The position numbers and the translations under genes are program-made. From the NCBI GenBank assembly GCA_965112155.1, contig OZ218107.1: a stretch of DNA of 64,000 nt; one strand, 5' to 3'. Source of the stretch: Podarcis liolepis. Lineage: Eukaryota. Positions 1 to 64,000 of the stretch are shown here, in pieces. A model generated the notes under the pieces. That model did not search any database and was not told where the DNA came from. It saw only the letters and a program-made list of their open reading frames with translations. Positions within the stretch are counted from its first letter, which is position 1, and each line of letters begins with the position of its first letter.

Positions 1-549
1 CCAGTGTGGAATCAATACTTTAGTAATCCTCCATTGCTCTGTGTGTCCCCCCCCAAAAAAACCCTGAACTGTGTACAGACTATAGAAATTGTGTTTGCAT
101 AGTTTACCACAGTGTTTAGTCCTGCAGCTCCTTCCTTCCTTTCCACCTTCCATATTACCGATGTGTATACACACATTGATGAACACTGCTAAAAAGAGTC
201 TTTCTATGATTGTGAATATTTAGCAATGTGTGGTCACAATTGTGGACATTGATAAACCACCCACAAAAAAAATATGCAGGACCATATTAAGGTTGATGGA
301 AACCTGTAGCACAAGGTACATGTGGACTTGGATAAAAGAGAGCCAAACTTATGTGTCAGCAAAGATCACTCACTGGCTTCCTGTTGCAAGTAATGACTGG
401 TATGCTGTAATCATGTGCCCATATGTCTGAGGAATAGAGCCAGGAATTGAATGAAGAGGGCTCGAGCCTTATGCAGAGCTCATCCTCCCCTAAGCATACA
501 GTTCTGTCAGGAGTGGGGCAGGGGTTAGGTTTTGTCCTAGTATTGAAAC

Positions 550-680
550 CAGGATAGCTGACCTATTGCCATCCAGATGTTGGATGTCAACTCCTATCAC
601 CCCCAGCCAACATGGCTGATGGTCAGGGATGAGGACATTGTAGTCTAGCATTATGTGGGAGGCCTAAGTTCCTTGACCCA
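550..680. mobile_element. Decayed short hAT-type (URR1-like) MITE
   Basis: Resembles the better-preserved copy at 55657-55782 (ccagatgtt...caactcc.atca.ccc.agcc...ggtcagggatga..tgtagtc). Confidence 0.6.
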
Positions 681-946
681 ATTTATAGCATAAAATATGC
701 TCTGTAGTAAACCTCAGTCAAATAGTTCTATGTAGTTTCAGGGACTACATGTAGTTTCATGTAGTTTAAAGGGAGTCTTTCACTTGCTGCAAATTCTTCA
801 TTCATGCAGACAATTGGCTGGGGGCCCACATACAACTGGAGCTGTACCATTGGTTAGCACAAAAGCCTGCTTGGTAAAAGAGCTCCACACATAGCTCAGA
901 CACTGCACAAAAGTCTGGATAGTATGGCTTGTCTAAAATACTATTT

Positions 947-1307
947 AAAGGTAAAGGGACCCCTGACCATTAGGTCTAGTCACAGACAACTCTGGAGTTG
1001 CAGTGCTCATCTCGCTTTAGAGGCCAAGGGACCCAGCGTTTGTCCGCAGACAGCTTCTGGGTCATATAGCCAGCATGACTAAGCCACTTCTGGGGAACCA
1101 GAGCAGTGCACGGAAACGCCGTTTACCTTCCCGCTGGAGTGGTACCTATTTATCTACTTGCACTTTGACATGCTTTCAAACTGCTAGGTTGGCAGGAGCA
1201 GGGACCGAGCAATGGGAGCTCACCCTGTTGCGGGGATTTGAACTGCCAACCTTCTGATCGGCAAGTCCTAGGCTCTGTGGTTTAACCCACAGCACCACCT
1301 GTGTCCC
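947..1307 (-). mobile_element. Sauria SINE (Squam1), full length
   Basis: aaaggtaaagggacccctgaccattagg...ctgctaggttggcaggagc...gtgtccc; tRNA-like head at the right end; TSD ctaaaatactatttaaaggt at 933-952 and 1307-1326. Confidence 0.93.
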
Positions 1308-2081
1308 TAAAATACTATTTAAAGGTTTGCAATATATTAAAAATATGTAGGTTTATGAAATATGCTTTTTGTACACAAGTCTCCAACTCTCATAAAGCTC
1401 CAGTGTAAAAACAACAACACTGTAATGGCTTCTTGATAGTGATGAATTGTGCAGAAATGCTAAGAAGGGCACTGAAACATCTTCAGTATTCCTATTGTAC
1501 AGGCTTTCTATTTGAATACTGGATGAATTTATTGATTGTAAGCAAATAAATAAGCTTCTTTTATGTTAATATTTAATTATGTTAGTGCTTGAAAACCAGC
1601 AACCCGGGGGGAGGGTAAGATAATTCCATAGAAGATGCAAATGTGCCCTTAGATATGTTTGCAGTATTCTGAATTGCTCGATAGATAAAGAGCATTTAAG
1701 GGATGACGTTCAAAAAAAATCCTTGATATTCAAATGCTGCATACAGAAAGCTACAGACAACAAATCGTATGCAGAGATTAGATTGAGTCCAAGCTGCAGC
1801 TGAACTTTTTACATGAAAATGTGCTTTCAGAATGATACAGGAAACCAGGAAAGAAAAGGAGAGCAGCAATTTGCATCTTCCACTAAGGGATTCACGGTCT
1901 TTGTAGCACAGAGTTCAGTGGCTTTGCTACAAGCCATTTCCATTTTGGTATCTTTGGGCAGACTATGCCAGTGCATATGCTGTGTGTAATAAGGCTGTGA
2001 GATATAAGTAAAAACTTGCTTTTTAGATTTATCATACATTGATGTTTTCCAAAAAAACATATAACAAAAAAGGCAGAATTC

Positions 2082-2133
<52 letters not shown>
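2082..2133. repeat. (AAT)n microsatellite
   Basis: Direct inspection. Confidence 0.97.
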
Positions 2134-2136
<3 letters not shown>

Positions 2137-3583
2137 TAGTACACCTAATGTAATTTGAAATCTTAGGGCACTTAACTATTGCTATTTTTCAGGTGCTTAA
2201 CTATTGCTGTTTTGCAGGTGTGGTTCAGTCATATACTGCACAATTAAAGTGGATTTGTTTATTTTGAGCAACAGCTCTACTTCCCAAAAAAAAGAGGGGG
2301 GGGGGAACACACATACTCTTGCAGTAAGGAAGGTGATAGGGAAATGCAATGGACTGTTCTGAATTATAAACCCGCACTCACGGTTATTCCCTTTAATGCC
2401 TGGTGTTATAGCACCTAGTGCTGAGGAGCTTTATAAATACAATAACCATCCACAGGTAATATTCTTTGCCAGAATTGCTTCAGCGAAGAGTCATTCTACA
2501 ACCCTGAAGTAGTGAGGGATTAGTAAATTCCTGTTGGCTGCCCTCTTACCTATTAAAACACTCCCAACTCTCAAAACAAAGCAACCAGCCAGCTGTTTTG
2601 CTTGTGGTAGGATGGAGGTTCCTGCTTAGCCAAAAACTTCCCAGGAATTTCAATAGAAATTAAAATAATGTTGATTAAACAAACAACATTTCTCAGCAGG
2701 CCTTCCCATTTCTCTAGGTTGCCATAGAGTTATGTCTACTGTGAGATATGAGGTGAATAGCGATGGCTGCATAAGCAAACTATTTTAGGAATTTCAAAGG
2801 AAACTAAGGGTGTTTTGATAAAACAAATAGCACCGCTCAGGGACATTCACACATCCCTAAGGGTAGTGTCAAGCCCTACCCAGAGTCTGGTTTAAGTCCT
2901 TATTTATTTTTTATTTATAAAATTTCTAGGTGATAGACTTATAAATAATTCTCTCTCTTTTTTGAAGCACATAGATGTGAAGAATGCAGCAGACCCTTCC
3001 AAAAAGGGAAAAACAAAGAACAGAAACATATCCTTTAATTATCTGTTTACCACAGACACCGGGCAACGCAGCCTTTCCACAATGCAACTATCCCTCCATG
3101 CTCTCAGTGTCTGAATATTGCAACCTAGTCAGATTAAAAATGCTGCTATAGAGGCATAATGTTGCACATAACTTGCTTCCAAGTTGTGAAGGCCTCATCC
3201 TGCCACACTCAGGACCACTTTACCTGAAAGCCCACATGTAAGCTCACTTACATCACCTGGGGTCTACTTGTGCCATCGCTCCCTGCAGAATATCATAGAG
3301 CAGTGACCTGAAAAGGAGAATTTTCTGCTGTTAGTCTCTATGCTGCAGAATGCCCTTCCCTCTGTGAAGCCTTCAGTTGCTTCAGATATCTTGAAAAGAC
3401 TTGAATTGTTGTCCAGGCTTTCCCTGACCCATAAGGTTGAGCCCTGTTTTATGCGTTTGAATCTCCTCATTCCATTTGATCTGATTTTATACTGCTGCTT
3501 TATTGGCATTAGGCTGCATTTGTAATGATATTGTTTATAAAAGATATTGTACACAAAAATATTTTGCCTTGATAAATGCTTTC

Positions 3584-4122
3584 TGTAGCGTTTGCCCTCC
3601 TAGGTGTATGACATCATACTGGGTTCATAAGGAAAGGGTTAACTTATTGTATAATGACTAACCAATGGGAACCCCGGGGGCAGAGTTAACAGCATATAAG
3701 GTTTAAGCACAGGGGTTTTGGGAGGAGTTAGAGTTAGAGTTAGGGTGGTTGAGAAGACAGTCTGGAGTTAGAAGAGACAGAGAAGATAAGACTGTGGGTT
3801 GGGCTAGTCTGATGTGAAAGAGTGAGAGAATTTGTTAAGAGGAGTCAGTCAAACAGTTGAGATAATCAGTCAGAAGGTATTAGGAAGGTATAGGCCGGCA
3901 AAGAAACTAAAGTTAAGATACTGACAGGAATATTATCTGAGAAATCATAAACTTGTTAATATTTATAAAATAAACTTGTTTATTTGGTTCACTTTTAACA
4001 ACTGTCTGGACTCAGTGTTTTACCTGAGGGTAACGGGTTGGTGGCAGCGGGGAAGCGAGCACAGTGGTGGCACAGGGATCAATAGACCCTTAAACGTCCG
4101 GGGACCCTGTGCGATCGCCACA
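3584..4122 (+). mobile_element. Solo LTR (Gypsy/ERV-type), 539 bp
   Basis: Termini TGTAGCG...CGCCACA; 5-bp TSD ctttc (3579-3583 and 4123-4127); CCAAT ~3662, TATA-like catataag ~3693, AATAAA ~3969. Confidence 0.85.
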
Positions 4123-4249
4123 CTTTCAAATAAATAACACCTACAATCGGATACCTGTAAGGTGGGTCTCTGGATCATGACCTCACAAACCCCACTGTAT
4201 GAGGGCACCTACTACATTATCTTGCCATGTAGGAAGCCCATTACAGACA

Positions 4250-4395
4250 ATGCAATGCTGCCTTATCAGACAGTTGGTCTGTTTAGCTCAGTGTTGTCCA
4301 CAGCGATGGTCTCAGCCTTATCTGGAGATGCTGAGGATTGAACTTGTGACTTCCTGCATGCAAAGCGATGCTCTGCTACTAAGCTTCCCAACTGC
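4250..4395 (-). mobile_element. Old tRNA-derived SINE with CR1-like tail (family not securely named)
   Basis: gctgccttatcagac..ttggtct.tttagctcagt...ggattgaac...tgcatgcaaagc.atgctctgctactaagct; related to copies at 27.6, 53.3 and 55.8 kb. Confidence 0.6.
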
Positions 4396-4929
4396 AGCAG
4401 AGGGCCTGTACCACATTTAGAAGGTTTCTAACAGCACCTCTACCTTGTTATAATATCTGAGTCAAGACTCTGTGCTCAAAAACATTAGGCTGTTCACTAA
4501 TCCGCTCTGTAATAGAACAGTCCCAGCTATGCTTCTATTCATCCGGGAAGAAACTGCTAGCCTTGTCAGAATTCTTAAGGAGACTTCCTTCCCCTTCTCC
4601 CACGGCAACACAGGAATCCCTGATGACTGCAAATCACAAGATTGTCCCAACTGTTATATCCCACAGGCCCAGAATTCATCCTAGTAATCAGACAGTGGAC
4701 TCAATTTAGGTGTTTCCCTTTACCACGTGGGATGCACACTGATGTTCTTCATGTGGCTGTAGGCTCCAGCATGAGCCTGTAAAGGAATATGACGCTCATC
4801 TGACCTTGACAATCATAGTCAACAAACAAACATTGGAAGGAGATGGAGTTGCTGAGAAATCCTTGTTCCTTGTGATTTGTTCATTACCTCTCTGCATCCT
4901 GAGGCATTGCCCTTCTGCTTGCAAACCAT

Positions 4930-5330
4930 TCACCACATGAAAGACCATTAGTGGTGGAAGAGCCTCATTGTGGTGATATTAGCTGAAGGTTTCTCTGACC
5001 AGATGAGTGGTGTTTAGTCTGTTCTAGATAGAGTCACACTCCCTCAGAAGGAGCAGATCCATAGGTTGTGGATTCTCCAGGATCTTGCACTGTTACTAGA
5101 GGCACAGGTGGTCTCTGTAGTGCAGTGGCCTTTTACTAGCTGCCCCTTTATCAAAACAGGGGTAACTTGACTTATCTATGCTCTGGTAAATCCTAGGTTA
5201 GATTACTGCAATGCGCTATGTGTGGAGCTGCCTTCAAAAACAGCTCCAAAATTGCAGCTGGTGCAAGAAGTACAACAGATTACATTGCCTGGCTGCAATA
5301 CCACTAACCAGCTGCATTCTAACACCTCAA
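4930..5330 (+). mobile_element. Degenerate L2 LINE ORF2 fragment
   Basis: ttagattactgcaatgcgctatgtgtggagctgcc..aaattgcagctggtgcaa matches LDYCNALY.GLP..KLQLVQ, homologous to the 49.3-kb L2. Confidence 0.7.
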
Positions 5331-5740
5331 GATTATAAGAAATGGTAAAATCAGAGTCTGATTGTGTCCTCTTCACTCTCCATTCCTTTTTCTTTCTGTG
5401 TCTTCTTAGATTGGAAGCCAAAGGGCAGGCAGGGACTGTGTAAGGCCAATGGAAAAGTGAATATTTAATTCCATAGCTCATCCTAACACCTTATATGGCG
5501 CTTCTGCTTCCTCTGACCATTTGGCCATCACACGCAAGTCTTGTTCCTTGACAGGTTTATAATCGGCTTTCATAATCAGAAAAGGATGTTCCTTTATAAG
5601 GAAGAGTGATGAAAGAAGATATCTGCCAAGTAACAAATAATTATAAGTCAATATGGCATATTCATACCTGATCAGGGTGCCATCCCTAGAGGCCTACTTC
5701 AGCACACATCAAAAACATGCATCCTGAGACATCTTATCCA

Positions 5741-5789
<49 letters not shown>
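5741..5789. repeat. Compound (TG)n(AG)n microsatellite
   Basis: Direct inspection. Confidence 0.97.
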
Positions 5790-5792
<3 letters not shown>

Positions 5793-7493
5793 TTCCGCTA
5801 CTTTCCTGCAATTTGTCTAGCTTGTTAGTATGCCTCTGAAAACCAGTGGCTGGGAATTACAAGTGGGGTAAGTGCTGTTGTGTTCAGATTCTGCTTGCGG
5901 GTTTCCCCTGGGCATCTGCTTTGCAACAGGGAAAACAGGATCCTGATTGAGATGGGCTATTGGACTCACACAGCAGGGTTCTTCTTACGTTCTTTAAAAA
6001 AGAATGAAAAAGAAGAACCCATACTTTTTTAAAAAACAAACAAAAAACCAAACCCATTCTCCTCACAGAATGGGAAGATATGACATCCTCCCTTCACCCA
6101 GCAGTTGAAAACAAATGAAAGGAGCAGGCATTCCTTCCTCCACAGGACATAGTGAGGATCGCTCGTCTCCTACTGTTCTAGAGAATTACATTCTATTTAC
6201 GACTATATATGAATACTCACACAACTCACAGAATGACAGGCGTGAGGAAGCAGAAACATTAATGACATGCTTCCATACTGGGAGGCATGATATCTAAGTG
6301 TGCTTGAATCAGGTTCTGCACATTTTACAGACTGAGCTGCAGGATCATGGATGGGAGGGTGTTTGTGAGGGTTAGTATTAAGTAGTGAGGAAAGGAATAT
6401 TTCAGAACATCACTGAATTCCTTCCTCAACTTTAGGGAATTAAAAACACAAGGGAGAGGGAGAGAGCAAGCAGGTTTTCAAAATTATATTCATCTATATT
6501 TGAGGTGATGGATGAGAAATGACAGCCTTGTTGAATATGAGTTTGTCACCTAAACTCTCTTTTCAGAAGTGTGTTGTGCGAGTGATGTGAAACACACTCA
6601 TTATAAAGAATTAGTAGATGCTTCCTCCAGTTTTGGGAGGAATCTTTCACACTGACAAGAGAAAAAAAATCTTCAATTAAAATTGATAGGTTTTTTTGCT
6701 CGCTCCCTCTTTCTCACAAACACATATTATCCACCTAGATTTCTGAACAGTGAAACTATCTGCAGTTTGGAAGGAAAGATGGCTGCATCACGTGTATCAA
6801 ATAATTCCCTAAATATTAAATGCTAACTGAAAATTACCCGCAAGGTTTTCTTCCTGTGCTTCATTGCTTTTAATGGAAAGCCTTGCCTGTTGGGGAATCT
6901 AACCATATGGTGTGTAATACATTCATATATTTGTGGAAGTCTTTTTTTCTTCTTCTTTTCAAAACCACATTAAATTATTATGCATGGTTACATTAACACA
7001 GTAGTGGCCCACCGCATGGGTTGTGTAAAACACATAAAAACCAAAAGCATCTTTTTAGTTAAATGAAGAGCTACGCTTATTAGAGGGCTCTTGCAAAACT
7101 GGGCCTTGGGTTTCTGCAAGGGCTTCACATTGGGCAAGATGCCAGTAGGTTCCCTGCACTCCAGCCCCTGAGTTTCTCATGGGCTCTTGTTCAGAGAGAC
7201 TTAGAATCTTCTCTCATTGGATGCCTCTTTGAAATGCAAAACTGAAAAATGCAATAAGTGTATGGGACTTAGGGAATGAGAGAAGTCATTTGGGACTCAG
7301 GGAAAGAGAGAGCACTTATTTCCAAAAAATAAGGGTTGTTAGTAGGAATGAGCGCTGGGATTTAACAAAAGTCATATTTAAAGGTGACTCTGAATTCACA
7401 CTATCTAAAACAACATGTGAACATGGGCCACAAGAACGTCCAGACTGCCACAGCTACAGGCACAGATTTCCCCACAAATAAAAAAAAAAATAT

Positions 7494-8083
7494 TGTTTTA
7501 AGTTGGGGGCCCACCCCTAAACCCTAGAAATTAATAAATGGTAGGATTTTAATTATTTGGAGTATTGAAGGGAAGATTGCAGGCCAGTGGAATAATAAGG
7601 GCTATGCTTTCTTTCTAAGCCAGTGCCTTACCTGGGATAGAGGTGTTAACATGACAAAAGGTGTTGATGACCCATCTAAGAGGAATCCTTGGGCTGAGCA
7701 GACAGAGGTCACCAAGGTGATGGTGTGTGAGAGAGAGGTGATAGGAAAAGAGAGTCTTTAGCAAGGTGTGCTGGGAAGGAGATAGGGAAGAACAAAGACA
7801 GAGCTCCATCTTGGGCCGACTTGTTGAAGGCAGGCTGGGAGAGACACCTTGGGACTCTAGTACTGTACTGCTGTGGGGAACAAGCTTCTCTTGAGATGGC
7901 CATGTTGTAAAATCTGGACTTCCTCTATCTACTAGATTCAGGTGTAAATATATGAATAACGCATCTTTCTCAAAGCAATGACAGACTCCGCTGTGTCTTC
8001 AATTCTCCAAAGGACCCTGGAAGAGGACCAAGACCCCTGGAATCCTATGCATGGCTCGGCAGAGATTGGGGTGGCCAGTAACA
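7494..8083 (+). mobile_element. Solo LTR (Gypsy-like), ~590 bp
   Basis: Termini TGTT...AACA with 4-bp TSD ATAT (7490-7493 and 8084-8087); purine-rich LTR-like interior; orientation tentative. Confidence 0.6.
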
Positions 8084-9009
8084 ATATGTTTGCTGGGAGA
8101 AGGTGGTCTGATTCCTCAACTGAGATGAATGGGACAGCCATTGAAGATGTGAGGTTTCTGTATATACCTCAGAGCTCACTTGGTCAAAAGTAGTATGTGG
8201 CCAGATAATCATGACCCCCATGATAGAAGTGAGACTTAAACCCAGATCACCCAGATCCAAATTCAGTTCTCTCTCACTGGACATTGGATCTCAGAAATGC
8301 AATTGAATATGCAATGTTTTGTCATGCAGATCACTAATATCCTTATTTTATAATGAGATTCCATCATTACTTTTAAATACATAAGGGTTTCTTATTAATT
8401 TACCTCTCTGGAATACTGCACAAGCAAATAAAAAAAAATATGAGACTCTATATTTAATTTTTGGCAGTAGAGTGAGAGAAACGTAATGGCAGGAGCTTAT
8501 GGGACTTAAATGAAATTGTGACAGCGACAAGGTTTTAAACTTGTGTTTCAAACTTGTGTGGCGGCATTAAATGTTAATGTGATAATGAGGCAATTTAGTG
8601 TCCCAAAGTAAAAATTAGGTCCAAATGCTAAGGGTCGTATGCTTTTTGTGCAATGTGCAGTGAATTGCAAATTGCATTTGAGGTGTTGGCAGAAGGCCTC
8701 CTGCCCTAGATATCTGAAGCGATTTTAATCTCCTCCTGCTTCCAGGCAGATTCTGAGATCTGCATGACCCCTGTTGTTATGATGGCTTTGTGTGCTCCCG
8801 TGGGGCTGTCAATTGGCCAGTGCCAGGCACGCTGAATGAATGAATAATTCTGACAGCTTCAGATCCTTGCAGGAATGCAAGCTGTTGGGGAAAGCAGCTT
8901 TATGTTTTGGATGTTTGCTACTGAGTCAGCCTTTGGAGGGGTGGAATCAGTATTGGAATTCTCAGGATAAATCACATGTGATTGTTTTACACGTTTTGTT
9001 TTTTACCCC

Positions 9010-9790
9010 ACACAATAAAGACTTGACAAATCAAGCATTTGCTAAAAGGCTGTTTTTATTAGCATAACAAAGAAGAAATTGTGTCAATCAAACTAAATAA
9101 GGTATAATCTGCACAAGTGGGTAGGAAATCTGCCCGCCTGCTTCTGGGAGCCAAACCACCCTAGATGAACTTCACCACCCATGGAGGTATGATGCTAGAA
9201 ATAGCACCTCCCCCAAAATGGCAGTCATGGGTGTGCCACCTGATATGTGCTAGCCACCCCCACTGCTTAACAGATGGCACACACAGATCCTGAGAGCGCT
9301 AAACCAAGTTGCCCCCCCCCCCAAAGCCGGTCGACAATAGGAGGAAATTTGGGGATGGGATTCAAGATTATAGGGGTTTCAAAAATACGTTCATGGCTTC
9401 TCATCCATCCAAACCTGGATGTTTTCAGCAAAACTTCCATTCCAGAAGCAAAACCTGATGGTGATGGACAGCACCCTAAGGCACTGTGGCTGAAGGGCCA
9501 TGTTAAAATACATGTACCTGCCCACGCTACATGGTACCAGTCAGGTTAAATCCAACCCACCAAAAACCAATTGAATTAAACGTAGGGCAGAGTAGGTGAA
9601 CAAGGGCAATCAGAGAGATCCCCCCCAATCCTACTAAGACCCATATGGTGACTAGCAAAAGGCTACACTGCTCAAATTGTGGGAGGGTGTCCTTGAGGGA
9701 AGGGCTTACCTCATGTAGAAAGCTACATGAGGACTCCCTCCCTTTGAGGATGAGGGCTTTGGGCCCCTCCCTCCTCCAGGCTAGGAATGA
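9010..9790 (-). mobile_element. GC-richer LTR-like (possibly Ngaro/DIRS-type) repeat
   Basis: Composition shift; AATAAA on the minus strand at ~9055; architecture resembles the 47.1-47.8 kb element; boundaries approximate. Confidence 0.35.
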
Positions 9791-11069
9791 GACCATACAG
9801 CTTTGTTTGGTCTTCCTGGTCTTCCTTCACAGTGTGTGTTTGCATTTCCTGGGCACACAATCTGAAGTATATTTTCACAGAAGTGAACTCTACCAGATTC
9901 AGCAGTGCTTACCCCAAGTTGCTCTGCACTGGCTTTGAGTTTCAGAGCATTGAGCAATATATAACAATGCGACATAAATATGGCATTTTCATATGCAGCA
10001 AATACAATCCATGTTTCAATCAAGCACTTCAAAACCTCTGTAATAACTACGGCTGTTCAGCAATTGTCATTTAAACTTACTTTCTGTTACAAAAAAGAAA
10101 TAGTGGGAGGATACATTTTCCCCATGGCATTCATCTTGAGGAAACTGCGTCATGTCCTTTGAACTGTCAGGCTGCTGGGCTAAACAAATTGGGTGTAGTT
10201 TTTCTTTTCATACTAGCCAAACCCCATGAAGGAAAGAACACAACAGTATGAAAATTGCTCCTAGGAAATTTAAGAGAAGGCTGCTTTTACTTCATGGCAT
10301 GGGGCCTGCCTCTTGATGAATACAAAAGCATGCCACACAATGGCTTCTTGACTGAAGTATGTCACAATTCAGGAGGAAAACCATGCCACCAGCAAACAAC
10401 TGTCATCCAGCATGCATTTCACTCAATTCCATTATCAGAAAAAGTTATATAACCTGCTCTTCAAAATGCTGGGAGTTTGAAGCATATTTTTATGTTGCAG
10501 ATGTGGTATTGGTGGTATTACTGGGTTAACTATGTACTATTCAAAAACATGAGAGCTTCTAGTGAAAAAGGAAACAGTATTCTACCCCAGTATTCTATAG
10601 GGCACTAGTCACAATAAAATAAATGGGACTTGTGACCAACTTGCAAGTAAACATGCATAAATCTCACCGGAAAACACATGGATTTCAATGAGATTTATTC
10701 AGACCTATCTACTCCAGATTGGGTTGTTTGCCCATCAATACAATAAAGAACAGAACAAAGCATTACTCAAAATGGAGTTAGAATTTCTACCTCTTTCGCC
10801 ACAACTTTTTGGTCCCACCACTTGACTGGGAAATCAACTGTATATAAGCTTGCAGGGCTTCACTGCCTTATCTCGTACTGTGAAGTATTGTCCAGAATGT
10901 ATTTCCATCCTATTAGAAACAGTGGGTTTTTATTTGAACATGCTCTATAGTTTTGTACCATAGCCAGGACTTTGGTTGTCAGAATATAAATGATAAAAAA
11001 TAGGACTCATCACAAATAGTGAGATTTTATGTATTTCATGGCCTTTTGACTTAGTTATTGCTTTTATCT

Positions 11070-11070
<1 letters not shown>

Positions 11071-11108
<38 letters not shown>
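11071..11108. repeat. (AC)n microsatellite
   Basis: Direct inspection. Confidence 0.97.
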
Positions 11109-11109
<1 letters not shown>

Positions 11110-11170
11110 GTATATATGGAAAGCAAGAATAACACCCCATGCCTCTGGTTCTAGTTCATGAAAGGTTATG

Positions 11171-11252
11171 TCACAATCCTCTGCTCTCTTACCTGAGAGT
11201 AAGCCCCACTGAACTCAAAGGGACTTCTGAGTAAGCATGAACAGGCACTCGC
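11171..11252. mobile_element. Short palindromic MITE-like repeat (~90-bp family; further copies ~13575, 26480, 28638, 39048, 56951)
   Basis: caatcct...cttacctgagagtaagcccca.tgaactcaa.gggacttctgagtaa.catg, imperfectly self-complementary. Confidence 0.65.
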
Positions 11253-11274
11253 TCTAAATCTATTAGCCTTCAAA

Positions 11275-11328
11275 TTGCACAAGAATCTTCCTCATTCTTA
11301 CTGCAACAGACACAGCTACCCCTCTGGA
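11275..11328 (+). mobile_element. Old Penelope-like terminal remnant
   Basis: cagacacagctacccctctgga resembles cagaccaacacggctacctatctgta at 45282-45307. Confidence 0.4.
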
Positions 11329-11743
11329 TTCTTCAGATTCTGTTATTGTGCTCCCTGTGCAAGATTCAGGGACCAGGGCTATATTGTATCAGACGTTCAA
11401 ATTTTATTTATTTACTTACGAATGAATGAATGAAAAGGCATAATGATGCCGCTATGCTGGCAGTAGAACTCAGCATTATTCCATGAGGACAGGAAGGATA
11501 TAGAAGAAAGAATAGAAGGATGACAAAACAATAACTGGGAAAGTGTATCAAATGACATTTAAAATAAAAACATCCACTAAGTGATTATTCCATATTATTT
11601 AAGCATACTTCTATAATATGAATGTCATGATGTTCCTTTGTGTCCCTATATAGACCACAGTTGACAAGTCCTTTCCTGTGAAAATCATGTAAACTAAATA
11701 AATGTTACAATATCATGCCCTGAAGTTCTTTCATTTCATTTTT

Positions 11744-11745
<2 letters not shown>

Positions 11746-11783
<38 letters not shown>
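11746..11783. repeat. (TG)n microsatellite
   Basis: Direct inspection. Confidence 0.97.
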
Positions 11784-11785
<2 letters not shown>

Positions 11786-11999
11786 AAATTCAGGTATATA
11801 TAAGCTATTACTGTTGGGTTTCTCCTTGAAATGTGGAAAGAATAGTAACGTTGAAAGAAAAATACTTTAAAAGAATGTGTCTTGACAAACAACTGAAGTA
11901 TTCTGTTATTTTTATCTGACACGCACAAAGCACACTTCATCATGAACCAGACAACCAAACAAATTTGGTACCAGTCTTGCTTGTCTTTAAAAATTCCAG

Positions 12000-12087
12000 G
12001 TGACAGATGTTGCGGATTTTCTCTCTCTCGAAGTATGTGAGCTTCGGCATAAGAACAAAAGACCCTGTCATTGGTCTAAAATGGCAA
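12000..12087 (+). other. Candidate spliced exon (88 nt) of an unidentified transcript
   Basis: Acceptor cttgtctttaaaaattccag|G and donor GCAA|gtgagt; non-repetitive, retains CpGs; open in frame 0. Confidence 0.3.
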
Positions 12088-12423
12088 GTGAGTTGACTCT
12101 GGCACCACGGTTTACTAGGATCACTGTGCACAAAGAAATTCATCAAATTGCTTTCCAATTTAAGTTCACCATCCTATTGATTTCCGTGTTCGATATCATA
12201 ACTCACCAAAATATATGAACTGAATTCCAAATACAGGAAGAGAAAGATTCTGAGATTCTTTAAGGTGCCATCAATCTCTATTTTGTACTTGCATGTTGGA
12301 GTAATAGTAAGAATAGTAGTAGTAAACAGCACCACAGACTGTGCCTGCAGACAGTCACAATTTTGCAGGAGGGATACAGGTGTATACTGGAATGTTAGCT
12401 TTATTCAGTTAAAGTGGATTATA

Positions 12424-12812
12424 GGTAATAAGGTAAAGGGAAAAAGTAAAGGACCACTGGACGGATAAGTCCAGTCAAAGGCGACTATGGGGTTGTGGCA
12501 CTCATCTCGCTTTCAGGCCAAGGGAGCTGGTGTTTTTCCACAGACAGCTTTCCGGGTCATGTCACCAGCATGACTAAACTGCTTCTGGCACAATGGAACA
12601 CCATGACGGAAACAAGAGTGCACTGAAACATCTTCCTGCCACAGCAGTACCTATTTATCTACTTGCACTGGCATGCTTTCGAACTGCTAGGTTGGCAGGA
12701 GCTGGGACAGAGCAATGGGAGCTCACCCTGTGGCAGGGATCCGAACTGCCAACCTTCCAATCAGCAAGCCCAAGAGGCTCAGTGGTTTAGACCACAGCAC
12801 CACCTGTGTCCC
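12424..12812 (-). mobile_element. Sauria SINE, second subfamily
   Basis: Tail ggtaaagg..., ggacggataagtccagtcaaaggcgactatgggg..., tRNA-like head; degenerate TSD aa.tggattatagg (~12412 and ~12821). Confidence 0.92.
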
Positions 12813-13995
12813 TTTACCTAAAATGGATTATAGGGTTCTGTGGCCCCAGTGCAACAAATCCACTTTTTAAATGAATCAGATGTTTTGTGGATTAGAAAGT
12901 GATGGGGAAATGCATTGAAAAGTGGAGGGACAATGAATGTCTAATGAGGAAATGTATAAACACCCTACAAGCAAATTTTACTTACAACCAGTCCAGCGGG
13001 TAACACTGGCCACCTTTTCCCTACTTTGTCTCAGGATTGCCCTTGTAAAACTCAGCAGAGAGAAGGATGCTCTGCCTCTCATTGGCTCTTATTCCACCTG
13101 CTGTTTGTCTCTCTGCCTTTTGCCCTAGCAGTCCCAATGGGCACCAGCCACTACATAGCTGCATATCTTTCTTACATCAATAAAATTACCTAGCAAAGAG
13201 GTGCCATATATATTTGCAATGTATGGCTGAAAATCCAGAAATGTGTATTTCACCAGAGTGCAACAATTAATTTCAAACACTTTTTGTTAGGGAGCATAAC
13301 AACTTTTCAGGCACTTAAAAAAAGCCAGCACTTTTTTTTTAAAGTGTCATATATGCAGAATTCTCTGTTAATTTAATAATACACAGAAGAGTGATTTTAA
13401 AAATCGTGAAGGTAATTACAGATGGGGAAAGGAGACTAACAACATCAAATACTTTTAGTTCCACAAAATAATGTTTAAAATGAGTAGACTATGAATATTT
13501 ATGGAGGACAAAGAGGAAAAGAAAAAAAGAGGTTGGTTTCTTTTAGGTGCCATGCAATGCAATGCAATGCAATAAATATTTACTCAGTAGTTAATTCCTG
13601 TGTGTTCAATAGGGCCTATTACCAAATATGTGTTTTGCAGCCTTAAATACTTTGTGGCTCCCTTTTCTTCTCCAACAGAGTCCTTTTTGCATTGCAAATG
13701 ATATTTCTAGTCCCTCTGTCTTCAGCTGTTTTCTCCATCTGTTGGACTGTGATCACATGATGGAAAAACTCATTTGACCTTCCTTTTCCATGTGGTAATT
13801 TTGCACTCCATAAGTCCCCGTCCCCCCCATATGACTTTTATAAACAGGCTGGGTCTTGTCAAATCATATGTAAATAATAAGAAACGGAGGGTAAGATTTG
13901 TTTGACATCTTACTGCACTGCTTAATATTATCTTGCCATTATTGTGTAGCTTTGTTCTGTAATTTTTATGTACGTGGAATATTTATATTTTGCAG

Positions 13996-14118
13996 GTTGT
14001 CTGGAATGGAAAGTATGGAATAACAATATTTTGTACAAAGTGTTTTGTGCCTTCACCCATGGAGGTCGAAGAAGAGTGTATGTATAGATTTGGAACCTGC
14101 TAGAGAATGACGAAGGAA
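13996..14118 (+). other. Candidate spliced exon (123 nt); stops in all three frames
   Basis: Strong acceptor tatttatattttgcag|G and strong donor GAA|gtaagt; GAA-rich, non-repetitive. Confidence 0.4.
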
Positions 14119-14314
14119 GTAAGTTGGTTTTTCCTGCCAACACCTGTTGCTCTAGGCTAGGGGTGGCTAAGGTGATGCTCTTCAAATGTGATGCTTCTTC
14201 CTCTGTGAGTATTTCCTTCCCCATCCCCTGCTTGCTTGCCCCACTGTTTCCCAGTCCTGGCTACAGCCCTTGCTGGGATTCTCTTCCTCCTCCCCATCAC
14301 CCTGCCAGTATCTG

Positions 14315-14835
14315 ACACTAGAACTTGAACCAATGAATTCAAGTTACAAGAAAGGAGCTTCCAATTAAACATCAGGAAGACCTTTCTGACAGTAAGAGCT
14401 GTCTGACAGTGGAACAGACTCTCTTGGGAAGTGGTTGACTCTCCTTCCATGGAAGTTTATAAGCAGAGGTTGGGTGGCCATCTATCATGGATGCTTTAGC
14501 TGTGATTCCTGCATTGCAGGGGGTTGGAGTAGATGAAGAAGAAGAACAGTTTTGGATTTGATGTCCTGCTTTATCACTCCCCTTGAGGAGTCTCAAAGCG
14601 GCTAACAATCTCCTTATCCCTTCCTCCCCCACAACAAACGCTCTGTGAGGTGAGTGAGGCTGAGAGACTTCAAAGAAGTGTGACTAGCCCAAGGTCACCC
14701 AGGGGCTGAATGTGGAGGAGCGGGGAATCGAACCTGGTTCACCAGATTACGAGTCCAGCACTCTTAACCACTACACCACACTGACTCTAGATGACCCTTG
14801 TGGTTCCTTCTAACCCTAAAATTCTATTATTCTAA
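14315..14835 (+). mobile_element. CR1 LINE 3' end interrupted by a Squam3 SINE
   Basis: aaacatcaggaaga..tttctgacagtaagagctgt..cagtggaacag...ttgcagggggttgga.tagatga[SINE]cccttgtggttccttctaacc..attctattattcta. Confidence 0.85.
14535..14786 (-). mobile_element. Squam3-type CORE SINE with (CTT)n tail
   Basis: gaagaagaa.agtttggatttgat...ggtcacccag...ctcttaaccactacaccacactg; TSD tagatga (14530-14536 and 14788-14794). Confidence 0.88.
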
Positions 14836-16910
14836 CAAGGATGACATTTCACCATGACCATTAAATGGAAAGGGAAGTTAGAAATATTTCTAATAATTAA
14901 ACATGTAATAAATATTATAGGAAGCCTAGGCAATATGCAACAGAACAATGGTATTAAAACAAGAATAAGATTAAACAACAAGAAGAAGATAAAAACCAAC
15001 AAAAGACAAAACACAAGTATGGAACGTTGTCTTCTTTTGTGTACAATTTGCATGTAGCTGTTGGCAGCAATTGATTGCTGCTAATAGGTTAAAAGGTAGT
15101 TCAGCATTGGAACCTCGCCCTCAGCAGTTTTGCTTCTTTCAAAAAATGGAAAGGAATGCTGTTCAATATTTCAGCCAAGAATGGATGCTGACCCATAGGC
15201 AAAAGGTTCCACAAGGGAAGCCATTCAACTAACTTACACTGCCTGAATTGCCAGCAAGTTACTGGAGGAGGTAGAAATATTTATTCTCTGTTTCCAGTCT
15301 CCAGCACAGCTCAGTCCAAACTATTGCTCTGGATAAGTAAAGGCCAGTTGCTGGAGATGCTTAGGCTATGTGAACAAGAAGGAATTTACCTGTTTGATTT
15401 CTAGCCAACACTTTCAGTCCTCTTGCTTCTCAGTATAAGCAAAACTGAAATTCAGTCTGTTGGGATGAAGGCATCAAACTTGCATTTAGAATTTAAAGGC
15501 ATTGCTTTCCTGCTACCAGAACATAACATTTGTTTTCCAGAGTTCACTAGACCCCTTATTGTCATGTTTAAAAATGTTCGGTCTGTGCGTTTCACATCTC
15601 ACTCTTATCCTGTTGTTAGACTTCAACGAAGTCTAAAAATAAAGCGGAAAGTCTTCAAGTCATTCCACTATAGCATTATGGAACACAACAAGCCTAAAAG
15701 CGAAGCTGAATGGGGGAATGATTTCACCACAGGCGCTCTGTTCCTGTGCGGTTACTGATGAGGCCTCCTGGAGTAACCGATAATAAACTGAAGCCTACTT
15801 GGAGATTTTGTGCTAGCCTATGCCAAACGAAATTAGAGTTGTTGACTAGAGTGTGTAGAGGGATTGAGAAAGATTCAAAAACTTCAGAAATCTCAGGTGG
15901 TTGAACATCATGCTTCAAGGTTTATGCCAATCTCACGGCGCCTGAGAGGAATCATTTCCCCTTGCAATGCTGCTTCATAACCCCTACTCAGCTAGATCGC
16001 TTATTTTTCACACTCTTTGGAACCATCTGGCATAGGCCAATGGGACAATGAATTATAGGGGAATTTTTTAGCAATGCAAACTCAGTACACACAGCCTGCC
16101 ACTCCCATTTCTACAGGGCTGAAGCAGGACATTTGGCTGAGGCAGAGTTGCCAATAACCCTCCACGCCCCTGTAAAGTCAGCCTGCTTAGTTGCCAAGAC
16201 AGAACTTGCACTTTTACAAGTTCCGTATAATGTTGGTTCTACACTTGTGAGGAGTCAGTCTTTTCGCATGGCAGCCCATATGCTTTGAAACTCCTTGACT
16301 ATTCATATTAGTCAGGCATGTCAAACCCTTATTTATTTCAGCAAGCCTAGCCAGATATAGGTAGGTGCAATTGCCATTATAAGAGAACAAGAATTCATGG
16401 TGAATTCTAGAAAAATAGCACTGACTACTGTATACTGTATACTATAGACACCTAGGCACTGTTCAATACATTAAGCCTACTGATTTCAGTCACATGGCTA
16501 AACATGTACCCATCATCTCACAATGCAATGTCTGTTCTCTTGCTAACAACTGAGTTGTTATACCTCCCATTATTGTGTTATATTTGCAGCCAAATCCTAC
16601 CCATATTTGCAGCCTAATCCTACCCATGTTTTCTTTGATTGATTTCCAGTTAGAAGCATTTCTCCCTGCTGTCTAGAACTCCTGCCTTCAATAGGTTTAA
16701 GTTACAATAGTTTTATACTTTACATAAAATGCCTTGGATCCTGATTTGCCCTTTTGCAAATGGAAGGGTTCCTTCGATTCATGGAACTGATTCTGATCCA
16801 GTGGAGGCTTCTGCTTACAGAAGTCAGGGAAAGGCAGTTTCCCCCATTTCCCACTGCAGCCCCTATCCCGATTGTGCCAGAGCTTTGCCTAGCTCACTGA
16901 AGCAATTTGA

Positions 16911-17225
16911 CACTAGAACTCATGGACCTCCAGTGAAGATAAACGTCAGAAGATTCAGGACAAACTAAATGAAGGACGTCTTCACACAGTGCACAGCTAA
17001 ACTATGGCACTTGCTCCTGCAGGAGACAGGGCTAGCCACTCACCTGAAATGGCTTTAAAAGAGGATTGGACAAATCCATTGAGGGTAAGGCTGTAAATGG
17101 CTGTTAGCCGTGATGGCTATGCTCTGCCTCCATAGTCAGAGGCAGAAATCCTTCTGAATCCAGAACAGGATGCTGGACTAGAAGGGCCATTGGCCTGGTC
17201 CTGCAGGCTCTTCTTAGATTCTTCT
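16911..17225 (+). mobile_element. CR1 LINE 3' fragment
   Basis: agattcaggacaaa..ttcacacag..aaactatgg..ggctttaaaagaggattggacaaatcca..gatgctggactaga.gggcc.ttggcctg. Confidence 0.8.
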
Positions 17226-18324
17226 GAGGGTACAGGTAACCTTCCATCAGTGGTCTAGTCAAATGAGTGGAATTCTGCTCACTGGAATATAGAATCCAAG
17301 GCCTTCCTTTTAATTATTGTTATAGGCCACCTTGAGGATGTGTAATTAATTAGGTGGGGCAGAAGCTTCTTAAATGAATAAATGTTTTAGCTCCTGATGT
17401 TTATGGAGGTTGCAAAAACCTCAATCTGAAATAAACTAAAAAGTGGATTAGTATATAAATGGAATTCATGAATTTTAATGGGGCAAATTTAAATATAAAC
17501 AAAGATAAAACTGTTAATGAGACTATTCAGAAGTAATGTGATTGTGTGTGTGTGTGTGTTTTCAAATAAATCTCAGTTATCTATCTTCAGCACAATTAGT
17601 ATTCTACCATGTTACAACTAACTGTGAAGACTTAAGAAGAATGTATTAGGACTCATACTTCTAATGGAAAATATGGTGGGTAGAAATGTATCAATCGTGT
17701 GGGAGGTTAACATGACTAACAGAAGTACTGTGGTGCAATTCTAATTTTGTAAAATGCTATTTATACCTAGATAATGAAAGGGCCTAACTAGCAGCCATCC
17801 TTCCAATACTGACCTAAAATCAGCCAGGCATATGACTGTGACTTACACTATATTGTTGCCTTCTGCATTCTCTCAGGAAAGTAAAATAATTTACCATACA
17901 TTTTTAGCTTTAAAAAAAACCACTTTACCATTAATCAGCTGTATGCAAGTCTGTTTTCTCTTTTGAATCTTTTTGGTGGCCTTTGCATTATACAACTACT
18001 TACTCTGTCCATACAGATAAATGGGCATGTAACTGCCCATAACAAAAAATACAAAGCTATGGAGTTAAAAAGGTAGAATGCATGGAAGGAGGGAATCTAA
18101 ACAATTAAGTTTTCAATATGATTATTTGGTGATAAGTTTAAACAAATTTGGGATCCTGGCACTAGGAGCAGTTGAAAAAAAAAAAGAATTAAAAAACCAT
18201 GGCTGTAGAAACAGAGAAATATCTTAACTGGAAGTTCTTATTTCTTCAGAAATTAAACAATTATTTGTGAACAAGACAGAATTGCCTGATATACTCAATC
18301 TGCTGCCACTTTCTTTGTTCCAAG

Positions 18325-18410
18325 ATAGAGCAGGGAACCTGTGGCCTTCCACATGTTGCTGAACTGCTACTCCCATCAACCCCAGCCAATGTGGCTTACA
18401 GCCAGAGAGG
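18325..18410. mobile_element. Partial hAT-type MITE
   Basis: gggaacctgtggccttcca.atgttgctgaact.c.actcccatca.ccccagcca. Confidence 0.55.
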
Positions 18411-20109
18411 AAATGTTTAGCAATGTTTAGAGTTTTGAAGCAAATGGAGAATCATGGGCTAGTGATCCCTGTTTAAGAGCTAAAGACCCAGGCCTGCTCA
18501 GCACAGTTAGACATGTTTATGCCCATTGATTTCAATGTGCATAACCAAACTTAATTCTGTGTTGGTTTTAGGCACCAGTCCAGTGGTTATAAACCGTGGC
18601 ACTTAAGTGAAAAGTTAGTTTTGTTCTGAATAACTTTACCAGGCAGGATCATAATTTTGCATGTGAGAAGAGCTCATCCTTAGCTCCATGAAATCATAAG
18701 GAGTTATCCTCATGTACAAACATTTAACAGTGAGATACCCATCGTATCTAGAACAAGGCTTACATTTCTTTATGCACTCAATTTACCAGGCTTCACAGTG
18801 CTCAGACCACAGAAGGCTAATATAACTTGGTTACTGTCAAGTATCACTTAAGAAAAGCTTATGTACTTCAGTTCCCCTACAGTGTACATTGTCTTAGGAT
18901 GGATGTCCAGATGGTATTGACATCTGTTCCTTCCCTTGATTGCTTTTAAGCTCAACCAACTTGCTCAAGGCAAGGCACTCAGCAGGAAGCCTAGAATATT
19001 TTCTTTGTCCTGATTCAACCAGTGCTGCAGTTAATATTTAAAAACAGATTGGTGATCCACAACGATAAATGAACAATGAACAGACTGCACCCCAGATATG
19101 CCACCCCCCCCTGACAAAATCAGAAGGGCTGACCTCCTTCGATAGCTTGTAACACACTCATTGTAATCACTTGGTTTGTCATTTGCTCCCTGAGATGTGT
19201 TCATGTGTGGGATGCAGTGAATCAATGCACAGCTCATATTAGTTTCAACTGACTCATAAAGATCTAAGAAGCCTTTGAACAGATCTTAGAAATCTATGTA
19301 GGCCAGTCTAAGTTTTTCACTGGTTTGGATACTTAGTCCAAACTGCACTTGACCTAAGTATCAGATACAAATGGGACGAATGAGTAAAAAAACCACAGTT
19401 ATATACAAGGTCTCCCCAACATCTCACTAGTATAAAAACCATAAGATATGTCGTAATGAATCAAATGAATTGTTCATCTAGGTTAGCATGATGCTGCTGA
19501 TGATGATTAATGCCAGATGCTTCAGAAGACAGAAGCAAGGCAGCTGGTTGATGATCCATTTTCTTCCTTCCCCCAGCCCTTCAGTTTCAATAAGCTTTGT
19601 AAGATGGGCTTGTGAGGTTTTCCTCATGTGTACTGTCCTAGAACTGGAACACTTGAAGATACGTGTGGCTTATTTAAGTTAATACAGAATGAACATACAA
19701 TGAAAATATGGATAAAATTACTATTAAAAAAACCCATGACATATGATCGCATCTACACAGAATGATTCTCCAGGCATCAAGCTGATGTGACAAACAGAAT
19801 GGATTTAAACTAGAGACCAAATGCATTTTGTCCCCCAAGGGGTCTTCCACGGTGGTCAAATAATTTTTATCATATATTTTTTCACCAAAGGTTAGCCACC
19901 TGTCTATATATATAAGGTGATATGACCAAACATATCCGTATGGTTACTGTGCACACACAGTAAATATGAAGTTATTTGAGATGATATAAAAAGATGGCAC
20001 GTTTCTACTAGTGCTCAATCATATATGTTTTAGAGCATCCTTCGGCTCTCCAGTTACAGATTATAGGCCACTCAGTGCAGCATCAAATACCTTCCCCATC
20101 TTCCTGAGA

Positions 20110-20144
<35 letters not shown>

Positions 20145-21280
20145 TTATATACTGCTGTACACCCACAGGTCTCAGGGTGGTTCATAAAATAAAATCAATG
20201 TATAAAACCACAAAAGACATAATCAAAATAAAGGTAATAACAACCCAATACAGCCCCCAAAACCCCACATTTTAAAAGGGCCTAGGATGTCAATCAAATC
20301 AACAAAAGGCCTGGTTAAAAAGGAATGTTTTTGCCTGGTGTATAATGAAAGCACCAGGCGAACCTCACTGGGGAGAGCATTCCACAGTAATGTAACCTGG
20401 AGTTTATCAGAGCATAAAGGTAAAGGTAAAGGGACCCCTGACCATTAGGTCCAGTCATGACCGACTCTGGGGTTGTGGCACTCATCTCGCTTTATTGGCC
20501 AAGGGAGCCGGCGTACAGCTTCCGGGTCATGTAATTAGGCTATCCCTGTCCAGATAGGAGCATAGCTGGGCCACCAGCCGAAGCTGATGAAAAGCACTCC
20601 GGGCCACTGAGGCCACCTGAGCCTCGAGCGACAGCAAAGGATCCAGGAGTACCCCCAAGCTACGAACCTGCTCCTGTAGGGGAAGTGTAACCCCATCAAG
20701 AGCAGGCAACCTCCCACCCATCTGGTCTAGGGAACCACCCACTAACAGTGCCTCAGTCTTATCTGGATTGAGCTTCAGTTTGTTGGCTCTCATCCAGCCC
20801 ATTACCGAGGCAAGACACTGGTCCAGCACTTCCACTGCTTCACCTGCAGATGCAAAGGAGAATCAGAGCTGAGTGTCATCAGCATACTGCTGACAACGTA
20901 CTCCAAACTTCCTGATAACCCCACCCAGCAGTTTCATGTAGATGCTAAACAATGTAGGGGATAGGAGTGTGTCCTGAGGAACCCCACACTGAAGGTTCCA
21001 CAGGGCTGAAAAGCATTGCCCAAGCAACACCCTATGGGAACGACCATCCAAGTAGGACTGGAACCACTGCAAAACGGTGCCACCTACCACTAGTTCAGAC
21101 AATCGCTCCAGAAGGATACTATGGTCGATGGTATCGAAAGCCGCTGAGAGATCAAGGAGATTTAACAGAGATATGTTTCCCTTCTCTCTCTCTCTTGACA
21201 GAGGTAATCATACAGGATGACCAAAGCAGTCTCTGTGCCAAAACCGGGCCAAAACCCCAAGTGAAATGGATCAAGATTTA
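20110..21280 (-). mobile_element. L2 LINE, 5'-truncated, decayed reverse transcriptase plus 3' UTR with (TCAA)n tail
   Basis: ORFs 20863-21102 (WFQSYL..R...GVPQDTLLSPTLFSIYM...QQYADDTQL) and 20527-20835 (WMRANKLKLNPDKTE...LGVLLDP); internal deletion and SINE insertion. Confidence 0.93.
20416..20532 (-). mobile_element. 5'-truncated Sauria SINE inserted in L2
   Basis: aaaggtaaaggtaaagggacccctgaccattagg...cttccgggtcatgt, then L2 resumes; no TSD. Confidence 0.9.
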
Positions 21281-22361
21281 ATCCGCAAAATGTACTTAAG
21301 TACGTAAGTACTTCCTTGAAAAATCTCTATTGATCACAGGAGTAGGAGATACATGATTATTCTGGTTTGCTATATATCTAGATATTGTCTTGATGAACAT
21401 CCCTCACATTCTCTGTTAAACTGCCCTCTATCATTCCTCAAATTCTACTCTTAAAAATAATGAACACAAGAGTATTCTTTCATTGCTCCCTTGCACCAAC
21501 ACAAAGCGAAATCCAGTCCTAGTGATCTCTGCATTCTAAACTTAACTAGTACACCAGCCCTAATAAAACATTCCCATACTCTTGCTTTTATTTATTTCCC
21601 TTACTTTTTTTTTTTTACCTTTATATCCTGCCATATGGCCTTTATAATGCTTACCTGTGGCTTAATTGTCAGCTATGTCTCTACTGTATGAAAACTAGAG
21701 ATGAGATGGCTGGGATATGTTAACTGACCTCTTTTCTATTTCCCCACAGAACTATCCCCTGTTTTGACTGACATTATATTTAGTAATGCATTTATTTTTA
21801 GCTTTTATTCTTCCTGGTATCTATTGTTAGGGCACTCTCTCTCTAGAGGCCAACAATAAAAATAGCAGTTGACAGCAGCCTAATTTTGGAACTGTTACTA
21901 TTTTTCAAGTTGCTGTAATTCACATCTGACTTCTGGTAACACAACTGCAACAATTAAGATCAGATCACTACCAAATATTCGTAACCACATATCAACTAAT
22001 TAAAAACAGAAGCTATTAAATGTACCAAATAATAAAACACCCCATCTTTAAAAGACTTATCACCTATGCTTTATCAATACAGACACCACCAAGCATTAAA
22101 AAATTCCAGGAAAGATCTCAGTGACATTTGTGATGGAGCTGTTCCAAATGTACAGCAGTTTGTATGCAAAGACAATATTTTCAGAGGCATTGAAATGTTC
22201 CCTTATAGACCTTCATACATTTCAGAACATCCATAATTTTGTACCTGCTCTCATCCATAGCTGCCCACCCAACTCCCAAATTTCAGCTGCCAGGTTCAAC
22301 ACCTTTGTTAGGCCCACTTTCTCTTGCTCTTCATAATCCTCAACCTTCATGAATCTATATA

Positions 22362-22831
22362 CTGTATTTTTCGCCCTATAGGACGCACCTTTTCCCCTCC
22401 AAAAATCAAGAGGAAATGTGTGTGCGTCCTATGGGGTGAATGCAGGCTTTGGCTGAAGCCTGGAGAGCCAGAGGGGTCGGTGCGCACCGACCCCTCTTGC
22501 TCTCCAGCCTTCATGGACCTCTCCGCCAGCAGTGGGAGCACGGCGCTGGGCTCCCGCTGCTTGCGGAGAGTTACCTGCATGCTGAAGCCTGCGCGCGCTG
22601 AGCTCAGCGCGTCCAGGCTTCGCGGACCTCTCAGTAAGCAGCGGGAGCCAGCGCTGGGCTCCCACGGCTTGCAGAGAGCTGCCTGTTTGGGGGCTGGGGT
22701 TGGGGGAAGCCCGGGCTTCCCCTGCCCCAGCCCCGTACCTGGGGGAAAAATAATTTCCCCCCTTTATTTCCTCCCAAAAAAAACTAGGTGCGCCTTATGG
22801 GACGGTGCGTCCTATAGGGCAAAAAATATGG
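22362..22831. mobile_element. Non-autonomous Tc/mariner (Tc2/pogo-like) MITE
   Basis: TIRs ctgtatttttcgccctataggacgcacc / ggtgcgtcctatagggcaaaaaatatgg; TA TSD on both sides. Confidence 0.88.
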
Positions 22832-24289
22832 TATATCCAGCTGGAATTGACTGTGTGATGATATCTGAAACAGATGAAAGTGATGAAGAAGGAAAGGAAT
22901 GCTTCTTAGACTGGTCATGTGAGTTATCTTAGGCAATGGGACCATCCATTTACAGAAGTGCACAAGTACTCTGTGTGTTTGTGTTTGTGTGTGTCTGTGT
23001 GGCAACCATTTCTGAGCAATGATCCGCAAGGAAGCCATATTTCACCACTGCTGAAAGTGAATCAGCTAACTCTAATTAGGATCCTAGCCTAATTAATTTG
23101 TGTGTAGGTGTGGGGAAAGAGGAAAAAGGGAAATGAATGACCGGCATGTAAAAAGCTTTTGTGTTATTTGCAAATCAGCATCTAGCACATATCATATCTG
23201 ATGCAGCTGCAAAATAACTTTATTGAAGAAGGAAAGTGGAGCATCTCTAATTAACTCTATGTTTAACTGCCTGTTGATCTACTGTTGTCCCTCTACTGCA
23301 GTTTCTAGGCAGTACAGCAAGCAAAAGAAAGTAGACCAGGCGGTTACAGTTCAAAGCACTGATAGCCCATGATGAAGCTCTAGCTGTGGATAACAGCGTA
23401 GGTATCTACAGGGACGCTTGATCCTGCAGAGAAAGTTCCTACTCGGTATCTTCCACAGCTCATGTTCATTGATGCACTGAAATTGTGCGGCCCCTTCATT
23501 CTGTCCCACATCACAAGCCCTTGGTCTGCTTCTGTAATGAGCCTGCTTCTTTCTAGTGACATTTGCCTTCCCCGATAAATCCCCTTCTTATACCCAAAAG
23601 AATATTTTAATTACTCAGAGGAGGAATAAAACCCATACCCTACTGCTCCTTATCAACTGCCTTAGAACTGTGGTCGCGAACACCAAAGAGCTTTCAAATA
23701 ATCTGTGCCTCTGGCAGCCCCTGGGTGCAAGCTAGATAGTATGGCTATCATCAAAATGCTAGGCTAGCAGGACGGGGAGCTATTAGTATTGCAGCACCAC
23801 CGGTATAATCACTTTCCCACATTTATTCATTTATTTGTGAGGCAGGTGAAGAAAAAGCTCCTGGAGAAACTGCCTGAAGAAAACGTTCCAAATAAAGTCA
23901 GACATGGAGAGAGGCCCCACTGACCCTCCCCAAAATGGAAGAAAGAAAGAAACTTATCTAACCTCTGTCAGCAAATACCTGTTTGCAAAACAAATGGCTG
24001 TAGAGCTGGTTAGGGAAGATACGGAGTCTCATTTTCTGCTTTTTTTAAAAAAAAAGTCTGAAAGGTTTTTGCATCGTGGTTTCTGTCAGATTGTTGAGTT
24101 CCAACAGCTGGGCCAATAGATTTGCAAAAACACAGTGGCATGAAATAATTTTGAATGCACGCCAATAGTGTGTTTTCTTCCCACTGCCACTAAGGCTTCC
24201 AAAGCATATATTATTTGGGTCTAGTCCTTCTAAAAAGCAGAGAAGCAAATTGTACTTCAGACACAAGTGACACAAAAGCCACAAATCAA

Positions 24290-24510
24290 ACTAGAGAAGG
24301 GTGAACCTGTTGATTTCAGTTTCTCTCAGTTTCTCATTTTTCAAATATTAAGTTCAGTCCTCAATATTTCCAGACCAGTTCACAATCCCCCCCTTTTTTA
24401 AAATTCTCGTGAAAATGCATCAGCATTTTAGTGCCTATTTTGGTATGAAATTTTCCCCCATATATACATTTTTCAAAGAGCATATAATTGTAACTAATAT
24501 ATGCATTTGT
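24290..24510. mobile_element. Old AT-rich non-autonomous DNA-transposon fragment (related pieces ~30450, 33330-33665, 39400, 41850, 47830)
   Basis: Recurrent motif ttcagtttctctcagtttctcattttt...aaatgcatcagcattttagtg. Confidence 0.45.
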
Positions 24511-26177
24511 GCTCCACTGCCCTCAGAAGCTTGGGGATGGTGGACCAGGTGAGGACATTCCCTGTGGCATCCCTAAGCTGAGGAACTCCCCAAAGAGGTG
24601 CATCTGGGAACTTCATTTTACAGGTTTCAGTGAATTCTGAAGACACACCTCTTTATCCTGGCCTTAGAGAGCTGAGAGATATATTTTCAGGACCCATCCT
24701 ATAGTTTTATGATCATATTTATTGTAATTGTAAGTTTTCAATGCTGCATTTTAAATTGTTAAAATTAAAACCACCACCACCATTATTATTATTATCAGAG
24801 CCATATAAAACATTTCTTACACCCAAATTATTTTGTGGCAGATTTCTAGTAAATACAATGCTGCAACTAAAAGGCTTTGTAGCCTGAAGATGTTTGAAAG
24901 TCTGTTTAGTGTTATTAGCAATAGTTTATTTCAGTTCAAAGTTGTTCTTTGACATTGTAATGTATAGGTTTAGTTTCCTACTTGGTCATATAGATCATTT
25001 CTCCTGCAGTTAGATCTCTGTCACAGTATATGAAATGTTGCGGGGGGATTTTCTTAGTGCAACACAAATCAGTAAACATATTACTTCAGGGTCCCCAACT
25101 GTGATCATAATCCATAATGACTGATGCTTTCCTAACATCTGAATTTACTGTTGGCTTGCAAGCAGAACTTTCCAGCTCAGGAGGAATTCTCAGAAACAAA
25201 TCTCATACATATAATCTCAAGGGAAACTTGCCCCTTCATTTCCTTTGCAACTTTTCCTTGTTAGCAGAAGCATGAGCCAGATATGATGCACAAGAAGGCA
25301 GTGAACTTAAGGGCTTGGAGACACATGTAAAACATAAAAGTGAAGGTTATTCCGAGTGTTCCAATTTACGATGTGCACTGCAATCTCCATAGGTGTAGGC
25401 TGTATAAGTGGACATTCCTTAGAGAATAGTTGAACGGGTAGAAGCCCATAGGCCATTCATGAACAAGGTTAGAACCAATTATAGAGCCCGGACTTATATT
25501 TCTCCTCAGCCAAAGCAGTTTTCATCACCTTTGCGGCTGGAACTTCAAGTATTTCAAGATGCTAATTAGACCTCAAGAGATTTTTTTTTCTCAAGGAACA
25601 TTTTCAAACACTGGTGTGAAAATGGATTTTTGGTGACAGGAGGAGAGCAGGGAGCTTTAGATACGTGGTATTGGAGCTGTCAGGCTATTATGCATACTGC
25701 TCCAACAATGCTTAATTTGGGGAATAAAGCATAAAGACACTTAAGGTTAAGTATACATAGACCTGTGCTGAAAGCAAGTCACTTTAGCTTGATAGCCAAT
25801 TTTGGAAATGTTCTTTAATTGCTTCTGTTGTATCCATTTCCTGTCCAAACTGCTAAAATAGTAGCTCCAAACCGAAGATGACCCCTCTGCCCCTTCTGTG
25901 GCCTAAAGCTCAGCCATAAGCCCTTGGTCATGTGTACGACCTTGTCTCAGCAGTCACTGACTAGGTCATGATCCCCATAAGAACATGCTGCTACATTTAC
26001 AATTATAGAAAGGCAGGAAGCTGCAGTTACTGTCATTATAATAGGCTACGAAAGTGAACACCACAAAAAGACAATGTTTAGAAGAGCGATAGGCCCTAGG
26101 AAATCTTCAGTGCCTGATTTGAATCAGGATTGTGTTGTCCCTGATGAGCCCTAAGTCTTTGAGTCCTCTGGCATAGC

Positions 26178-26178
<1 letters not shown>

Positions 26179-26231
<53 letters not shown>
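26179..26231. repeat. (AAT)n microsatellite, probably a LINE/SINE tail
   Basis: Adjoins tttataccctgccc, an L2-type 3' end on the minus strand. Confidence 0.9.
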
Positions 26232-26249
26232 TATTTATACCCTGCCCAT

Positions 26250-26328
26250 CTAAGAGCATGAGAGGTTGTAGGTTCAAGCCCTGCCTTGGGCAAAAGATTC
26301 TCACGTTGCAGGGGGTTGGACTAGATGT
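26250..26328 (+). mobile_element. Partial Squam2-type SINE
   Basis: B box ggttcaagccc followed by ttgcagggggttggactagatg. Confidence 0.55.
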
Positions 26329-26596
26329 ATTTCAATTCCCCTGCCACTGTCTGCTAGGCTGTCCTTCTATGCTTCCAAACCTGAATCCCTAGCTGCTTCT
26401 GCATAGGTACAGGAGTCTGTGCCTCCTATTTTCACCTGCGAAATGTTGAGGGTTAAGCATGCAAAGGACTGGGTTGTGTGGCTGCATTTCTGCACATGCT
26501 TACTTAGGGGCAAGCCTCATTAAACAGTGGGATTGATTTCTGAGTAAACATGTAGAGGATCAGACTGAAAGTTGCCTTGCGCAGTGCCTGAGGATG

Positions 26597-26793
26597 AACA
26601 TATGAAGAACCCTGGTGGGTCAGGCCAAATGCCCATCTAGTCCAGAATCCTGTTCTCATAGTGGATCACCAGATTCCTATGGGAAACCTGAAAACAGGAC
26701 ATGAGCACCACAACCCTCTCCCCATTTGTTATACCCAGCAGCCAGTATTCAGGGGCATATGCTGCCTCTTGACAGCGGAGGTTAGAAGCCACT
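26597..26793 (-). mobile_element. CR1 LINE 3' UTR fragment
   Basis: Reverse complement matches the 17.1-17.2 kb CR1 end (tcaggccaa..gcccatctagtccag.atcctgttctc). Confidence 0.75.
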
Positions 26794-27639
26794 GATAACC
26801 TTACCTGGCATACGAGGATGCTTTGGATATTAATGGCATACCTGAAAATAGTCAGTTTCAGTGAATCAGATTTCTTGCACTGCCCATCATAATGCCCCCA
26901 ACAGGGTATTGCACACCTCTGGCATAGGTAAAGATGCCTGTTCCTGATGCAGGAAAAGCACACACATTTTCCTTTTGCAGGAGATACATGTGGTTCCACT
27001 TTGGAAAGTGGAATACAGGGAGAAACAAGTCACAGCCAATTTCCATTCGAATCAATAAGCCTTAAGCCTTTAGTGGCACATTCAGTTCCACTGATTGGAA
27101 TAGGAGCTACAAACAGCATCCAGCTTTTTCATATTTAGTCTTCATATTTTCTGACAGTGAACAATAATAATGAACATTACTTCCTTTACACATCATAGTT
27201 TCCTGACTCATCTCTTTAGGGTTTAAAAATTATCTGCATTAAGCAGTAAAATAAATGCACACCATAAACTGGGTCCCCATTTACAAATATCCTTAGCCTA
27301 GCAAGATAACTAGGTTGAATGGGTTTTTTAAAAAATGATTGTGGAAAATATTAAGTTACGTCCTTTAATTCACTTACATCTTAAAAAAATACTTTTGCTC
27401 TGGATTAAACTCCGAGTAACAAGTGAAGCAGGAAAAGCTGGTTATAGAGACATTTTACATTTGATAGAGTCCCTACTTGAGGCTTGATAAGATTACTTTT
27501 GGATGTTTGGCTGCAAATTTGTGCACTCTTGTTTGGAAGAGCCAATGAACAAAGTGGAGCTCATATTCCTAGAATTGGTTTGGAAGGCTTTCAGCATGTT
27601 AATTATCACATTGTGAAGACACTGTCAAACATGGGGAGC

Positions 27640-27790
27640 TACCTTTACGCTGAGTCCCACCATGGGCCTGTCTAGCTCTGTATTAACTGGCAGTGGCTCT
27701 CCCAGGTTTTAAGTAGGAATCTTTGCCAGGCCTACCCAGAGATGCCAGGGATTGCAAAGCATGTGCCCAAAGCTACAGGACTTCCCCTAC
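27640..27790 (-). mobile_element. Old tRNA-derived SINE
   Basis: Same family as the 4250 and 53310 copies. Confidence 0.5.
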
Positions 27791-29109
27791 AGAGAATAAA
27801 AGGAGGAGCGAACCACAGGGGTACATCTGAAATTATTCAGGGTAATTTTTTACATTGCTATTTGCTCAACTGGACCACATCACTGCATCAGCTATGGAAA
27901 AGCATGGAAGTTACCATTTTAACTGTTATTTTCCCCCTTTTAAATCCACTCTCTTAAAACCATATCTTTCCCCCCTGCTCCATCATGTCCTTTCTCTTCC
28001 CACTGAACCACCAGTGGCCCTTCTGAACCACTCCTTTTCTCCATTAACCCTCCTTCCTTTTCTACATTTTGCAGAGGCCTCTATCTTCTCTCTGTGCACC
28101 ATAAAAAATCTTCACCCCTCCTTTTCTATCTTGTGTCTCATTAGCCTTCTTTTATTTACCTTCACTAGTTTCCCTACAACTTCATGCCTTGTATTTTAAA
28201 GGGTGGTTTTCTTTACATTGGGTTATTAGGTTGTTGTTGTTTTTTTTATTAAAAAAACTGTTCTATTATTTATTCTTCCTGTTAACTGTTTGATTAATAT
28301 TTTTACTGTCTCCTGCACCACTTGGGAGAGAATGCGACCTACACATTTTAGATAATAAATAAGTAAATCCAAATCAGCCACAGTTGTAATGAACCCGTTC
28401 TTTTACATCGTGCATGTTAAAATACTTTGCTTGAAGCACTTACAAGATGGAAAATGATATCGGGAGCCACAGCAACATAGATAAATAATTGGCTTGTGCA
28501 AGGCCAATGACTATGGAAAATCTAGGAGCCAAATGTAACGATAGCTCAGGTGCTTTGTCTACAATTTTTGTTTCCCTGGACTGTCTGCAATAAGTCTAAG
28601 CAACTCTCCCTAATTCAACCCACTCTGTGATATACATTACAATCCTATATACCCTTACTTTGGAGCAATTCTCATTTAATTCAGTGGGATTTACTTCTGA
28701 ATAGAAATGCCTAGTATTGTGCTGCTAATTGTTGTACTGGGTGGTAGTCCAACTAAATTAGCGGCTGCAGTATCAGTTTAGTCTGTTGTCTTTTCCTTCC
28801 CTTCCCTTTGCTGAACTTAACTCTTGTGTGAAAGGTTTCTTACATGAAATGCATGCTAACTCCTCACACTTTTGCCATATTGGGGATTATGCTCTTATCT
28901 AACTGCTACCTTCAGCAGATGGTAGAATGAGACTTGGCATTAATTCATTAGTTATGAATCATAATTGGTCTTGACACATGTTTTGCAATCCTGTATGTTA
29001 GCTCTCTTTGCTTTACAGGGATTTGGATAATGCATAATTTCACACTAAATTCAGTAAACCTGTGCTACTTTCTGCTCATGAGAAGAAGATGTCTTAACAA
29101 TAGCATATT

Positions 29110-29250
29110 GAAGCCTTCTCCAATGTGGTGCTCACCATACCTTATGGAACTCCAGCTCCCATCAGCCCCAGCCATCATGGCCAATGATCAGGGCAGATAG
29201 GAGTTCTAGTCCAGCAACATCCAGAGGATATCAGGTTGGGGAGAGGCTAG
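29110..29250. mobile_element. hAT-type MITE
   Basis: agccttctccaat...ctcccatcagccccagcca...aggttggggagaggct inverted termini. Confidence 0.65.
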
Positions 29251-29448
29251 TATATGATTTGTAAGGATTCTTGAAACATTTGATTTCTGTAAATTCTAAA
29301 ACAAACTCAACCTGCTTGGCAGCTCTTGGAACAAAGTGTGGATTAGAATGTAGTCATCTTTTGGGTTTCCCAATTCTCTGAATTTGGTGTTGCAATTCCA
29401 TGCTCAGCAACAACAACAAAGTTACTACGCACAACATCAGGAAGAGCT

Positions 29449-29697
29449 GGGGCCAGTGTGGTGTAGTGGTTAAGAGTGGTAGACTCGTGATCTGGTGAAC
29501 TGGGTTCGCGTCTCTGCTCCTCCACATGCAGCTGCTGGGTGACCTTGGGCTAGTTACACTTCTCTGAAGTCTCTCAGCCCCACTCACCTCACAGAGTGTT
29601 TGTTGTGGGGGAGGAAGGGAAAGGAGATTGTTAGCCGCTTTGAGACTCCTTTGGGTAGTGATAAAGCAGGATATCAAATCCAAACTCCTCCTCTTCT
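29449..29697 (+). mobile_element. Squam3-type SINE
   Basis: gccagtgtggtgtagtggttaagagt...gggttcg...gatatcaaatccaaactcctcctcttc. Confidence 0.9.
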
Positions 29698-30195
29698 GCG
29701 GTCACAGCAGCAGGTGGAGGAGAAGCTGGCTACAGAAGCCACAGCTCTATGCTCGGCCTTCTCTGCCCCATTCAGCGAGGCCCATTGCAACAGCGTGAAA
29801 GCCTGGGTAGACCGCCATAGACATGGGCCCTCAGCCCCTCCCCCAGATGGCACCCCTTATCTTGATCTATCATGGCTGCTCTACTATGTACATTAAACTT
29901 ATCACAACTTCTTGGTATGGTGGGTATGCAGGCCTAGCAGGGATCAGATTATGGTAACAGGCTGATGAGCAAGTTCTTCAATGCTGATCTTAAAAGGTGA
30001 GCAAGTTCCTATTGGTGCAGGCCGTCATTCAAATAACCTGGCCCTAAAACTTAAGGGGCTTGGAAATACACCAGTAACCAGTGCAACTGGTACATGATGA
30101 GTGTGATATGCTCTGGCTCTCTTTCCCCAGTGAGCTCATGCACCAGTTCAAGCATCTGGATCATCTTCACCGACAGCCCCATGCAGAGTGTATTA

Positions 30196-30428
30196 TAGTG
30201 GTACCTTGGTTTACGAACTTAATCCATTCCGCAAGTCCGTTCTTAAACCAAAACCATTCTTAAACTGAGGCGTGCTTTCCCTAATGAGGCCTCCCGCCGC
30301 CGGTGCCCTTCAACCATTCAGATTCTGTTTTTAGACCAAGGTAAAGTTCGCACACTACTTCTGATTTTGCAGAGTTCATAAACCAAATTGTTTGTAAACA
30401 GGGCTGTTCTTAAACCGATGCACCACTG
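30196..30428. mobile_element. Tigger-like Tc/mariner MITE inserted in an old L2 remnant (~29930-30450)
   Basis: TIRs tagtggtaccttggttta / taaaccgatgcaccactg; TA TSDs. Confidence 0.8.
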
Positions 30429-31099
30429 TACATTAAAATAATACCATAGTTGATTGCAGCAAAAACCACTGAGAACTGACAGAACTGTCTGGGTTGTTTC
30501 AAAAATTAAATATGGAATTAAATATGCATTTTCATGGATTTGTTTTTAAAGCAGACATATGCAGAAAAACATGTAGAATTGACATGGCTCAATAAATACT
30601 GGTTCATCCATTTCTAATTACATGTATCAGTAGCTATATACATAGATGTAGTGATTCAGCTTCTTTAGCCATTTTTAAAATGCAATTTTACTATGTGCCA
30701 GCAGAGAAAAAGAAATGCAACATTCTAACCTAGAATGCAAGACACCTGCTGGGAGCAAAATTGACTAGGAGAGCATGGGTCTAATAAGTTTTACTCCAAA
30801 GAGGTATCTTATGATTGCGGAAATGTTTCTCTGCACAAGCATGTTGCTACATTTCCCTTTCGGTTAAAACTGGATCTTTTAAATATATATATATATATAA
30901 TAGGAAAATGAAGCAGTGGTCACGCCATACTCTTGAGTTCATGTGTTCAGTCTGAAAAGTGCTTCCAAAGAGTGTCTTATGAGAGAGTCGGCTAGAAGAC
31001 ATCTAATCAGACAGAACAACAGGATGCGGTGTTCTTTAAAAGGGTAACAAAAAATGTCCCAAGACCTATAGTTTCTGTGCTTCTTTTTGGTTTTACATT

Positions 31100-31560
31100 A
31101 GCTGCTATTCAGTTACCTTGTATAAAGACTGATGTTAATAATATGTTGCACTTTTTTTGGTTGATTGGTCTGTGATTTCACACTTGAGTCCTTTAAGAAC
31201 TCTCTGGATCCATTGAATTGACACTATTCAGGCTGCTATTGCTGATTGGTTCTGCAACCTTCTTTGTCACCTCTGTTGGGAATTGTATGTGTTATATATT
31301 GCCTGAATAAATTGGTTTGGGTGTGGATATCTCCCTAGCATCTTCTGCAGTGAAGACAAAGCAAATAATTTGGTTAGATTCTCTGCAACATCATTCTTTG
31401 TTCTTCCTATACAAGCTTTGCTACTTTTCAATTCATCCAGCTTCGTGTATATTTCAAGAATCAATTATTTTTTTATTCTTTATAGTAATTTGATCTTCAG
31501 CTTTCTTCTTGGCTTTGTTGCAGATTTACATTTTGTTTGTCACGTATGGTGCCTTTCTGC
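31100..31560 (-). mobile_element. Degenerate CR1 ORF2 fragment
   Basis: Minus-strand frames give FVFTAEDAREISTPKP and IQRVLKGLKCEITD, resembling CR1 FASVFTAEDVREIPTP and HPRVLKELKCEIAD. Confidence 0.75.
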
Positions 31561-33719
31561 AGTTAGCAACAGAAAATTTATACCTTTCCGGCAACTGGTA
31601 CGGAGGTAATAGTAAAGGAGCAGGAACAATGAGGCTAGAGAGATTCAAAAAGCACTGGATGAAAGAAGCGGCTTTGGGGACGAATATGGAGGAGGTGAGA
31701 GAAGTAGCCTGATAGGGTTGCTATTTTAGTGATAAGAGGTAGCACAGGATGAGAGGCAGTGATGGAGTGGAAGACAAGGCAAATGCACAAGCCAGCAGCT
31801 GAGTCAGTGCAGTAGAGGGAATATTAAAAAAGACAGGCAGGGTGGAAAGGTTTCAATATAAGGAATAGATGCTTGGATTAGATCATATGAATTAAGGTAA
31901 AAAACCAGTGTTTTATCATTGGCACCAGGGGCAAATTGTCAGTGGGGTGCTCCAAATACAAGCTTCCCCGTCATGGAAAACCTCATTCCATTTTGACCTG
32001 CAATACAAGGACCTTGCAGTGTGCAATGAAGGCTTCTTATGAGGACAGAGTTCAGAGAAGTGTCTGTTCCTTATCTGGTGCCCTCCAGGCCAGGAACCAC
32101 AAACATATCATCACCCTCTGACTCAAGATGATGAGTCCCCAGTCTCATCAAAATCAAAGACTGGAAATAAGACGAAGTGTATTTTAACTACCCAGCCTTC
32201 TCTTCAAGGGAGGCAAAACTTACCACATTGTAGGTCTTGCCAGCTTTAGGTCATTGCAGAGACAGCATCTCCCTGTTGTTGCCTTAGAAGAAGCATGCTT
32301 CAGCCAGAGGAGACCCCTTTGATCTGTCCAAGGTCCTGATCTTATCTGATGCTGATCTTGACCTGACTCTGACTAGCCTTCATCAGACTCTAGCCTGCAT
32401 GCCTGGAAGCATCAAGCTCTCATAGCCAGCTAACCAGCTCCATCAGCAGAAGCCCTGTGCAAGGACTTTTGCTTTCACAAGGGGGTATCTCTCCCTCTCC
32501 GCTCCCTGAGCGCCGCCTGATCATGATAACCCCTATAATTGTGGGGAGGAACAGGAGAGAGCATTGTTCTGTCGGGCAAGCTGGAATGCTGCACCAATGG
32601 AAGAGCGTGACATTTAATTTCACCCTATCAGTGGTTGGAAGTGGGGCTACCTGGTGTCTCAGTATCTTGTCAGGACTTTTGAGGAACTATGGTGACTAGA
32701 TCTAGGGCAAAGAGGTCAGTTCCTGCCCTCAATGGAGTTGCTGGCAAAGGTTCTCTTCTGAATGAAATTAAACAATTTTACAAAGTACTTTGCCAAAACT
32801 ACTTTGCCTTAATTTCTTAAGACAGAGGTGATGTTGTTTGATGCAATAACAACAGCAAGACCCCACTGTGAAATCAGTTCAAATTTGCCAGGTGGTAGCC
32901 CTACTGTGTACAAATTGTCAGAGAGACCACACACTTCTGTCTTTGGTCACTAAATCTCTAGAATGGGACTCTGAAAGTTTTCTCATTTCCCCACAAGTTT
33001 TAAAGGACTTAAACTGATCATTTTGAAAGTCAGCACAATGTGCCAGTCTCTGATGGCCACTGCTTCTGCAGAAAGAAAGAAAATATCCCTATGTATAGTG
33101 TGCTAGAGAGACCGGTAAGCTGTCAACTCCCATTCAACATCAAACAAGACTTGGGTGACCTTTGATTAGCCTGATGTTACCCTGCAGCGAAATGAGTTAG
33201 TGGCTATTAAAGATGAAGCACACACAGTACCTGGCATTGCAAAAGAACATCTAGTATTTATTCAGCTATGAAGACTTTTAAAACTTAATACATAAAGCAA
33301 TGAGTTTTATTAGAGAGTTTTGGAGTTTTGAGTGGGTTCAGTTTTTAGCTTAATGTCTTCTGCAGTGAAAACACTTTCAGATGCATTTTCAGCTAAGCTT
33401 GAACAGATCAGTCTATGCTCGCTTCACATGTGTATGTTCTTAAGACCATCCATCATCAATCTGCATCTTCTTCTTTTTAAAAAAGCATTTTACATGCATT
33501 TTAGTGTTTTGGTTTTTTTAAGCCAGGAGCTATATTACAAATTTTGTAGAAGTGTGAAAACTGAAGGTTAACTGCATCCTGATCCATAAATTAGTCTGGG
33601 AAGTGTGAATCAGGTTGACGTTCTTAAAAATGTGAACTGCATGAAATCCTTGAGCATTCCTATTTTCATTTGAAAATATTCACATTTTTTTTCCATGCCA
33701 TGAGTGTTAGGTCTTAGAA

Positions 33720-33915
33720 CTAGGATGGTTTACCAGCTAGAGTGTTGAACTTGCACTAGAAAAATCCAGATTTAAATCTTCACTCAGTCATGAAGTTCAG
33801 CAGGTGACCTTGGACTAGTTATTGTTCTTCATTTGAGAAAATAATGCGTGGTGGCGGCGAGATAACCATCTATACCAACCTGAGCACCTTAGAGGGAGGA
33901 TGCCTTATAAAAGTA
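33720..33915 (+). mobile_element. Old CORE (MIR/Squam3-like) SINE
   Basis: agagtgttgaact...tttaaatcttcactcagtcatgaagttca...ggtgaccttggactagtta. Confidence 0.55.
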
Positions 33916-34853
33916 ATACATGCATACATAGTTTCTAGTAGCCACTAAAGATAGAGGACAGTCTGGTTGAGAAGGAGCTGAATCATGGATGAATTCTGGC
34001 TAGAACTGTTCTGCTGTTCTTATTTGATTTTGTGTTCCATACTTTACTTCTGAAAACACTTCTATATATATATATTGTTAGCATCTCAAACTCACTGTAC
34101 ATGTCAGATGAATCCTGCATGGAAACCAAACTGGGCAGTGAGCAATAAGGGGTAATATCTGACAGTGCGTAATCAAGAAACAGCAAGATTTCAATGGCCT
34201 CTGACCTGAAATATGTATTTACTATTGAAATAGGATAAAATGTATAATCTCTGAGGAAGCGTATTTATGACTTGAAATGCTTCAGATTTAACACTTTTGA
34301 AACACTCTTTGGTTCTTTCTCATTTGCAAGCAATATGTAGGGAAAGATGATAGCGTCAAAAAGTCAAAGAACAGTAAAAATGAGAAAGGGGGGAATAGGA
34401 CAAACTCAGGGCTGGAGCCAGATAAAGATATTTGACCTTGGGTCCAACTGAAACCAATGGGACAAGTTAATCGTGAACTAACTTAGGGGCCACTGAATTT
34501 AATGAGACTTAAGTGCGAGTTTACATAGTCTGAATCCAATGCTGAGAGTGAAGGACACGGATAATAAATGATAATTAATCATACACCGGAAATTAAAACA
34601 AGACTTCAATATTAATATTGCTTCCTGGAACATTACTCCATAAAAATAGCGCAAAAGAAAATATACTTAGGGCATAATCATTAAATGCAATATGTGTCAT
34701 TTCTCTTTTGAAAAATCAAACATGTAGGACAAATGTTTGTTCACCCCCACTTCCAAAATGCACTTCACCTCTAATGTGGCATCCCAATTTCAGTTTGGTA
34801 TTTTTACTGATTTTATGTAAGTTTAGACACATGAAAGGTGGCATACAAGTGGC

Positions 34854-34897
<44 letters not shown>

Positions 34898-34899
34898 AA
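34854..34899. repeat. (AAAG)n microsatellite
   Basis: Direct inspection. Confidence 0.97.
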
Positions 34900-35907
34900 C
34901 CTCAGACTTTCTGAGAAAGGGATAACCCTTGGAGTTGTCGGAGCAGGTTTTTACCCATAACAATTATCTTGAGAACCAGAAGAGAGGAAAAACACAGCAT
35001 TTGACTATATGAGCGGACAAAAACAAGGTGGTTTTAGGTCAATTTATGCTCTTGTCACCTCTAATTACTTCATCCAGCAGTTCTACTTAGCCTCTTACTA
35101 CATTCCATCCATTATATTGCCAACTGGACTTTGGCCATCAACTAGTTTGGATTTACATTATCGCTACCGGCATACTTTGCCTGCCACTTGGGCAGTTTTT
35201 GAGCATTTCTGGCATTTTTCTGTTTTAGAGCTATTTTCCAATTTAGCAGAATCATTTACTTTGAATCATTGGAGCAGGGGTTTCCTTGTATTCAGCCTTG
35301 TACAGCTAAAGAGATGGTTTTGGCACTGAATGGATTATATATGAATAAATATGAAAGGCATCCTCGTGTTAAAAGGGGAGAAGGAATCACACCCATGAAA
35401 CACGGATATATACAGCTAGATTTTCACAGATAGCATTGCACATTGGTGTCTGAAGTCACAAAGAATTACCATGTATATTCCTCATTCCTTGGATTTGTCT
35501 CCTAGCTCTCTAAACAGATTGGTGCTCATGAGGGGTAGTAGATTGAATTCGCTTTACTGATTAATAGAATATATCAATCTCCAACCCGGGCACACCGTGG
35601 TACCAATGGCAGCCGTGAAAGCTCTCCCACTTCACTTAATTTTGTTTTGTTCCTATTAAGAAAACCTCTCAACCCATGACAAGGTAGTTCAGTCTTTCTT
35701 CAGCATACTCTCAGAAAGGATTTTTTTGCTCATGTTTGCAGAGCTAGACTTTTGTTAAATGAAAAATCCCTTTGAAGGGAAAATGGCACTTGGATTAACA
35801 TTGATTATTTACCAGATAGCGTATTCTTTTTGAACTTGGAAGCTGGGCAAATGTAAGAGATTTTTTCCACATTTTACTCCAGTGCTAATGGACAAATAGT
35901 GGATTCT

Positions 35908-36086
35908 NNNNNNNNNNNNNNNNNNNNNNNNNNNNNNNNNNNNNNNNNNNNNNNNNNNNNNNNNNNNNNNNNNNNNNNNNNNNNNNNNNNNNNNNNNNNN
36001 NNNNNNNNNNNNNNNNNNNNNNNNNNNNNNNNNNNNNNNNNNNNNNNNNNNNNNNNNNNNNNNNNNNNNNNNNNNNNNNNNNNNNN
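35908..36086. other. Assembly gap (179 N)
   Basis: Run of n. Confidence 0.99.
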
Positions 36087-36839
36087 TGTGATCTCCCTGC
36101 TTCTGTTGTTTATGTGTGAGAGAGTGAATATTCTAACCAAGTGATCAGGGCTAATCAGCAATCTCCCTTCTGAGGCACTGAAATTAGGTGAAAGCCCCAT
36201 GCAAGGACTGAATTTGCACGAGTCTTCATTTCCTTAATTTCAGTCCCTCAGAAGAGTGGATGCTGACTAAGAAACAAGAGCCCATGTTATCAGCCCCACG
36301 AATGCAACAGAATGGGGTAATGGAATTCTGAGGTGGAAGTGAACTGCGCCACTTCAGCCTGCAGGTGGGGTGGTGCTGGTGCCATTTTTGAAAGCTTCCC
36401 CATGAATTATGTTTCCTGCAAATTACAATCAAGTACAGCACGGAGACCAGTGCTAGATTAGCCATCCCCTGCCAAGTACTTTTATGCTCACATAGGGGAA
36501 CATTTGAAATGTGATTCTCCATCTGAAGGTTAAAGTGGTACAGTCCATTCTACCACCTCCTGGCTGAATCATTTCTTCTCCATCTTGTTCTGCTGCATGT
36601 ACAGACCAGGCCGAGGTTACTGAAATAACATGGAAGCACTTCCCTTGCTACTTGGTAACCTGGGAAGGAAGACATCGCCTGGCTGTGAGTCCTGAAGGCC
36701 GCTCCCTGCAAGGCCCTTTCCACCTGGCCAGACTCACCAGCCCTACTGAAGAGGCTCCTGGGAGACCAGAGGAACATCACTATGCCTGACAACAAATCCC
36801 AACTATTGGATTCTTTTGCCCCATCTTTTTATGCCTGCC

Positions 36840-37201
36840 AGACAGCCATGTCATAATATTTTATTCTCTTGTTAATTATGCTGTTTTAAATGTGCATTTT
36901 ATATTTAACTTCACTTAGCAATGGTTTTTGTTTTTTGAAATGTTTAAGATTTTTTTTTGTTTACTTTGATTGTGTTAAATATGTATTCTGCAGTTGACCT
37001 CCTTTGTGATGTTTTATTTTATATATTTTAGTTTTCTGTTAATTATGTTGCTTTGACTGTATACTCTATATTTGACTTTCTTCAGAAATGTTTGATTCTG
37101 TATTGTTTTACTGATGTTTTTATATGCTGTAAACTGCTTTGAGATTTTTCTTAAAAATATAAAGCGGTATAGAAATGAAATAAATAATAATAATAATAAT
37201 T
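36840..37201 (+). mobile_element. L2-type T-rich 3' UTR and tail
   Basis: T-rich tract ending tgtaaactgctttgag...aaagcggtatagaaatgaaataaataat. Confidence 0.6.
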
Positions 37202-37342
37202 AGTGGTTGTAAACAAGGATCTAAGTGGTGACACTTTAAGTCGTCACTGAAGATCAAGTGTGGAATCAGGACAAAAGATGGACACCCAATATCATAGTTG
37301 TTCAGTTCACCAGGTTTTGCAAACAGAAGGAATGCTATAATG

Positions 37343-37375
<33 letters not shown>
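37343..37375. repeat. (AAT)n microsatellite
   Basis: Direct inspection. Confidence 0.95.
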
Positions 37376-37376
<1 letters not shown>

Positions 37377-37493
37377 AGATTAAGCTATTGGAGCTTCATT
37401 GCTTCATTTTAGGCTATCTGTGCAATTCTCAGAGAGACCAAAAAAAAGTGTTAATTCAGATGGAAGGGTGGCAGGAAAAAGAACTCATCAGTA

Positions 37494-37736
37494 CAGTGGA
37501 ACCTCGGGTTACGTACCGTACTCCGTACGAACGCTTCAGGTAACAAGCTCTGCTAATCCAGAAGTAGATGCTCCTGGTTGCGAAACTTTGCCCTGGGATG
37601 CGAGTGGAAGTCGTGTGCCAGCGGCGCAGTGGCAGCAGAAGGGCCCATTAGCGAAAGCGCGCCTCAGGTTAAGAACGGTTTTGGGTTAAGAATGGACCTC
37701 TGGAACGAATTAAGTTCATAACCGGAGGTACCACTG
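37494..37736. mobile_element. Tigger-like Tc/mariner MITE
   Basis: TIRs cagtggaacctcgggtta / taaccggaggtaccactg; TA TSDs. Confidence 0.88.
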
Positions 37737-40700
37737 TAACAATTATAGGTGTGCCGGACAGCTGCTGCTTTTGCTATACGGGACATGAGCATGCATTAAC
37801 TTCCACCCCAATAGAGCACTATAGCTCCACAAATGCTATTTAGAGAGGTGATTATAAACCAGGCCAGTTTCTCCCTTGTACTGTGATGCAATAACAAAAA
37901 AAGCTGTTGAATATAATTGCTATGGAGATGCAAAGCAGAAAACTACCAAGGTGCTCCTAAGACCAGAAAGCTCTCTCAGGAATGTACAGGGCTCATTTCA
38001 GCAGGCACCTTCATTGTGTGCAACAGAACAAAATGCACAAGTGGCAGCTCACAAGAAATGTGAATACATAACAGTATTTTGGATACAAGGCAGCCAGAGC
38101 ACTGTCTGTCCAGAAGTATTTATTTATCATGAATGTGCTTAATGTTGCCTTCTCCCCCTCTGACAAATCTGAGAGTGCTTTGCATTCTGAAGGACCCACT
38201 GACATCAGTAACCATAATATTCCACACAGTACTGATAGGACTTCATTTGAAATCCAGTGTTCTTGGCAATAAAAAAATGGTCTTGCCAAGTTGGAAAAGA
38301 GTGAGAGGAGAGCTTACATGCTGTGGAATCTAGGAGGCAGGTCATATGTCAAAAGGAATAAAGAAACTGGCCCAGTTTTGCTCAGAGAAAAGAGAATTAA
38401 AGATCAATATCTGTTAGGAATTTCTAAGCAGCAAAAACTGTTGCCTGGATCAGATGCAATGATCATGGCCTGAGAACAAGCTGTATACCAGATTCTCCTC
38501 ATATCTCCCATTCCAACCTCTTCCTGCATGCCCGACTTATGAAATCACCGTTTCACATAATGTCTGAAATGGGATACTAGTTTTAAGTGCACTTAAAGCA
38601 ATAATATTAAAGTAGTAAAAGCAGATTCTCTGAGTGAATCCTAATGTGGGAGTGGTAAGATACTGAGAGAAGCCACCACTTCTTGAACTCTGAAACCTGG
38701 CTCTTTTTCATTATTAGTATTTTTCTCCACTTAGCTTTTTAATAATGTTTCCCTCCCATTGGCATTAAAATTACTTTGCCATCTCTAGGACAGGTGCAGT
38801 CCAGGGGCATGTTGTGAGGAATGAGGGAGCCTTGGACCCAAGGCCACCAGAAATCAACTCCCCACACTATCCCTTGCAAGCCCAATGACTGACGACTGAT
38901 GACACAACACAGGTGGTATGTCTACTCCTGTGAGGCTTTCTGTGGGTGTACCAGCAGGTTGTCTGGGGTTATAAGTGCTGCCTCACCAGTTGATAGGCAC
39001 TTAACATTGCTTCCTAAAATCTGATGAAAATTAGGTTTGCACCCTGAGGCTGCAATCCTATACTGACTTGCCTGAGAGTAAACCCCAATGGCAATGACTT
39101 CTGAGTAGACAGGTATAGGGTTAACTTTTTTTCCTAACTCCAAGAGCAGGTTAGTAAAATAACAAGCTATCTAGGGCAGGGATTTCTAACTTTCTATTCC
39201 CGTGGCCAGATTAAGCTATCTGAAATTACTGAGGTCCATCAGTCACAAAATGGTGGCAGATGGAGGCAGAGTTTGACATAATCAGCTGGCAATTACTCAC
39301 ACCATTCCTACTGATATTCCATTTCTGGATATTGCTACCTTTTTGTCATAGTAGCTTTTGTGGCAAGGAGTTTCTTAGCTTGGCTTTCCTCAAGCTATGT
39401 ACCAAATTTCAAAGGATGGCTATGTTTCGATTCTTGTATTGTTTTAGAAAGTGTGGATTAGGTAGGCTCATTTTTCAATTAGAAATGAACTGAATTTCTC
39501 CCTCATCCAGGTCCACTGTTTCAGAGACATTGATTTAAGCGGAATTGTAGACTTTCCTTCACTGGATTTTTTAAAAAAAGAAATTCTGGTCAGGCATCTC
39601 TTGGGAATGCATAAAGTACAGGTGATTCTACCTCATAGGCTGGGGACTGAACTCCTTGACCCAGTTTATAACTGTATGCTCAAATGTAGGACTCTTTTAA
39701 ATCACTTGCAAGCATCAGCAAAAGAGCTGGCATTGGGCAAAGGTTCAAACAACAACTAGGAATACAGTTGTTTTAAAAAAAGAAATGCATTCTTTTTTTA
39801 AAATTTCATGCACAACATTTCATCTTTTCATTTCCTTTACATACCAAATCTCACTTAAATCCGTTTGGAAACTATTCAGCTACTGATTTTCCCTTCCCCA
39901 CCCATATACCCACATCCCCCCCCCCATATTTGCCATAGGTTGATCTGTCAGGAGAGGCTGCTGAAGCACTGTTGATTTGCCCTCAGCCATGCCTGGGTAG
40001 TGCAAGATTGCCCTCTGGCCAGCAATCAGAGCAAACAGATTCTCCTAACTTCTGCCTGACTGCATCTGTTCCAAGTGCTGCCATGCACAGCAAATTAGCA
40101 ATCTTTTTTTCCCCCTTTCCCTTTTTTAATGTGAAACAGGTGTTCAGGTCATAAGCTCCCATTTTTTATATATATGTAAAAATATGTTTTCTCATCCTGA
40201 ACAAGTATTAACCAGTTTGACAAGTTACTTTTTAGTTAAGTATTGTGAGTCAAGATTGTCTGTTTGGGCCTTTGTGTGGATGTGTGAGAAGACTTCAGTT
40301 GAGGGCACACAGAAATGTGCTCATAAAAGATCAAAATGATAACAAAGAATGTTTTATTGTGCAAATTCATCCACATTATATTATTTAAAGATGTACTGAA
40401 ATGCTATTTAATTAAATATGACTCAATAGCAGAATGCACATTCGACTTGAGCAGTAAAAATAGATCTGCCACGAGATCTTACTCATCTTGACAATCGTAG
40501 TGCTGTGTATAAGGAAACTTCTCAGGAAAATATTTTACTCCCCATCAAATCCTGAATTTGACACAAATTCTCACCCTTGCCCTCAATTACTGTCGGCACA
40601 AGCACTTCATAGACAGAGCATATGTGAGAAATGGGATCATCTTAATAGATGGTCCTGGTTGCGGGCAGGCCCTCAAACTGGTTTCCCCCTCACAACCTGG

Positions 40701-40839
40701 CATGGGTGGAGCTATCACCCTTACGCCAGGGTGGCACCACAATCACCCAGGGCTATTGCCCAATCATTTTGAAGGGTGATTGTGGGGGAAAGTATAAAAG
40801 CGGCAGCGCGACGTGTGCCAAGCTCCTGCTAGCTCATTA

Positions 40840-41097
40840 CAGTGGTACCTCGGGTTACATACGCTTCAGGTTACATACGCTTCAGGTTACATATGCTTCA
40901 GGTTACAGTCTCCACTAACCCAGAAATAGTACCTCGGGTTAAGAACTTTGCTTCAGGATGAGAACAGAAATCGTGCTCCGGCGGCGCGGCAGCAGCAGGA
41001 GACCCCATTAGCTAAAGTGGTGCTTCAGGTTAAGAACAGTTTCAGGTCAAGAACGGACCTCTGGAACGAATTAAGTACTTAACCCGAGGTACCACTG
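40840..41097. mobile_element. Tigger-like Tc/mariner MITE, young
   Basis: Perfect 18-bp TIRs cagtggtacctcgggtta / taacccgaggtaccactg; TA TSDs. Confidence 0.92.
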
Positions 41098-41468
41098 TAT
41101 CAACCTTGCATACTGACTATGGATACATACTGAAACTTAATGGCACTTGTATCACAAGTAGCATGCAATGTGGAATAACGTGAGCATCACTGACAACATA
41201 ACGTTGGATCCGTGTTCCAACAGGGCTATTTTGAAGAGGAGAAGGAGATTGACTTTCCGTGTTTTGAACCACATTTGTTGAGTTTTCAAGAAATTTCTAG
41301 TCAACATACTGGCTTAACCCAAATATTTTACACTAGATAGTTGAATGGGCCCTATGTATAAAGTATCTGTGCCAAAAGTAAGCATGTATATGCTTAAAAG
41401 GGAAAGGATAACTGTTTGAATTCTGAGCCTAATAATAACAATGCTGTTCAAAAGGAAACACAATGTAA

Positions 41469-41822
41469 AAAGGTAAAGGTAAAGGGACCCCTGACCATTA
41501 GGTCCAGTCGTGACCGACTCTGGGGTTGTACGCTCATCTCGCTCTATAGGCCGAGGGAGCCGGCATTTGTCCACAGACAGCTTCCGGGTCATGTGGCCAG
41601 CATGACTAAGCTGCTTCTGGTGAACCAGAGCAGCACACGGAAACGCTGTTTACCTTCCCGCTGGAGTGGTCCCTATTTATCTACTTGCACTTTGACGTGC
41701 TTTCGAACTGCTAGGTTGGCAGGAGCAGGGACCGAGCAACGGGAGCTCACCCTGTTGCGGGGATTCGAACCACCGACCTTCTGATCAGCAAGTCCTAGGC
41801 TCTGTGGTTTAACCCGCGTCCC
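41469..41822 (-). mobile_element. Sauria SINE
   Basis: Full body; degenerate TSD agg(a)aacacaatgta (~41453-41467 and ~41825-41838). Confidence 0.93.
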
Positions 41823-44239
41823 AGAGGAACACAATGTATTTTCTTCAAATATGCTGGTTTTGTTTTCTATTATTTGTTTTGGGAATTTAATTTCAAATGC
41901 TTGCTCCTCAGAAATGACTTATTTTTAAACCTTGCTGAACACCAGCAAGTGTGAATTTTGAAGAACGGAGCTTCAGTTTGTTGGTTGGTTCAGGATATAC
42001 AAATTAGGTAGGTTCTTATTAAAACAAGCAAACTTCTCCACCATTTCAATTCATTTCAAGAATTGCCCCTTTCAAACTTCACATCACAGTCCAGTATCGT
42101 ACACGCCTAAGTCTGCATCATTCACACATTGCCCTCAGCTGCTTGGGATTGCATTGAGGGACAGAAGCTTCCATGTTGCATGTGGATGGCACCTATTTCT
42201 CACTTTAAGATGTAGGGCATCATACCAATTTCATCTGAAACTCTTATTATTCCTCCCCTCCTTTTATAGACCCTACGAGGGAACTCCCGGTTGTTGTTTT
42301 TCTCTCTTCTTGGTGACATAAACACGCTGATTCCAGCACTCATCTCTTTCTGCGGGGCTGCTACAACATTGCTCTTTTTCATCACAGTCTGCTCTGGTCG
42401 ATTAGACTCATTACTGTGCACAGATGTCCATGGTCATCTTTCTAGATAGCTACCATTACCTGAAGGTTAATATTGCTTAAAAGTAACTTGCATATTTTTT
42501 ATTTTATTTATTTTTTTTGACTTTATTACCACCCTTCATCATTAGATCTCCCAGTGGTTCACAAGATACAAGGTAAAAGCACAAATGAATCGTTTTTTAG
42601 TGTACAATTTAAAAAGAATGTCTTGGACTTTATGTCTGCAAATAAAAAAAGTACTATAGAGTCCCTTTACAAAGCCTTCACTTATAGAACCAACCTCCAC
42701 CTATCCTTTACTAAACATGCACTTCTGAAAAAAGTGAATTCACTGTAATAATTAATTTATTTATTTCTTAAAATTCAAAGTTTTATTAAGTTCTACAATA
42801 AAAGACAAAGAGCGCACACATACAAAGTCAGAAAAACCCCTCTCCCAACAGAAAGCATTTTTCTTGACAACAAAGCAGACATTTAGTAAATTTATATAAT
42901 TTATTTGCAAGTAGTAGTAGAAGCTAATTTAATGTTATGGGGCATAGCCCCCCCCCCATTTTATAGTATAATTGTTACTTGGCAAACTCCACATCTGGGA
43001 TTTTCCAAATGCAGCTAATTTTAACACAGGGTGAGTATTTTGGAATCTGCAAAATTAGGACTATATCAGCTTCAAAATTGGAGAAACTATTGTTTTTAAT
43101 GGATGTTTACCAAAAATTACATTGGAGAGAATGGAGTAGATCGTTGCATTCAAGTAAAGCTTTGACTTTTCAAAAGACACCAGTTGACAGTTTCCCCTCA
43201 AGAGCTTCCAGTGTAATTTTTCAGTGAAGAAGGGGGCAAGTACTGTACTATAATTACGGTAATTGATACACATTTTCAGACTCAGCAGTGCACAATAAAA
43301 CAAATCACTAAGAACAAAGTCAAAACTCACTTTGTATTACTTTCTCATTTAACACTGATACCTTGTTTGGATTGAACAAGGAGAAATGTATTTTCCGTAC
43401 AGATCACTTGTTACAGAATAATTTTTGGCAGCTTGAGATTTCATCCACACTCAAGTCTTAGAGCCACTTTTCAGTTTATAAACTATTTTTCTCCAGCAGA
43501 CTTAGATTAATTTTTTTCCTCCGTATTCTGATGTTTAATACTTTTTGACATAGATAGCCTGATGGTTCCCAGGTTTGATTGGACTACCAAATCTATTAAT
43601 CCATTTCCTTTCCTGCCTCAGGGAGCCATTAGATTTAATGAGGCAGTCATCATCACATACTTGAGTCACACTGGCAATTGGCTTCCTGATAATTGGATTA
43701 GCGGAATACCCTGGGTTGGAGGATTCACTCTGAGTTTGCATATTTATGTATGAGCTATTTTGTTCTGATGTATAGCTTATATGAAGTTCAACTTTCTGTA
43801 CCCAAAGGTGTGCATTATCTATGCAGGGTTACATAAATCTGATTATAGCATAGGTAGCCAAGTCAGCTCACATAGACGAGATGCATTCCACCAAGTCATG
43901 TTTCTTAATAGTGTTCTTATGACATCTAATGTAAATGATGAGGACAGAAGGGAAAGCATTCTGGCAGCTCCTGATTTCAGGATCATTGTTTGCTGGCAGC
44001 TCACAAAACTAGAATTTCAATACCTTCTGGAAGCATGGTCTTTTTTCTCTTACTGGTACTTAGCAGCTTGAAATGTATAGAAGGCTACTTTGCCTTTTTT
44101 TAAAAAAATAATAATAATTTTGTTTGTCGTTTTTTTTTAATTCGTTGTTTAATGTCCTAGTGTTTGTTCAGATATAAAATCATGTATTTTAGAGAAAAAG
44201 AAGGGAGGGGGGAGACATTACCACATTTGGTTATATAAT

Positions 44240-44614
44240 GCAGGTGGCGCTGTGGTCTAAACCACTGAGCCTCTTGGGCTTGCCAATCAGAAGGTTGGTG
44301 GTTCAAATCCCTGCAACAGAGTAAGCTCCTGTTGCTCTGTCCCAGCTCCTGCCAACCTAGCAGTTCAAAAGCACACCAGTGCAAGTAGATAAATAAGTAC
44401 TGCTGTGGCAGGAAGGTAAACAGTTTTTCTGGATGCTCTAATTTCCGTCATGGTGTTCCATTGCACCAGAAGTGGTTTAGTCATGCTGGCCACATGACCC
44501 GGAAAGCTGTCTGTGGACAAACGCCAGCTCCCTCAGTCTGAAAGCGAGATGAGCGCTGCAACCCCACAGTAGCCTTTGATCGACTTAACCGTCCAGAAGT
44601 CCTTACCTTACCTT
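44240..44614 (+). mobile_element. Sauria SINE, second subfamily
   Basis: Head gcaggtggcgctgtggtctaaacc (A box) and ggttcaaatcc (B box); tail cttaccttacctt. Confidence 0.92.
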
Positions 44615-45130
44615 CAGATAATGCTTACGGACCACCTGAACAATATTCATCGGATCAGGTAGAAAGAGTTTTGTGATGGTACAAGGGAATAATTGGTCTT
44701 GCTGGTGCTGTGACCAAATTGTGCAGAAGCATCCGATCTCTTATCATTTAGTATGACCAACCAAATTAAGGGACAGGGAATCCTTGGTGTAATTGTGGAT
44801 TTTAAAGAAACAATTACCATATTTTTCCATGTATAACATGAGGCTTTTTTACTGTAAAATAATGTTCAAAATTGGGGGTCATATTATACATGGATAGTGC
44901 TGAGGGATTGATTGCAGCCGCAAGCAGGAGCTTGTCAGCGGTAATTGGGTGGATGAATGGTGACTGCGGCAAGGGCTGCTTTGGATTGGCTGTTGATGCA
45001 GTAGTTGGGTTGGTGATTGGTGGCTGCAGCAAAGGCTGTTGTGGATTGGCTGCCACTGCAACAATTCTTCATATGCAAAATAAAAAAATTCCTTCCAGTA
45101 GCACCTTAAAGACCAACTAAGTTAGTTCTT

Positions 45131-45169
45131 GGTATGAGCTTTCGTGTGCATGCACACTTCTTCAGATAC
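45131..45169 (-). ncRNA. Minimal type I hammerhead ribozyme (PLE-associated)
   Basis: Reverse complement reads GUAU-CUGAAGA-A-GUGUGC AU GCACAC-GAAA-GC-UC^-AUAC: canonical core, stem I GUAU/AUAC, stem II, palindromic AGCU stem III. Confidence 0.75.
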
Positions 45170-45180
45170 ACTTCTTCAGT

Positions 45181-45219
45181 GTATCTGAAGCAGTGTGCAT
45201 GCACACGAAAGCTCATACC
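45181..45219 (+). ncRNA. Hammerhead ribozyme copy with a core substitution (CUGAAGC), probably impaired
   Basis: gtat ctgaagc a gtgtgcatgcacac gaaa gc tc atac. Confidence 0.55.
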
Positions 45220-46319
45220 AAGAACTAACTTAGTTGGTCTTTAAGGTGCTACTGGAAGGAATTTTTTTATTTTGACTATGGCAGACCAACACGGCTACCT
45301 ATCTGTAACTGGAACAATTCTTCATATGATTACCGACTGCTAATTGCAAGTGGGCAGACACTTGGCTGTTTGGCAACGCATGTGATTGGCAGCATTTGTC
45401 AGTGATTTTTTGCCTCACCCCCCAAAAAAAGCTCAACAATTCTGGGCAATCCTTCCCCCATTTTCTTAAATTGGACTCCCTCAAAATAGGGGTTGTCTTA
45501 TACATGGGGCCGTGTTATGCATGGAAAAATAAGGTAAGCAAACGTATAAATGTATTTCAGTTTCTGCATGGCACTTGGAGAAAAATTATCAGTGACATAA
45601 CATTTTCACCAGCTGTTCAAACATATTTGTGTGTACAAGTTTCAGTCCTCTGGCTGCAGTTAGGCATGCCTAAGCTCATTGACTTCAATGGGCTAATATT
45701 AGATATTTAACATCTATGTAAAAGATGTTAAAAAGTAGAGAAGCCTTCTGTCTCCTTGGCTTTTTATAATGTAAAGAACCTTTTTTTATAACATACCTGA
45801 ATAATAAAAGGATATAATTTGATAAATAAACAGTCCAAACTAGAATGACTCTTGTTTTCCTTTAAGAAGAGGGACTCAGCAAAGGTTTATTAGAAGGCTG
45901 ACTTATCTTTGTGTATTGATTAGACCATTAACCACTTACCTTGCTTTAAACAGCAAGGATACTTGATTGCAACAGGCTACTCCAAACATGCCCTGGGGAA
46001 CTACAAATAGAGATAGCACAAAGAATTATGACAAGTGATTTCAGCCTTTTAAGAACACTCCAACCTATTCAGTAACTATGTTAATTTTGCTAGAAGAAGA
46101 AAGCCACTATATTCACTAGTATAACTGTGCTAGAAAAACCAAAATGTAAGTTCACATTAATTGAAAATTGTGGGGGATATTCTAAGCTTGACTTTTAAAT
46201 TTTGAATTTCACAAGTGTTAAATAGTGCTTTTGAAATCTGACTTTGAGGAGCAACTTTAAATAATTAGCACATCACCAAAGGCTTCTGAGTAAGCTTAGC
46301 AGTCAAGGAATCAAAGGCG

Positions 46320-47085
46320 AGGTCCTCTTTTAGATCACAAATTGGTTAAATTGAAGGAAGCAAAGGAATAAATTGGCAGTTCTCCCAATGGAGAAGTTGC
46401 CCCCCCCCCCAAGAATCTGTATTGGGACCCATGCTTTTTTAATGTGCTCATAAATGAGATCAAGTTCAGTGTGAGAAGTGAGGTGGCCATGTTTGCTGCT
46501 GATATTAAACTGTTCAGGGTCATTAAAATAAAGAGATATCATGAAGAACTCAAAAAGAAACTCTCCAAACTAAGTGAATGGGTGGTAAAATGGCAAATGT
46601 ATTTCCATGTAAACAGGTATAAAGTAATGCATGTCGAGGAGATGATAGATAGATAGATGAAGAGTTTGGATTTGATATCCCGCTTTATCACTACCCTAAG
46701 GAGTCTCAAAGCGGCTAACATTCTCCTTTCCCTTCCTCCCCCACAACAAACACTCTGTGAAGTGAGTGGGGCTGAGAGACTTCAAAGAAGTGTGACTGGC
46801 CCAAGGTCACCCAGCAGCTGCATGTGGAGGAGCGGAGACACGAACCCGGTTCACCAGATTACGAGTCTACTGCTCTTAACCACTACACCACACTGGAAGA
46901 TAGATAGATAGATATATGCTTATGTGGTCTGACCAGCAGTGCAACACTAGGGTGGTAGTGGATAGCTTGATGATGATGTCAGCCCAGTGTTCAACAGTGG
47001 TGTAAAAGGCAAAGTCAATGCTAGGGATCTTTAGGAAAAGAAAGGAAGATAAAAAAAATTATGTTGCAATGCCATTGTAGAAATC
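46320..47085 (+). mobile_element. Decayed CR1 reverse transcriptase fragment interrupted by a SINE
   Basis: ORF 46444-46656 INEIKFSVRSEVAMFAADIKLFRVIK...LSKLSEWVVKWQM.F.V..KVMH matches the CR1 FADDTKL region. Confidence 0.88.
46658..46896 (-). mobile_element. Squam3-type SINE
   Basis: Near-identical to the 14535 and 29449 copies; TSD gatagatagataga (46644-46657 and 46899-46912). Confidence 0.9.
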
Positions 47086-47114
47086 TAAAATAGCATAAAA
47101 TGGTATAAATGGCA

Positions 47115-47810
47115 TAAAATAGGCCTTTATTGATTGCAGGCGTGAGCAGTTTGGCTTAGGCAATTAGGTGAAGCAAGACTATATCCTGACTCCTGCCCAT
47201 CTGCAGGAAGTCCCGAAAGGGTCCACCACTGATAGGGGGAGCCCTATGATATACATCAGTTAAAAGCACCCCAGGGTCACTGATGGCATGGCCCATGCCC
47301 AGGCTTTCAATGGGAACCACCACCCCGGATCCCTTTAACGGGATACCCTTAACGTGGAGGGGCAGGCTGGAGGCAACAACCGCCCCTCCCATGACAAGGC
47401 TTACCCAATGCCTAACCTTACAAAGTTGTGACGATTGCTATTAAGTAGGCGAAAGCCAAATGGCTGGTGCCAATTTGCCAAGTGGATAAATTCCTACCCA
47501 GCCCCAACAATCAGGCAACCAACCTGAGTCATAGCAAGACCATAGTCAAGCAACACAAGAAAAGAGGGTAGGCGGGCTGGGAGATCTGATGGAGGGGAGG
47601 AATGGAGGCCACCCCCAGCCATGCCAAGGTTTAAACAGCATGTAGCCATGCCTGTGGCTAACCCAATTGGTCAGCTAGGGGGCATTATGTGGCTGGGAGT
47701 CCTAATGACGTGGGCAGCATCCCTCTGACCACAGCAGGGTCACTGGGAGGTCCCGGATATCTTCCCGCAATGCGGCTGCCCCAAAAAGGACAGCCGTCTT
47801 CTGCCCTGGT
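47115..47810 (-). mobile_element. GC-rich LTR-like (Ngaro/DIRS-like) non-coding repeat
   Basis: On the minus strand CCAAT (~47668), tttaaa (~47632) and AATAAA (~47128) occur in LTR order; sharp GC shift; no TG..CA ends or TSD found. Confidence 0.45.
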
Positions 47811-49281
47811 TTACTTTGGCATATTTCTCCCATGATTCTTTCCCACTTCTGCAGTAATCAGTTGTTAAAATTTTCATACATCTATTTAAATGTGTATTTA
47901 AAAGTTCATTTCATCTCAAAAACACATTTTAAATTTGTGATCTGATACAGTTAAACGCTTGAAAACATGTGCAGAAGTGCAAAATCCAGTAGACAGGTAA
48001 GTTCCAATCTGCACAAGTGTGGATCAGGCCAATTCAATTCCTGTTGGCATTTGTAAAGATTAGATCTGTGTGACCAACCAAGGGCCATGGAGCACTGGCT
48101 GAATGAAGTTGCATTAGAAAAAAAAATCCATTCAAAAAGAGGTTTGGACCTTAAGGCCATTCTCTACAGTCCTCTGTGCACATAAACATATGCAAATTGG
48201 CAATGCCCTCCCCCTTTTTTATTCAGGAAGGGCAACCTTATCTGCTTTGATAACTGAAATGTGTGCAAATACTGAGAAGTACCACAAAGACTATGGAAGC
48301 AGCTGAGTTAGGCTATCCCAAACAATAAATCAAAGCCGCATTATTTAGTTGAACTCCAGAGATGAAACACCTAGAGCAGCATGCATATTTTTGTTGATTT
48401 AAAGTCCTCAATGAGCTTGAAATATCATCATGCTCTGAAATGAAATCTGATAGGATTGAAAAGGAAAAAGATCAGAAAGGAGGCCTTGCCCCAGCTAATC
48501 TAACGCTCAGCAGCATGAAACAATTTAGAGCAAATAGCCTGTCGCTATTCTGCACCACATCTTATGCCCTTAAGAAGAAATGAAATACGATCCAGAAGAT
48601 AATGACTGAATAAACAAATAAAAAAAATCTTCCAATGGGGAGAGTGGGAGGTATATGGCTTGGAACATTGCTAATGGCTGACTTCGCTGCAATACACCAG
48701 GGAGCCGAGGTTGAATAAAATATGTTTAGCCTGGATCCGAACTGCCAGCCTCCACCCTTTGATTAAAAATAAAAACCGTTGTATCATGACATTCAGCTTC
48801 CTCAAACCTGCAGCCCTGATGAAAAAGCATTTTATAGAGCGCTACACTGCATTACATTCCAGACATAATGGGTTATGCCTAGTTTTCTCCTATGTAAATG
48901 GGTGTTGTAAATGATTGTTTGCATGCAGCTTGATATCCCTTATGAAATATTATGGAGAAATAAATAAAAGATGAAAGCTGCAAAATATATTGCTTAGCCA
49001 ATACTAGACATTGGATTCTCTAATGAAAAAGTGCTGAATCATTATCTGGGAGCTGACATAATTTCAGATTCATAACTTCTGCAATTTTATGCTTATAGCC
49101 CACGAGGAAGGACCAGCCACTACATTGCTTTTACAATGGAAAAGAATAGAGTTCACGGTAACGGCTTCTGAAAACCACATGGTAAAAACACTGGCTGCCC
49201 CTTTTTGATGGACTAGTGTAAAAGTACTGAAATAAAATTGAAACTTACTGTAAAAAACATTGTGAGTTATGTTATTTACCT

Positions 49282-50153
49282 TAATTGAATATCTGTCTGG
49301 AGGTGGTTGGAGGATGGATGGCGGCTAACAGATCGAGGTTGAATTCTGACAAGACAGAAGTACTGTTTTTGGGGGACAGGAGGCAGGCAGGTGTGGAGGA
49401 CTCCCTGGTCCTGAATGTGGTAACTGTGCCCCTGAAGGACCAGGTGCACAGCCTGGGAGTCATTTTGGACTCACAGCTGTCCATGGAGGCGCAGGTCAAT
49501 TCTGTGTCCAGGGCTATTTACCAGCTCCACCTGGTATGCAGGCTGAGACCCTACCTGCCCGCAGACTGTCTCGCCAGAGTGGTGCATGCTCTAGTTATCT
49601 CTCGCTTGGATTACTGCAATGCGCTCTATGTGGGGCTACGTTTGAAGGTGACCTGGAAACTACAACTAATCCAGAATGCGGCAGCTAGACTGGTGACTGG
49701 GAGCAGCCACCGAGACCACATAACACTGGTCTTGAAAGCTCTACATTGGCTCCCAGTATGTTTCTGAGCACAGTTCAAAGTGTTGGTGCTGACCTTTAAA
49801 GCCCTAAACAGCCTCGGTCCAGTATACCTGAAGGAGCATCTCCAACCCCATCATTTTGTCCAGACACTGAGGTCCAGTGCTGAGGGCCTTCTGGTGGTTA
49901 CCTCGCTGTGAGAAGCCAAGTTACAGAGAACCAGGCAGAGGGCCTTCTTGGTAGTGGCACCTGCCATGTGGAACGCCCTCCCACCAAGATGTCAAAGAGA
50001 AAAACAACTACCAGACTTTTAGAAGACATGTGAAGGCAGCCCTGTTTAGGGAAGCTTTCAATATTTAACGGACCATTGTATTTTAATATTTTGTTGAAAG
50101 CCGCCCAGAGTGGCTGGGGAAACCCAGCCAGGTGGGTGGGATATAAATAATAA

Positions 50154-50203
<50 letters not shown>
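49282..50203 (+). mobile_element. L2 LINE 3' portion (ORF2 C-terminus, 3' UTR, (TTA)n tail)
   Basis: ORF 49285-49767 WMAANRSRLNSDKTEVL...LGVILDSQL...HALVISRLDYCNALY...KLQLIQNAAARLVTG...LHWLPV. Confidence 0.95.
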
Positions 50204-50205
<2 letters not shown>

Positions 50206-51125
50206 TGGTGCTAAAATCCAGATACAACTATCACCCACCTTTTATCAGATTTTGAACTATAATCTTCATGCTGTGTTGGGAACAGAGTAGGAAATGTAGA
50301 TGGAGAGGGAGGGGAAAACATGACTTTAGAGGACATACATTACAACTGTCAGCTAATTGTTAATTGAATTCCACTAAAACCCAGTATCTGCAGTGATTAA
50401 TGTGCTCTTAACAATAGAAAAGAATGAGTCATTCCAGAGGAGGAAAGGGTTGATTAACAATACAATTAATCTTTCCATTTGAGTGGAGTTTTTGCTGCAT
50501 ATTTCTCCCTCTCTTCAGGAGCAGAGACAGATCGTTCCAAACGTCACTCAAACCAGATCTCTATTCTGACTCAGTATTGATTATTTTGACCTAACATTCT
50601 CCTCATTTTTTAAGCTTTCGTATGAAAGTCCAATTACCACTGACAGCTGGAGCTTTATCTTTAATCATTTTTACTAGGCACCACAGCTAGCTTGTCTAAG
50701 CTGCCGACCATGTACACTTTTAGTCTAAAGCATCATCTTGTTTTCCCCACAAGAACAATTGAACATTGTCAATTAAGGGCTGTGTCTTAGGCAAATGGTG
50801 AAAAATCTTTCAATTGCCGCACTGTCAACATGGAACGCTAAAGGCTTGTTTGCTTCACCGATGGCTTTTCACAGTCTGTGGAGCTTTGCGTGTGCAGGGG
50901 ATCTCTCTTTTTTTCAAAGGGCAGGGGAAAGCAGGTATCTGGAAACTCTTCTCTCCATGTTGGGTTTCCCTTCTTGGAAGCAAATAGGAAGAACATGCAC
51001 AGCCAGGGTGGTAGATCATATCTAGGTTTATATCAAAAGAGTAAAGGATTGGAGTCAAACTACATAATGGCATGGAGGAAACCCATTAGAAACCACAAGA
51101 TCATAGAACACAGAAAGAGAGAAAG

Positions 51126-51264
51126 ATCATAGAAGTTTAGGGTTGTAAGGGACCTGAGGCACATCTAGTCCAACCCCTGTAACTCAGGAGCATGCAGCTG
51201 TCCCATGCGGGGATCGAACCTGCAATCTTCGTGTTATCAGCACCATGCTCTAACCATTTAACTG
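51126..51264 (-). mobile_element. Squam2-type SINE (tRNA head plus CR1-like tail)
   Basis: Reverse complement tggttagagcatggtgctgataacac...gcaggttcgatcccc...ggggttggactagatg...ctatgat. Confidence 0.75.
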
Positions 51265-51599
51265 TAGGCAATTAGCAGTCCCTTGTGTATGAATGCTGGT
51301 GATGGTTGGGATTTGTTGTATGTCTAGTTTACATGCAAGTAGCGCACAAGCTCTTCATTTCCGAAATGGAAATCTTGTCCCCATAGGTTTTCAGGATTTC
51401 ATTCCAGAGATCTGTGCTACAATTTATATTTCCCAGTATAGTCAAATAGATGAGCCAATAATGACTTCTCCCAGCTAATTCTTCACCATTTTTATCATTC
51501 ACATTCCTCCCCACCTGAACAAAGCCAACTGCAGGTTGATGGGGCTGTTGACATTGTGCTTCTCCTTGTGGCAGGGGATAGGGTGCCATTTTAAATTCC

Positions 51600-51900
51600 C
51601 AGTATGACCCAGATGGACACTATATATTGGGAGGGCTGCTGCTGCTTTGGGCAGTTAAACAGAGGGACTGCCTTGCTCCATATATATCTGCCCAAACATT
51701 ATGTTCAGCTGAAGAGATACTATTAAGGGTTACACATGATGTTTGCCTTGTTTCTATAACAAATAGGGTATTCAGTGTGTCTGCACCTAGGTTGTGGAAC
51801 TCCTTGTCCATTCATATTGAGGAAGAACCATCAGTACCTTGGCTGCTTAAATGGTTGCTTAAGACCCTTCAGTTTAATACAGACCTTTCATGATGTACAG
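51600..51900 (+). mobile_element. Old L2 3' fragment
   Basis: Decayed translation CLAPY..AQTLCSAEE.LL.V....RVFSVSAPRLWNSL. Confidence 0.65.
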
Positions 51901-53311
51901 CTCAACCTACAACTAATTATGCATCACTTTTCAGAGGTTAACTACTTTTATGCTATGTGCTATGGATGTACTATGCTAACTGCCTTGATACATTGGCTTA
52001 TTCTGCATTATATAAATTTATAGCATAACATAACATAGAAACACAGAATCATAGGGTTGGGAGGGACCCCAAGGATTGTCAATAAATTTAAAAGATGGCT
52101 CTAAGCCACGTGGTACCCATGGGAGTGCCGGAAAACAGAATCCCAGGGCAGATGCCAGTGAAGGCTGCTGCCAGCCCTCCACCAGCAGTCCTGCCCATTA
52201 TGGTACCTGGGAAAGCGAGGGGTGGATAATAACATCTATGAAGAATTGGGTGGTAGAAACATTCCCCTCCCCACCACCAGCTTCTGTGGCACTGGAAAAT
52301 GAAAAGGTGCAGCACATCTTTCTGACAACTCTGACTTTCCCAGGGAATCTACATCTTCCTCCCAGTATTTGCTTTCCTGCATTTTAAAGTACACTAAGCT
52401 TGATCAGTAAAACTTACAACTCTTTGGAGGTAACAATTTCCTTGGTACTATGATGCATTCATTTGTAAAGACTTGGTCCCTACCCCAAGGTACAGCATCA
52501 GCAGCTGATTTAATGAGGTACTGTGTATGGAGAAGAATCTTAAGATGTGGCAAGGGAAGGTTTGGCGGAAACGACATAAGTCCTGGAAGGGGGAGCCCTG
52601 GGGAAATGAGCTAGAAATGGAAATCATGAATATACCAGCCTTTCCAGTTGTTGGTGATGTGCAGTTGTTTAATTACACGCTTTTTCTTTGATAGTTGCAT
52701 TCCCCCCAAACAACAGCAACGTTATAACATGGTGCCATGAAGCATGGCAGAAAGAAAGTGGCTTTTTAGGGAGCGATATTTATGCCTTTAGTGCTGTAAA
52801 CTATCATTTTCAGAAGCTGGTACTTCTAGAAATGAAACATGTGACCACTCTCAGGAGCTTGTAAAAATGTTGCAGAAATATATTGGCCTTGGCTCATGGG
52901 CTGGCAGAAGAAGCTCAAAGGAATCTAGTTAAAGTGTTATAGTAACATTTTCCTTCCACGCTTTATAGGAACAATAAGTTTCTTCTCTCTATTTAGATTG
53001 TGTAGTTATTGGATGCCTGCATTCACTCATCTACTGTTTCAAATAAAAGAGTTGGACATCACATGTGTGGCACAGTCAAACCAACAAGTAATGCTGTATA
53101 AACTGAAGTAGCCATTAAATACAATTTCTAGCTTCAGTCACTGAGGATCAGTGAACTTATTCTTTCCTAAGATATAATGGTGTGTGTGTGCGCGCGCAAT
53201 TATTTAAAAATAAAACAAGGAAAAGAATACAGGACAAAGTGTTATGACACTGGCGGAGCCAGGGCTTCAAATACAGAGCTCACATATTAGACAGAGAGAT
53301 GCAATCTCTTT

Positions 53312-53463
53312 GGTAAAGGTCTGTAGCTCAGTTGTAGATGTGTCTCCGAGTGGGGCTGGGAGAGATTCCTGTCTGAAACCCAGAAGAGTTGCTGACAGAC
53401 AATGGCGGCAGTACTGCACAAGATGTCTCAATGGTCTGACTCAGTGTAAGACAGCTTCCCATG
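53312..53463 (+). mobile_element. Old tRNA-derived SINE with internal deletion
   Basis: tgtagctcagttgtaga...gggctgggagagattcctgtctgaaaccc...aatggtctgactcagtgtaagacagcttccc. Confidence 0.6.
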
Positions 53464-55254
53464 GACTACAGGACCCCATTTCACAGAGCATCAGATTGCC
53501 ATTTTAGAGCAATAAAATCATCTCATCAGCTAAAAACAGCATAAATTAAAATACCTAGTCATGTTATTGAAAAGTAGAGTTTTATGTTTTATTGTATAGG
53601 TATTGCTGTGCAACACCCTGAAATTTTATGAGTTGGTGGTACTTTTATAAATGAATTGAATTAAAAATATAATGCTGACCCCAGGCATACTTCCCTAAAT
53701 TCTTTTCTGGCTTGGGTTTTAATTGCTTACAGACTACCACTATTTTGTGGTGGGATTCAATCACTTACTGGAAAATCCAGGATGCATAATAAAAGTTGAT
53801 TTGGCATCCTTGTGCAACAAACTCACTTCACTCAAAAATATTTGAAGTTATACCTGAAGTAGACCAGCCCTACAACAGTTTTCCTCTAGTTGAGATTATA
53901 GTCAAAGTCTGTGGAAATTTCCCTCTCCACACTTCCACCCACTCCTTTCCTTGTCTGCAGAGATAAGAATGCAAGAACAGTCTTCACTCTCTCTTCCCCT
54001 CTCCCTGTGCTTGGAATGCTCCTTTAGCAAGGTGACAGAGGCATTTCCCAGCATCTGTGGCACCTGGGAATGTGTTGTAATTAGGGAGGGGGTAGACTGA
54101 TAGAGTGCTGAAGCAGTAGCTGTCAAGGGATGTTGGCTGCTTGGATTGGCCCCCCACCTCCTAACCTGGGACATGCAAATTGTGAATTCTAATACTGGAA
54201 GTCCAGATAAATCTGGTAGCATTATTGGGGTTGGTGGGCCCCTGCTGGCCTTGGTGCTACTGCTCTCTGGCTCTAGTGATGGCTGCATGGTTTGTAGGCA
54301 GAGATTCAATAATATTTTCAGGGACACAACAGAACCCAATGAGACTCCGAGTCAGACTGTTGTCTGGCTGTGGTGAAAAATAACTTGTTTTGCTGAGTCC
54401 AGTTCTGAATGAACAAAGAAACAGTGGGGTAGGTTTCTCATTGGCAGTGAGGAGCCTCCATTCAGTTGCTTCCATAATTCAGCTGCTGCAGTGTTCAAAC
54501 TGGCCTTTTGACTGTTTCATGGGAAGAATGAACCCACAGCATTTTCATCGTAACCTTCAGAGACTGATGTGAACAAGGCCCGTTTTTCCCCAGATGGCAG
54601 CCTCTGAGTCACTCCTTAGGTGCATTACAAAAACTTGGGTCATAAAATGTACTGCACTATAACATCAAATGTACTCACAATTTTTTACTTCATAGATATT
54701 TATTGGGCATTTCTGCCACCAGCTATTTCTTGCTGTGGAATAGGCTTCTGTCTGGTTCCGGATATAGCACACCAACAAATGATTTTTTTTCTTAGAATAT
54801 GCAAGCACACATTTTAAAGAGTGTCAGTTCAGTTGATCATCTTGAACTTCATTGATTAAACGAAAGTGGCCTCACCATTTCCTTTTCTTCCATTAACAGA
54901 GGCATATGATGGCCCTGGCCAGGAAAATGTGTAAGGTGACAGTTAAGGCACACATGTCAGGTACTCTCACTGGCTTGCATCTCTCTGGGATAAAAAGAAA
55001 TGTGCAGGCATAGGCTGATAAGCTGGCAAAAAAAGAGAGGAAAATGCATGTAGAGAAACAAAAGCTTTCACCAGGGTTTGAAATATATTTCACTGACATG
55101 CTCTGCTTTACTTTTCCTCATCTTAATGAAATGCTAAAGGTTTATAGGAGAAACATTAATTCAAGTTTTATGGAGATGCTTAGGAAGCATTCTTTGTACA
55201 GCAGAGTGCACGTTAATAGAAGTGTTAGATTTATAGTTCACTTCAAATGAATAT

Positions 55255-55430
55255 TGTAGGCACTGAAGCCTATTAGTCAGTTTCACTAGCTGCAATCCAT
55301 AGCCCAAGCAATCCATAGATATGCCTTGGCCAAACCTCCTTACATCTGTAATCAATAAAGTTGTGGCCTGTTCCAACCCAATACCAATCTCCTGTGTTTA
55401 TTTCTATGGTTTACCCCTCAATGCGCTGCA
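55255..55430 (+). mobile_element. LTR-like (Ngaro-type) 3' remnant
   Basis: caataaagttgtggcctgttccaaccc motif. Confidence 0.3.
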
Positions 55431-55656
55431 GACATCATGCACCTCTGATGGCAAACAAATCATCTAGTCATTATAAGATGATCTCAGACCACCACCAAAG
55501 ATTGCCTTGGGGGTTGTAGTACTTGGTACCAGCCCAGCCATATTCTAATTTTCTTCTCCCACCCTACCAAATCACAAGAGAGGAATGGGGAGAACAAAGA
55601 ACAGTTAAAGCAGAAGGCAGCTTCTAAATATTGTCTGGCCCAGGGACACCGCATGG

Positions 55657-55782
55657 CAGGCATAGGCAAACTCAGCCCTCCAGATGTTTTAGGACTACAA
55701 TCCCATCATCCCTGACCATTGGTCCTGTTAGCTAGGGATGATGGTCCCAAAACATCTGGAGGGCCGAGTTTGCCTATACCTG
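55657..55782. mobile_element. hAT (URR1-like) MITE
   Basis: TIRs caggcataggcaaactc / gagtttgcctatacctg; 8-bp TSD ccgcatgg / ctgtatgg (2 transitions). Confidence 0.85.
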
Positions 55783-55839
55783 CTGTATGGAAAAAAGAAC
55801 TTTGCTGCGGCCATATTTTCCCCATATACTGTCACAGGA

Positions 55840-55965
55840 AGATAAAAAGCTGTCTTATACTGATCCAGAACATTGGTCCATCTAGCTCAGTGTCATCTAT
55901 GCTGATTGACAGTGGCTCCCCAGCATTTCAGAGAGGGAGTAGGCAAAGCAGATGCTCTGCCCGTG
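55840..55965 (-). mobile_element. Old tRNA-derived SINE fragment
   Basis: aagctgtcttatactga....cattggtccatctagctcagt. Confidence 0.55.
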
Positions 55966-57474
55966 ACCATTCAAGGAATGGCACGTCAACAGCCTGTCAC
56001 TAGCAGTGGAATTCATGGTCCCATTTCCAATGCAGTCCCAGTGGAAGTCAGGTTTTCCAGTCACTATACTATACTATAAGCACTTGAAGAAGTGAGATAT
56101 TTGATTTATATCCAAGTTGCCATGTACACAGGAGGTGTAGATCAGGTCAATTCATTCTGCAATATGGAGTGAATGACTTCCTCATGCATTGCTACTTAAA
56201 AGAGAGACTGGCCTCTTTTAGAATTTTCAGTTGCCAGGAGAGCAGCGTTGGAGCAGGCTGGCTATTGAGACTGGCAGCCAATAAATATGATGCTGCTTTT
56301 TTGCACTTAATGAAATCTGATAGCCGAAAGCATGTTGCCAGGTCAAATGATATTGCTTTGGTTTATGCAATTAGATTATCTATATATGTTACAATAAAAT
56401 AAAAAACAGAAGTGAAATGTTCCCATTCCATCTGTTTATATATGTAAAGAAAAAGGAAGTTAAAAGTTTCCGTTCAATCTGTTTCATCAAACAAAATATA
56501 GTACTGCATGACACAGTGTGAGTAAACTACTCAGCTCTCTCCCTATGCATATATTTTAGCATAAAATTCTAAGCTCTATAGACTCCTAGCAATTACTCAG
56601 TGTTAAAGGTTGGGGCCTTGGCAGCTCAAATGCAATTCCATATATTCTATATGTGCTCTCACTCTCATGATTTCACGTAGACCAAGAAGCTCTAGAGAAC
56701 ACCACAGTTTCCCTTCTGATGTGGTATTTTCCATTTGCTTCAAAAAAAGGGGGAGGGGAGCATCTTCATGTATATAAAAGCACATATTAAGTGTCTCTTG
56801 GAGGTTCAGAAGTATCTTGTTTTTTATTTAAAAATGCCCTTATTATAGCCTTGCCCAGTTTCTGAGATGTTCAGAGCTGCACTCAAATGCTGAGTTCCAA
56901 AATCACAGTCCAGATTCTTTATTACAGGAAAGACTTCCCTTTCTCCTTTAGCAGCACTATCCTATGCATATTTACTCAGAAGTAACCCCTACTGAAATCA
57001 GTGAGGCATATTCCCAAATAACCATGGGATGAATTACAGCCTAAGTGAGAGAAAACACTTTGCACAGGTGCATGAAAAGTGCCTGTGTGCATGGCAGAAT
57101 TCTAATCCCTTTGGAAAGAGTAAAAAATGGTGCCCCAGGCTCTTGAATTTTATAACAAAATTCTCTTTCTGTTTCCATAGTTTTTGAGCTTTTTATGGGG
57201 GGAAAGGTGATCGACCAGTAGATCTCGATCGACCTGTTGGACAGCCCTGTTATAGAGCATATAATGGGAAATGCCCACGTTTTGGAAGAATTAAGGTTGA
57301 TGTTCATGAACATCTCACCTGATCTCTAGTTGGTTGTTCTGCTTACCAAGAGGTAGAGAGAGAGGGCAGAGGCAGCAGTTAGTGCAGTGCAAGGCAGATG
57401 CACCAATGGGGCAGTTGGCTTGGCTTGGCTGGTGCATTTGCACCATGCAAACATCATTGCCTCATTGACTCTTT

Positions 57475-57825
57475 AAAGGTAAAGGGACCCCTGACCATTA
57501 GGTCCAGTCGTGGCCAACTCTGAGGTTGCGGCGCTCATCTCACTTTATTGGCTGAGGGAGCCGGTGTACAGCCATGTGACCATGTGGCCAGCATGACTAA
57601 GCTGCTTCTGGTGAACCAGAGCAGCGCATGGAAACACCGTTTACCTTCCCGCCGGAGCGGTACCTATTCATCTACTTGCACTTTGAGGTGCTTTCGAACT
57701 GCTAGGTTGGCAGGAGCAGGGACTGAGCAACGGGATCTCACCCCGTCGCGGAGATTCGAATTGTCAACCTTCTGATCAGCAAGTCCTAGGCTCTGTGGTT
57801 TAACCCACAGCGCCACCCGCGGCCC
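57475..57825 (-). mobile_element. Sauria SINE
   Basis: Full body with intact head; short degenerate TSD ttg.ctcttta. Confidence 0.93.
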
Positions 57826-59162
57826 ACCCTTGGCTCTTTACCTTCTGGTAAACAATGGATGCAATTGACCATAGGTCAAATGAGCTCCACTTCCCACCAC
57901 ACCTTTTGCTACTGCTTGCAGCATAAGTCCAACCTGTGCCAATTCTGAACCATGTAGGTCTACAGAATGGCTTATTTGACCGTGGTGTGAAATATATGTT
58001 TTTAATATGTCACTGCTGGAAATCAGCATGGATTTTCTGATTAAGAATATAAGTTAACTTTGCTTCTTTTTCTGCAGGCAACCTATATAACATTGGTATC
58101 GGTCGTATTCTTTCCTACTTTTGTCTAGCTTTCCTAACTTCCCCTTGCAATTATTACTCACTTTCTCTTTGAATCTCCAATACATTTCTATTTTCTGGAA
58201 TTAGAATACATTCATGTAGCACTAATCATCACCACATCTAAGGAACGCAACATTTGCTCAGGTATAATGAGTATCACAGAAGCAAAAATCATTAATTCTC
58301 CTGGGTGCAGCTATTCCAGTGACATTATCTGACCACTGGTGTTTTAAATAAAGGCATGGGCTCCAATCTGGTTCCAGTGTAACTCCTTTGAAATTATCTG
58401 AGCAACTCAAGAGAGTCGTTTTGGGCCACTCCACTTTGCTTCATGGTGTTTTAACGGTGGTCCGTCTCACCAGCGTTCAGAATAAAATAATTATTTTTCG
58501 GGAAATTGCTTTGGAGCCATACCCTTATCAACACATTACAGATAGCTAACTAACCATTGCCTCAGTTGTTTGACAAATTAATCAAGTAAATCTTGCCTTG
58601 CTGCGCTTTTCTGAAATCTATAAAAGATAATGGACGGAAAAAACGGACAAGATGTTAGATTTCATTTAACTTCTGGTTTATTGCCTACTTCGCAAGAGAA
58701 TGTAAATAAAAACCCATTCTCCAAGCTATCATATTTCCCATAAAATGGTCACAATCTGCTGATGCAGGAGCTATTCTCTACAGTTCCTTGCATGCATATT
58801 TTACCAAATGGTGAAGATCAGTATGCCCAACAAGTATTACAACAGCCAACGTAAATAAATTACCGTGTCAGGAGTTCCAAGTGGTCGAGAAGTGGTGGGC
58901 ACAAAGATGATGCTGTTTCATTTTATGAGTGCATGCAAAGACAGAGGTGATAAATTATCCTTATTGGGTTTGCTTACAGGAAGCATCATTCTCCTGGAGT
59001 ACCACTTTGAACAGCGTACTAATCACTTGGAAATGTACTGGTAAAAGAATGCAGAAAGGACAAACCACACTATAGAGCCTTCTGGGTGACAGCAATTTAA
59101 GTGTTCTGTATATGGAGACGTCAAAGAATTCTTGTAAAAACAGAAATTGCTGACGTTGGCTT

Positions 59163-59520
59163 AAAGGTAAAGGTAAAGGTACCCCTGCCCGTACGGGCCA
59201 GTCGTGTCCGACTCTAGGGCTGCACGCTCATCTCGCTCAAGAGGCCGGGAGCCAGCGCTGTCCGGAGACACTTCCGGGTCACGTGGCCAGCATGACTAAG
59301 CAGCATCTGGCAAGCCAGCACCAGCACCGCACACGGAAACGCCATTTACCTTCCCGCTATAAAGCGGTACCTATTTATCTACTTGCACTTAGGGGTGCTT
59401 TCGAACTGCTAGGTGGGCAGGAGCTGGGACCGAACGACGGGAGCTCACCCCGCCGCGGGGATTCGAACCACCGACCTTGCAATCAGCAAGTCCTAGGCAC
59501 TGAGGTTTTACCCGCATCCC
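59163..59520 (-). mobile_element. Sauria SINE, CpG-rich third subfamily
   Basis: aaaggtaaaggtaaaggtacccctgcccgtacgggccagtc...; many intact CpGs; no clear TSD. Confidence 0.92.
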
Positions 59521-60719
59521 ATATCTGGAACAGAAATCAATCCAATGTATCTGATTGGTATTTGCTGTTATTGTTGTGTCAGTCTGCAATTGATTTGCAA
59601 TTGATAAGGTTTCCCCCTCCACTTTGCACCCTACTTTCTTTTCATTGAAATGAATAGGGCAGAATAACGTAATTCCAACATAGTTAACATAATGCACAGA
59701 ATTAATTAGGTTAGTTCGTAATTTCACCACAGCAGACAGTGAAACAAATAATACAGTTTTGGGTGGAAAATGGTCGGCAGCAGGATGGAGACGTGACGTT
59801 CCATATGGTGGAATGGAAAATGTTGCCTTCCAGAATCTTATTCCAATGATATTATCCTTCTTGAAGATTAAGCAATAAAAGTTTAAGTAATTATCGTATG
59901 CCTGGGAAGCAGGACAATGACTACCTTTTAGGAGACATCAGTCACTTCTCAATGTCCAACACAGTTTTGCACTGCCTAAGGAGTTCCAATGGACCAAAAT
60001 TAAGTCCATTTGGATCTCACAGAAGCGGGTGGGAAGACACTCTACCCCTTCTGAGCCGTGAAAGGGATAAGCAATATTTATTGAGTCATTTACTGAGTCA
60101 ATATTGATTTCTTGAATATACTTTAAGTACTTCCCTTTGACACTAACAAGGGGCCCCAAAGCAGTTTGCATCAGTACTAATATAGCTGATGAAGTATCTC
60201 AGACCTAAGCGTCAAAGCATCACAGATATATTAATAATAATGTCTAAGTTAAAACTTATTGGAAACTCTGCTTTCCCTTCTAATCCAAATGCAGGTAGTT
60301 GTGTTTTGTGATCTATACTTTTTTTTTTAAGCCTCTCTCCACCAATTCCAATGGGACTCCTTATTAACACTGTCATTTTTGTGTATCAGGTACCTGATCA
60401 CAGTCGGAAACTCTTTATCGCCCTTGTTTATCACTTCCTTTCGTCTAGAGGAATAGTCAAGAGCACTATTGTTAAATGTGTTAGGCCGCCGTGGGGATTG
60501 ACTGCCTAGGCAAACAACACTTTGATCTCTATTTGAGTGCTTTGCTAGCAATCAAAATAAGTAGATCAGGCTTTGGACAAGACTTGAAATCAGGATAAAT
60601 ACTGCTGAGGATAACAACTAAGAGAAGCCTCACTAAAATATTGCATCTCTTAAGTGGGAATACTCCTTTCCTCTGATCTAAAATAAGCAAGTATGGCAGA
60701 TACAAAAGTCATTAATAAG

Positions 60720-60720
<1 letters not shown>

Positions 60721-60762
<42 letters not shown>

Positions 60763-60780
60763 CGCGCGCGCGCGTGCGCA
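60721..60780. repeat. (TG)17(CG)10 alternating purine-pyrimidine tract
   Basis: Direct inspection. Confidence 0.97.
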
Positions 60781-62199
60781 AGACCACCATAACCCTCTCA
60801 CATTTCTTTAGTAAGTACAGGCATTTTTTAATTCGATGATAAAGAGAGCCTGTAGAACTGAATGGCAAAAGGTTGCCGTAAACTGTCACGATTATCTGCT
60901 CAGAAGGGCTCTTTAACTGCACTAATTGTTTAACTTCTCATGAGCAGTTGTGATGCTGGGCACCTTAGCACAGGCGAGGCCTGCACTCTGGCCTTCAATT
61001 CTCAGTACTAATGGATAGCAGCAGGTTCTGTAGCACAGCACTGAAATGCAGCAAGCTACTTTAATATGCAGCTGATATCGCTGACACAATTCAGAAAGAA
61101 AATGGCATATTTGCAAATGGCTTTTTCTTTGCCCCTTCCCGCACTTGCAAATTGACATCCCATTATCAAGGATTCGAAAGTTTACAGCAGTGAGAAATTG
61201 TTGACCTTCAAGTTGGGGCCGGTTTTTCGACGTGGGGCGGGGAGGGATGTGTGCATATATATACAGGACTTGCTTCAAATGCGTAAAGATGAAAGAGCCG
61301 CCTGCATAAAATGAGATAGCATCTTAATTAATAAGTGCATTAATAGGCAAAAACATATGGTCAGCTGCATTAATGTTCTGCGTTAGCAGAAGGAGGTTGG
61401 CCGAAGTCACAAATCTCTAAACAATGCTAATGAGTTCTTGTGGATGCTCACACACACACACATGCAAACACGCCAAAAAAGGGGGGGGGGAGAAAAAAGT
61501 CAGTGACTTTTGGGAAACATTTTATCCTCCTGGGAATTTCTATTTCAGCAAAACAAGGAACCAGCTAAGGAAGGAATAAAAGACATGCAGATAGGCCCTA
61601 TGCTGAACAGCACTGACATCATTTTTCTGGCAGGCTGCTGTGCCTTAAACAAATGGATGACAGGTAGGAAGACAACAGGTACAGCACATCTATGCTAGGA
61701 CAATCTTCACCTAATCAATTTATGAGACAGACTAGCATACAGATGCTATAAGGACAGAATCTTGTAAGAAGAAGAAAATAGTTTTCTGTGGAATCACATT
61801 TTAGTTTACCTTGTCTCTAACACATTATTTGCAGTTTCTTGTTTGTAGGCATCCACACAGAGGATGAGAAATACAACTATGCACATACACTCACACCCAC
61901 ACCTACACCCACACCCACGCATGCACACACCTATTTTCCATCTGTATTGGTCTGGCCTATGCATAGATTGCCTATGTATACATGCCTATACATAGATTGA
62001 TTGGTCTACACTTGCTGACTGCACAGTTTTTATATGGAGGCACCAGTAGTGTGAACCATGTTCTGCATTCAAGGGAGTCTGCAGAAAAATTCACTGCAGG
62101 GAACAAGATAGACATATTCTTCCAAGAGTGGCAGACCCAGTTTGGCAAGGGGTCCTTTTCTGTAGCATACTTAGAGTAACAGTTAGCCTACGCTTCCCA

Positions 62200-62549
62200 T
62201 TGGAACTGACCTAGTCCCTGCAATCCTTATCTGAGGTGCCTCTTCATGTTCCTCCTCTGTGAGAGGTCTGGAGGGTGGCAACATAAGAATGAATATTTTC
62301 TATGGTGACTTCCCACTTGTGGAATGCTCTCCCCAGGGAAACTCACCTGGTGCCTTCCTTACATACGTCTATTTAGGCACAAAGCAAAAACATTCCTCTT
62401 CTCCCAGGCCTCAGGCAAACTATGGCCTTTTAAACTGTATGTGTATGGTTATTGTTATTGTTTTTGTCTGTCACTATGGTATGTATTTGTTTTGTTTTGT
62501 TTTTATATTGAAAACCACTCTCAGATCCTTTGATGGTTAGTAGAGAAAA

Positions 62550-62588
<39 letters not shown>

Positions 62589-62590
62589 AT
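62200..62590 (+). mobile_element. Old L2 3' fragment with (AAAT)n tail
   Basis: cccacttgtggaatgctctccccagggaa..tcacctggtgcc...aaagcaaaaacattcctcttctcccaggcc. Confidence 0.75.
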
Positions 62591-63299
62591 CATCACATTA
62601 TAAATATTTCATGGATGAAAGTAAGATTGGGGCCAATTCCTGCCTTCAATTTTTTAGTCCATCTTCAGTACTTAAAGTGTGTGGAGGGGCTGATGACAGA
62701 CTGATAGCCCAAGGGCCAGAACCAGCCTGGCAGTCTTTCTTCTGAAACCCTGGCCTTCTTCTCAGTGCTGCCAATCCCAAGTGTCTCCACCTTTTTTAAG
62801 TGTGGCAATCCAAACTGGGCCACAAAAGTGCTTTGGGCACTGATGCTTTGACAGGCAGCTGAACAAGTGGTGGTGGGGCCCTGCAAAGCATTGCAAGCAT
62901 TGGTGGAGATCAAGAATTATTGAGTGGATGCTCCCAATCACTCCAGTGTTTGTCAACACAGCAGCACTCAACCCATTTCCTTTCACCAGGTTCTTGGCAA
63001 GCCAGGGAGGAGATCATGAAGGAGGTGATCAAATTGATTTCTGATCTCCAGTGCTTGCCATGTTCCACCCTCCTCAGGGGGTGATTCACAAAGACTTCAT
63101 TGGAAGCTGCCTCTTCAGTGACCTTGAAGTGATTTGAAGCAGTTCCTGAAGGAGAAGCTGTTTCTCAGTCCTCAGAACTTGGAGTGGGTGGCTCTCTGTC
63201 ACTCTCCCTGTCCCTCCATGTGGAGACAAGCTGATCAGGAGACAGCTGAACAGCTGAGTTGGGTGGCTCAATGTCAACTCTGCCCCTGCCAATTTTAGC

Positions 63300-63961
63300 T
63301 TTGGGCCCAACCTGGGAAGATAAGTCATGAGAGAATGAGTCTATTAGGCTGCGGGGGGGGGGGGTCCTCACCCCTGGCTTAAAGGATCCAGTTGTGGGTT
63401 GGGAGAAAAATGTGTGGGATGTAAACACAGGAGCAGTCAATGACAACATTCCTAGAGTGTACATGTTACAACATGGGGAGGGATGTCTGTCCAGCAAGCA
63501 GGTAAACTTCCTGGGGACGGACTTCCTCCGCATGTGACCAGAGGTGGGTGTGGCCTCACCTGTGCAGGTAATGACAAAAGCACAGGGCAGGCAGCCATCT
63601 CTCTCTCTCTGCCATCACCTTTCGAAGAAGCAGGATGCCCTCTTGGCTCTCAGCCAAGAGAGGAGAGGGCTATCTTCCTATAAGATAGATTCTAAGTGTA
63701 TTTTACCTTTTTAAGCCTGTCTGCCGTCTGGGATCATATTGTGAACAGATCGTGAGTAAACTCTTTTATACTTTTATAAAGACTGTGTTGTGTCTTGTAT
63801 TTTAAGAGGGAACAAGGGGGAAATTACCAGAGTAATTATTATAGAGGTTCTAGCGAACCTGTGCACACGTTACCGTTGTGTACTTAAAGGGGAATGTATA
63901 TAAACTCTGCTGGTATTTTGGGAACCTGTTAGCACAAGTTGGATTAGGATATAATCTCACA
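63300..63961 (+). mobile_element. LTR-like element; 5' boundary uncertain
   Basis: Ends ...ctcACA followed by atat, like the 7494 LTR; LTR-like U5 gtaaactc..tgtgttgtgtcttgtatttt. Confidence 0.35.
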
Positions 63962-64000
63962 ATATATCCTCTCCTGCACCCCAGAACATTCCCACAAAAT

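Follow-up and report, generated by a model that had tools for sequence, protein, structure and literature searches.

A probable stub of a Penelope-like retrotransposon with two opposed hammerhead motifs in the lizard Podarcis liolepis

The stretch of DNA analysed here (the window, 64,000 nucleotides of contig OZ218107.1 from the Podarcis liolepis assembly GCA_965112155.1) contains an insert of 237 bp (45076-45312) bounded by an exact 16-bp target site duplication (TSD), which cannot be extended on either side. This duplication is 75% A/T and holds an ATT internally, not at its edge. The insert consists of two inverted arms (Table 1) in which 45076-45172 pairs with 45274-45178, over 97 bp and around a 5-nt loop when the closing T-A pair is counted, and the sole mismatch opposes T45159 to C45191. 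A previous sequence-only reading had described 96-bp arms with a 7-nt spacer and one mismatch, which is equivalent to this arrangement, and a perfect 16-bp TSD, which is indeed exact (45060-45075 and 45313-45328). Two features were absent from that description: a 38-nt tail found next to the right arm only, and a 12-nt direct repeat in the centre, where the duplicated segment carries the consensus letter of hammerhead position A9. The tail includes an ATG at 45278 that remains open for 11 codons up to the TSD and is possibly the start of the ORF of the element. The longest exact local inverted arm measures 89 bp in the window, versus 11-12 bp in five out of five shuffles, and the full hairpin has a predicted RNA folding energy of -180.7 kcal/mol (z -26.7). 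Microhomologies of 4 nt between target and element are also observed beside both outer junctions (45055-45058 with 45308-45311, and 45070-45073 with 45277-45280).

Table 1. Features of the insertion and its host element, in window coordinates (X1, X3 and X4 are public sequencing runs, see text)
Feature	Position	Strand	Remarks
Host MITE	44817..45534	.	~465 bp minus insert; TA on both sides; 25-nt terminal inverted repeats
Left TSD, AACAATTCTTCATATG	45060..45075	+	16 bp, 12/16 A/T
Left arm, inverted tail-less copy of the element 3' end	45076..45172	-	97 bp
Intact minimal type I hammerhead motif	45132..45169	-	Strict match to the min-HHR descriptor
Centre, 12-nt direct repeat (45154-45165 = 45168-45179)	45154..45179	+	5-nt loop 45173-45177
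Right arm, direct copy of the element 3' end	45178..45274	+	
Hammerhead motif with C replacing A9 (45191)	45181..45218	+	Descriptor match with position 9 relaxed
One-sided tail	45275..45312	+	38 nt; right arm only
Right TSD, AACAATTCTTCATATG	45313..45328	+	X1, X3 and X4 contig alignments begin at ~45313

The insertion interrupts a MITE with inverted ends of 25 nt (44814-44838 and 45513-45537) that are 92% complementary. These ends, together with the flanking TA, bear out the earlier proposal that the palindrome is nested in such an element, which is presumably Tc1/mariner-pogo/Tigger-like. A second TA-flanked element of ~470 bp with terminal inverted repeats occurs at 22362-22831, and its first 45 nt are 62% like the host MITE. 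A GC-rich ORF of 206 aa (22312-22929) was discarded as a gene, as it lies largely within this second MITE, whose GC-rich interior mimics an ORF. The window also holds a SINE-like family, which we take to be Sauria SINE-like, with six near-complete copies and a partial one that are 72-90% identical (940-1308, 12435-12813, 20412-20533, 41468-41834, 44240-44609, 57468-57825, and 59159-59535), as well as two LINE reverse-transcriptase fragments, one at 20530-21207 (minus strand; RVT_1 match, E 5e-13) and another at 49285-49764 (plus strand), similar in translation. A 245-bp repeat is present in three copies that are 89-94% identical (14537-14783, 29453-29697, and 46655-46896), the third of them with GATA-type repeats on its two sides (46641 and 46896), while a different high-copy repeat, which contains a 16-bp tandem internally, has two copies that are 74% identical (37488-37742 and 40834-41103). 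An assembly gap of 179 N spans 35908-36086.

Hammerhead motifs had been proposed for both arms, and both are present, in the minimal type I form with a palindromic stem III. The suggested check with Rfam models returned 20 matches to E 10, none of which is a hammerhead family, and no match at the gathering score in 64 kb; for this reason, a descriptor of minimal hammerhead ribozymes (min-HHRs) was built from the published consensus (PMC4209133). Under the strict setting, the 64 kb contain one match to this descriptor (minus strand, C3 at 45165); freeing position 9 adds another (plus strand, C3 at 45185), with 0 matches in 300 shuffles under either setting. The minus-strand motif is composed of a stem I of 4 bp, CUGAAGA followed by an extra A, a stem II of 5 bp, GAAA, a stem III AGCU, and C17, with the predicted cut between 45136 and 45135; it thus shows the CUGANGA core, the extra base between positions 9 and 10.1, the G10.1-C11.1 pair, the palindromic 15.2-16.2, and NUH, besides stem I and GAAA. 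The plus-strand motif departs from the CUGANGA core at position 9 only and retains the remaining min-HHR features, and its cut, if active, is predicted after C45214. The location of the arm mismatch at A9 of the plus copy was therefore read correctly from the sequence, as C45191 is the single point at which the descriptor fails. A9 is a conserved base of the hammerhead core, and a C at this position is thus expected to impair catalysis.

A mutational scan of a type III hammerhead recorded low activity when single positions of the CUGA-turn region were changed, although A9 is not named in the relevant part of that paper (PMC9901934), and a literature search found no paper pairing "A9C" with "hammerhead". 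Single min-HHRs have been reported not to cleave, and dimers to cleave at a low level (PMC4209133). Stem II with its loop forms a perfect 14-nt palindrome (45193-45206 and 45144-45157), capable of pairing between two molecules. When two monomers were cofolded, their stems II paired as an intermolecular duplex, a result that was not accepted as evidence for an active dimer.

The architecture of arms, tail, and TSD, together with the hammerhead motif, supports the previous assignment of this palindrome to an inverted pair of Penelope-like pLTRs. The insertion unit of Penelope-like elements (PLEs) is described as an inverted 5'-truncated copy beside a direct copy, with a tail of 30-40 bp at one end (PMC8557442; PMC3846280; PMC8969392); inverted pLTR, tail, and TSD are described together in PMC3846280, and a one-sided tail also appears in the work on Poseidon PAc (PMC11167929). 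The locus studied here presents an inverted truncated copy, a 38-nt tail at one end, a TSD, a pLTR hammerhead, and membership of a high-copy interspersed family. No ORF for a reverse transcriptase or an endonuclease was found at the locus, so that membership of the Penelope class rests on architecture and ribozyme motif. In comparison with canonical endonuclease-bearing PLEs (Arkhipova et al. 2013, PMC3846280; Craig et al. 2021, PMC8557442), the same head-to-head copy, one-sided tail, and TSD are observed, and both share a palindrome at the junction and possibly an ATG near the boundary between pLTR and tail. In contrast, truncation is extreme in the insertion reported here, which lacks an ORF, and its TSD has 16 bp versus 8-10 bp in the rotifer examples of PMC3846280.

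Regarding the ribozymes, paired min-HHRs that lie 100-700 bp from each other on opposite strands are already in print (PMC4209133). The metazoan PLE min-HHRs of that study (Cervera and De la Pena 2014) have in common with the present motifs CUGAAGA with the extra A, G10.1-C11.1, GAAAGCU-H, a 4-bp stem I, and a 5-bp stem II. The closest listed entry is that of Chrysemys picta bellii (Fig. S3), which is not marked there as ORF-associated, and no entry of lacertid type occurs among the hammerhead entries examined. Each stem of the turtle entry departs from the present motifs in a single compensatory pair, stem I with GCAU/AUGC versus GUAU/AUAC here and stem II with GUGGG/CCCAC versus GUGUG/CACAC. 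The turtle entry also lacks the 14-nt stem II palindrome of the Podarcis motifs, which have C17 instead of U and, in the plus copy, C at position 9.

A related system in another lizard is Poseidon PAc from Anolis carolinensis, whose protein cuts and extends both strands and prefers AT-rich DNA (Frangieh et al. 2024, PMC11167929). According to the same work, its reverse transcription starts at two sites that delimit the tail, the template is uncleaved RNA, and the hammerhead cleaves only in the presence of the element protein. PAc is likewise a lizard PLE with a hammerhead, and the apparently shared traits are a tail between two reverse-transcription start sites, extension of both strands, a possibly AT-rich target, and an uncleaved template. 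However, the PAc ORF starts at stem II, whereas in Podarcis the ATG within the arm (45199) runs into a stop after 9 codons and the open ATG lies in the tail, so the latter element probably belongs to another family. Non-LTR retrozymes (Li, Clavereau, Pollet 2026, bioRxiv 10.64898/2026.07.22.740005) are also non-coding, PLE-derived, and equipped with a type I hammerhead, but they are organized as head-to-tail tandem units that can dimerise in cis, in contrast to the single head-to-head pair reported here. No published name was found in the literature search for the element family of this palindrome. The pattern of an inverted pLTR with hammerheads on opposite strands is already published, and the locus is likely an ordinary stub.

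The abundance of the family was approached through four public runs aligned to 40920-50140, three of DNA type (X1, X3, and X4) and one (X16) guessed to be RNA. At 45264, the summed contig depth, which is not a copy number, amounts to 2.46 million in X1, 1.07 million in X3, and 1.04 million in X4. Unique flanks have a depth of ~2-100, and the arm exceeds them by 4-5 orders of magnitude in all three DNA-type runs, which shows that it belongs to a very abundant repeat. No second copy of the family was found within the 64-kb window with nhmmer, blastn, or the descriptor. The exact motif was found in 0 viral and 0 metagenome contigs, and a gapped version in 0 viral contigs, one metagenome contig (L001), and one genome contig (L002). 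Both hits were rejected as family copies, since they fail the descriptor and neither aligns with the window; they are due to chance or too decayed. The eukaryote-like metagenome contig (L001:3993-4035) shows a hammerhead-like core, CUGAAGA-A-GUG...CAC-GAAAGCUC, with broken stems, either a decayed relative or a chance match. In X3, one joint runs from the tail end (45309) to 41020 and may mark a further insertion of the family into the repeat represented by 37488-37742 and 40834-41103.

The identity of the arms and the TSD, together with contigs that end at the right TSD, supports the earlier claim of a recent insertion. Arms and TSD taken together differ at one of 113 paired positions (0.9%, 95% interval 0.02-4.9%), and the long flank contigs of X3 and X4 differ from the window by 0.7-1.5%; as this range overlaps the interval, identity alone dates the insertion loosely. 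All six contigs listed at 45348 (three from X1, one from X3, and two from X4) end 36 letters away, which corresponds to the first base of the right TSD. X3 bears the organism label of X1 but comes from another sample; both flanks are present in it, with a single contig at 45348 at single-copy depth. X4 derives from a second organism, and its contigs also begin at the right TSD; its record 27 aligns from 45313, and the 95 letters that precede this point do not follow the tail. These contig ends suggest empty sites in X3 and X4 and, consequently, an insertion that is young and polymorphic or private. No explicit empty-site joint occurs among the joints listed, and the contigs that enter at 45313 could instead represent paralogous copies of the MITE: X4 record 27 accumulates 6 differences in ~136 letters, versus 9 in ~1315, 9 in 916, 3 in 401, and 7 in 340 in the X4 flank contigs. 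Beside the insertion, the window reads CA where contigs read CG at 45348 (six of six contigs, from X1, X3, and X4) and at 45394 (one contig per run), likely two CpG decays within 70 bp of it.

The integration may be pictured as follows. The GIY-YIG endonuclease of the element would make a staggered cut, 16 nt apart, at an AT-rich site of the older MITE, and both 3' ends would serve as primers for copying the element's uncleaved RNA, one from the end of the tail and the other from a second start site located 38 nt upstream. Both cDNAs would stop just 5' of the hammerhead and would then be joined by microhomology, leaving the templated 12-nt duplication, while C45191 would have arisen by miscopying or by a point mutation afterwards. 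Since both arms span the predicted cut site, the RNA templates appear to have been uncleaved, and the presence of A at position 9 in two of the three copies (the arms and the central duplicate) indicates that the C at 45191 is derived.

Twin priming alone leaves the shared stop of the arms (within ~5 nt) unexplained. It is accounted for if the inverted arm of the same element was made by fold-back self-priming of a single cDNA, an origin that seems possible but on balance unlikely. The minus-strand cDNA would end in a 5-bp hairpin that overlaps the 5' end of the hammerhead, extend by 7 nt, re-prime on a second 5-bp match, copy itself, and stop 38 nt short of the tail, with C45191 arising after the insertion. 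Consistent with these steps, the minus strand 45206-45175, folded as DNA, has a 5-bp hairpin at its terminus and leaves the 3' end free (z -1.6), and the longer stretch 45206-45168 gives the extended hairpin, in which G and A are mismatched at the variant site (z -2.3); both the 12-nt duplication and the common stop follow, the latter being better explained than by twin priming, and self-priming from palindromes at inverted junctions has been argued for in PMC3846280. Nevertheless, this route would require the 5 nt 45175-45179 to be native family sequence, and it does not explain why the shortfall equals the exact tail length, which two reverse-transcription start sites do explain (PMC11167929). 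Moreover, another X1 junction keeps the left end at 45171 and resumes at 45207, an asymmetric centre. It is also rather doubtful that the pivot is programmed, that is, that a 5-bp hairpin over stem I and CUGAA folds the nascent cDNA back to prime the second arm, the 12-nt duplication being a frozen two-step self-priming.

Whichever way the palindrome was formed, its head-to-head geometry makes the sense ribozyme the second arm to be transcribed in either direction. In a read-through RNA, the antisense arm would be made first and would zip with the sense arm, so that neither ribozyme would fold, and as each strand carries one sense copy, the required dimer would be possible in trans only. In equilibrium predictions, forcing stems I and II in context takes 52-62 kcal/mol on the plus strand and 45-57 kcal/mol on the minus strand from motif completion onward, versus 0.2-6.1 kcal/mol in solo arms, which upholds the earlier idea that the hairpin out-competes ribozyme folding. 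The same reading had proposed a dsRNA of ~96 bp as a substrate of ADAR or Dicer; the geometry agrees with the hairpin fold, while the ADAR and Dicer part found no evidence here.

A host gene was searched for in several ways. In a Pfam scan of 470 of the 501 stop-to-stop ORFs of at least 48 aa (the 31 omitted lie mostly in SINE or other repeats), the single match above the curated cut-off was RVT_1 at 20866-21207 on the minus strand, which belongs to a LINE fragment and not to a host gene. Neither splice-site heuristics (36 plus-strand and 39 minus-strand candidates; 9 and 2 in a stricter run) nor amino-acid composition (41 and 31 candidates), both with approximate weights, gave a strand signal, strand skews are flat across the window, and no tRNA was found in it. 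The candidate exons 31494-31709 and 7960-8190, both on the plus strand, were compared with 16 and 26 possible homologues, respectively, and none held up, which is a weak negative. X16, the run guessed to be RNA, lacks depth in 13 of its 30 bins, each of which is unique flank; the joints listed include no exon joint, and the run says nothing on expression. The insertion site may lie within a long intron.

The plus-strand host transcript assumed in the sequence-only reading was thus left with neither a host exon nor a strand signal behind it, and the idea that the A9 mismatch reflects selection against a sense ribozyme that would cut a plus-strand host pre-mRNA is very improbable. The only mismatch does affect a conserved base in the core of one copy, single changes in the CUGA turn lower activity in a type III hammerhead (A9 is not named in that part of PMC9901934), and Xenopus introns and exons hold fewer non-LTR retrozymes than expected, with no orientation analysis in the text examined (bioRxiv 10.64898/2026.07.22.740005). 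Yet no host exon or strand was established, and the ribozyme is predicted to be sequestered in either direction, so that an intact copy is predicted to be harmless too. In addition, single min-HHRs did not cleave (PMC4209133) and the anole hammerhead needs the element protein (PMC11167929), and a lone mismatch hits the core by chance in 13 of 97 cases (~0.13; 6.7% for the named arm), the arm having been chosen post hoc with n=1. Equally hard to credit is that the palindrome constitutes a self-propagating non-autonomous unit, be it of retrozyme type or a fold-back DNA element, or that it gives a functional hairpin RNA, such as a miRNA or siRNA precursor. The hairpin is very stable (-180.7 kcal/mol, z -26.7) and Rfam miRNA-precursor models match it down to E 3e-14, but every match falls under its gathering score (the best with 72.4 bits versus 211, and 67.6 versus 90) and 0 families pass in the whole window. 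No tandem head-to-tail units of the retrozyme kind were found at the locus, and the one-sided tail makes the ends asymmetric about the TSD, which counts against a palindrome that propagates itself. Other contigs show different centres among the joints listed, from 45171 to 45207 in X1 and from 45165 to 45259 in X3, and therefore it seems that the palindrome is not mobile as a whole. The insertion is likely, then, a dead-on-arrival stub from a Penelope-like retrotransposon of very high copy number, with two hammerheads predicted to be trapped in one hairpin and an A9-to-C change that is likely neutral.

As one of very many stubs of a known class of retroelements, this single locus matters little. 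Its value resides in the clean record that it keeps of the integration reaction (the TSD, the two start sites, and the templated centre), a part of the Penelope cycle that was not validated in PMC11167929. A genome-wide count of the family, unlike a single locus, could test fold-back against twin priming as well as the purging of intronic hammerheads by orientation. If the pivot were programmed, the hammerhead region would act as a DNA fold-back signal in integration, independently of RNA cleavage, and a young, polymorphic, and high-copy lizard family would allow genome data alone to separate fold-back from twin priming.
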